Source: Eledone cirrhosa (taxonomy: Eukaryota). Taken from it: a stretch of DNA of 64,000 nucleotides. This document shows positions 1 to 64,000 of this stretch, piece after piece. The notes beneath the pieces were generated by a model, which made no database searches, was not told the DNA's origin, and saw only the letters and a list, made by a program, of their open reading frames with translations. The DNA lies in the NCBI GenBank assembly GCA_964016885.1, contig OZ024742.1, positions 135,780,001 through 135,844,000 on the forward strand. The letters are read 5' to 3'. Position 1 is the stretch's first letter, and every line of letters starts with the position of its first letter. The translations under genes and the position numbers were made by a program.

Positions 1-279
1 GAAATTTGAATGTTTTCTTTAACACACGTTTATGAATGATGGTGTTGTTGTCACAATACAATCAATAAACATGATGGCTTTTTTTTCTGTGAGAAGAGAT
101 TAAATTTACTACAGTAAGGCATCGAATCATTCATCAATTCAACAACTGTGTCACTGGTTCTAGCAGCGATGTTCATCTCTGTGCGTTAATTTCAGATATA
201 AATGATCCATTATAGATTTATACGGCATATGATTAGATTTGAACATTTAATGAAGAATGTTTCTACTCTGTTGACTTCA

Positions 280-354
<75 letters not shown>

Positions 355-431
355 CATGTTATCTGTATGCATGTTATCTGTCGATAAAAGGGCAAGAAAA
401 ACAATGCTGAATCTATTGCACGTGAGCTTAC

Positions 432-461
<30 letters not shown>

Positions 462-471
<10 letters not shown>

Positions 472-656
472 CAATTAACATTTATTCGAAACCTTTTGTT
501 TCGGGTTCCAGATATGCTCACCACTGTATAATGGAGGAACCGTTTCTAAACTGGTCTCTCATCGGGTGATAGAAAATTACCATTATACAATGGGTGCCAT
601 ATCTGGACCGCGAATCCTAAGATCACGCATATATATTGTGTATAAAATTTTGAACA
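462..656. mobile_element. Degenerate inverted-repeat PLE-type end between (TA)n tracts, with possible decayed HHR
   Basis: CCAGATATGCTCACCACTGTATAATGG (~507-533) is inverted at ~580-606. The minus strand reads CCGATGA...GGAACCCGAAAC. Confidence 0.35.
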
Positions 657-985
657 TATATATATATACCAGGACTGAACAGAGTCTGATTTTCCGCCTT
701 GGGTCCTGTTTCCATAATAGACTCAACTCCCCTCCCCAATTTCTTTAAAATTATACATATAGGTTCGTCCTTAATTCACTACCCCTTGCTCCCGTCACGT
801 TTACCCCGTCCATTATCACACTAGCGCTTGTACATTCTTCCCTAGATTCCTATGGCTCTCTTATGGTCAGATACATATACTCTTAATGCTGATACAGTCC
901 AACTAAATACGCACACACACCTCTACTTTCTCCTTCACACATTCCCTTATGTTAACATACTTTTCATCAGAGCATCATACTTACA

Positions 986-1096
<111 letters not shown>

Positions 1097-1339
1097 TCTT
1101 TGACATCTATATACACACACTTATCCTCTTAGCTTCGTACGGACGTATAACACACAGGGGCATACGCACGCGCACACGTATAGCTCTAAATACTAAACGT
1201 TTTTTTTTTTTTCCATTTCAGATAGACGCGCTCCATCATCCACTTTTCTAAAAAAGTGTATCATACACAAAACCCCAAGAGATGGCAACAAGAATGGACT
1301 TGTTATTTTCCTCTAAAAACATTTTATCTGATTCTGCCC

Positions 1340-1480
1340 TGCCGTCCCTTCAATCTTTCTTAGCGTCCGAAACGTTAAGACCCCCCTCTTGCTATTTCAA
1401 GCGTTAGACCTTCCATATACTGTATTCCTTCCATATACTGTACCATTTGTGTTGTTTGTTATGTCTGTTTACATTTTACA
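1340..1480 (+). mobile_element. Fragment of HHR-bearing repeat family B
   Basis: GTCCGAAACGTTAAGA...CAAGCGTT...GTCTGTTTACATTT is shared with 8860-9090 and 55810-55992. Confidence 0.45.
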
Positions 1481-1569
1481 TGGTGGCTGCCAACTCGTTT
1501 TCGAGTACGGCCACTACTTTATATCCATGTAGGAGAACCCCTACCGATGCGCTGAACGAGTGTGACTTT

Positions 1570-2093
1570 TTAGTCCAGCCAGCGACTTGAAAACTCTGGT
1601 ACAAACACTACACTTGTGACAATTATTGACACATAGTGCTGGGCCCATGGTACCATGTGATGACAAGTGCGGAGAGATCTCCAGATATAAAGCAATGCCT
1701 GTGCTGTGAAGCTTTTATAGTGAGCAAAGGCACTGCACAAAGCCAGTCCCACTCTCTTAACCAAGATGATATTTACCAAAAAGAAGAACAAGTCAACATC
1801 ATTGGATACCATCAGGGTTGCAGGTGTTATATCAGAGTTTTCCTTCTCTTAGAATTCTGCCTTGACAAAGGCTAAGGGGTCATCTCTCCCAGTGATTTTG
1901 GATGGCCATTGACTCTTAAGAGCTCCTTTGCCCTTCGACAGGTTTTGTTTTTAGTCCTGCAGGATGTCCAAAGTCACCCTCTTCACCAAGAAACCTTGGT
2001 GGGGTTGCCAGTTTAGTCGCCAACGACCCGACCATGAGACAGGTTGTACTGGGATACATGTTACCAGTAGCACCAAGTGGTGACCTGACATTT
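1570..2093. repeat. Interspersed repeat, possibly a LINE UTR remnant; related to 61085-61260
   Basis: AAGAAGAACAAGTCAACATCATTGGATACCATCAGGGTTGCAG at ~1780 matches AGGAAGAACAGGTCAACATCATTGGCTGCCATCAAGTTGCAG at ~61107. Confidence 0.45.
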
Positions 2094-2158
<65 letters not shown>

Positions 2159-2229
2159 CGGTGTGTGTGTGTGTGTGTTTTAATAGTCTTTGCTTTAAGA
2201 CGACCAACTTTCAAATTGTATAGTATATC

Positions 2230-2307
<78 letters not shown>

Positions 2308-2805
2308 CATATAAATGAACTGATTAACTGCTATATAAGTATATTACTGAAGATGTATGATGCTTTGTTATACTCAATATGTTTCCTCTTTAACTAAATT
2401 GAAATAACATAAGCTTTAATTGAATAATTTGTAAAGTTATTAAATAGGTCAAAGAAATCTGTTCTTTCATCTCATCTTATATGTATATATGTGTATGTAT
2501 GTGTGTGTCTGTGAGTGTGTGAATGCGTGTACCTGTAATTCTTTAAAATTTACAAACACATACATGCAATGCATTTCCTCTATCAGTCATATCGGTAGAA
2601 CAAAATGTTCGTTTTCCAATCACAAGTTGCTTGCATTCGTCCCTGTAAATAGTTATTTCTCCAAACTTACTCATACATTTAACACTGCATATTATTTGTA
2701 CGTAGATTTGTGCCTGTAAGATGTGGCAACAATATTACAACGTTACAATCCAATAATTAAGTACAGATAATAATACCATTAAATCTAATGCCATATAATA
2801 CTAAT

Positions 2806-2990
2806 GTGGATTGGCAGTATCGGTAGAGGGTCGGACGACATGCTTTGACGCATAGAGTTACGGCCCTTGCCATTCTGAGTTCAAATCCCGCCGAGGTTAA
2901 CTTTGCCTTTCATCCTTACGGGGTCGATAAAATAAAGTACCAGTAATGCACTGGTTGATTGCTGGCCTTGTGTCAAAAGTAGAAACAATT
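2806..2990 (+). mobile_element. tRNA-derived SINE
   Basis: A-box-like TGGCAGTATCGGTAGA, B-box GAGTTCAAATCCC and core CTTTCATCCTTACGGGGTCGATAAAATAAAGTACCAG. Other copies at 7980 and 60852. Confidence 0.85.
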
Positions 2991-3453
2991 ACATCACATT
3001 AAAATCCACCACAGCAGAGAAAAAAGTGAAATATTATATCACTGAATAAACGATAATGCATCATTATTTATATACAATACATCATGAAATAAAACCATCT
3101 TATACGAAACTGCATCAAATAAACAACAATGATAGTAACAATAACAATAACAACAAGGACAGTTCACTAGAAAACATCGGAGCATATAATATATTGGAAT
3201 ACATTAGTTAAGAAATTGATAAATACTGATGAGACTGACATCGATAGATCTTCAATGAGAAGAGCAGCAAATTGGCAACATCTGTGCAATGGATGAATTC
3301 TGGTCCCTGAACAAGATTTTATTCTTCCAGCCTTTGTTTGTGTCAATGTTATTTGGGGTGAGGTGATGGGTAAGGGAAGGAAGACGAAGCAAATGACAGT
3401 AGTGACAAAGCAAATGAGGCAAATGAAATGAGAGAAGAAAGAGACACAAGTGC

Positions 3454-3566
3454 TTAGTGGGTGTGGGTAGAGGAGTAGCGACGAGCATGAGTGTAGAGTT
3501 CGGGGAAAAGACAATCACTGAAATTAGAGCGATGGTCCAAAGGCAATGAACTTCCGAGATCCTCAT
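3454..3566 (-). CDS. Candidate terminal exon of an unidentified host gene (EDLGSSLPLDHRSNFSDCLFPELYTHARRYSSTHTH*)
   Basis: Non-repetitive open frame after a cag acceptor. Phase-compatible with candidate exon 6081-6175. No homology recognised. Confidence 0.25.
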
Positions 3567-3857
3567 CTGATAATATGCTATCATATATGCACGCACATAC
3601 ACACAGACATACACACACAAAGACACGCACAAAAACACTCACAACCATACAGATACACACACATATATATATTCACATATACAAGTATGTGAGTGCGCCG
3701 ATATGTGCATACATATGTATACAGGCAGACACATGGAAGTAAACTATTGAACGCACGCATATATTTGTGTATTTGCATGTACAAATCTATACAATTACAT
3801 GAAGATGTAATGGTATTTTTCATTTAATGTGAGTACGAAAACTTATATGTTCATGTC

Positions 3858-3920
<63 letters not shown>

Positions 3921-3939
3921 CATACATATATACTTACAT

Positions 3940-3975
<36 letters not shown>

Positions 3976-4018
3976 GTATGTATCTAAGTATGTATATATA
4001 TATATATATTCATGTATG

Positions 4019-4055
<37 letters not shown>

Positions 4056-4541
4056 TGGGGAGTACGTATGCGTTTATGGGTATTGCATGTACGTACATGT
4101 CCGCTATGTATTTTATATATGCGTGGGTTCAGTTTTAATGCCTCTCCATTTGGGAAATGACGAGAAGATCTAAGGTCCGAAATAACATAAGACCGGTATT
4201 TCTAGCAATATCAAGAGAGGAGGGGGGGGTGAAAGAGATTGGGTGAGAGAAATAGAGAGAGTGTGTGTGTGAGAGTGAAAGAGGCCGAGGTGGAACAGAG
4301 AGACAGACATACAGACATAAAGGCTGATTGGCGTGTAAGTAAAATAAAGGATGAGAGTTAGAAAGAATAAAATATATATGAGAAATGGAATAGGAAAAGG
4401 AACGGCGAGGTGGAGAATGAAAGATAGGAAGCGTATGAAGTAATATAGGGTAATGATTGTCGCCAATGGTTTTAGACGTAACGGGATAGATCCATGGCTG
4501 TGTTTGTGTGTGTGTGTGTGTGTGTGTAACTGTCTGCGTTC

Positions 4542-4579
<38 letters not shown>

Positions 4580-4592
4580 ACATATATATATG

Positions 4593-4630
<38 letters not shown>

Positions 4631-4631
4631 C

Positions 4632-4756
<125 letters not shown>

Positions 4757-4809
4757 TATATGTATATTTATAAATATACATATATATATATATGCATAGA
4801 TACACACAC

Positions 4810-4865
<56 letters not shown>

Positions 4866-4888
4866 GTCTGTGTTTATATATACATACA

Positions 4889-4921
<33 letters not shown>

Positions 4922-4925
4922 GTAG

Positions 4926-5006
<81 letters not shown>

Positions 5007-5603
5007 TATATTTATATACATATATAAGACGTACTTACCAAATAAACTCATACATGTTTAAAGAAAGGAACGGAATCACCACTAAATTTTGGACTGCCTT
5101 TAATCCGCAATCTAATCTCATACTTCTAACCAGACCTCATCATCCCAATTTCTTTTCTTTTTTTGTTGATGGGTAGTGGGGATGAGTGTGTCTGTATAGG
5201 GTCGGGCGGTGGTGTTGAACTTAATCTAATCTTCTACCACCACGAAATATCAGCTGAACACTTCTTTCAAAGTTAATAGAGTTTATCCTGAATGTCCACT
5301 TTCGGCTAACGATCTCTTCCCCCACCCCCACCCACCAAAAGGTCCAGTGTACACACACAAAGACATACACACACCAAGAGACAGGCACACACACATACAC
5401 GTAAAAACATATGCATGCACACACACACACATATACGCATTCATATACATTCATGAACATATGCACGCTCATACATATTAATAAACACTCACGCACATAC
5501 ACGCTCATGTACGACACATACGTACAACATACACATACACACACACACACACATATACACATGCACACACATACACAGAAACACATGCTTGAACTCTTTC
5601 TCT

Positions 5604-5640
<37 letters not shown>

Positions 5641-6080
5641 ACACACATACACACGAGAATGCACATGCAAACACACACATACAAATGCTAAAATGTTCCT
5701 TCACACACAAACACAGACACACAGACACACAAACACACAGACACATATGTTTAGAATCTCTCACACATACACGAACAAACATAAATCGACATACACAGAT
5801 ACCCTTCGTAATTAGACTTGTTCGTTCTATTTCCAATTTCCACAGCACCACAACCTCCATTACCACATTCACCACTACCAAGAACACTTTCAAAGCCATC
5901 ACCATAAGTATTAATACACACACCTGCCAATATCTGCACACACGCATGCACACATACGCATACACAAACAAAGAAACATAGAAATAAATACATACAGACA
6001 CATGCATGTATAATGTACAATTATACACTCATATTCCTCCTATAAAGTGGCGCATTTCAAACGTTAATGTCCACAATTAC

Positions 6081-6175
6081 CATTATCTCTAACACCATCA
6101 GAATCAAACGAGGTAGATTCTAACTGGTCGTACAATCTGCTAAACAAGACACTTTGGATGATGTGGTTTGGATAC
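6081..6175 (-). CDS. Candidate internal exon (YPNHIIQSVLFSRLYDQLESTSFDSDGVRDN)
   Basis: Acceptor ttttttatgtgcag, 95-nt open frame, donor G|gtaatt. Confidence 0.3.
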
Positions 6176-6539
6176 CTGCACATAAAAAACTATAGATTGG
6201 TCATAGCTGGTTTGCTTTCGATCACATGTCTTCTCAATCGAAGTTGGCTGATTGGTGTTCATCATAGGACTGTTCCAATAGGATCTACTTGTGATCAAGC
6301 AACAACAAGAACATGTACGAGAAATCCATAACGTGCTCACATCTAAATACTTGAAATAACAGCTAAATCTTTCTCAAATCATAACTTACCGTCTCGGAGA
6401 AAAAAATAATATGCACACGCATCTAGCCTTAAACACCTCGCCATCTTGGAAAAGGTATTTTGTATCTACAAGCTTCAACTTTGTATCTACAAGCTTGCTT
6501 CTTTTAAAACAGTAGGATCTGATATGTAAGTGGTTTAGT

Positions 6540-6720
6540 TATTAGCTTGGAAATATGTAACCAGCGGCAGTATTGTTCAAAGTTCGCTACAACATTTAAA
6601 TACGTCGTTAGAGCAACGGACAAAATTATTTGCTGTATTTATTCTGATTCGTTATATTCTGAGTTCAAATTGCACCGATGTCGGTTGTGAGTTTCTTTTT
6701 CTTGGGGTCGATAAAACTTC
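6540..6720 (+). mobile_element. Degenerate tRNA-SINE copy
   Basis: TTCTGAGTTCAAAT...GGGGTCGATAAAA matches the SINE at 2806. Confidence 0.55.
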
Positions 6721-7979
6721 CAGCTTTGTGATTATGTAAGAGCTTATTTTTATTACATGGCGGTGAGTTGATTGTCAGAATCGATAGAGAGTCGGTGCGA
6801 TATATGACAGTACCCTTTACATTCTGATGTCCATAGTGTGGAAAATATGCCGCGTGCAAAGGAAACATAGTTTCCTTGAGCTGGTTATGGGATAGGTTTC
6901 ATTATATATTTTTTCAAATATATTAGATGTCTCTAACCCTACTTTTGTTTATATATACCTTGCTTATGCTGACTCCTAAATATCATGTAGGGCATTTGTT
7001 TAATTGTATACATGAGTGGGCTATTGTGGTAATAATAAAGGAATCATCTATCATATTCTCATATTCTCTTTGGAACATACTCAAAGACACAATTAGAATC
7101 TTTAGCACAATAAAACAATTTCAGGTTTCATCTTTTCAATGAGGGCTACCCTGGAAATAAATGTAAGAGATAGTTGAAATATTTAACATAATTACAGAGA
7201 TTTATAAATTGATGTATCAAGCTAGATATAGGGACATTTATCAAACGTGGAATTTGCACAGGAATCACCAGTTACGTTTAGTGTTACAAGGAGGATCACT
7301 GGAAAGATGGGGAAACGTCCTATTTAATTATATTTAGGTTCTGAGTTCAATCCCAACTAGGGTTGATTTTGACATCCATCTTTCGGGAATTAATACACGA
7401 AATACAATAGACGAATTGAATGCACTAATTCCCAAACAAATGCTCCTCTCCCTTACTTTCGTTGCTTGATCCATTTTTTCCATTTTTTCTTTCTTTTTCT
7501 TGCCTTTAATAGTGTGTTTTGTTTTTGTATAAACGACTTTATAAGATAAAATATAGTAGCAAATATGTCAAAATATACGTGCTTGGTCTTGTATCAAATT
7601 AAAAAAATAAATGCTCGATAGAGTGAAAATCGCAAGCTGAAAAATATAGTGGTCGCTCAGGGAGAGTTTTCTAGTCGATCCCGTAGCGGTATAAACATCT
7701 GGCAGACTATGTCACTACTCACTGTGATCCTAATGAGAAGGCCACTCACGAGAACGAGCTAAGCGAGCTGGACAGGCAGTTTCAGTGCATTTTTTCTGGG
7801 TATCCCCCAGCGTAAACCATTCACCATTCCGTCCACCGAGACCACGGAGCAATATCAATAAAATAAATATGAAGCTTGACATTTTAACAAAGAAAGAGAT
7901 GAATCGTTCTGATCATGCATTTTTTTTTTTCATAAACACCACTAATGTAATTGAAAAAGGTTTCATTATAATCATTTCT

Positions 7980-8195
7980 GGCGATGAATTGACAGTATCG
8001 GTAGAGCTTAGGACACCATGTTTCCCAGCATAGAGTTATGTACCTTTAGGTTCTGAGTTCAAATCCCGCTGAGATGAGCTTCACCTTTCACTCGTACAAA
8101 GTCGATAAAATAAAGTACTGGTAACGTACTGGGCTTGGTTTAATCGACTTTCCCCTACACGCCAATTATTGGCCTTGTACCTTAATAAGGAAACA
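7980..8195 (+). mobile_element. tRNA-derived SINE
   Basis: Same A/B boxes (TGACAGTATCGGTAGA, GAGTTCAAATCCC) and GTCGATAAAATAAAGTAC core as 2806-2990. Confidence 0.85.
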
Positions 8196-8609
8196 TAATC
8201 TTTTCATTAGCAAAGGAGGATTTCCTTGCCATTTCACATAAAGACAGACGATGAGCTGAGATAATAGACAAGGATCAGTATCCATATGTCTAGGGGTTGA
8301 GATGAAGACGGAGTAACCGGGTAGAGAAATGGCTGAGGTTTGGGGAAAGAGACAATGTGTCTTGAAGCATAAGAAGTCGTAATCAGAGGATGTTGTGTGG
8401 TCGTGATATTTAGGAGCACTTCCTTTGAACAAGTTGCTTTATTAGGTATGCAGTTATCTTGATCAACCGACCAGCAAGTCAAACTCCAACAACATACACA
8501 CACACTACTATCCAGCCATCAAACAACCCCAATTATTTTGATGACAATTTCTGCATCAGTCTGAATATATCTTCCTCTCTTCATCTCCGTCTCTATCTTT
8601 CTCTCTCTC

Positions 8610-8679
<70 letters not shown>

Positions 8680-8859
8680 ATGTGTGCGTGCATATGTGTG
8701 ACACTCTCCGTCAGTCTATCTGTCTGTCTGTCACTCTCTCTCTCTCACACACACACATACACACACATACCTAATTACTATCTCTTGCACGCACACGAAC
8801 ATCTTGCGTGTACATATATAAATGACTAACCTGAACCACACGTCTTTTTTCTCAAAATA

Positions 8860-9092
8860 CTTTTATCCGTTACTTCATCTTCACTCCCTTCTACCATTCT
8901 CTCATCTGATAAAGGACTTGAGTCCGAAATGTTGATACTCGTTTCCTACTATATCAAGCGTCATTTTACTCTATTGTCTGATTTATTGTTGTCTGTTTAC
9001 ATTTCGCATATGCAAATACATACATAAAGATTTAAACTAATGTGTTTCGTCATTGTACTGTCTCGTTTGCTTTGTTAATTATGTCCACTTTT
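8860..9092 (+). mobile_element. Family B PLE-type end with degenerate minimal HHR (8902-8937)
   Basis: CTGATAA-a-GGAC-ttga-GTCC-GAAA-tgtt. Homologous to 55810-55992 (-). Confidence 0.6.
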
Positions 9093-9124
9093 TACATACA
9101 CAGACACACAAATACACACACACA

Positions 9125-9156
<32 letters not shown>

Positions 9157-9167
9157 TATATATGTAT

Positions 9168-9352
9168 AACGACGGAAATGTGGTAAGGAACCAGGTGGAC
9201 CATAACGCACCAAAGTACTCAATACTTAGGGTAGTAGAGTGGGTAATAGGAACGAGTAGGACCCCGAGGGCTGAGCTCAAGCCGGTTCGACGGCCAATTC
9301 TGGACTTAGCCGTCGAAACGGCTTGAGCTCAGCCGTCGGGGTCCTACTCGTT

Positions 9353-9356
<4 letters not shown>
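9168..9356 (-). mobile_element. Family A PLE-type end: tail plus fold-back inverted repeat centred in HHR stem II
   Basis: Arms 9247-9295 and 9308-9356. HHR 3' half GTCGAAAC-GGCT-tgagctc-AGCC-GTC-GGGGT. Flanked by TA repeats; 8 copies in the window. Confidence 0.85.
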
Positions 9357-9669
<313 letters not shown>

Positions 9670-9739
9670 CTCTACAGGTTCATTCTGTCATTACAACACC
9701 AGCGGTCAGCGAGCTTTTGTTCCAGAGTCGGGCTAGATC

Positions 9740-9840
9740 GATACGGATCGAACTTTGGGCTGATTAATAGCGAAACGCGCGTTACTACTCAATAATCGTA
9801 ATGAATACATAACAACCCGTCCTCTTATTATTGTTATTTT

Positions 9841-9842
<2 letters not shown>
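9740..9842 (+). mobile_element. PLE-type end with HHR 3' half
   Basis: TAGC-GAAAC-gcgc-GTT, with a palindromic stem III (AACGCGCGTT) typical of minimal PLE hammerheads. Confidence 0.4.
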
Positions 9843-9889
<47 letters not shown>

Positions 9890-9894
9890 CATAT

Positions 9895-9981
9895 AACGAA
9901 GGAAGAGAGGTAAGGAGCCAGATGGACCATAACGCACCAGAGTACTCAATACTTAGGGTAGTAGAGTGGGTAATAGGAAAA
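9895..9981 (-). mobile_element. Family A tail-only copy
   Basis: GGACCATAACGCACCAGAGTACTCAATACTTAGGGTAGTAGAGTGGGTAATAGG is near-identical to the 9168 copy. Confidence 0.85.
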
Positions 9982-10147
9982 TGATTGTATTGTAGGTATC
10001 ATGCAGCAGAGGTGAAAACATATTTACAATATATTTTAGTTCTGTACACAACATATCGTAGAGTTTTTTTTTCTTTATCTAGTCTACAAAAACTATTAAC
10101 ACTATAAATACATATATATATACATATATATACACTATATGTGCGTG

Positions 10148-10260
<113 letters not shown>

Positions 10261-10569
10261 ATCTATATGTGCGTTTTTGCATGCGCATATTTGTGTTAAA
10301 CTTGTAAACGAAAGACCCTGCTAGTACTCAATACGTATGCATGTATAGATATCTATGTCCAGTGAATATACGTACACGTACATATATACAAAGCAATTAT
10401 GATATGCATTACATCAAAGTTAAATGAAGAGAGTCTTCTATAAATTATTTATGAGAACACGATACAACGCAACTATTACAATAGCCCGATTATATATTAG
10501 ACCGTGTTTATCATTTATATAAATGATATCCTTCATCTTATTGTAAGATCTAAATGGTGCCCATTCATG

Positions 10570-10690
10570 GCTGCTGCTGTTGCTGCTGCTACTGCTACTA
10601 CTACTACTACTACTACGACTACTACTACTACTACTACTGCTACTGCTGCTGCTGTTACTGCTACTGCTGCTGCTACTGCTCTTGCTGGTG
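10570..10690. repeat. (CTG/CTA)n trinucleotide microsatellite
   Basis: Direct reading of the sequence. Confidence 0.9.
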
Positions 10691-10922
10691 CTACAGCTCA
10701 TTTACATACTGTTGATTAACCAAACATCTTCGTCTGCACACTTGTCTAGCCTCTTTATCCTGTCGCTTCAGGCTTCCGATGTTAATCAGTTTTAGCCGTC
10801 TTTTGCCATCTCTCGCCGTCTCAAGCCGTCCCTGGTAGACCTTGGTCATTTCAGACATCTATTCGTATTTTCATTATATATATATATATATATATTTTCA
10901 TTATATATATATATATATATAT

Positions 10923-11112
10923 ATAATATAAGATCAAAGGATGGTTAAAGGAGTTCAATGTATTTTATTATGCGCATAATAAAATACATGGAACTCCTTT
11001 AACCATCTTTTGATCTTATATTATGTATACTCCAGTCCTACAAACTGTAGAGTGCTTCTTATCCGATATCTGCATTGCTTTATTGTACTACAATAAAACT
11101 CACCTCCTACAT

Positions 11113-11113
<1 letters not shown>
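10923..11113 (+). mobile_element. Near-perfect 102-bp palindrome (10923-11024) plus 3' tail with bulged stem-loop
   Basis: Centre TGC|GCA. Tail ACTC-CAGT-cctacaa-ACTG-TA-GAGT at 11029-11053. Second hairpin at 11079-11097. (TA)n on both sides. Confidence 0.75.
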
Positions 11114-11159
<46 letters not shown>

Positions 11160-11323
11160 ATGTATATATAAATATATGAAGGTATATGTATATATATATG
11201 CACACACACACACACACAAATGTATTTGTTTTTTCTTTATATTCTATACGGCTCAGAAATATCTCTTTCTTAGAACTAGTTTGTTGTAAGAGACTATTTT
11301 GAGTTCCTAACTCAATATATACC

Positions 11324-11405
<82 letters not shown>

Positions 11406-11485
11406 TTATATATATGTATATATATATATATATGTATATATGTACATATATGTATACATGTATATATATATATATACATATATTT

Positions 11486-11546
<61 letters not shown>

Positions 11547-11681
11547 CGTGTGCGTGTGTGTGTAGTGAGTGAGAGAGCGCATGAATGTGTGCATGCGTGT
11601 ATATACATATATGTATATATATTGCATTCACAATTACATTATCTCAATGATAACTTATTACATATATATATATATATAAAG

Positions 11682-11717
<36 letters not shown>

Positions 11718-11731
11718 GTATATATATATAT

Positions 11732-11819
<88 letters not shown>

Positions 11820-11829
11820 GTATATATAT

Positions 11830-11918
<89 letters not shown>

Positions 11919-12336
11919 ATAAGTTATCATTGAGATAATGTAATTGTGAATGCACATTTATGGTAATGTGCCTAATTAATCACATGGGAATATCCTACTG
12001 GCTGTGTACAGACCCATACTGTCATGTTCTCATAAATAATTATTATTCTATGAGGCCTATACCTTTATTGTTATTATTACTGCTTTTGCTGATGTTGCTG
12101 TTTTTGTTTTTGTTTTAGTTGATGTAGTTTGCTGCAGAAAGATGTGTCTTGGAGCGGTTACTAAATGCCTTGTTACATATCTCTTAATTCAAGATGCATG
12201 TATGCATAGTCTTTTATTATTATTATTATTATTACTTTTATATCAATGCGGCAAAAGAGAGTTTAATTATTACACATACACACACTGACAGACTGACACA
12301 CAACCACAAACATGCACACACACACACATACACACA

Positions 12337-12423
<87 letters not shown>

Positions 12424-12789
12424 ATTAAACTCTCGTACTCTTCCTTGTTATAAATTAATATACATTCATCTCCACCAACCTTCCCTGCTCACTGAGAAGA
12501 AAATGTTCAAGTTAATTGTTATTTGAATGTACTGTGTACATGACCAGAAATACATCTTCAGATGTTTAACGATCATAGATGTTCAGCATGACAATATTTT
12601 GGCATTATAGATACAAAGGTCCCTTCACATGTTTGAGATTGTGGGTTTGATCCCAATACACAGCTGCTTTTGTCAACATCTTCTATTTTCTACATTGGAT
12701 GGAACAAGGTTTTCGGAGAAATTTGGTATACAGAAAATGTGAAAAATTTTGTCGAATTCGTTGCGTCCAGTTTTTGGTTGATTAACTTT

Positions 12790-13300
12790 TAGCTGCCACA
12801 GTATTTAGTGTTGAGGGACATTCTGTTTAACATAGGATGCAGCAATGAATTGTGTTTGCACCATGAAATCTTTGAGTTGTCAGCTCGTTGTCTGGATGGG
12901 AAGTCCGTGTTGAACAGCGTCAAGAGCTGCTGGAAATAGTCTGGATGATTAGCCAGAGATCTGACCGGACCTCCAGTGGACAAGGTTATGTATAAGTGGA
13001 CATGGTTATGTGTAAGTGGGGAGGTTATGTATAAGTGGGGACTTCACGTCTATTATGTTCGCCACCTAATATTCCTGTCTAAGCTGATTGGAACGTCTGC
13101 TCTTTCACACATGCTTCACTGTTCAAGCTTTTGATCTGATGCAATAAAACTACGAGTAGCTGACTCAGTATACCATAGCTAACCTTGCTCAGGTCATGAA
13201 CAGCGGCTGCGGTCTTTGCATATGTGCCTGCTTGAGGAGAGGATGCGCTACTCGTTTCTCAGTTACATAATCCAGCAGACATTTTGCTGAGCTGCTGTTC
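12790..13300 (-). mobile_element. Highly decayed RTE-like LINE 3' remnant
   Basis: Fragmentary translation AKTAAAVHDLSKV...RILGG...REV resembles the RTE post-RT region. Confidence 0.3.
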
Positions 13301-15123
13301 TTTCTCAAGGAATGGCCATGACTGGTCACCTTCGATAAAGAAAATTGTTAGACACAAAGCTATTTACAAGTCAGGAAATTCGACAAATGGAATATTGACC
13401 AATGGCTTTTCTAAAAAACTAATTGTGGGGGAAAAGCTAAAATGATGTTACATGGAAGAGAATCGAAAGGCTGGTGTTTTCCACAAGACTTTCGGATAAC
13501 TTCAGATATTGCCGTTGATATAAATTTGTACATATACATTTATCCATTGATTCAAAGAATATACACCTTCATTAATGAAACGTGGATGATCATGCTCGTT
13601 GGCCAAAATAATAGCGCATTTACTTCACCTGCAAAAGCACTAGGAGGAAATATTCCTGATATTTATGCACTGTAGGGATGATACACACACAAAAAAAACA
13701 GTCATTAAAAAAACGTATGTTGAACAGCGATTTCAAAAGAAGCATCGAGCTTTGCATTCACGGGAGAAAATATCCTTTACTTGATTTACAAATACATGTA
13801 GCCACTTTATTGTTAAAATCTTGTGTTTTCAACATCAGCATCAGTCAGTGCAACCCGGTGTTATCCCCATTATACATTTGGAAAATTAGACCTTTACACT
13901 TAATTAAGTAATTTAGCATATTTCTGAAAGGTTTGATTTCTTTGATTGGTGCGCTGCTTGATTCATTATTGTTAATTTATTACTCATTTCACTGCAATGT
14001 CTAAATCTTGATGATTATCTGCCTAACTAGTTTGGCACCAGCATTTTAAACCAATTCATCACTGTCTTCCTTTGATTTGTACCTTTTGAAACTTTCATAC
14101 GCTTCCTCGCATCTGCAGATTAAGATTTAGAATTTGCATTAAATTACAAAGAAAATGTAGAGGTTTGGTCGCACTCTTGTGTAGCAAAATGGGTTGCTTT
14201 TTAACATCATACTCACCAAATACTCACGCACTCGAAGAAAAAGTTTCTGTCTTGTTTAAATATTCCAGTATCTGGTTATGAGGAAGGTTCACATGCTTTT
14301 TCTTTTGATTATAGTTTTCCTTGATGTCATGATGTGAAATATAAAACATAATGATGCTTAATCACCGAAATACTAGTAACACAAACTGTGTTGCGTATAG
14401 AATATACATTTTTAATGAATTTATAAGCGAAGATTCTCACCGTAAAACATGTAAAAGTGAATAGTTAAAAGGTAAACCATATATGATTAACAGACAGATT
14501 ATAGATGAAATAAAAGAAAGAACCAAGGAAATCAGGATTGAATCAATGAAAATAGTAGGCGAAATAAAAATCTTGATAGCTAGAAGGAAAAGGAATATTT
14601 CTTAGAAAGCAATGTAAAAGTGATTAATAAATGTGATTTTTATCGCTGACATGCCATTCGTTTTCGGTTATTATATTTATCACTCTCCATTTATCACAAC
14701 CACCCGCTTAGTACATATGATAAAACGAGCAGTAGTGTCCGCAATTCTATTTTTTTTTTAAACTGCAACAGCATTTTAACAGGGAAAGGAGAGGGCATAA
14801 AAATCAGTTTCCTTTAATAATCAATAATTATATTATTGAGTTAGCTCAAATATTACGCTGATGGTATCATCTTTTATGCTCTCAACTAACACTCAACCTC
14901 TACAAAACATAAGGATGGTAGTGGAAGCCAACACTCACATTCATATTGTTAAGTGAGACGTCGTCCTGCTTATATGATATCGAATTTAAGGGTGTCCGTT
15001 TTATTGATGTATTACTGCCTATATATCCTGGCAGCAGGACATTGGTCATTACTTTTCTCATCACGAAGACTAATCTGATACGATCATGCAAGAGTGAACT
15101 ATAAACACACACACACATACACG

Positions 15124-15390
15124 TATATTTGCTGACAATAAAAACACTCACACCTCTTGGTTTTTACTTCAATTTATTGTAGTTTAATAGCCAGTTTAAT
15201 AGTTTAATAGTTTAATAGTTTAATGTTCAGTTGTTGATTGTCAAAACTCTTTCGTCACAGATTCTGTGACGAAACAGCTTTGACAATCAACAACTGAACC
15301 AGCACCCGGCTATTAAACTAACTAACTGGGAGTTTACAATGAATTGAAGGGAAAACCAAGAAGTGCATGTGTTTTTATTGGCAGCATATA
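15124..15390. mobile_element. Inverted repeat folded at an HHR-like stem II
   Basis: Centre TTTCGTCACAG-att-CTGTGACGAAAC-agct. Arms share ACAATCAACAACTGAAC...AAAACCAAGA...TTTTTATTG.CAGCA. Confidence 0.65.
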
Positions 15391-15479
15391 ATAATATAAT
15401 AATATAATATCCTGCATTGGTATTCATTGGTATATTTTGTAATGAGTAAGGTGAAGTCAAGGCACAGCTGTAATAATTT

Positions 15480-16898
15480 TTTTTGTTAACACTAAAGCAC
15501 TTCAGGATAGACGATATTCTTTGTTTTTTTCTTTTCGGAACAAACGCAAAGAGATTATCTCGACTGCCAACTTATGAGCAGCCTACGTAGAATTGTCCGT
15601 GCGAAAAGCAAGGTTCATCCAAGTGAATTCCAGTGATGGACAGAGTTTGACCTTGCGACTTGTTTAAGGACATCGCAAAGGCAACACGAAGGGGAAATTG
15701 GGTTCGGCGAAAGGAGAAGGGAGTATCCACGCCTGATCTAGTCAGGCTAATTTTTGTTATTATCACATCCTCGCCTTTTCCACATCCGGATAGAATGGTA
15801 GCGTCAATACTAAGTGGAGACAGTTTTTTCACCACAAGGCGTGTACCATTGCATAGTTTTGGAGGAGTGATATTTCTCAGCAAAATAACTGGCGTTCCCT
15901 CTTTCAGAACCAATGTATTAAGAGGTAAACCAGGAGAATTTAAAGAATTTAGAAATTCAACTGGATAGTTGAACGCATCCTGTGGATCACATACAGTATC
16001 AATAGATTTATATATCCGTGGACATCCAGGAAGAATCCTGTTTAGTATGTTCCCTCATTGTCAAAAAAGTTTAATGTGTACGAATACAGCTGGAAGCATA
16101 GATAATGCCTGCCTCAAATGTGGACGAAATTACTTTAAAAACGTAAAAGCTGTAGGTCCCAATGGTTTGAATGGAAAGTCCCATAAGGATTGTTCTCAAA
16201 ATAAACAAACCATCATCAAAATCTCGTCAATTCGTGACTGCTGCGAGATTAGGCCCTTACCGCGAAAATTAACACTTAATATAGTGAAACAAGTTAAAAC
16301 AACAAGTGTTTTTTTAACTTTGAAAGTGCAACAATTTTTTTTTGTATCCACATGGCTTATGAAAGTTTTAAAAATGTAAAAGTTGTAGGTCCCAATGGTT
16401 TGAATGGAAAGTCCTATAACGATTGTTCTAAAAATAAACAAACCATCATCAAAATCTCGTCAATTCGAGACTGCTGCGAGATTAAGCCCTTAACGCGAAA
16501 ATTAACACTTAATATAGTGAAACAAGTTAAAACAACAAGTGTTTTTTTAACTTTGAAAGTGCAACAAAGAATAAACAAGAAACAAACGATAATATTAGTG
16601 ATTTATCTTACTCTCTTTATAAGGATTGCCAATAAAGTTGGTTATCTCCCTTTTTTATAAGGATTGTCAATAAAGTTGGCTATCTCCCTTACATCAATTT
16701 TGCTACCGATAATTTTGATATCGATTTTTTATTGCTCAACGTGGGTCGATTGGAGAAATGTTTGTCATGTGACCATCGTAGCGACCTGTGCAACGTGCAC
16801 AGAAAATTTGGTCAAATTCGGTTGGTAATTGTAAAAGCCTTAAGTATTCAAAATTGTACACAGACACACACACATCCTCGCTTTTATATGTATAAAGA
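15480..16898 (-). mobile_element. Internally deleted Helitron with PIF1 helicase C-terminal fragment
   Basis: 5' terminus a|TCTTTATACATATAAAA followed by (GT)n. ORF 15572-15913 has LLRNI..PKLCNGTRL, RTQFPLRVAFAMSLNKSQGQTL and FSHGQFYVGCS. ~239-bp tandem duplication at 16134-16566. 3' CTAG end not found. Confidence 0.8.
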
Positions 16899-16903
16899 TA
16901 TAT

Positions 16904-17023
16904 ATATTTATTAAAATAACAGATTAAAGTTTAAGCAAAGAATCGCTGCTTTCACCCTATATATATATTTATCCTCATCGAGCCCTCTTTGGATTTTAGT
17001 CTTCTAATTTATTATTAATACTA
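16904..17023. mobile_element. PLE-type end, same family as 23480-23660: tail-less inverted arm plus partial tail
   Basis: 16904-16956 is the reverse complement of 23519-23570. 16963-17023 is a direct match to 23598-23660. Confidence 0.75.
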
Positions 17024-17180
17024 TATATATATATATATATATGTGAACATATATATATATATATATACATATATATATGGATGCGTGTAAGTATATATTT
17101 AATTTCAATTACCTCTGTATGTTATTTACTTTATTCTTAACTCTGAAGCCGAGAATCATTCGGTTTCCTAATAAAATTTA

Positions 17181-17539
17181 CTAGCTGACGTACCCAGCTT
17201 CGCCCGGGTAAACAGATGATAAGAGAGGACAGGTAAAAGAAAAAATGACTGTATTGGATGTTTGTCTGGTTACAGTATGAGGCGAGTCCGTGGTGTCTGT
17301 GTGATACCAAAAACAGTAAAAAAAATCTTCCAGATATACCAGATTATTCGTTGTACCGTCTGTGCATAGTATATGAATAATTCTAGGTGCTCCTACCTAG
17401 AATAGTGACCTCTAGGAGATGGTTCATGTTCTGCCTGACTGTAAAACGTGTATCATTGGATAGACGTGGTTGTTCCACGTTTCTCAAAAGGATGATGGAA
17501 ATTCCAATCTTTTATATTTTATGTAGATATAGATAGAGA
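17181..17539 (-). mobile_element. Helitron 3' terminus, probably a non-autonomous mini-Helitron
   Basis: Minus strand ends CCCGGGCGAAGCTGGGTACGTCAGCTAG|T (hairpin plus CTAG). TC-starting TCTATATCTACATAAAA near 17527-17539. Confidence 0.7.
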
Positions 17540-18085
17540 TAACTAATATAAAAGATGTCCGTCAATGTAAAAAAGGTCCCTATTTACTTGAAATGGTTTA
17601 TACAAATGCCAAATTAATATGGATATGGATAACATGCTTTTCTATAAGTGGTCAGCTATAATAATAAAACAACAAATTATATGACAAAAATGTATTCAGT
17701 AATTTCCAGGTCTTAGCCACTGAGTAATAGACAGTCAATATTGCCCAGAGTTCAACTCGGGAGGTGGCCTGGTTTAAATTCCAAATGGCGGATCCTTCTA
17801 CTTCGAAAATAGAATCGTTTTTCAATATTACTCTAGCCCTGGCCGGCCATAGGTACCAAACTTTTTGCCAGACTCAGCATAGGATGAGGTTTTATTACCA
17901 CTGCAATCAGAAGCGACAAATTTGAAGGCAATTTCTACCAATACTTGTTGGTTTTTATTGCTCATTATCGACAATAAATGACATTGAACATAAATGATAA
18001 CTCTGTCAAAGCTCACAATACTGATCAAAAGACAACAATGTCCGAATCATTTACCTCGCTTGATAGCATTAAAGATATGCATACA

Positions 18086-21000
18086 TCAGCTCAAAGCTTC
18101 ATATGGTTGTTCCTCTGTTAGTGGAATCAATTGCAAATTTATACCATCAGGATCGCACACTCGAGATGCAGCAACATGCAGTTGCCCATGACTGAATGCT
18201 AGATCATTCAAGTAGACACCGACTCGCTGAAAGTCTGTCCCTGTGCCTTGTTGACAGTCATGGAGAAGGCCAAATTGACGAGAAACTGTCTCCTTTGCCA
18301 AATGAATGGCAGCAGATCTTCACTTGGTCAGCATGATCCTCGTAATGAGAACCGATTCCTCTCTGTCTGGGAGTTTAGCTTCTAAAACTCTTCCGTTAAT
18401 CAATCTCTCAACAATCAATCTGGTCCCATTGCAAAGACCCATGTTATGATTGATATTTCTAAGCAATATAATCGGCATACCCTTTTTCAACCTCAAAATA
18501 TGTGGAGGAAAGCCGGGTATTTGAAGTGCATTCAGATACTCAGTCGGAACATCCATATTGTTCTGCTGATTAGGCTCCAATGCATCCGCATTGACGGTCA
18601 ACCATTCCTCTCCAGGAAACATTCCGGCTACTTGTGAATTTATTTCATCGACAGTTGCATTCGTATGAGTTAGAATAACGCATTCCGATATCCAGGAGAT
18701 ATTCTACCAAAAGGCATTCAAATTAGGGAACACCCAGTCAATCAATGCTTGGCGGTCCAGTGGCATGACCAAATGGTATGGGATTCTTACAGTTTGATTA
18801 TTACCAACGTGTGGCAATTCATCGTTTCCCAACTGAATCAACCATCGGCCGTATGTCTCAGCCTCTTCGTTTTACCCGAACATACGAAGTCGCATATTAT
18901 CGTGTAATCGCAAAACTCTGAAATGGCGCCACAACGGGGACTTTTTCAGACATGCATCGACAATTTGCGTTCTTTGAGTATTCCTAACAATTGGTAGAAC
19001 CTGTCTGAAATCGCCACCAAGAACGATAGTCTTACCACCGAATGGCAGGTCACTACCGCAGATATCTCTCAAAGTTCTGTCCAATGCCTCCAGCAAATAT
19101 CTGTGTGCCATTGGAGCCTCGTCCCAAATAATCAGAGACGTATTGCGTATAAGGCCCGCGAGTTCACTTTGTCCTGTAATGTTACAGACACTCAACTCAT
19201 CCGGAGCCAATGGAGCCTTGAAGATGAGTGGAAGGTCCTTCCACCACTCAGCAAAGTGGCAGCTATCCCACTGGTGGCCACAGGGAGAGCAATCTTCCTC
19301 TGAGCTCTGACTGCCGATAACATAGTGTTGAAACAGAATGTCTTTCCGGTGCCTCCTGGAGCATCTATGAAAGCACAAAGTTGCTCATTAGTGGAACTCG
19401 AGTGGAGAACGCCACCGACCAATTCTCTCTGATATTGGGTCAACATTGGTATACGTTCACCTACAATACGTTGCTGTTCCAGTGGATCAAACTGGAATAG
19501 TTCCCTCCGATCGAGTGGCAACCGTCTAAGCTACAATCTCATGTTCAATGCTAAGACACGTTGGCGCATTTCGTCATCAGGAATTGGCAAGTTGAAATCT
19601 GTTAACCATTTCAAATGAACTTCAAGCAGTTGCTTGAATATTGAGCAAAACAATAGTTTTCATCAAATTTTCATCATCGAAATGAAGATGATGCCTCAAA
19701 TCATCAGCCATAATTCCCCAATGGCGTTCAAATAACTCTTTTGGATCGGCAGGATGCAAAATCCTAGAATCGTGACAAACAAATGCCTTATTTGAGCTGG
19801 CATCTGTGTTGTTCCTGCAGCTTCCGTGGCGTTATTCCATTCGGAGTCATCCTGAAGGAGTCCCAGATGTTGACAAACAGCCTGGTATGTTTCATATTCC
19901 ACGCCATTGATTGTTTTCAAATCAGCGAAGCTCTGTTTACCTCTCGAAAAATCACTATGGAACAGAATTCGGAGATAAAACACATCACCAGATGCTGGAT
20001 GGATATTACAAACCCGTCCAATTGTCATGAATCTCAACTTTTGTTTTCTATCATTCCATTTCTTTTCCTTCTTATCCCACGTATAGTGCGAAGGGAAATT
20101 GCAGTAGAGTTGCCTTTGATCCGGGTTCAAAGCATGTTCCCTATTATGCTTGAACCACTCAGTCAATTCCGTATTTCGACACTTCTTCTAGTGTCCTGAA
20201 AACAGAGCATTTGCCTAGTCTCTAAGTGAACCGTCAGTTTCTGAACGCTGGGTTTGCGTTCATTGAGATCATAATCGAACAATCTCCAGGAAGCTTCGCT
20301 AGATCCAATCGAGCGAACATCCTGGAACCTGCCAACTTCATCTCCTTGGTTCGCTTCCTCATCCCTGACATTGATCATTGCCCGATCATGACCTTTGTAA
20401 ACATATTTGAATAGATATTTGCAAGCTTTCACTGAGCTACAAATTTCCACATTAATATGACAAGGATATTTCATAATCAAATATGGATTGTATGGCACAG
20501 CCCATTGATTTGTAACCTGTCGACCGTTTACATTTTTGACCAAACCGCCATCGGCAGGCGACCGTCTTCTGTATGAGGGATGAGCATCCCCATCGTTCCA
20601 GGAAGTGTTCGTGACAAAAGATTTCGTAAAATGCTTACTGCATTGGCCATTTTTCATGCAAGGCGCTTTCCGATTGGCCACGCCGCATTGGTTGTGCACC
20701 ATTGACTTTGCCACCAAGTTGCCTAGTGCCTCATTCTCCGGCAGTTCAGCACACACAATGCTGTCGACATCCTCAGCACATCTCAATTTGCAATCTCTAT
20801 GTAAAATGATCAGCAAATGTGCATGTGGCAATCCTCTTTTTTGGAATTCAATTACGTATGTAAAAGCAACTAAACCTCCAAAGATTCCCTCTTTTTCCAC
20901 ATCATCCATTATCTTTTTCAGATATCCTTTGAATACTCTTGCCACAATATCAGGACGGTCCTTTGGCTTTTGTCCTGGCAAAAGTGCATCCTTAATATCA

Positions 21001-22649
21001 GTCCATTCAGGATTGCATGTAACCGTTATAAACAAATCTGGCTTTCCAATCTTTCTGCCAATAGCAATTGCATCCTGATAGCGAATGATCATATATCTCG
21101 GGCCGCCGATGAACGACGATGGCAAAATGATGCGTCGACCAATTTGCTTGTAATTGGCATCATCGGCTGTTATCGCAACCTGTATATTATTATACAATTC
21201 AGCTCTGATATGTTGCTGATGTGTAGCTATATAATTTAGCCTTTGATTTTCGATCTTTGCGAATGCCATACAACAGTATTCCTGGAACAATCTGCTGGCT
21301 TGAAATAGTGCATTTCTCTGTTGATTCCTCTCGTTCAAATGGAACGCGTAAAAGTCGCGAATCGAATTATTGTGTCTATTGCCACCTCCCTGTTGATGCT
21401 TATTCTCATGATCATCTAAATGAACAGACATGTTCCATCCATTTTCACCTTTTGGTAATAAAAGAACATAATGCAATGCATCGTATGCCCTATTTAACTC
21501 ATTGATAGTCTTGAGACCACTATCTCTGCGATTGAGGACTATATCTCTCGATCCAGGCTTATCGACAATCAACACAGCAAGATCACGAAATCCTTCAGGG
21601 GCATTATATCACCGTTCGTGTTGATTCCTTGGCACTGCGTCAGCCTTAATCACCAATGATTGCTGTTGAACATTTTACAGTTCAGCCACCAACATGAAAT
21701 CCATAACATAAGGATTACACTCTCTAAGCCATGATTGCAAATCACGGATCAAATCACTTAACCTTTGCCGTTCAAGTTCAGTTATATTTCCCGGCAACTT
21801 CATCCAACCGATCCTGATATCCTCCTCCGATTCACTATAATCTGGATCGTTAACGTAAATATGAGCGAATCGAGGCCTCTCTCCTGGGGTAACTTCTAAA
21901 TTACCGATACAATGATACAAACGGCCTTGAACGACTACATTCGGTTGCCATCCTCCACTCTCAAACATCTCACTAACTATCTGCGATGCTAAAGCTAATG
22001 AATTGTTAATTTGCCGCGAATATTTGCGCAGGAATCTCCCTTGGTCTCCTTGATCACCCCACATATTTAGTAAGTTAAACTCCGGTGACGCCTCATCACT
22101 CGGCATTCGCAAGGGTTCTAGTTGAACTGCTCCTTTATGACAACACATTGTGGTCCACGTCTTTTCGTGCCTCCAAAGCAATGCTCCACAATGTGGACAC
22201 TCTGCTCGTCCAGCAATCTGAAAATGACACGGTTGCCATGATCCATTTTTAATATCATTCGTTCGCCTTCTAGCCTCTTTACTGGAATGAGGAGCACTTT
22301 AAGGACACATTTTCTGAACTTCTGTATTGCGCTGGCGCTGTTCAGCCAGCTCCTCCTCATCCATCGCAGCACGCCGTTGTTGGTGAATTCTGGCTATCTG
22401 CTGATGATGCTCAGCCAGTTCGTCTTCACCCATCGCAGCACGTCGTCGCTGCTTGGCTCCGGTGTTTCGTTGGCGTTGTTCAGCCAGCTCCTCTTCATTC
22501 ATGGCGGCACGTCTTCGTCTCTGAAGTTCGGCGTTCCGATGGTGCTGTTCGGCCCGTTTTTCTTCATTGCTGGCTGCACGCAGTCGCCGCTGTAGGTCAC
22601 TGTTTGATAAAGTCGAATTGCTTTTATTATAAATATTCATTTCGAGCAA
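18086..22649 (-). pseudogene. Helitron RepHel transposase (HUH Rep plus PIF1/SF1B helicase), frameshifted
   Basis: N-terminal 22-aa charged repeats and a Zn-finger-like CC motif. Rep motifs PDLFITVTCNPEW, VIEFQKRGLPHAH and KYLFKYVYKGHD (20163-21575). Helicase motifs FIDAPGGTGKT, LIIWDEAPM, GGDFRQVLP, LLRNI...GLCNGTRL and FSHGQLHVAASRV across several frames. Confidence 0.95.
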
Positions 22650-23159
22650 TTGTCAAAAAATGACACAATAATAAATATAAAAGATGTCCGCTAATGTAAA
22701 AAAAGATCCCTATTTACTCACTTCACAGACAGATAAACTGCGTGGCGATTGTGGAACGCAACACATACACTCATGGAAACGCGCACACGCACGCAAACTT
22801 ACACACGCACACACTCACACATGTTGATAGTTTTTACTTTCTGTGGAACGCTGCACGCACGCACACACACATAAACATACGCACACGTACATACACACGC
22901 ACACATGTTAATAGTTATTGCTTTCCTTCCCCTCTTCGACACAGATCTCTATACTGACACATATACCTAGTGTATCCAACACAGCGTTCACTTTTCCTCT
23001 CTGTTTCTTACTCTCCCCTCTCACTCCCTCATTGGCATTATGCATATTAATTTAAGTTTGGCATCATTGAGGTAGGCGGAGTCGTTTGAAACTTATGAAC
23101 CAATGATAATCGAGAATTATGACACACGGAATACTGACATTGTTGAAATTAATATATAG

Positions 23160-23420
23160 ATGTCTACGACTTCAGTTATACCATTTACGTGGTTTTGTCT
23201 TTGCGTGTAATTGTTCTCACCGCTCCACATAATGACGTATTATTTCCGTTCATTGCCAGAGAACGTCTCCACGAACCACCTAATAGAATATTAGTCTACG
23301 ACTTCATTTATACTATAAATGTGGTTTTGTCTTTGCGTGTAATTGGTTTCTCCGTTCCAAATAATGACGTATTCTTCGTTTTTATCGTTATTTGCCAGGG
23401 AACGTTTCCACGAACCAAAG
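23160..23420. repeat. Two-copy tandem repeat of roughly 130 bp upstream of RepHel
   Basis: GTCTACGACTTCA...GTGGTTTTGTCTTTGCGTGTAATTG...AATGACGTATT...GAACGT.TCCACGAACCA occurs twice. Confidence 0.75.
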
Positions 23421-23496
23421 TATCGTCTTCCTGTCTTCCTTCGGTTGCAGAGTTTTTTAAAATATTTACTTCTGTGTTCAGAGATTGACTTTTTTT

Positions 23497-23545
23497 GTTT
23501 CAGAAGATCCCGTTAAGGGGGAAAGCAGCGATACTTTGCTTAAAC
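23497..23545 (+). ncRNA. Type I hammerhead, degenerate core (CAGAAGA)
   Basis: GTTT-CAGAAGA-TCCC-gttaa-GGGG-GAAA-GCA...TGC-TT-AAAC. Followed by tail stem-loop at 23573-23618. Confidence 0.65.
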
Positions 23546-23666
23546 TTTAATCTGTTATTTTAATAAATATTTGCTCTACGGTTCTTATATATTTGATATA
23601 TATTTATCCTTATCGAGCCCTCTTTGGATTTTAGTCTTCAAATTCATTATTATTACTATATACATA

Positions 23667-23717
<51 letters not shown>

Positions 23718-24294
23718 ATGCATACATGTAGATAGAGATTTGTGTGCGCGTATACTTTTGGTATTAATTCGATAAGCATCTAAGTGTATATTTATGAACG
23801 TTTTATGTACGTATATACATATATATATATACATTTAACTAGCATACATATGTGTGTGTGAATGTATATGTGTAAGTGTTGTAAGGCCCGTGTGCTATAA
23901 GTAGCAAGATATTTAAGTATGTTAAAAAATACGTATTTCCATATGTTGTCAGTATAAATCAGTCTCTTGTGAACACAACAACATTGTGGTGTTGACAGAG
24001 ATAAAAGCAGCCCGCGGCCAAAGGTGCCACCTTACATTTTGGTCAGATAAATAAACGAGATGTTTGTTAGATCGGAGTAAGAAAGTAAATATACAAAATG
24101 GTGAAAATGTAGATGTACAGAAAGATATGCAAATGAGGAACAAGTAATGTATGCATAGGGTTCAAGATATACGCGTGATTGTACGTATGGGTTTATGTAT
24201 GTATATTTAATTTTATATATGTAACTATGTGTGTATATGTGTAAGTATTTGCTTGTTTAGGGTTACTCGAAATATATATATATAAATATATATG

Positions 24295-24372
<78 letters not shown>

Positions 24373-24398
24373 GTGTGTGTGTGTGTGCATTATGCATG

Positions 24399-24437
<39 letters not shown>

Positions 24438-24904
24438 ATATTTATATATATATATATATAATTGTGTTTGGCTGTGTCTGTGTGCATTTGTGTGTGCGTA
24501 TGTGTGTATATGCGTGTAAGAATACATATATATATACATACATAAAAATACAGATATGTATTTCTGGTTGTATGTGCATATGAGTGCGTTGGTGTGTGAG
24601 TAGGTTTGTGTTTGAGTTTGCGTGAGTGCGCGTGTGTAAATTCCTACGTGAGATTCCGATTTGCTGGTTGCTGGAAGCGACAACGTCAAGTCGAAGTGAA
24701 AGTATTAGTTGTGGATATTTTGTAGTTTACATATATGTGTGAGTGTATCGTAACGTATGTAAGGGTACACATTTATCTATACATGATTGTATGTATAGCT
24801 TCATAAGCTCGCATATATTAATACACATATGCGCTCATTCTAACACACACAAAAGGATGTACAAAAAATAGTCGTGCAAATCATAATACACACACGCGCG
24901 CTAT

Positions 24905-24991
<87 letters not shown>

Positions 24992-24998
24992 CCTATAC

Positions 24999-25034
<36 letters not shown>

Positions 25035-25037
25035 TAG

Positions 25038-25161
<124 letters not shown>

Positions 25162-25169
25162 GTGTGTGT

Positions 25170-25320
25170 TAGAAAGTGTCAGGACCCGACGGATGAGCAC
25201 TTGCCCTTTCAACAGCTTGTTCCAAACTCAGCTGTCGAAATGTTAAAGAGCTCAGCCGTCAGGCGCCGACTCTTTCTAATATAGTAACACTCTTCTATCC
25301 CAAGTATCGAATACTGCCTG
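25170..25320 (+). mobile_element. Diverged family A copy in opposite orientation
   Basis: GCTGTCGAAA...GAGCTCAGCCGTC...CACTCTTCTATCCCAAGTATCGAATACT. Confidence 0.65.
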
Positions 25321-26598
25321 CAGTTAGATAACGCGTACAGTCAGTCATATGCATCGTGACCTCGTCAATTCAAATAAAATGTGCGATGTAGGGGATTACA
25401 GCACTTAAAACGCCAGTTTGCGCAACAGAACGTGGACCACTCTGTTAGTGAAGCATGCGAGACAATACCATGACAAAGGACATCAAGAAAATACCTACTG
25501 GTATCTTGCATCCAAAGGCGATATATACGTGAACATTTACGACTAGAATTGAGGGGGCAACAGATCGTGCATGTAAATGTGCAATAAATATCGCCAGAAG
25601 CAGGGGGAAATTGACTTTTTGTCAATGAAATACGAAGTGGGAGATATTATGACCGTTCAGTGATGTGACTTCGGCGAGAAAGGTCAAATAGAGGGTCTGA
25701 CACAGAAAGTAACAGCTGTAGCAAGCGGCCGTGAGACAAGAGGAGGGATGAAGCAAAATCAAAAAAGAGAAAGAGAGAGACTGAGAGAGAGAGAAAGACA
25801 AAAAGAAAGAAAGGAGGTCTTCGTCAAGCATGTAAAAACATATAGTTGATCCAAATAGATGCGAGTTGGAGTGAAGGTGTATGAATAAAGCATTAGCAGA
25901 AAATGCACACAGTTACATAACACGTGCAGAAAAATTCATCATCACCTCGCCAGCCCACCGCTGGCAGTGCAGATTCGTGCATAAACGAGCTTTTTTTGCC
26001 ATGTCTTCTTCTCAGTCTATTCAATTTGTTTATTGCTCCCTTCATTTCGCGTCTCATTCAATCTTTTTATTAAACTAAAATATATCTTTATTTACTGTCT
26101 GTTATGCTTTGTTGCTTTTCCATTTAAATTTTGCAAACTTAAAATCATTCAAGTGTTTGCTATCCATTGAATTGCTTTATTAGTTTAATTATGTTAGTAA
26201 TTATTATTACAATGAGAGAGCTTGTATGGTATTGAACATGGGGTGCATCGAACAAAATTATCAACGCCACTAAATTATGCCCCTTTCACCTCATATGGAG
26301 TTAACCAAAGAGAGTAATAATCATCATTAAATATTTTATAAATACAGATGCAATGTAAACGAGTTTACAATGACCTGGGATTCCACAAGCCCCAAAGGAA
26401 AAGTTGTTCTTTCAGGGGACTACACAGATCATTGTGTAATCGTTAATATTTCTACTGAAGACATACAATATTTATTATGTGTTATACTCATATATTTTGT
26501 CGCTCATTAACTAAATTGAAATAACACATGTATTAGTTGAATACACCGTACCTAAACATTTGTACATATATTAAATGTCATCTCAATTTATATATATA

Positions 26599-28111
26599 CA
26601 GGGTGGGGCATAAGTTTAGAAGCATATAAAAATGCTTTTAATAACAAAATTATTAACTTCATTGACAAACAACATATATGTAATTATACAAAAATAGTTT
26701 TAGAATATAATGTATAGAGTTTATTTTAAATGAGCCTCTCGTGCAGCAGCAAAAGCCTATAACCTCCGTCGAACATCTTTCACCGAAGCATGAAATATTT
26801 CTTTAAATCATAGCCTGATGTATGGACGTTTGTAAAGGCTTGTTCTTCAAGGATAGACCATACTGAAAAGTCCATAGGGTTCAAATCAGGCGAACAAAAG
26901 AACCTCGAAGATGGTCACTGCACCAAGCTTATGTGACATTTGCTGTGTAGGAAGTGGCTCCATCCTATTGGAAGGTCCACAGATAATCATTGCCCAAATG
27001 ATTAGTTGCAGAATCAAACATAGGCTCCAGAATACGGTTTATGTAAGATTGGGGGCTGATTTTTGTCCTTTCTTCCACAAAAATGAGAGAAGTGTTCCAA
27101 GATGATGAAACAGCACCCCCAGATCATAACAGAAGCTGATTTTATTGTATGGAATATAAAATGTTAGTCAACACTGATTGCTGATGATTTTTTTTTTTTT
27201 TTTTTTTTGCTATGATGCGGTCATTTCTTCGGTTGTGTGATTGCTCAACAGTGAAAATCTTTTCATCTGACCAGACAATTTCCCCCGCCATGCCACATTT
27301 CATTTTCTTTAAGCACATTCTTACTTCTCTCTAGCCTTTTTTGTTTTGTCTTTTCAGAAAGGGTTTGTCTCTTCTGAAGGGCGAAGGAAGACACTCCTAA
27401 GTCATCATTGATTATCCTTCTCACTACCCTAGGTTGACTAGGACCACTTTTATCATTTTTCTCATGGACTTTTTCAGATGTCTTCTTATCCTTCTCGAAC
27501 GGCTTTACAGATACAAACTGTCCAGTGTGGGAATGCCTCAACAGATTAAGATCTGGTGTTGGTCATGCAAAGGCAAATTTGGCAAAATATGGATATTTAA
27601 AGGATGGGGACGTTGTGTGGGACTGCGGCATTGAACCAGAGACTACGATGCACCTTCTGATATTCCCTTGCTGGAACACCCCTGCACTACATTGAACTTG
27701 GCAGAGTTTAATGTGAGAAAGGACAGCAATGTGTTCAGATGTGGTGGAACCACATCTAGCCCAGGTTTGTAGCCGACACTCGTGTGGACACAATAAGAAG
27801 TTGTCGGTCCTCCACTCCTGGGTCTATCCTACAAATCTCCTTGCTCTTTAAAACGCTCAACAGCTTCTCAAACAGTAGATCTTGCACCCGAAAGTAACCT
27901 TGGAATATTCGAATCTGACCTCCCTGTGCAATGAAGAAGTTTGAGTATCATTTCTCTTTTGGATAACATTTTAGAATTCTTTAAGATATTCAAACTCCAA
28001 TTTTTTTACATAGTCTAATGTTTTTAACCCGAAGATAAAAAAATGTATGATATACAACACTTATATGATACAAATATCAAAAATCGGCCTCCGAACTTAA
28101 GCCTTACCCTG
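26599..28111 (-). mobile_element. Decayed Tc1/mariner transposon (DDD-type, maT-like)
   Basis: Imperfect ~25-bp TIRs CAGGGTGGGGCATAAGTT / AACTTAAGCCTTACCCTG with TA TSDs. Transposase remnants WSDEKIFTVE, DGATS.TAN and SPDLNPMDFSVWSILE. ~280-bp insertion at ~27520-27795. Confidence 0.85.
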
Positions 28112-28141
28112 TATATATATGTATATAAATATATATATAAA

Positions 28142-28203
<62 letters not shown>

Positions 28204-28884
28204 ATAAAAATAAGATTATTTCAATCATATTATACAATAAATATACAGGCTAAAATCTATATTTTTGCAGAGCTTTATTCATACAATATTATATTTACGT
28301 ATGATAATATATATATTATATTAAGATTACGTGCATAGCAAACAAAAAATATATTTAAGGAAAAACATAATTTTACTTATAATTTGTTCAGTCTATGGGT
28401 TCATTTTGAACTAGAAATTATAAAAATTAAGGCTATCATAACTCATTAGGAAAGAAGTCTTCAACTATTCTTAAACTATACTTAACTTACAGCTTTTTCA
28501 ACCAAAAATTCAAATGAATTATGAAAAATAGCCTCTACACTAAACTAATCATTCAGCCAAAAAAGAATACGCAATTTTATAAAATAAAAGCACGTTGTTT
28601 TGCTTCAAATGAATTCAGACTAACGTTAATAGCTATAGATGAAGAAGAAAGCTAGATATAGCTTACAAGATCCTCAAAAAGGAACAACTGAATCTAAATT
28701 AATTTAATTAGCTAAATAAAAGGGAGAAGTAACATTATAGAAATAGATCAAAATAAAGTAATTTCATTTATATTATACCATAAATAGCTCATGCTTTATA
28801 TTTATATATATGTATGAGCTGTTTTAACTTATCCACCTACCTCTTTCCAACTTTTATATTGTTTTTTTGTAAAACACGATATTT

Positions 28885-28963
<79 letters not shown>

Positions 28964-28992
28964 GTTTACATATACATAAAGTTATAGATATA

Positions 28993-29493
28993 TCTGTTGC
29001 AACCGGTCACTTTTTAGCTCTATGAAGAATTAATAAATTAAACAATCAGAGCAATATATCATAAATCATGTCATTAGAATTATTAGATAAAATATATACC
29101 ATTTCCTCTTCCAATTAGCATAATTAACCATATAAAAAATCAATTAGACCAAGATATAAGAAGAAAGGCTCTTATGAAGAAATCTCCGACAAATAACCGA
29201 AAGTGGCCTCTTCGCGGTGGCCCCAATAGAGTATTTATCCAACATTTCGACGGCATGTGTATGGTTGATGATATATTTAGTCAGTTCTATATGCTGTCGA
29301 AATGTTGGATAAATACTCTATTGGGGCCACCGCAAAGAGGCCACTTTCGGTTATTTGTCGGAGATTTCTTCATAAGAGCCTTTCTTCTTATAGCTTGGTC
29401 TAATTGATTTTTTATATGGTTAATTATGCTAATTGGAAGAGGAAATGGTATATATTTTATCTAATAATTCTAAGGACATGATTTATGATATAT
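28993..29493 (-). mobile_element. ~200-bp-arm inverted repeat (29053-29493) plus tail with bulged stem-loop
   Basis: Arms meet at TTTCGAC...GTCGAAA. Tail GCTC-TGA...TCA-TA-GAGC at 29017-29052 (-). (TA)n flanks. Confidence 0.8.
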
Positions 29494-29528
<35 letters not shown>

Positions 29529-29708
29529 CAAATATCGTATTAATATTATGGCTTCTTGCTACAATAATTTCTATACTTTTCATTTATATATATATATATA
29601 TATATGTATAATAAAGCCAAAACAATGCAGGTATGGACATAGAAAAAAGAATGCAATTGCAAAAGATATTGTTGACAATTCGTCTTTTACCTTAGATTTA
29701 TTTAAATG

Positions 29709-29741
29709 TCCTTAATTTTCGAGATAATATCTCTTCTTCAG

Positions 29742-29746
<5 letters not shown>
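29709..29746 (-). ncRNA. Minimal type I hammerhead-like motif
   Basis: TCCCT-CTGAAGA-a-GAGAT-att-ATCTC-GAAA-at-TA-AGGA. Confidence 0.55.
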
Positions 29747-29803
<57 letters not shown>

Positions 29804-29839
29804 TGTATATATATATAGAGAGAGGGAGAGATAAATATG

Positions 29840-30410
29840 TTTCTTTATTAGCCACAGGGGCACAAAAGAAGGGGACAAATAAAAAGGGGGAAGTTTACAT
29901 ACAATAAAAACGTGTAAAATATTATTACAAATTCAATTTAAAAATTTAAAAATTAGTCGATTTTCCCCATATGGGTAACACATACCCCCGAAAAAAGATG
30001 TGCAACCCTCATCTCCAGGAGTACGAAGAGTTTGTACTTCCTTCCTCTCCTCCTCTTTTTCCTCAACCTACAGGCTGATATAGAGAGAAGGCCCATTCAC
30101 TCGGGCCATTCTCGCCACTTTCACCCACCTTTCATAAAACTTGCTGGGGTTCAGCACCTCTCTCTCCATCCTGATTCTTCTTCCAAAGTGGTATTTGAAA
30201 AAAATAATCAGTTGTTGGCCGCAGAGAAAGGTGTCTGACCTCAGCCCTTTCAACCTTGTCCACCATACAACCTCTTTCGCCATAGCTATCACACAAAGGA
30301 AAACCGCCTCTCCTTCGTTTTTGAAGGAGGGTGGCGGTTTGATCATGACAATGGACTCGGTGGTCAACCGGATTGGTCCCACCAGCGACAATAGTCGTTC
30401 TACATAGCCC
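29840..30410 (-). mobile_element. L1/Tx1-like LINE ORF2 C-terminus and 3' UTR, 5'-truncated
   Basis: ORF 30068-30391 [12 protein letters not shown]...[15 protein letters not shown]...FYERW matches the AK..W..R...E...F..W pattern of L1/Tx1 C-termini. Confidence 0.55.
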
Positions 30411-30432
30411 CACGTGTGTGTGTGTGCGTGTG

Positions 30433-30646
<214 letters not shown>

Positions 30647-30657
30647 ATAATATATCT

Positions 30658-30831
30658 ACAAAGAAAGTGTGGTTAGAAACCAGGTGGACCGTATCGCACC
30701 AGAGTACTCGATACTTAGGGTAGTAGAGTGGGTGGGCAATAGGAAAAGAGTCAGGACCCCGACAGCTGAGCTCCTGTCGAATCTAGCAGTCGAAACGGCC
30801 GGAGCTCAGCCTTCGGAGTCCTGACTCTTTT

Positions 30832-30835
<4 letters not shown>
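30658..30835 (-). mobile_element. Family A copy with fold-back
   Basis: Tail, then AGGACCCCGACAGCTGAGCTC, then inverted arm ending TTCCTA|(TA)n. Confidence 0.85.
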
Positions 30836-30919
<84 letters not shown>

Positions 30920-31664
30920 TCGATCAAACTCCAATGGAGCTGCTTTTTCACATCTTATTTCGTATTTTCACAATTTCTTCTAGAGAATCTTTAAGGCGAA
31001 TTTTGACATCGCCACGTTTCTCTAGTAGATATTAACATGTCGATGATGTCTAAGTGGCAGTTGTGTAGATAAAGGGAGATAATCTATTAACCGATTACAT
31101 ATTTTTTCTATTATGTAACACTGTGAGATGAATTATTAAATAATCTCACTCCATAAACATTACATAATTCTTCAATTTAACATAAATTGAAATAAATTCA
31201 ACAAATCGAATCCCTATCCCAGTGTATTCAGAAATGATTTTAACTGTGCCATAAAATTCAATAACTTAACATTTGTTTTATCTTTACTTGAGGCATAATG
31301 TTTTAAGATGAAATATTTAATTGCAGGTTCGAAATGTCCAATGAGGGGAATCTGTCTGCCATAAGGTTCCCTAATCAATTGATTGTGTACTGGCATATGT
31401 TCTGTTAATGTGTTTCCCATATGATCACTGCATATGAAAAGTCGGCATTCGCTACACTAAATCTCGTTTAGACTTTTGCAATTCATATTTGTTCTAGCAA
31501 ATATTTTTCTTAACGGATTTGTGTTATTATAGTGATCTGCATGCACTATTTGAGAAAAATATAGCTTAAAACAATGCATAAAAATCTGATATTAATATAA
31601 GATATTTGATATTAGTATTAAAAAAATTGATATTAATATAAGATATTTCATATAAATATATGAA

Positions 31665-32770
31665 GCTCAGGGCCAATCAGATACTGAGGAACTACAACAA
31701 AGAGCATTCTTGCTGTCATGGTTTTCATTGATGTCAGTAAGGGCTTTGACTCTGTGGAACGAGTCAGCCTGGTGAAGATCTTACAGGCTTATGGAATCCC
31801 CAAGAATATAGTGGACCTGATCTCACTGCTTCACACCAACAACAGAAACCAATTCATTACACGGAGTTCTTTAAGATCCTGGCCGTTGTGCTCCAGGGAA
31901 ATACATTGGCTCTCTACCTTTCCATCATCGCAGTGGACTACTGTATGCGCCTTGTACTGGAGAAACACCAGGACTCTACCTTTACTGTAGTACTGGCTCA
32001 GAGCAGGAGAGTTAGGGCTAAAAAATATCAGATGCCGAATTTGCTGAAGACATAGTTTTGGTGACAAACACAGTGAAGCAAGTAGAGATGTTGATGCGTG
32101 ATGTGGAGACTGTGTCGATGGGTGTGGGGCTGAGAATCAATGAGATTAATATGAAATATCTGGTAGAGAACATTAAGAAGCCAGAGAAGATTATGAATGT
32201 GGAAGAGAAGCCACTAGAGCTGGTTGAGGCCTTCCTGTATCTGGGAGAAAATAATGGGAACACAGAGGATGATATGATGGAAGGGAAGAGCAATACTTGG
32301 ACGGCGTGTCACAGTTTGCGGTCGGTGTGGAGGTCGGACCTTCGTAAAGACCGGAAGATCCGTCTCTTCGTCGCTACAGTGAGGTTTGTGCTGCTGTACG
32401 GGTCTGCAACTTGAACACTGACCAAGAGACTCACTTACATGTTGGATGGGTGCTACACGGGAATACTGACGATGGCAGTGAAAATTAATCAGTATGCATT
32501 GAGGATGACGAAATCAGAGCCGAATGGGAGCCTCCCAAATGTCAGCTCGAAAGTTAGCTTGAGGCTAGCTAGTCATGCTCACCGACATTTAGAGTTAACA
32601 AAGGAATCAGTGTTCCTACGGGAGCCCCTACACAGACACACTGGAAGAGGGAGACCGAAGATGATATGTGTTGATGCCCTGAGGACAGACACTGGTCTCT
32701 GGAAAACGCGGGACATAGTGGTGATGAAGGACAGAGACCACTCGAAAAGACTCGTCCATTGATCTCGGGA
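31665..32770 (+). pseudogene. RTE-clade LINE reverse transcriptase and 3' part, degenerate
   Basis: FIDVSKGFDSVER, VLQGNTLALYLSIIAVDY, FAEDIV, FLYLG, VLLYGS, LASHAHRH and GRGRPKMICVDALRTDTG. Confidence 0.85.
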
Positions 32771-32781
32771 ATTTTACCCCC

Positions 32782-32938
<157 letters not shown>

Positions 32939-33402
32939 ATGTGTGTATACTATTAATCGTACATATACTACGATTATTCATGAAGATGTTGCCAACGGTC
33001 GCTACAAAGAATCGAACACTGTATTTCTCAAATATCAGCTGAATGCTCTCATGATGGAGCTAAGGGACATCTTACCATCTAAATATAGGAGCTGAATTAA
33101 ATAACTTTTGGAAATGTAAAACCTTATCTGAAGTTTGAACATTCGAATTTACGAAGCACTGGGGAAATAAATTTACAAAAGATGTAAGATGCTCAAGCAC
33201 AGAGTATAACAGCAACTACAGTCAGTTGCTTTAAAATAGCCTATAAAAGGTAGAGACGGAAAAAGAATTGAAAGCCGTATCTTTCAGATACTAGCTCTCA
33301 TCATTGAGTTATGGGACCTCAGACAAAATATATTACTGACCAAATAATTTATTTCCATATAATTCGCTTCGTAAGTTGTAATGTTTGAGATTCAGACACA
33401 AT

Positions 33403-33457
<55 letters not shown>

Positions 33458-33460
33458 AAT

Positions 33461-33547
<87 letters not shown>

Positions 33548-33548
33548 C

Positions 33549-33612
<64 letters not shown>

Positions 33613-33615
<3 letters not shown>

Positions 33616-34158
33616 TTTTGAGTTTATGTTGGTTGTATACCAACACCTCAGTATGCAGGCTGGAGCACTCGACGAAGTGCGCAGGTTGGTTTGGTTACTC
33701 CGGAGTAGTGTAAAATAAAGTTAAATAAAAGTCAAATGATTAAAATTTAGCTTCGTTTATTACTGCTATATATATTTCAGTGACAGCCATCTTTGGCTGT
33801 GACCTCTTCAGGCAGTTTGAATTAGTATGGTATAGACAAGTACATATGTTGTTTAGGTGTATGATATTGTCAATACTCTGATATGCCCAGTTCCTTGTTG
33901 GGTTGTTAATTCACTGGGGAACTGGAGTCATATCCATATGACTCCAGTTCCCCAGTGAATTAACAACCCAACAAGGAACTGGGCATATCAGAGTATTGAC
34001 AATATCATACACCTAAACAACATATGTACTTGTCTATACCATACTAATTCAAACTGCCTGAAGAGGTCACAGCCAAAGATGGCTGTCACTGAAATATATA
34101 TAGCAGTAATAAACGAAGCTAAATTTTAATCATTTGACTTTTATTTAACTTTATTTTA
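33613..34158 (-). mobile_element. Perfect 448-bp palindrome (33711-34158) of a PLE-type end plus ~100-bp tail
   Basis: Centre CATAT-cc-ATATG, with an HHR in each arm. Tail stem-loop at 33667-33706 and hairpin at 33627-33645. (TA)n flanks. Confidence 0.9.
34053..34107 (+). ncRNA. Type I hammerhead ribozyme (mirror copy 33762-33816, minus strand)
   Basis: ACTGC-CTGAAGA-GGTCACAGCCA-aaga-TGGCTGTCACT-GAAA-TATAT-ATA-GCAGT. Palindromic minimal stem III, AUA cleavage triplet. Confidence 0.85.
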
Positions 34159-34176
34159 TATATATATATATATATA

Positions 34177-34349
34177 TACTGGTACGGTTGTCCTTCCTGT
34201 TCTTATAGCCATGCCCATTCCAAGCTGAGGATCCGCTAAGGTAAAACAATTGTTCTCGGTATGGTGAACTAACTGTTGTGTAACCACGTCTATATATATA
34301 TCAGCTTGGAATGGGCATGGTTATAAGAACAGGAAGGACAACCCTACCA

Positions 34350-34354
<5 letters not shown>
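34177..34354. mobile_element. PLE-type fragment with degenerate HHR (34220-34259) and an inverted partial copy
   Basis: CTGAGGA-TCC-gctaa-GGT-AAAAC-aatt-GTT-CTCGG, same family as 53498. 34177-34228 is inverted at 34301-34354. Confidence 0.65.
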
Positions 34355-34415
<61 letters not shown>

Positions 34416-34417
<2 letters not shown>

Positions 34418-34540
34418 CAAAGGAATTATGGTAAGGAACCAGATGGACCATAACGCACCAGAGTACTCAATACTTAGAGTAGTAGAGTGGGAAATAGCCG
34501 TCGAAACGCCTTGAGCTCTGCCGTCGAGGTCATACTTTTT

Positions 34541-34544
<4 letters not shown>
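34416..34544 (-). mobile_element. Family A copy (tail plus inverted arm, left arm deleted)
   Basis: Tail joined to TAGCCGTCGAAAC...TTCCTA|(TA)n. Confidence 0.8.
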
Positions 34545-34574
<30 letters not shown>

Positions 34575-35007
34575 CTTGTGTGTATATGCGTGCGTTTACG
34601 TGTATGTATGTATGCATGTATATGTCAGCATCTGAGATATAACATATATGCACATAAACGCATACAAGGACACATGTGTGCATGCAAGCACGTCTACACG
34701 CATATACGTACATGTGTCATGAGTGTGTCTGTATGTCTATTTCTATTGAATTATCTGTCTATAAGTATTTCCTTTAAACAAGCAATTAACGAGAAATGAA
34801 GGAAAACTTGCCCAATAAAGCCATAATTAACTAAATAAATACAGACACTTATAAAGAATGCATTCAAATATTTAACTTCTCACAAAAATAGAACTATATA
34901 TGTATTAAGTAGGTAGGTGTGTGAGTATGTACGGACACTTACACTCACTGTTTGTGTGTGTTGGAGCGTGTGGGGTATTGAGTGTGTATGTGAGTATATG
35001 TGTGTAT

Positions 35008-35042
<35 letters not shown>

Positions 35043-35083
35043 TATATATATTATTGAGTGTGTATGTGAGTATATGTGTGTAT

Positions 35084-35234
<151 letters not shown>

Positions 35235-35294
35235 CATATATATATACATATATATATATATGTATATATATATATGTATATATATGTGTATATA

Positions 35295-35380
<86 letters not shown>

Positions 35381-35730
35381 CATATATATGATATATATAT
35401 TTACGTTAAAACTAACCATTATAAAACGAAGATATTTTTATTATTATTTTTCTGAATATTACTGTTTGATGTTGTAGTTATTGTTGATAATGATGCTCCC
35501 ATTATTTATATTATTATTGATTTTGCTTACATTTGTGTATCGATGCTATTAATATTGTTGTTGTTCATGTCGTTTTGACAATTATTTTTCGATGTACACA
35601 GTAACATTCGTACATATATGGTGTGTGAGTGTATATATCTGCATATCTGCATACATATGCACATATACGTATTCGTGAAAACTGTGTATATATATATATA
35701 TATAGTTACATACAAATATATATGTAAATT

Positions 35731-35766
<36 letters not shown>

Positions 35767-36138
35767 TGTCCTTCTCTAATAAAATGTTTTAGGAAATGAT
35801 TAGAGTCCTCTGTGAATGCCGCAAATAATATAATCACTTTACTTTGATCTTTCATCTTTAACCGCAACTGAGTAAAATTACATTTCCTTGAAAAATCTAA
35901 TGAAGCATGACTCGAAATTTATACCGAATATATATATTTCATATAAAATTTTATCGACATAACAAAGAACTTAGTAACTACCATTTATACATGTATATTT
36001 TTAACGCTGAACCTACATATATCCAGTATATTGCCAGCCCCACCAACAACATATGTGTGTTTATGAGTGTGTGCGTGAGAGTGTTTGTGTGTGTGTATGT
36101 ATGTTTTTTGGCCGTGTGCTCCTCTGTGTATGTGTATA

Positions 36139-36218
<80 letters not shown>

Positions 36219-37239
36219 GATAAATCTACCAAGAGTTTACGGTAGTGTCCAATCCGTATGAAGAACTCAATGTATTCCGGATATCATGGAAAGAAGAGAT
36301 GTAATGAAAAACTACTTTCGGTGAAAGATAAACGGTATACAGAGTCAAGATAAAATATTAAACAAATAATGAATAAACAATTCCTTATATTAAACAAAAA
36401 AAGTTCATTATTTAACGATCGTTTCTAGGATATATATGTGTTAGAATTGGTATGCATATTCAACAGATCTATGTACAAAATTATACAAAATTATACAAAT
36501 TATCAAGATTAAACATACATACCAAACACATATATACGCCGTCTTCAGAAATAATGAAGTATATTTATTGATAATAACAACAATTCAAAATTTCAGTTCA
36601 AAATTGACCAATGAAAACACAAAGGGTTAAATGCAGTTCGGTGTGTGTATATACATGTAAAACCCTTACACATATTTTACAAAAATGTATGTATAATTTG
36701 TATACGCATACTAAAAGGATGGATGCAAATACAAAATTTCAAGGTTAATGTCTCTGTAAGCTTACAATGCGCAGATAAGATGCGTATTGACACTTATGAA
36801 GTCAAGTATATAAATATATTTTTTCATACTCACACATATCCGTACAATCACACATACACGCGCGTATATGCATAAATATACACATAACCACGAACATACA
36901 AACACACACACACCCCCACTCACATTTATATATGTGGATATAAAATCATAAGCACATGGATATTAATTCACTCACATAAAACACTGGCACACACATTTTT
37001 AGATCAAGATACAGAAATTAGGTGGGAGGGGGGGGGGGTCAGTATTCAACTGTCTGAGCAGACTGCCTAATATAAATGTATCTATAAACTAAGAAAAAAA
37101 AAAAAAATAAAACAATAAAATATAATAAATAAAGCATTAAAGAGGAAAGAATAGAAAGAAAAACAGAAAAAAGAAAAAAGAAAAAAGAAAAAAGAAATAT
37201 ATCAAGAAAATAAATATATATATATATATACACATATAT

Positions 37240-37281
<42 letters not shown>

Positions 37282-37476
37282 ATATATATATATACAAAAA
37301 CATACATATATATACACATAGACACACACATATCCATACATAAATATACACACATATATAAACACATACATACATATACACACATCCACACTAAGAACAT
37401 ACATATACACACATATATAAACATATACATATACACACATACATACATATACACATATACATACAAATACACATAC

Positions 37477-37523
<47 letters not shown>

Positions 37524-37914
37524 CATACATATATGTACATACACGTACATATACACACACATATACATATAATTACACATACTATATAGACACAGATATA
37601 TATAACCACACACATACATGCACATATACAACACTTACATACTAATATACATACAGATATACACATACATAGCTATATATACACACAAATATATACAGAC
37701 TTACATATATACACATACAGACAAATACTTACGCATCTATATATCGGTATATACATACAAACACCACTACACTATCACACAACTTAGAAATACAAAGAGA
37801 AAGGTATATACCTATACACACATACATATACAAATAGAAAAACATATAGATATATATATATATATATATATACACATACACACACATATACATATACATA
37901 TATATATATATAAC

Positions 37915-37945
<31 letters not shown>

Positions 37946-38041
37946 TATATACACATACAAATACACATACATACACATACAGATATATACACATACAGGT
38001 ATATACCTATACACACATACATATACAAATAGAAAAACATA

Positions 38042-38075
<34 letters not shown>

Positions 38076-38392
38076 CACACACATATACATATACATATAT
38101 ATATATAACATATATATATATATATACATATATACATATATATATACACATACAAATACACATACATACACATACAGATATATACACATACATACATGTA
38201 CACACACATAGAAATATTTACGCATACACACATACACACATACATATACAGTCATACACTCACATACACCTACACGAACATACACATACACATATATAAA
38301 GATTTATATATACACACACACACACGCAACACATACACACATACACATATATATAAAAAATAAATAATAAAGATATATACATATATATATAT

Positions 38393-38433
<41 letters not shown>

Positions 38434-39138
38434 TACACATACACCTAAATATACATACACATACATACACACATACATAGACATACATGTACATACATAT
38501 ACGTACATCGATATACATATATATATATATATATATACACACACATAGACATATAGATACATACACACACAACTTACATACACACATATATATACATGTA
38601 TATTCATACATAGAATTAGATATATAATCATACATACATATGCACTTACTTATACTCATATATACAAATACATACGCATCCATATATGCGTATATACATA
38701 AAAAAAACCACTACAACTTCACCTAACTCAGACATACAAATAAAAATAATAATAAAAAGGCATATGTATATACATACACATACGCATTAATAGATATATA
38801 TATATACACACATACATACACATATATATATATATATATATATACACATAAATACATATATATATACACACATACACTCATACATATATATATATATATA
38901 TACATAGATACCCACACACTCATACCACCATAAATACACATACAAACACCCACATATACATATATATACACACGTATATATATATATATATATATACACA
39001 CACATAATAAAAAACAGACATGCACATATATATATATTTTTTTACACTTATATATACACATATTATATACACATACACAACCTCACTTATACACACATAC
39101 ACATAAGTTATATTATAATAATAAAAAAGAATAATATA

Positions 39139-39172
<34 letters not shown>

Positions 39173-39264
39173 CACATACATACATATATATACATACATA
39201 CATATAAACACATACATACATAAATACACACATACGAATATAGACATATATTCACACATAGACA

Positions 39265-39328
<64 letters not shown>

Positions 39329-40453
39329 TACATATACACAGACACATATACATACTCACATATATATATGTGTGTGTGTGCACACACACATATATACACA
39401 CATACACATATATACACATAAACACATATATGTGCATACATGCACACACACACACATATATCACATAGATACGAAGATAGACATATAAATAGAGAGACAT
39501 ACATATATATACACAACACACATACACACACATACATACACACGCATATACATATACATATATATATACACATATATATATTCCTATATATACATGCATA
39601 CATATATATACACATATATACACATACATACACATATACGTACACACATTCACATACACATACATATATACATGCATATATACACATATATACATACTTA
39701 CACACACTCATATATACACACACAATCTTACATTCATATTTGCATGCGCATATATGTATTTTTATATTTAGATATAAATACCCAAACCTATATAGACACC
39801 TACCTACATATATATTCATACATAGACGCTTACAAATACAGATGATAATAGTATGGGGGAAAGGGGGGGTTTGGAGAAGGGGATCAAAGTAAATATATGT
39901 TTCAAGAAACATAGAATATTTTCCGTATCTTTATCCAATGTATGTTCTTACATATTTTCAGTGTTAGGGAATACAACAAACAAGAACTAAGGCAAAATCT
40001 ATGCATCTCAAAATAAACAAGTATACCATTAATCATATGTTAACTAAACCAAAGATAGTCAACATATTGATTTCTAAGGTGTAAATTAGTTAGGTTTATA
40101 ATATTTGAAGCAGAATTTTGAAGTTAAACAGTAGTAGAGTATTAATTACAGTATAACTAAATTAAAGTTAATAATGTTATGGTATCAATATTAGGAAATG
40201 AATTTAGTAATAGGGAAAAAAAAAACACAAATAAAAATAAAATAAAGTATTACATCGGTAGTAGAATATAAATTATAGGTTAACTAAATTAAAAATTATA
40301 TATTTATTTCAATAGTATATGTTAATTAGGTATACAATACATAAAGCAGATATTGTATTTCATCAATAGCATAATATAATTATATGCAAATAGAAATCAA
40401 AATTAATACGCATACATATACATATACATACACATACATATATACATATATAT

Positions 40454-40492
<39 letters not shown>

Positions 40493-41007
40493 TATACATA
40501 TACATACACACACACACATACACATACACATATACATATACATATCTTTTTCAAAAAATTGCATAGAATATATTAACTAGGTATATATCCAAAACACAAC
40601 CCATTCTATGATTACATGACATTCTGCAATTCGTCTGTATAAGGATACTAATTTTAAGCAAATTAAAATTAAAATTTTTAGGTTGATTAAAACTAAAACC
40701 AAATTATAAATATATTTCTAAAATGTATATTAATTAGGTCTATAATACTAAAAATTATTTCTCTGTCATTGGATACACGATATTATTTTGTTATATTTTA
40801 TCTGTAAAAGAATTATGATAAAAGGTTTAAATAAATTAAAATTAATCTATAAATTAAATTACTAAGTATATATTAGTAATATTTAAAGGTTTTTCACAAT
40901 TTATGATTACATAATATTTTATATTCTCATCTGTAATAAAATTTTAATTAAATTAAATTTATAGGTTAACTAACATATAAATTAAATTAATTTCTAAAAT
41001 AATGTTA

Positions 41008-41663
41008 TTAATTAGGTTTATAATATTTAAATGTTTTTTTTAGTTTATGATTACACGATATAATTAATTCCTGTCGTTTATTTAATAAGATATCCTTAGA
41101 CTTCATTATTTCAAATAGTTCTTGGGAACATAATCTACATTCATTTCTATTATTTTGATAAGGGGTGGCTCTTTTGAGCACACTCCAGGTCAAATCATAT
41201 TTTATATTCTTATTTTTATAACTATTGATTTTTTCTGCTAGAGATGTTGTATTAGCCAGTGCGGCATTTTTAAAACTATGCTTGTGGGTATTAAACCTTG
41301 TCTTAAAATTGTTAGAGGTAGCTCCTATATATGAGCAAATAGAATCTTTAGTTTTAACATTACATTTATAGACTATGTTGTTAACAAGACAATTCCCTTT
41401 TAATGGGCAGTTTGCTTTGTTTCTACAGTTACATCCTTTCGTTAATTCTGTATTTGAGGAGATATTATGGTTAATTTGATGTACTGGTGGTATACTTATG
41501 GTTTTCTTACATTTATATGCATTATATGCACTTATATTTTGTTTTATGTTATTTGTTGTAGAGTATGAGAATTTAACTGTAGACCTATTTAAGATTTGAT
41601 GGTATTTGTGGTTTGGCGGGAAGTTTTTCTCAAGGATATAAAAAATTTTTTTAGCAATATTAT
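41008..41663 (-). pseudogene. Inverted duplicate of the PLE endonuclease region
   Basis: Reverse complement of 42627-43282. Confidence 0.9.
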
Positions 41664-41677
41664 TTTAGCAATATTAT

Positions 41678-43282
41678 TTGGATGACATTAACATTATTAC
41701 ACATGCTAGACTAACACTACTGGAATTTCAGAATGAATACTGGACCAGAAACACATACAGTAATCTTTTTGATATTACTATGGGTTCAAGCGATTCCGCC
41801 CAAATTACTGATCTTGTGGGCCTCTTTCTCCTTTTCAACATAAATGCCTCTTTTCCCCACCTCAAAGGTGGTTTATATCGTGATGACTGTCTTCTTCTTT
41901 CTAACAACCTTAGCCTTTCAGAAATTGAAAAAAACAAAAAACATATTAGAACTTTCCTTAAAGACTATTATAATCTTAATATTACTTTTGAAAAAACAAG
42001 TAAAGTAGTAAATTTCCTAGATATAACTTTAGATTTAGCTACGGGTATCTACCAACCTTACCATAAACCTAACCAAAACTTACATTACATACACTCACAA
42101 TCTAATCACCCTAAATCTATCCTTAAAAACCTTGCATATAATATATCACTTAGAATTTCTAACCTTTCTTCTAACCAAGATGTATTTGATAAAAATGCGA
42201 CCTTCTATAACGAAGCTCTAGATAGAAGTGGCCACAAAAATAGATTAGAGTATATACCTTCTACTAAAAATACTGAAAGCATACAACATAATATTACCAA
42301 CAAACACCAAATGAAAAGTACACACCTAAATGCCACCCACACTATACCCCAAAATACCAAATCTTCTAATATAAAGTATAGTAACTCTCAAAAAACTATT
42401 CATCATACAACTATAATAAATATTAATAATAAAACTCCTAATAAAAAGGATAAAACACCTAAATCTACAAATATAACTAAAAATAGTTGTGGTGAGATCA
42501 TTAACATTAATCCTCCTAGTAAAAATCACGATACAACCTATAAAAATAATAAAAATAATAAACAACATAGAAACCGTAATAGACGGGTTACTTGGTATAA
42601 TGCTCCTTTTAATTTACAAGTTAAGGATAATATTGCTAAAAAATTTTTTTATATCCTTGAGAAAAACTTCCCGCCAAACCACAAATACCATCAAATCTTA
42701 AATAGGTCTACAGTTAAATTCTCATACTCTACAACAAATAACATAAAACAAAATATAAGTGCATATAATGCATATAAATGTAAGAAAACCATAAGTATAC
42801 CACCAGTACATCAAATTAACCATAATATCTCCTCAAATACAGAATTAACGAAAGGATGTAACTGTAGAAACAAAGCAAACTGCCCATTAAAAGGGAATTG
42901 TCTTGTTAACAACATAGTCTATAAATGTAATGTTAAAACTAAAGATTCTATTTGCTCATATATAGGAGCTACCTCTAACAATTTTAAGACAAGGTTTAAT
43001 ACCCACAAGCATAGTTTTAAAAATGCCGCACTGGCTAATACAACATCTCTAGCAGAAAAAATCAATAGTTATAAAAATAAGAATATAAAATATGATTTGA
43101 CCTGGAGTGTGCTCAAAAGAGCCACCCCTTATCAAAATAATAGAAATGAATGTAGATTATGTTCCCAAGAACTATTTGAAATAATGAAGTCTAAGGATAT
43201 CTTATTAAATAAACGACAGGAATTAATTATATCGTGTAATCATAAACTAAAAAAAACATTTAAATATTATAAACCTAATTAA
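41678..43282 (+). CDS. PLE polyprotein, 5'-truncated: RT (motif B' onward, thumb) plus C-terminal GIY-YIG endonuclease; resembles the Hydra clade
   Basis: MGSSDSAQITDLVG, LYRDD, VNFLDITL, YHKP, SNHP. CNCx5C, VYK...YIG, R...H, CxxC and LNKRQEL. Uninterrupted 534-codon frame beginning at the inversion junction. Confidence 0.9.
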   Translation: MDDINIITHARLTLLEFQNEYWTRNTYSNLFDITMGSSDSAQITDLVGLFLLFNINASFPHLKGGLYRDDCLLLSNNLSLSEIEKNKKHIRTFLKDYYNLNITFEKTSKVVNFLDITLDLATGIYQPYHKPNQNLHYIHSQSNHPKSILKNLAYNISLRISNLSSNQDVFDKNATFYNEALDRSGHKNRLEYIPSTKNTESIQHNITNKHQMKSTHLNATHTIPQNTKSSNIKYSNSQKTIHHTTIININNKTPNKKDKTPKSTNITKNSCGEIININPPSKNHDTTYKNNKNNKQHRNRNRRVTWYNAPFNLQVKDNIAKKFFYILEKNFPPNHKYHQILNRSTVKFSYSTTNNIKQNISAYNAYKCKKTISIPPVHQINHNISSNTELTKGCNCRNKANCPLKGNCLVNNIVYKCNVKTKDSICSYIGATSNNFKTRFNTHKHSFKNAALANTTSLAEKINSYKNKNIKYDLTWSVLKRATPYQNNRNECRLCSQELFEIMKSKDILLNKRQELIISCNHKLKKTFKYYKPN

Positions 43283-43797
43283 TAACATTATTTTAGAAAT
43301 TAATTTAATTTAAATGTTAGTTAACCTATAAATTTAATTTAATTAAAATTTTATTACAGATGAGAATATAAAATATTATGTAATCATAAATTGTGAAAAA
43401 CCTTTAAATATTACTAATATATACTTAGTAATTTAATTTATAGATTAATTTTAATTTATTTAAACCTTTTATCATAATTCTTTTACAGATAAAATATAAC
43501 AAAATAATATCGTGTATCCAATGACAGAGAAATAATTTTTAGTATTATAGACCTAATTAATATACATTTTAGAAATATATTTATAATTTGGTTTTAGTTT
43601 TAATCAACCTAAAAATTTTAATTTTAATTTGCTTAAAATTAGTATCCTTATACAGACGAATTGCAGAATGTCATGTAATCATAGAATGGGTTGTGTTTTG
43701 GATATATACCTAGTTAATATATTCTATGCAATTTTTTGAAAAAGATATGTATATGTATATGTGTATGTGTATGTGTGTGTGTGTATGTATATGTATA

Positions 43798-43836
<39 letters not shown>

Positions 43837-44961
43837 ATATATATGTATATATGTATGTGTATGTATATGTATATGTATGCGTATTAATTTTGATTTCTAT
43901 TTGCATATAATTATATTATGCTATTGATGAAATACAATATCTGCTTTATGTATTGTATACCTAATTAACATATACTATTGAAATAAATATATAATTTTTA
44001 ATTTAGTTAACCTATAATTTATATTCTACTACCGATGTAATACTTTATTTTATTTTTATTTGTGTTTTTTTTTTCCCTATTACTAAATTCATTTCCTAAT
44101 ATTGATACCATAACATTATTAACTTTAATTTAGTTATACTGTAATTAATACTCTACTACTGTTTAACTTCAAAATTCTGCTTCAAATATTATAAACCTAA
44201 CTAATTTACACCTTAGAAATCAATATGTTGACTATCTTTGGTTTAGTTAACATATGATTAATGGTATACTTGTTTATTTTGAGATGCATAGATTTTGCCT
44301 TAGTTCTTGTTTGTTGTATTCCCTAACACTGAAAATATGTAAGAACATACATTGGATAAAGATACGGAAAATATTCTATGTTTCTTGAAACATATATTTA
44401 CTTTGATCCCCTTCTCCAAACCCCCCCTTTCCCCCATACTATTATCATCTGTATTTGTAAGCGTCTATGTATGAATATATATGTAGGTAGGTGTCTATAT
44501 AGGTTTGGGTATTTATATCTAAATATAAAAATACATATATGCGCATGCAAATATGAATGTAAGATTGTGTGTGTATATATGAGTGTGTGTAAGTATGTAT
44601 ATATGTGTATATATGCATGTATATATGTATGTGTATGTGAATGTGTGTACGTATATGTGTATGTATGTGTATATATGTGTATATATATGTATGCATGTAT
44701 ATATAGGAATATATATATGTGTATATATATATGTATATGTATATGCGTGTGTATGTATGTGTGTGTATGTGTGTTGTGTATATATATGTATGTCTCTCTA
44801 TTTATATGTCTATCTTCGTATCTATGTGATATATGTGTGTGTGTGTGCATGTATGCACATATATGTGTTTATGTGTATATATGTGTATGTGTGTATATAT
44901 GTGTGTGTGCACACACACACATATATATATGTGAGTATGTATATGTGTCTGTGTATATGTA

Positions 44962-45015
<54 letters not shown>

Positions 45016-45107
45016 TGTCTATGTGTGAATATATGTCTATATTCGTATGTGTGTATTTATGTATGTATGTGTTTATATGTATGTATGTATATATATGTAT
45101 GTATGTG

Positions 45108-45141
<34 letters not shown>

Positions 45142-45427
45142 TATATTATTCTTTTTTATTATTATAATATAACTTATGTGTATGTGTGTATAAGTGAGGT
45201 TGTGTATGTGTATATAATATGTGTATATATAAGTGTAAAAAAATATATATATATGTGCATGTCTGTTTTTTATTATGTGTGTGTATATATATATATATAT
45301 ATATACGTGTGTATATATATGTATATGTGGGTGTTTGTATGTGTATTTATGGTGGTATGAGTGTGTGGGTATCTATGTATATATATATATATATATGTAT
45401 GAGTGTATGTGTGTATATATATATGTA

Positions 45428-45458
<31 letters not shown>

Positions 45459-46334
45459 GTGTATGTATGTGTGTATATATATATCTCTATTAATGCGTAT
45501 GTGTATGTATATACATATGCCTTTTTATTATTATTTTTATTTGTATGTCTGAGTTAGGTGAAGTTGTAGTGGGTTTTTTTTTATGTATATACGCATATAT
45601 GGATGCGTATGTATTTGTATATATGAGTATAAGTAAGTGCATATGTATGTATGATTATATATCTAATTCTATGTATGAATATACATGTATATATATGTGT
45701 GTATGTAAGTTGTGTGTGTATGTATCTATATGTCTATGTGTGTGTATATATATATATATATATATGTATATCGATGTACGTATATGTATGTACATGTATG
45801 TCTATGTATGTGTGTATGTATGTGTATGTATATTTAGGTGTATGTGTATATATGTATATATATATATATATATAGATATATGTATGTGTATATATATATA
45901 TGTATATATCTTTATTATTTATTTTTTATATATATGTGTATGTGTGTATGTGTTGCGTGTGTGTGTGTGTATATATAAATCTTTATATATGTGTATGTGT
46001 ATGTTCGTGTAGGTGTATGTGAGTGTATGACTGTATATGTATGTGTGTATGTGTGTATGCGTAAATATTTCTATGTGTGTGTACATGTATGTATGTGTAT
46101 ATATCTGTATGTGTATGTATGTGTATTTGTATGTGTATATATATATGTATATATGTATATATATATATATATGTTATATATATATATGTATATGTATATG
46201 TGTGTGTATGTGTATATATATATATATATATATATCTATATGTTTTTCTATTTGTATATGTATGTGTGTATAGGTATATACCTGTATGTGTATATATCTG
46301 TATGTGTATGTATGTGTATTTGTATGTGTATATA

Positions 46335-46365
<31 letters not shown>

Positions 46366-46401
46366 GTTATATATATATATATGTATATGTATATGTGTGT
46401 G

Positions 46402-46440
<39 letters not shown>

Positions 46441-46758
46441 TTTTCTATTTGTATATGTATGTGTGTATAGGTATATACCTTTCTCTTTGTATTTCTAAGT
46501 TGTGTGATAGTGTAGTGGTGTTTGTATGTATATACCGATATATAGATGCGTAAGTATTTGTCTGTATGTGTATATATGTAAGTCTGTATATATTTGTGTG
46601 TATATATAGCTATGTATGTGTATATCTGTATGTATATTAGTATGTAAGTGTTGTATATGTGCATGTATGTGTGTGGTTATATATATCTGTGTCTATATAG
46701 TATGTGTAATTATATGTATATGTGTGTGTATATGTACGTGTATGTACATATATGTATG

Positions 46759-46803
<45 letters not shown>

Positions 46804-47000
46804 GTATGTGTATTTGTATGTATATGTGTATATGTATGTATGTGTGTATATGTATATGTTTATATATGTGTGTATATGTATGTTCTTAGTGTGGATGTGT
46901 GTATATGTATGTATGTGTTTATATATATGTGTGTATATTTATGTATGGATATGTGTGTGTCTATGTGTATATATATGTATGTTTTTGTATATATATATAT

Positions 47001-47040
<40 letters not shown>

Positions 47041-47727
47041 ATATATGTGTATATATATATATATATATTTATTTTCTTGATATATTTCTTTTTTCTTTTT
47101 TCTTTTTTCTTTTTTCTGTTTTTCTTTCTATTCTTTCCTCTTTAATGCTTTATTTATTATATTTTATTGTTTTATTTTTTTATTTTTTCTTAGTTTATAG
47201 ATACATTTATATTAGGCAGTCTGCTCAGACAGTTGAATACTGACCCCTCCCCCCCCCCTCCCACCTAATTTCTGTATCTTGATCTAAAAATGTGTGTGCC
47301 AGTGTTTTATGTGAGTGAATTAATATCCATGTGCTTATGATTTTATATCCACATATATAAATGTGAGTGGGGGTGTGTGTGTGTTTGTATGTTCGTGGTT
47401 ATGTGTATATTTATGCATATACGCGCGTGTATGTGTGATTGTACGGATATGTGTGAGTATGAAAAAATATATTTATATACTTGACTTCATAAGTGTCAAT
47501 ACGCATCTTATCTGCGCATTGTAAGCTTACAGAGACATTAACCTTGAAATTTTGTATTTGCATCCATCCTTTTAGTATGCGTATACAAATTATACATACA
47601 TTTTTGTAAAATATGTGTAAGGGTTTTACATGTATATACACACACCGAACTGCATTTAACCCTTTGTGTTTTCATTGGTCAATTTTGAACTGAAATTTTG
47701 AATTGTTGTTATTATCAATAAATATAC

Positions 47728-47882
47728 TTCATTATTTCTGAAGACGGCGTATATATGTGTTTGGTATGTATGTTTAATCTTGATAATTTGTATAATTTTG
47801 TATAATTTTGTACATAGATCTGTTGAATATGCATACCAATTCTAACACATATATATCCTAGAAACGATCGTTAAATAATGAA
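47728..47882 (+). ncRNA. Type I hammerhead with ~116-nt stem II (mirror copy 36404-36558, minus strand)
   Basis: TTCATTATTT-CTGAAGA-[long hairpin TATATATGTGTT...AACACATATATA]-GAAAC-gatc-GTT-AAATAATGAA. Confidence 0.8.
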
Positions 47883-47927
47883 CTTTTTTTGTTTAATATA
47901 AGGAATTGTTTATTCATTATTTGTTTA

Positions 47928-47965
<38 letters not shown>

Positions 47966-47987
47966 TGTGTGTATAGACATATATATG

Positions 47988-48072
<85 letters not shown>

Positions 48073-48899
48073 ATAGCAGGGTTGAGAGTAAGCCTGAGAA
48101 GCTACTCTCTTATAAAAATGGCTTGCATCTCACATAGTTTCTGACGGCGAAGCCCAGCTTCTAACCTTTTCATGGCGGAGTTGTTTGCAATTGACGAGAA
48201 GAAAGGGCAAAGACTGGGTATCGCTACAATAAAAACAGTTTTTCCAGATAGATAGAACTCGTCAACTTCGAGTGGCAATCTCTCTAGCAAAAGTGTCACT
48301 CCTTTAAATTCAGAATTGGAGTAGGGTGAACACCTTAGTCATAATTATGACAACTCGTGTTCAGAATCTCAGAAGTCCTCCTGGTTACTATCATGACGGG
48401 CATTATGCCCAATAGGACTAAAGGTGCTTGAGCTGATGTTACGCCATTCTTCTAAGGAAAAGAAACTTTAAAGTATAGCCTGTGGCTTACGTGATTACTG
48501 GTCATCTTGTTTGTCATCAAATAATAGCGTCTGAGGCTTAGAGAGAGGGACTAGTGTTGTACATGTATTTTTCACCATAATCCATTATGTACAGATATCT
48601 ATTTTGCAATTTTCTCATCTGTTATTCAATCTCTCCAGCCAGGACTCTAAATTCCTGACACCATATAGACATTGGCGCTGTTGCTCCAACTAGCCGTGTG
48701 TTACGAGAATTTGTACCGATGAAATACAGCTATGGTTTCGCTACCCAGGGAGACTTAGTATTGTTAATGACAGTGGTGTGTGTCCCCCCCCCCCATTTCA
48801 TCTTTGTCAGTGTGTGGTTGTAGACTGGCAGGAATGTCTGCGGTGAAGGTGGAGTTCAGACGTCGAACATCAGATGAAGCAATCATCATATAAATATAT

Positions 48900-49460
<561 letters not shown>

Positions 49461-50242
49461 TCTGCCATATATGTCGGCATATAAGGCTACCGATACAGCC
49501 AATCTACCGATGCTGCCAATCTACCGCCATCATTCACATTATTATGATAAAATAATAATAATATGTGGGTGGCATGATTGCACGACAATAAAAATATGCA
49601 TATTCGCCTATTCGCCAAAAGAGAAATCCAAAACCATCATCATACACAGTAAACAAAACAACTACTGGCCTTGGGTCCTTTAAAGCTCTCCGCCAGATTG
49701 TATGGATGTTATTAAATACATTAAACTATTTCAAAATGTATTATCTGTAAACAATTGACAATTAAATATCAAATTTCATAAATTGGTATTTTTTAAAGTA
49801 ATATCAGCATTGTTTGCAATTACAACAGCTGGTCGTGTTATCATTACCGGGTAGCAGTAATTGTACAGGGTGGGTTATGGAGGAGAACGGTAAGTGTAGA
49901 TTGTGTTAAATAATTGAGAATATCTCCCCCACAGTTTTTTTCATTAGAATTTGAGTTAAAGAAAGTATACCCTTATTGAATTTGATTAATACATTCAATA
50001 TAATACATTTTAAAATACGATCTGGTGGGTTCGTCTTGTACAGCGAACCTACATTTTAACTTGAAAATGTTGGGGTCATCTCATACGCCAAGACGTTTTG
50101 TACGCCACCATATACGGGATATAGGATAGATATATATATATGTGTGTGAGTGTGTGTGTGTGCGCGCGCGCGTGTGTGTGTACGTGTGTGTAAGTTTGTT
50201 TGAAATAGAAATAGAAGCTTTCGCTGTATATATATATATATA

Positions 50243-50425
50243 TCGAAGGAAATGTGGTAAGGAACCAGGTGGACCATAACGCACCAAAGTACTCGATACT
50301 TGAGGTAGTAGAGTGGGTAATAGGAACCAGTAAGACCCCGACAGCTGAGCTCAAGCCGTTTCGACGGCTAATTCAGAATTAGCCGTCGAAACGGCTTGAG
50401 CTCAGCTGTCGGGGTCTTACTGGTT

Positions 50426-50429
<4 letters not shown>
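50243..50429 (-). mobile_element. Family A copy with perfect palindrome (50321-50429, 54-bp arms)
   Basis: Centre GCTAATTC-a-GAATTAGC. Tail at 50243-50320. Confidence 0.9.
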
Positions 50430-50468
<39 letters not shown>

Positions 50469-50513
50469 TTATGAAAATAAAACAAAGAAGCCTTCAATAC
50501 ATCAAAAGTCTTT

Positions 50514-50558
50514 ATTAGCCAACAATGTTTCGTCCTATTACGGACTCATCAGGGCAAT
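50514..50558 (-). ncRNA. Canonical-core type I hammerhead
   Basis: ATTGCC-CTGATGA-GTCC-gtaata-GGAC-GAAAC-att-GTT-GGC; lies near the 3' end of a minus-strand AT-rich PLE-type segment (~50462-51185). Confidence 0.85.
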
Positions 50559-51185
50559 TAAAACTACAAGAAGCACTATCGGCCAATACAAGCCGAAAAC
50601 TCCGAAGAATATGGAGTGTACATACACTAAAGTATTGGAAGATTATGGGTAAAAATATATAATAAAAATCACTAAGGAGGTGGATAACATTTTTAACCAT
50701 ATTACAAATATAGTCCAAAGCAAAAAACTAGAGCTAAACAAAGGTGGTTATATAGAGCGGGAATTATGGTACTATATGTAATACAATCTAATATAATATA
50801 ATATACTTGTAACCATATTAAAATTAAAATTAAAATTAAAAGGCACAATATACATATGTATATATATATACACACACGTACGCACATATACATATACATC
50901 AATACACATTTCCATCATTAACAGCACAAATTAAACCTTATTAAGAGTTCAAATATAAATAAGCATAATAGGAATAAAAATAAAAATACAAAATAATACG
51001 TATATATAATATACAGTATAACATGAAGTAATGAAATTATTAAAAGTAAAACATATAATATATAATAAACTATATAATTATATAATATATAATATAATAT
51101 AATAGATAATCTCCGGTTAATTTACACAAACAATATAGATGTCACAATAACACTATAATAATAATATAATAATATATAATGTCAT

Positions 51186-51512
51186 GTAAGTTAACAAATC
51201 AATTCATATTTGGAACTCTATATGAATTGGAACTCTATATGAATTGATTTGTTAACTTACCAAGGATAAGTTAAACCGTTAAGGCATATTCTCCTTGGAT
51301 ATGTCAAAATTTATAAAACACAATTCGTATTTTATCTGATGACAGCGTACCCAAATTTTGGTACCCTTGAAATATATATAATAGAATAAATATAGTTTCC
51401 ATTTACTTAATATCATTGTATATTATACTCCAGAAAACCTGTAGAATGCTCAGAATCAGTTATAAACATTTATATTTGTTGAATGACCAACAAATTGAAT
51501 ATCCCTTCTGCT
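51186..51512 (+). mobile_element. PLE 3' end (family of 61370-61850) with junction hairpin, HHR and tail
   Basis: Inverted repeat at 51186-51260 with a 17-bp tandem duplication. HHR at 51328-51388: TATTTTAT-CTGATGA...GTACC/GGTAC...GAAA-TATATATA-ATAGAATA. Tail stem at 51427-51447. Confidence 0.8.
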
Positions 51513-51527
51513 TATATATATATATAC

Positions 51528-51574
<47 letters not shown>

Positions 51575-51609
51575 CGGTTTTCACGTCCAGCAGTCGCATA
51601 TTTGGGAGG

Positions 51610-51655
51610 GATCGTTCTGATGCGGACCAGTTAAGTCCGAAATGCATCAAAGATT
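51610..51655 (+). ncRNA. Degenerate hammerhead-like motif
   Basis: CTGATGC-GGAC-cagttaa-GTCC-GAAA-tgc-ATC. Confidence 0.5.
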
Positions 51656-51884
51656 GTCCCCCGTGCTTCTGCTGGACACCATCAGATGACATTAGCCCCG
51701 GTGTTGTTTTGCATAGTTACGACATTCTAAACAGTTATCTGTAAACATACCTACCGTGTTTCTTTAGAAATACGAAATTTCTATACATATCTGTGCCTGA
51801 AGCTAAATCATAATTATATATATATATTTGTGTGTGTGTGTGTGTATGTATGTATATGAAGTACATATATATATATATATATAT

Positions 51885-51964
<80 letters not shown>

Positions 51965-52218
51965 GGAGAGAGAGAGAGTTAGAAAGAAAAAAGAGAGAGC
52001 GAGTGGAGAGGGAGCTGGAGACACGTAGACAATATTAAAGATACTTGATGGATAACTTATTAAAAATCAAAGATGAAATCTAATATGCTATTTCTTTATC
52101 ATTTTTATATATAGTAAGAAAAGGAGAGGCCAAATAAATGTAAATTTAAGTGTGTTCTTCATAGAAGAAGAGACATATCGATCGACATCCACATATTCAA
52201 AACAAACATATATACATA

Positions 52219-52250
<32 letters not shown>

Positions 52251-52252
52251 GC

Positions 52253-52484
<232 letters not shown>

Positions 52485-52574
52485 GCGCGAACGTGTTTGT
52501 ATGTGTAATATATATGCATGTATGTTTGTGTGGGGAAAGGCAAAAAAGGGAAAGAGCTGGAGATACATTACAGA

Positions 52575-52649
<75 letters not shown>

Positions 52650-53390
52650 CGTGAGGGCATATACAAAGACAGAGAGAAAACGAAAGAGAAGAGTTGAGTG
52701 GTTGAATCAACAATATGATTCTAATTCCAGATGTGTTTGTTTATTTCCTGAAAACCTGACATCAGCTTGCGAAGTTGCGTTTATATGGATTCTACATATA
52801 AAAGAAGCGGATGATGGCTGTTTAAGCGGTGCAATTCCCTTGTTGGTCATTGACTTTGAAAATATACACTAGGATATTTATTTTCACATATGTTTCTTTT
52901 AATTTTTACATATGTTACGTATTTTTTACCTTTCTACTTTTATTTTATATTTATTTTCCTTCCAAATAATCTAGCGTGGGTTGATTTCAATATGACCCAA
53001 AAAGTAACGAGTTTCCACAAATGTATCTCTTAGACAGATATTAAAACTTTGACATTTGTCTAATGTTTTCCTTGATCAAATTATATAAGTAAATAAATAC
53101 ATAGATCATAATAATAATATTCTTAAAGATATTAAACACCGTATTTCCGTGAATATTTTCATACAATAATGTGTTTGTATGTTTCATTGTTTGTGTGCGT
53201 GTTTGTGTATGTGCATGTGTTAATATATAGTTAAATAGCGATAATGCGTCGATTATTCCCCTTTGATTTTGCTGAAGCTAGGTATGTGACTACCTTAAAT
53301 TCATAGCGAAAGGCCTTCAAAATGTTTTAAAATAAACATACAGTGTATTATTAAATATATAACACCTACATTCATATATATATATATATA

Positions 53391-53565
53391 AAGGTAGATC
53401 AACAGAAGGTAATATCCGTAGTAGTAGAACCATGGGACGAGTTTCGTAGAAGTAATAACACAAGTAGTAACACGGATCTTCAGCTCGGACTCGGAGTTCG
53501 AGCTGAAGATCCGCATAAGGTGAAACAATTGTTCTCGGTTTGGTGAACTAACTGTTGTGTTACTA

Positions 53566-53568
<3 letters not shown>
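53391..53568. mobile_element. PLE-type inverted insertion with HHR (53498-53538, plus strand)
   Basis: TCGAG-CTGAAGA-TCC-gcataa-GGT-GAAAC-aatt-GTT-CTCGG. Inverted CGGATCTTCAGCTCG and AAGTAGTAACAC/GTGTTACTACTT. Confidence 0.75.
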
Positions 53569-53626
<58 letters not shown>

Positions 53627-54500
53627 TTCCAGTTGCTTTGGTGCCTTACCCGAGACCCAGGCTACTCGGTACATACGAGTTAGCCATTGAATACCTTCTC
53701 TATTTAAGAGTTTTAACATCTCGGACAAACATTCATTTTCTCCAGATGTCTTGCCATATTTAAGCACTTCAATTGCTCTTCTGGCTTCAGCCTTCAAGGG
53801 TTTATTCCTCGCCCCTGCATCCACCTAATGTACAACAGAATTTGTTGTTGTGTCTGGATTTAAGAGACTAGCAAAATGTTCTCGCCATCCTACGAGGGTG
53901 CATCTCTCGTCAAGAAGAACTAGAGAATAGTTCGTGATAGCAGGTGTGGGAAGTTGATTTCATATTACGAAATTGACGTATTGTCTGTCAGAAAACTTTA
54001 TTTGCTGATGTGAAGAAGGACTCCAGCTTAATCACAAACTCCTCCCATCTTTTAACCTTGGATGTCTTTACTGACTCCGCTGAGACCTTTCGCGCCTGTT
54101 TGTACCACAATGAAAAAAGGAAGGCTTATTTCTGAGTCAAACATTATAAGACATTTCTTTTTGCTAAGATGGCAACATTAAACTTCTGATTGAGTCAGGA
54201 AGGCCTCATGCCTCTTGGCGCCATACCAAACCGCTTTCGTTTGCAGGATTTAACGGCTGAAGTATAAATAACCGAACTGAACAGTCACTACTCCGGCCCT
54301 ACGTCCTAGATTTGTTCAGGGAGTTTTCTGAACTTGTATGCAATAGAAGAGGCATACATCATCCGGATGTAGTAATCAGCCCACAGTTTCCCTTTTGTCC
54401 TGTAGGTCAAGCAGGACATGCCAGGTTTTCGGTTTTCTTGACTCATATAATTCGATTATCAATTAACAATTCATTCTTTGGTTTTACATGAACATCCAGG
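53627..54500 (-). pseudogene. RTE-clade (Expander/Rex3-like) LINE fragment upstream of RT
   Basis: AEARRAIEVLKYGKTSGENECLSEMLK...EGIQWLTRMYRVAWVSGKAP. Confidence 0.7.
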
Positions 54501-54814
54501 TCAGAAATGTAGAGATCAGAAACTAGGATTTTCAAAAAGATGGAAATAAATAAAACTATTTTAGATGAATCTCCTTATTAATCCTCTCCAGTAAAGTCTG
54601 TGCTATGTGTCTGACAATGAGATTTCGGCATATTGTCACGTCCAAGGTAGCTGATGAACAGCATGGTGTTTGCCCTGAACGGAGCAAAGCCGACTAAAAA
54701 GTTCACTATACAGTAGGGTTTTGAGAAATCGCGAGAGGATTATCAAATATGCTTAATTCGTGGAACTCAAAAAGCCATACAACTGTGTTTTATTATAATT
54801 TTCGCCGTATTTTA

Positions 54815-55544
54815 TCTATATATCTAAAACAGATAATGTCTGTCTGTCTGCGAAAAACCGCATATTTTAGGCTTTAAAGGCTTTTTTTAGGCCTAACGGA
54901 ATAATAATCCAGACGATTTCTTCAAAATTTGCATTAATTATGTCGCTTAAAGTGTTTTGAGCAAAAAAGATTTTCTCAATTTTTGCCCCAGGGACCGCAT
55001 TAGGCGAAAAACCGATTTTTAAAAGCATTTTGGTTGCGTTAGGGCCTGTAACTCGAGAAGTACCCGATTTTTTTTAAACTTTGCATATGCATTACTTATG
55101 TTTCACAAATTGTTTTGACTGAAAAATATTTCAAATTTTTGCCTGGGGACCGCATTGTTTAGCATTTTGGTTGCGTTATGGCCTGTAACCTTAAATTGTC
55201 CAACTAAATTCCTTCATGCTCTCCACCACTTCAGTCCCACATGCTCACTGCTCTGTGTCTATTGCTTTCATTGTACCATAGCTCAACAAATACACGTTCG
55301 GTTTGTCGAATGCCTTTTTACTTAACCATATCGTCTTGGCTTTCGTGGGTTGAACATTTTACTTTCAGGGACCCAATTAAGTTAAACCCCTGGTAATCTA
55401 CGACGAATTATTTTTATAAGCACAAAATGAAGACACCATCCCCAGGCCGAGGTATTCCGTACTTCTCTGTACTGTATCAGAAAGGAGGGATACACATGCC
55501 AATCTATATTTAGAATCCCGAGCAACGCCTGGCCATTCTGCTAG
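54815..55544 (+). mobile_element. Non-autonomous Helitron, complete termini
   Basis: a|TCTATATATCTAAAA...(GTCT)n start and CCCGAGCAACGCCTGG...CTAG|t end. Internal tandem duplication. Confidence 0.85.
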
Positions 55545-55809
55545 TTTTTACTAAATAAATTGTTTCATAACATGGCGTACGAGACACTAAAACGAAAAAT
55601 ATCATTATACATGGCAATCGAACAGACAATTCTCATTTTCCTCTGTATGCTGATGACCACTTTCTTTTTCTTTTTTTCTGCGTTCTAGGGTATTATATGC
55701 ACTGTTATTATTAGACTATTTTCAGTAGTGAATAAAATTTCGGCGAAAATTACTACTTCCATTCAATTTTCATGTATATATCTATGTATATATATATATG
55801 TATATATAC

Positions 55810-55992
55810 AAAAAGTAAAAAGAAATAACAAAGCAAGCGACAGTACAATAATGAAGAAATATATTAGTTTAACGCTTGGTATAGTAGGAAAAGAGCCTTA
55901 GTCTTTTGGACACTAGTCCTTCATCAGAAGATAGAATGAGAAATAAAAGATTAAATGGAAAGATATTGATTGAGGAGAGGAAGGAACGGAAT
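55810..55992 (-). mobile_element. Family B PLE-type end with HHR (55896-55931)
   Basis: TCTT-CTGATGA-a-GGAC-tagt-GTCC-aAAA. 55937-55992 is repeated inverted at 56832-56888. Confidence 0.65.
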
Positions 55993-56007
55993 ATATATAT
56001 ATATATA

Positions 56008-56810
56008 TAACAAAGGAAATGTGGTAAGGAACCAGGTGGACCATAACGCACCAAAGTACTCAATACTTGATGTAGTAGAGTGGGTAATAGGAACCAGTAA
56101 GACCCCGACAGCTGAGCTCAAGCCGTTTCGACGGCTAATTCTGGACTAAATGAAAATTTATCCTGGTATTTAAATAGCCAATCTTCTCAAGGGGTAATTC
56201 CATATATGGTCAAAGTGATTGTCAAAAATCAGTAGTAATTCTGTGGTTGCAAATTAGTAGGGGAGATGGTGGCTAAACCTGCCAGTAGGAGAAAGAGGGG
56301 AGGGGGTGGAGTAGACCCAATCAAGCGTTGGTAGTGCCAGCTACAGCTGGGCATGAGGTCAAAGAAGATACAGGGGAGGGGGAGGGGGAGGAAGTCGGAA
56401 CGGTAGGTAGAACAATGGGGGGTAGAAATATATAGGGAAGAAAAAATACTGAGTGAAGAAAAGCAAATAAGTGTAAAGAAAAAAGTAAAGTAAATTAAAT
56501 TCTACGACCTAGGTCTCTAGCTATTGTTAGGCTAGAATAAATAAATAAATAAAGAAAGAAAGAAAGAAGTAAAGAAAGAAATAAAGAAATAACGAAATAA
56601 GTAAAAGAACTAGGTGGGATGGAATAGGCAAGGACCCTTTTAAGAGGTATAAGTACGTAAATGATACGGTGACGGGTCAACAAAGGGGCCAAAATACTAA
56701 AGAGACTACCACGAAATAAACAATAAAGGTTTCCATCCCGGGCACAATGCCAGCAACCACCCAGTGCAGCAAAGTGAACTTGTACGAGATAATAATTCTG
56801 AGTTCCGAGA
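56008..56810 (-). mobile_element. Longest family A copy, without fold-back
   Basis: Tail and HHR 3' half match the 50243 copy, then continue through the 5' half of the ribozyme into a pyrimidine-rich body. Confidence 0.8.
56102..56195 (-). ncRNA. Type I hammerhead with U3-A8 variant core
   Basis: ACCCC-TTGAGAA-GATTGGCTA...TAGCCGTC-GAAA-CGGCT-tgagctc-AGCTG-TC-GGGGT. Confidence 0.75.
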
Positions 56811-56952
56811 AAATATATATATATATATATATTCCGTTCCTTCCTCTCCTCAATCAATATCTTTCCATTTCATCTTTTATTTCTCATATGCCCCAAGGCT
56901 CTGATACCATCAACACTATAAACACAGATCTGGCCTATCTAAGAATTGACTA

Positions 56953-57008
56953 ACTGCCTGATGAGGTCATAGCCATTCAATGGCTATCATCGAAATATAT
57001 ATAGCAGT
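56953..57008 (+). ncRNA. Type I hammerhead ribozyme, relative of 34053-34107
   Basis: ACTGC-CTGATGA-GGTCATAGCCATT-c-AATGGCTATCATC-GAAA-TATAT-ATA-GCAGT; stem II varies compensatorily relative to the 34-kb copy. Confidence 0.88.
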
Positions 57009-57053
57009 AAATAAAGGATTATGAGTTCATGCAATTGATTTATGTTTCGTCAC

Positions 57054-57142
<89 letters not shown>

Positions 57143-58351
57143 AGAGGGGGGGGGTTAAGCTGTTCGCTCCAACATAGCTGTATACATATAAGCATGTGTA
57201 TTTTGTATATCTAATGATATACGGTATGTTTACGAATAAACATTTGAAATCCTTTAGATATGAATTTTGGAAGCTGGTGGTGGAGTGCCATCTAGCGAGT
57301 TCCAGCAGAACCAAGGTGTGGTGGGGGAGTATTACTGACGGCCATTTCTGACAGATGGTTGTTATCGAGACCACGCTCCCCTTACCTCGCTTTGTGCTGG
57401 AATTCAGTATAGTCGAACGTATATAGTTTTGACGTTGATGAACATGGCGGGATTAGCTACATTTGAATACGGAGCTGTAATTCGGCTCGGCCTGAATAAG
57501 AAATAGAATTAAGGTGTTCGCTCCAACATGAGGGTTTTTGTGTGATGACCTTCCTCAAAGATTCCGTCTGCCGAATAGTCATCACAGCAAACTTGCAAAT
57601 TTGAGGTAATTGCCTTCATCGGAAAGCTATTTACATGCAAAGTCATGCGTTTTTATTGTTTTGTGTTCTTAGTTTTTTTCAAATTATACAACACATTTTC
57701 GATAGATTTATCTTAAGGAAATACACAAATGAATAAGTAAAGTTTTGTGTTCTAATGATATGTAGAATCTTCAGAATTTCAGACGAGTCCCATTTACGTT
57801 GCTTTCGGATTTCTTTGCCTAAAAGTGAAACGAATGAGGAGTTTAAAGAAAGGGTCGGGCTGCATGATCTAAGGAATACCATCACTGAACAACGTTGAAG
57901 GATGGTTAGTCACCTGCTATGTTTGTCCACGAAGAGACCATTGAAGGTTTCACTTGAATTTAAGTCAGGAGTGGGACGTAGTAGGTAAATCAAACACATC
58001 AAGTACTGGTTGAGGTCTGTGGAAGAAATACCTAGCAGATGCTATCAAAGCCTGGCCGTAATTTCGTGACAGTGGGAAACGGAGATCCCACGTCACCTAA
58101 TGCTGTACAAAGAGCAAAAAGATATAAAAAAAGGACATTTTGCGCAATAAATATGTCTACTTCCAGGAGCTAATTCTTTAATGAGATCGTAAAGTTTTAT
58201 GAATTCTATGTGTATTTCTGGATTGTAAAAATATATATAGCTTCATTTATAAAGCTATAAATGGCGACATTTCTCATAATAAATTCGATTGCTTATACGA
58301 CATCAAATATTTAAGTACAGTTTTATTAATGGCTTTGGTGAAAACTATATA

Positions 58352-58399
<48 letters not shown>

Positions 58400-58479
58400 A
58401 TATACGCATAGATATATATATATATTTATATATACATACATGATTGTTTATTTTTGTGCATATAAATTTGGTTATTTTT

Positions 58480-58510
58480 GTAGTAGTAGTAGTATTAGTA
58501 GTAGTAGTAT

Positions 58511-58570
<60 letters not shown>

Positions 58571-58601
58571 CAGCAGCAGCAGCAGCAACAACAGCAGCAG
58601 C
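58480..58601. repeat. (TAG)n(CAG)n microsatellite
   Basis: Direct reading of the sequence. Confidence 0.9.
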
Positions 58602-58922
58602 TTTAACGGTAGTAGTAGACTTCATTTGCCATATTCCACTGTATTATCTGGTGCTGTAACCTTCGTTTTGAACAAACTATCTTCAGTCGTCATTATTGCT
58701 CTCGATGGTGGTTATATAACTGTTGCTGCTCTTTTGCGGGTTGTTTTGCTATATATTTCTATTGTGTTTACAACTTAGTCTTTGGCTGCTTCTGTATCCA
58801 CTTACAAATGTGCTGGAATATGCGTGCGTTAGATTGGTGAGTGATAAGGTCGTTAAACCGTGTTTGCAACTGTATTTCTGCTTGTAACTTATGAGGTATA
58901 GTGGATATTATTCTCTATGTAT

Positions 58923-58996
<74 letters not shown>

Positions 58997-58999
<3 letters not shown>

Positions 59000-59123
59000 G
59001 AAGGAAGTGTGGTAAGGAACCAGGTGGACCATAACGCACCAGAGTACTCGATACTTAGTGTAGTAGAGTGGGTAATAGGAAAAGAGTCAGGACCCCCGAC
59101 GACTGAGCTCCGGCCGTTTCGAC
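58997..59123 (-). mobile_element. Family A copy truncated at the base of HHR stem II
   Basis: Tail through CCGTTTCGAC, then microsatellite. Confidence 0.85.
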
Positions 59124-59124
59124 C

Positions 59125-59180
<56 letters not shown>

Positions 59181-59181
59181 T

Positions 59182-59273
<92 letters not shown>

Positions 59274-59625
59274 TCTGTGTGTGCGTGCGGGTGTGTGTGT
59301 GTAAATTATGGAAGAGCTGAACAATTTAAGTTTTTTGACAATGTAGGAAACAACGCAGTAGAGAACTTTAACCAAAATCGATTGCTGTGAATAATAGCTT
59401 AGAATTTGGAGCAAAATACCCCATAGACGACAGCCCCCTAATGCAATAGTTAGAGAATTTAGTCAGAATTCGAGAGATCAGGTGTTCGATATATCTTTGC
59501 TGCGGCTGCTGGCCACTTCCCTCGGTCCCCTGAAGTATTTTCCCCCACCATTTTAAGATATTAAATATACCGATTGACTGATGTTACATTCATTTTCTGT
59601 GATCTTCGTTCCTACATTTTCAAAT

Positions 59626-59657
<32 letters not shown>

Positions 59658-59749
59658 GTATATATATATATATACATATAGATGTATACATGTGTGTGTG
59701 TGTGTGTGTATCTGTGTGTGTATGTGTGTGTGTGTGTGTGAGTGTGTGT

Positions 59750-59805
<56 letters not shown>

Positions 59806-59815
59806 ATGTGTGTGT

Positions 59816-59851
<36 letters not shown>

Positions 59852-60851
59852 TTATAGTTATTTATGTACTGTTATTCTTATAATCTTCTCTTCATCGCTG
59901 TTAAACTTCATGAAGAGTGACATCCTTGTCTTGTGTCTCGATCTCAGTCTAAGAATAAGAAAACAAAAACAGAAATCGTGGAACAATAAACAGACAGATT
60001 ATTTAGTGAGAGAAAGTAAAGGATAGAGAAAGCAAAGTAGTGCAGTTGGAAAGACAGAGAGAGAATGAGGGAGTCACTAAAGCACCACGCTGTTGTATTG
60101 TTTGTTCAGCAATGAGAGAAATATATATATGTATTTGTATCATAAACTGAATTTCAGCCTACTCCTACTTCTCGAATACAAAAAGTGAATTATAGCCAGA
60201 AACACAAACACACATATTTTTTTCATTGGACTGCGTTGATGCTGGATCTCAGCACTTAATGTTCTCAACAATAAACGTTATTTTATCGATCTGCTTTTCT
60301 CGAACCGCTAACCTATGAGTATTAACCAAACGCATACAGACAAACACTCACACATAAAACACACATATATATTTGTATATGAATCTGGATGTATGTTTGT
60401 GTGTGTGCGCACGTGCGTGTGTTATATGTATGTGTGTGTGACTTCAGTTGACAGGTAGTTTTCAAATCATTGACATTATTTTAAAATGTTAAATGACTTA
60501 GAAACCAGGACAAGTTGTATGAGAAAATAAACATAAATTTTGTGTACAATACTGTTTTATATCATCATACACATCGTCTTGGCTTCTAAGACATTTCCCT
60601 ATATACAAAGAGATGGCGTTTGCATATGTGTGTGTTTGCAAATAGAACTGTCGATTGACCAATCCCACAAACAACACACATAAAACCGAACTTATACTTG
60701 AACATCAAAGGATGAACACTTACACAAGAAATGAGGACAATTTATTTTCCTTAAAATTTTACCACCGGGAAGGTGGCCCGACAAAAATAAACTCAATATT
60801 AAGAGAAAGATAGGACATACATATATACATAAATACATTTTAAGTAAATAA

Positions 60852-61038
60852 TTGTTTATACTTTTGGCACAAGGCCAGCAATTAGCCAGTACATTACTGG
60901 TACTTTATTTTATCGACCCTGTAAGGATGAATGGCAAAGTTAACCTCGACGGGATTTGAATTCAGACCGTAATAGGACGTAACTATGCTGGAAAGCATGG
61001 CATCCAACCCTCTACCGATACTGCCAATTCACCGCCCT
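60852..61038 (-). mobile_element. tRNA-derived SINE with 16-bp target-site duplication
   Basis: Same family as 2806. CATTTTAAGTAAATAA at 60836-60851 and 61039-61054. Confidence 0.9.
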
Positions 61039-61369
61039 CATTTTAAGTAAATAAAGGCCTTGCACTGGACCAAACCCGCTCTAATCAGTGGCGACAGATG
61101 GCCTAAAGGAAGAACAGGTCAACATCATTGGCTGCCATCAAGTTGCAGTTTTTACAGCAGATTTTTCCTGCTCCGAGAATGATGTTCTAGCAGGAGCTCT
61201 GGGTTTCTCTCTTCCTGTGTGCTAACCACGTACTTGGGCCCCAAACCGAGTATTTCCATGTCCCCGCGGATTCATACATACATACATACGTACATACATA
61301 CATACATACATACATACATACATACATACATGCATACATACATACATACATACATACATACATACATAC

Positions 61370-64000
61370 GCAGAAGCGACATTCAATTTGTTGGTAATTC
61401 AACAAATATAAATGTTTATAACTGATTCAGAGCACTCGACAGTTTTCTGAAGTATAATATTCATTGATATTAAATAAATGGAAACTATATTTATAAAACC
61501 ATATTTATTCTATTATATATATTTAAAGTGTACCAAAACTTTGGTACGCTTTCATCAGATAAAATACGAAATGTTTTTTATAAATTTTGACATAACCAAG
61601 GAAAATACCTTAACGGTTCAAGTTTTCCTTCTATAGTGAAGGGATAAGAGAAGAAAAGTCAGATATTTCAAATTGTTAAGATGAGTATGCAAATGAGTAT
61701 GCTAATGAGGTTTAGGTAAAGGGTTGAAAAAACGTTATTTTAGAAGCTATGGAGAATTTAAATAATTATGATGTGTTTGTATGCTTAGGAAAGAAGAAAA
61801 AGGAAGATGAGCTTTATTTACATTTGTATTTAAATTTATTTACCTATATTATTATTTTTTATCAGATCTCCTAAATGTGTGTTTATGGTTATGCCAGCGT
61901 TCTTTGAATTTTGTTGAAGTGGCACTAATATAGTTAAATATTTTGTCTCTAGTTTTAACTGTGCATTTATAAACTACGTTTTTGTCTAAACAATTATTTT
62001 GTAAAGGGCAGTTTGATTTGATTGTACAGTTACATTTTATGGAATTGTTGTTGCTCGGAACGGTACTATTGTTCTGAATATTGTTGTTAGGAATATTATT
62101 ATTGTTATTTTGGTTAGTTTGGTTAGGGTTTAAATTTAAGTTTCTATTATTAATTCTATTTATATTGTGTGCTATGTTCATAGTAGTAGAGTAGGATAGT
62201 TTTATAGTGTGTCTGTTAAAAATAGAATGGTATATGAGGGCTTTAGGAAACATTTATCTAGTGCTTTAAAGAATAGCTTTGCTAAAGTTGTTTTAACACT
62301 TAATGTGAATGGGGGAGAGTACCAAATAATATTTATAGTTCTAGTGTTTTGTTTGGTTTAGTGTTTAATTTGAATTGTTTATTATTATTATAATTAATAC
62401 TAGGATGATTTGTCATGTTATTGTTATCCATGTATTTAATTTTATTCGAGTATCCTGCTCTAAGTAAAGCTTCATTATAATATTCTGCCTTATCATCAAA
62501 CATATTTTTATTAGCAGAGATGCGTGAAATCCGTTGTTGGACGCTATTGACAATAGTGATTTTAATACTTCTAGGATGATTAGAATTGAAACTTACATAA
62601 TTCAGATTTTCGTTAATTTTATGGAAAAGATAGTAAAGTACTGTGCTAAGGTTTAAGGTTACATCTAAGAAGTTAACGATTTTGTAGCTATTCTCTATTT
62701 CTAACTTAAGGTTGTAGATGTTGATAAATTGTATTATGGATTTCCTTTTCCTATTAATTTCACTATTGCTATGGTTTTCAATTAAAATAGTCACGATATA
62801 AACTTCCGGTCATCTCTGGCATTTTCCTATGCAGTACATTATGAATAAATAATCCAATGAGGTCCGTTACTTGCGCCGAGTCAGATGATCCCATAGTCAT
62901 ATAAAAATTGTTTTTTCTGTCGGCTCTTATCCAGATATGATTATTATTCTACTTCAATTTCACATTTAATTTTGAATTTAAAACACAACAATATAGACTA
63001 TTCAATATCTTGGAGAACGATTTCGAAAGAGCCTGTATACCGAAATATGGCTTTATCAAGATTCTGTAACTTGTGTATCGAAGACATTTTTTATATAATG
63101 AACTGTCAAAACTCTATTAATCTTAGAACAGAATTATTTTCTTCATGAAGACATCGCCAAAATTCCACGTTCAGAACTATTTTTAATTCATAATATTCCT
63201 ATATACCTTCAAAATGATCCTATCTTCTTAAAAATTTATATGTAAATTTTAAAAATTTTTTAATATATTTAATATTTTTAATATTTTTATTATTTCTAAT
63301 TTTTTTTTATATTTTTACCTTTTCACATTAATTTTTTTTAATATATATATTTAATATATATATTTAATTCTGGCCTTATTTTTCTAATGACACCCTTCTA
63401 AATATATTTTTTTAGGTGTAGATTGATAATCTTTAATTGACATTCTGAAAATGTATTCTTACGATAGTTCTTCGAAAAGCACATTACATTTTTCCTCTAT
63501 TTTGGATATTCAAACTTTTACACATCTTTCCACTCAAATAATTAATCTCACACAAAATAATTTATAATTTTCTTTATATATTTTTTAGTAAATCATTCAT
63601 CAAATTTAACGTTTAACAAACAAAATTGGAGTTATCTTTCCTCTCTCAATCGTGCAAATATAAACATATTATGTATGATAATCTATATAACTTCGCTAAA
63701 TTAACAATATTCTGAAAACATTTTCAATGTTGAACAAAATATTCGAATCTACAAATGTTCTCCTCTCACAACTTGAACCACCTATTTGTTTATGTAAAAT
63801 ACAAAATCAAAATCATTCGTAACATCATTAGAAATATAAATAACTAATAATTGTAAATTATTTCTATTTCTATAATACTAATACATATGCAATTATTAAT
63901 ATATAGATATTTATATACATAACCTATTGTAATGTAATAAAATAAAAATACTTACAAATATAATTCTTCATATAATCTAATTGATCATATATACAATATT
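61370..64000. mobile_element. Second PLE locus: tail/HHR end (-), RT to EN N-half (-), then EN C-half and UTR (+)
   Basis: HHR at 61506-61566 (GAAA mutated to TAAA). Minus 61852-62947 encodes MGSSDSAQVTDLIG, VNFLDVTL, SNHP and CNCx5C. Plus 62945-63185 encodes YSISW...CNLC...NLRTELFS. Confidence 0.85.

Follow-up and report, generated by a model that had tools for sequence, protein, structure and literature searches.

The 11.7-kb insertion at 36216–47936 of the window (the whole 64,000-nucleotide stretch of Eledone cirrhosa contig OZ024742.1 that was analysed) is a head-to-head inverted Penelope-like element (PLE) set in a (TA)n array, with a tail at one end only, and with the tail-less arm longer than the tailed one. 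We suggest, giving this reading about an even chance, that the two target strands each primed a cDNA in a coupled (twin-priming) event, probably with a single RNA as template, and not in "independent" events. The unequal arms, together with small neighbouring insertions, hint that both cut DNA strands began copying the element RNA. Taken alone, the insertion cannot decide the mechanism, because its spacer could have been flipped or deleted afterwards. Its features are as follows.

36135–36215, no strand: left (TA)n target array (TRF)
36216–36349, minus strand: 134-bp tail, left arm only, between this arm and the (TA)n array
36350–41663, minus strand: tailed arm, 5314 bp, with pLTR end and hammerhead, 4.65-kb 3' region and GIY-YIG endonuclease part
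36404–36558, minus strand: type-I hammerhead ribozyme motif, mirror copy (pattern match)
41650–41677, plus strand: 14-bp tandem duplication (41650–41663 and 41664–41677) at the joint, repeating the final bases of the tailed arm
41678–42626, plus strand (sense of the tail-less arm): 949-bp unique spacer, RT core (YxDD region) to thumb, plus an N/K/H/T-rich stretch
41678–43282, plus strand: 5'-truncated PLE ORF, assigned by its motifs to the Hydra clade, with RT part, CxCX5C linker and GIY-YIG-type endonuclease
42627–47936, plus strand: portion of the tail-less arm mirroring the left arm (entire arm 41678–47936, 6259 bp)
44568–47072, plus strand: 2.5-kb degenerate TG/TA microsatellite tract within the 3' region (mirror 37210–39696)
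47728–47882, plus strand: type-I hammerhead motif of the tail-less arm (pattern match)
47934–48068, no strand: right (TA)n target array, 3 bases common with the element's tail-less end

BLAST of the window against itself gives a single inverted match, 36350–41663 against 47936–42627 (5326 columns, 99.3% identity). The initial annotation is borne out; it had described an inverted PLE whose tail-less arm is the longer, a tailed arm ending at the equivalent of 42627, a tail-less arm reaching some 950 bp deeper into RT—the exact excess is 949 bp—and a 14-bp tandem duplication at the junction. The extra RT sequence belongs to the right arm only and the tail to the left arm only, no second copy of 36216–36349 being found within the window. 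Both flanks are (TA)n, into which the right arm passes directly at about 47934. Related reads and contigs match from 41677 onward and depart upstream, leaving a loose end in runs X1 and X2 and in 211 reads of X20; because related copies diverge there, the start of the right arm is placed at 41677/41678, with 1 base shared. The inner zone of the arm alignment (1934 bp) contains 2 mismatches and no gap, the microsatellite-rich 2.5 kb contain 8 gap events and 5 mismatches, and the outer zone (860/864 bp) one 4-bp indel and 1 mismatch, so that the non-microsatellite part (2.8 kb) holds 3 substitutions. Several of the differences between arms are homopolymer or dinucleotide slips of the sequencing-error type.

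The frame 41669–43282 runs over 537 codons without a stop, and its translation unites the YRDD RT motif and the VYKC..YIG endonuclease core in the same ORF. Both parts are matched by 315 relatives (E ≤ 1e-30), while a Pfam search of the ORF gave no match at E ≤ 0.1. By its motifs, domain order, hammerhead and target, the element is an EN+ Penelope-like retrotransposon of the Hydra clade (Craig et al. 2021, PMC8557442). It shares with this clade a C-terminal GIY-YIG endonuclease, a CxCX5C linker in place of CX2-5CxxC (C394-x-C396-x5-C402), the lack of a CCHH motif (none on by-eye inspection of the alignment), a CxxC and a CxH (C492-xx-C495 and C520-x-H522) flanking the conserved E498 and N511, a hammerhead near the 3' end and a (TA)n target. 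Aligned relatives also carry N-terminal RW(K/R) and DK(T/S), in the region missing from the truncated copy. Naiad/Chlamys elements, which have an N-terminal endonuclease and no canonical hammerhead, were considered and rejected, the endonuclease being C-terminal here and a hammerhead present.

Residues 2–3 of the ORF align to about residues 280–297 of full-length relatives; about 285 N-terminal residues are missing and the copy is therefore non-autonomous. Thus the recent activity previously suggested for this element holds as far as youth is concerned, given the uninterrupted ORF and the near-identical arms, but not for the copy itself as an active one. No direct repeat of the 3' end (partial tandem, direct pLTR) was found upstream of the ORF, as expected from the 5' truncation. 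In the related run X1, 448 of the 1775 matching records are at least 99% identical, i.e. the family is abundant and young there, its copies ranging from <90% to >99% identity. The element is a young, truncated member of a known PLE group, ordinary apart from the mechanistic lead.

The hammerhead motif has a 10-bp stem I, a long stem II and a minimal stem III with a palindromic loop, and its predicted cut lies about 65 nt before the tail-less end. A pattern with a stem I of at least 10 bp matches twice in the window and never in 100 shuffles; no hammerhead appears among the Rfam matches listed (150 of 204), where microsatellite-driven miRNA matches stand below the gathering score. In an unconstrained fold the core of the predicted hammerhead is partly closed. 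Concerning the tail, 35 related loci have an N-terminal match, and in 33 of them the 7-mer GAGCACT occurs within 150 nt upstream of the ORF. The tail holds a 9/10 variant of this Hydra-type ORF-upstream motif, 55 nt from its end, and eight other tails in the window have the motif at a similar offset (53–59 nt). Judged by this offset, the tail is element sequence running on past the pLTR end. A coding tail was rejected: searched with an N-terminal profile, neither the tail nor any other part of the window contains an ORF start. Across the window 12 of 14 tails lie on the left side. Of 177 candidate frames, the 124 scanned with Pfam revealed no host gene that would explain this bias; the scan gave nothing but Helitron and RT fragments and, below cut-off, two weak matches.

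The head-to-head layout is not special in itself: PLEs arranged in this way have been published, and smaller instances occur in the window, where all nine two-armed insertions (the 11.7-kb one and eight small) have exactly one tail. In at least two of the small insertions the tail-less arm is again the longer, clearly so at 30650 (about 62 bp against 36 bp for the tailed arm) and 34404 (about 45 bp against 5 bp). At 9156, which turns at stem II of the hammerhead, the tailed arm is longer. Arm lengths co-vary among these nine insertions (Spearman 0.70, permutation p 0.0014), with arm ends taken by eye, one-armed copies excluded and four of the nine insertions belonging to one family. Tail-less ends have at least 3 bases in common with (TA)n in four of six families (3, 3, 2, 6, 3 and 1 bases, the value for 10926 being read by eye), which for a null of 0.14 per site corresponds to p about 0.005. 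The turn at 9156 is a fold-back signature; 51186–51260 is another, briefly repeating its own 5' end in inverted orientation and accompanied by a duplication of 17 bp. Besides, three to four of the nine insertions are near-perfect palindromes, explained as easily by fold-back.

No read or contig spanning the joint was seen in four runs, which share at most 0.65 of the window's words and hence are probably other genomes. Against these runs, 40560–42626 shows native sequence and variants, with no joint informative for the inverted copy among the loose ends listed. Of 79 related metagenome loci, inverted matches of any kind occur in 16 and direct matches in 40. Only L029, L046 and L066 repeat the 3' end in inverted form at the 5' end, and they count as one case at most since they have one junction in common and differing flanks. 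In L046 and L066 the tail sits on the long arm. The two inner substitutions that can be polarised (40977, and 41646 by inference) are both derived in the tailed arm. We also observe a 10-base word common to 42633–42642 and to the native sequence just upstream of 41677, which chance seldom produces (9 of 2721 random pairs); the word lies in direct orientation and fits no model that we found.

The twin-priming route would be a single retrotransposition of the PLE into (TA)n. The element endonuclease would nick both target strands; reverse transcription would begin from the top-strand 3' end where the tail of the RNA ends, and from the bottom-strand 3' end 134 nt further in, by TA microhomology just past the hammerhead. 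Both cDNAs would grow in the direction of the RNA 5' end, either on one shared RNA or on two sister RNAs of a single particle; one would reach 41678, and the other would stop, or be trimmed, at the equivalent of 42627, so that the asymmetry would be primary. The cDNA ends would finally be joined head-to-head, end-joining leaving the templated 14-bp duplication. The initial annotation had set aside simple fold-back in favour of two independent primings from opposite strands. As neither arm is a subset of the other, simple fold-back alone does fail, but a flip by crossover or mis-phasing had been overlooked, and a central deletion fits too; priming from both strands is still the best reading, while the co-varying arm lengths (n=9) make independence doubtful. 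The derived substitutions lie in the tailed arm, thus not in the arm that fold-back makes second (n=2). The duplication is compatible with end-joining under twin priming or after a later central deletion, and an end-joined fold-back strand would leave a microhomology identical to that of the tail-less ends. In vitro, according to the accessible part of Frangieh et al. 2024 (PMC11167929), a PLE protein, a predicted dimer, cleaves and extends both target strands and starts at two adjacent internal sites bounding the tail. The same source gives an RT start site equal on both strands; taken alone, this would not lead one to expect a single tail in each insertion.

In one alternative, which we regard as unlikely, the tailed cDNA passed 41678 and snapped back into a near-perfect palindrome of about 12.5 kb, from which some 950 bp of the tailed side were then lost, a break near the centre being repaired with the templated 14-bp duplication. 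In print, head-to-head PLE junctions have been put down to self-priming (PMC3846280, part of the text); inverted repeats break most readily when their arms are long and near-identical and the spacer is small (PMC7999016, in excerpt); short templated repeats arise by synthesis-dependent end joining (PMC9303309, abstract); and the window has its fold-back signatures at 9156 and 51186. Nevertheless a second event is required soon after insertion, both polarisable substitutions are in the tailed and not in the second-made arm, and an asymmetry of this kind is seen in tiny insertions, where palindromes seem stable: perfect 50- and 223-bp ones nearby (10926, 33614) are still undeleted. Long inverted repeats can flip-flop the spacer between them. 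A fold-back whose tailed arm was at first the long one, followed by a flip of the spacer and inner parts through one crossover between the arms or an unphased assembly, also seems to us improbable. With arms of 5.3 kb at 99.3% identity, only reads longer than about 6 kb fix the orientation of the spacer; the two derived inner substitutions lie on the short arm, as expected if this inner part was made second, and L046 and L066 have the tail on the long arm. On the other hand such a flip leaves 30650 and 34404 unexplained, their arms being too short for recombination or mis-assembly of this kind, and the native bases upstream of 42627 have no match to the spacer end that would seed a snap-back.

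That fold-back chimeric reads produced a library or assembly artefact is very improbable. The joint was unseen in the four runs, probably of other genomes, and several differences between arms are slips; but the symmetry ends exactly at the element's 3' end and the flanks differ, which a library fold-back would not respect, and the eight small insertions have the same layout. We give hardly more than token weight to two separate insertions that landed next to each other on different occasions. The related run contains many young copies of the family and TA arrays collect insertions, yet the joint is devoid of (TA)n, the arms differ by 3 substitutions over 2.8 kb in a family ranging from <90% to >99% identity, and both exceed 5 kb while most insertions of PLEs are short (the median is 128 bp in a pair from Chlamydomonas, in the available part of PMC9977147).

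More tentatively, and with less confidence than for the insertion itself, we propose that programmed twin priming on one RNA could routinely make inverted PLE insertions: one target strand would be served by the tail end and the other by a TA-microhomology site at a fixed position beyond the hammerhead, and the first start would be placed by a conserved GAGYRCT-like element lying about 55 nt from where the tail ends. If true, this would explain the single tail, co-varying arms of up to 6 kb and an asymmetry in either direction; as to the left-tail excess, chromosomal polarity (fork direction or transcription) would pick the tail-bearing strand. Published accounts of PLE inversion invoke self-priming and endonuclease resolution, and the in vitro extension of both strands has not been linked to inversions. 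We found no proposal of twin priming for inverted PLE copies in the literature searched; the 2004–2006 Penelope papers, outside this search, may cover the side of the tail. Tailed palindromes are so plentiful in this genome that the side of the tail, the lengths of the arms and the microhomology at the ends can be tallied directly, and such a tally tells fold-back and twin priming apart. Such a long, near-perfect inverted repeat is likely a fragile site and a source of dsRNA.

The enzymes of LINE-1 and of PLEs are unrelated, with an APE endonuclease in the former and a GIY-YIG one in the latter. LINE-1 twin priming, in the available part of bioRxiv 2024.08.27.596794, nevertheless resembles the route proposed here: cDNA is primed from each of the target nicks, at the second through microhomology, the ends are joined head-to-head and the two lengths correlate (R=0.76). 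There, the second primer lands far inside the RNA and the overlap, present in 17% of 5'-inverted copies, is short, with a median of 22 bp; in the present case the second site lies at a fixed 70–135 nt from the first and the overlap covers nearly the whole arm. The PAc Poseidon element shares the two adjacent internal start sites bounding the tail, with both strands cut and extended in vitro; it is of a different clade and, in the part of PMC11167929 consulted, its tail lies in the ORF start, while the present one is untranslated and, with 134 bp, exceeds the 30–40 bp quoted for PLEs. Within the Hydra clade, Penelope-13_HM has a 5'-truncated inverted copy at its own 5' end, and the listed consensus lengths are 1.1–3.0 kb (PMC8557442), against 4.65 kb after the stop codon alone in our element, whose full copy would then exceed about 7 kb (estimate) and in whose ORF about 90 residues form an N/K/H/T-rich stretch. 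The truncated arm (6259 bp) is already above the 3 kb under which the clade generally stays, a tendency and not a diagnostic trait (PMC8557442). In layout the insertion resembles the inverted-pLTR Penelope insertions known from Adineta vaga as well as other animals: in the accessible parts of PMC3846280 and PMC8557442 these are head-to-head 5'-truncated inverted copies with a tail on one side only, at either end, attributed to self-priming and endonuclease resolution, and their arms measure about 200 bp to 1 kb versus 5.3 and 6.3 kb here.

The window has a eukaryotic, AT-rich composition with many microsatellites, and its comparison with itself returns a single long inverted match, 36350-41663 against 47936-42627 (99.3% over 5326 columns). 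The two arms of this head-to-head Penelope-like element (PLE) differ by two substitutions in their inner 1934 bp, by five substitutions and eight small indels in their 2.5-kb microsatellite tract, and by one 4-bp indel and one substitution in the outer 860 bp. Other parts of the insertion are:

36216-36349: 134-bp tail extending the left (minus) arm and adjoining a (TA)n array; no second copy in the window
41664-41677: repeat of the 14 bases that end the left arm, lying between the arms
41678-42626, plus strand: coding spacer of 949 bp between the arms
47728-47882, mirror image 36404-36558: type-I hammerhead pattern (pattern search; none of equal quality in 100 shuffles)

The tail is apparently part of the element's sequence; the right arm abuts (TA)n without one. 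In three of the four sequencing runs compared, related copies match from 41677 on and have other sequence upstream (X20, 211 reads; X1 and X2, a single contig apiece), and in our reading the RT frame of these copies carries on through the 30 letters upstream of 41677. The coordinates of the initial annotation are correct. It was equally right that the tail-less arm is no simple copy of the tailed one: neither can be a plain copy of the other, because the tail is found only on one and the 949 bp only on the other. None of the four runs showed the joint itself; they have no more than 0.65 of the sampled words and probably come from other genomes. Near each 5' breakpoint stands one and the same 10-base word, directly oriented (at 42633-42642 and in the native sequence preceding 41677). 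Of 2721 random pairs, 9 match this sharing, and the word is possibly a shared pause site.

No Pfam model was found for the element's ORF, which has 315 related proteins at E<=1e-30. Full-length relatives align to its first residues near their own positions 280-297 and, judging from this alignment, some 285 residues are missing, so that the copy could not be autonomous. The recent activity previously read from the open ORF thus stands as youth, not as an active copy. The ORF alignment contains CxCX5C and CxxC-E-N-CxH and lacks CCHH, which with insertion in (TA)n are marks of the Hydra clade in the available text of Craig et al. 2021 (PMC8557442). From its sequence, we assign the large element to this known clade as a new member, its arrangement being also known. 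Unusual compared with the clade are the long tail and the 4.65-kb stretch after the stop codon. This 3' region (43283-47936) holds a 2.5-kb strand-biased TG/TA tract, is far longer than its counterpart in the listed Hydra elements, is shown to be shared with other copies for its first 450 bp only, and is possibly host DNA that the element captured. A second Hydra-type element, degraded (61370-62945, minus), directly adjoins in head-to-head orientation a piece of endonuclease sequence from another Hydra-type family (62951-63172, plus), and no DNA similarity was found between the two.

The inverted layout with a one-sided tail is already known for PLEs. As far as the text available goes, Craig et al. 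2021 (PMC8557442) describe an inverted 5'-truncated copy as frequently adjoining the PLE 5' end, including in one listed Hydra family, and a tail at either end, frequently at one only; Arkhipova et al. 2013 (PMC3846280) describe head-to-head pLTRs, one of them tailed, with self-priming as the cause. In the one usable related metagenome case (L046/L066, two loci sharing a junction), the long arm carries the tail. Literature searches, with the older Penelope literature outside their coverage, found no paper giving twin priming as the cause of inverted PLE copies.

A scan starting at the borders of 102 TA arrays, together with family homology, found the large insertion to be accompanied by eight small two-armed ones.

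Arm lengths of the two-armed insertions, named by window position (tailed/tail-less, nt; read by eye, accurate to ~5 nt)
9156: 59/51
10926: 50/50
28961: 206/234 (owner of spacer uncertain)
30650: 36/62
33614: 223/223
34404: 5/45
50230: 55/56
53390: 31/75 (internal gap in tailed arm)
Large insertion: 5314/6259

Each of the nine has a single tail-like extension, judged by position alone in 28961 and 53390, and the tail-less arm is clearly the longer in 30650 and 34404 too. Arm lengths co-vary (Spearman 0.70, permutation p 0.0014), a correlation inflated by the exclusion of one-armed copies; four of the insertions are of one family. Bases common to the tail-less end and (TA)n number 3, 3, 2, 6, 3 and 1 in six families; at a per-site chance of 0.14 for at least three, p is ~0.005 over the six. 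Further copies and neighbouring features are:

9156-9357, 9883-9981, 30650-30836, 34404-34542, 50230-50430, 55997-56147, 58985-59123: seven-copy hammerhead-end family (tail 80-90 bp; four copies two-armed, three one-armed)
51186-51511, plus strand: tailed copy with a short 5' fold-back of itself (51186-51260) and a tandem duplication of 17 bp, resembling on a small scale the joint at 41663
34179-34350: hammerhead-end fragment enclosed by 50-bp inverted arms, with a TA array on either side (MITE or tail-less pair); this symmetric pair was set aside from the comparators as probably another kind of element
55936-55990 and 56833-56887: facing copies of a 55-bp segment, each adjoining a hammerhead-like core, with TA arrays and other insertions in between
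20163-21608, 18872-19384, 18323-18703, 15575-16054, minus strand: Helitron-type Rep/PIF1 helicase frames, in pieces (within 15575-22298)
16904-17021 and 23516-23656: two short segments recurring at a distance of 6.6 kb, one in inverted and the other in direct orientation, flanking Helitron frames 18323-22298
2806-2991, 7980-8132, 60849-61036: dispersed ~180-bp repeat, presumably resembling a tRNA-derived SINE

In 33 of 35 related loci (those of 79 fetched with an N-terminal hit), GAGCACT lies no more than 150 nt ahead of the Hydra-type ORF, and 26/35 have a wider GAGCACT-like pattern, against 85/1750 random windows. In the large insertion's tail, a variant matching at 9 of 10 positions is found 55 nt from the end. 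Among 12 window tails, seven of them from one family, nine have the motif 53-59 nt from the end, one has it at 66 nt and two lack it, the pattern having been widened with these tails in view.

36269, 9221, 9948, 30710, 33671, 34469, 50295, 56062, 59050, minus strand: GAGCACT/GAGYRCT-like motif in window tails, at a distance of 53-65 nt to the TA array

Such a motif is a candidate protein-binding site that might set the RT start.

Several histories could have produced the large insertion. A fold-back followed by central deletion is unlikely, even though long palindromes lacking a spacer are prone to breaks, according to the accessible part of PMC7999016, and the 14-bp duplication would be equally expected from it. 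Both inner substitutions that could be polarised are derived on the short tailed arm: at 40977 the right arm's base is found in nearly all X1 depth and in the X2 contig, and at 41646 it is the right arm that retains the KFF of relatives. With n=2, this fits twin priming better than deletion, and agrees as well with a fold-back whose spacer was then inverted, by crossover between the arms or by assembly. The initial annotation overlooked this inversion, to which we grant a similarly low probability; 30650 and 34404 speak against it, being tail-less-longer where a spacer flip is impossible. An artefact is very improbable, since the flanks are unlike each other and the symmetry goes no further than the 3' end of the element itself, both of which speak against library fold-back; two separate insertions seem just as implausible.

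Twin priming is our best reading, at about even chances. In available excerpts of Frangieh et al. 2024 (PMC11167929), a PLE protein, predicted to be a dimer, cleaves and extends both target strands, and two adjacent internal start sites bound the tail. Priming would start from the top nick at the tail end and from the bottom nick at TA microhomology; both cDNAs would extend to the same RNA 5' end, and their joining would yield equal-armed palindromes or, after stalling or trimming, arms unequal either way. The 14-bp duplication and its one shared base are in keeping with synthesis-dependent end joining (PMC9303309, as far as available). Of the two independent primings proposed earlier, priming on both strands is thus retained, independence is not, as the events would be coupled. 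The turn of 9156 at hammerhead stem II, where the tailed arm is longer, and the 51186-51260 fold-back count against two priming events alone as the explanation.

The promising lead lies less in this one locus than in statistics: each insertion has a single tail, the tail-less end shows microhomology, the arms co-vary in length, a conserved motif keeps a set distance from the end of the tail, and tails favour one side. The tail is on the left, i.e. the tailed arm on the minus strand, in 8/9 two-armed insertions (p 0.039) and in 12/14 (p ~0.013, hand calculation) once one-armed tailed copies are added, among them 61370 (left) and 51262 (right), a bias spotted post hoc in one window. It spans several families over 9156-61630, the exceptions being 10926 and 51262, and no host gene explaining it was found among 124 window frames scanned. 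In the portion available of the account of L1 twin priming with internal duplication (bioRxiv 2024.08.27.596794), the two lengths are likewise correlated; the twin priming proposed here would resemble it, with the overlap pushed to near-total.
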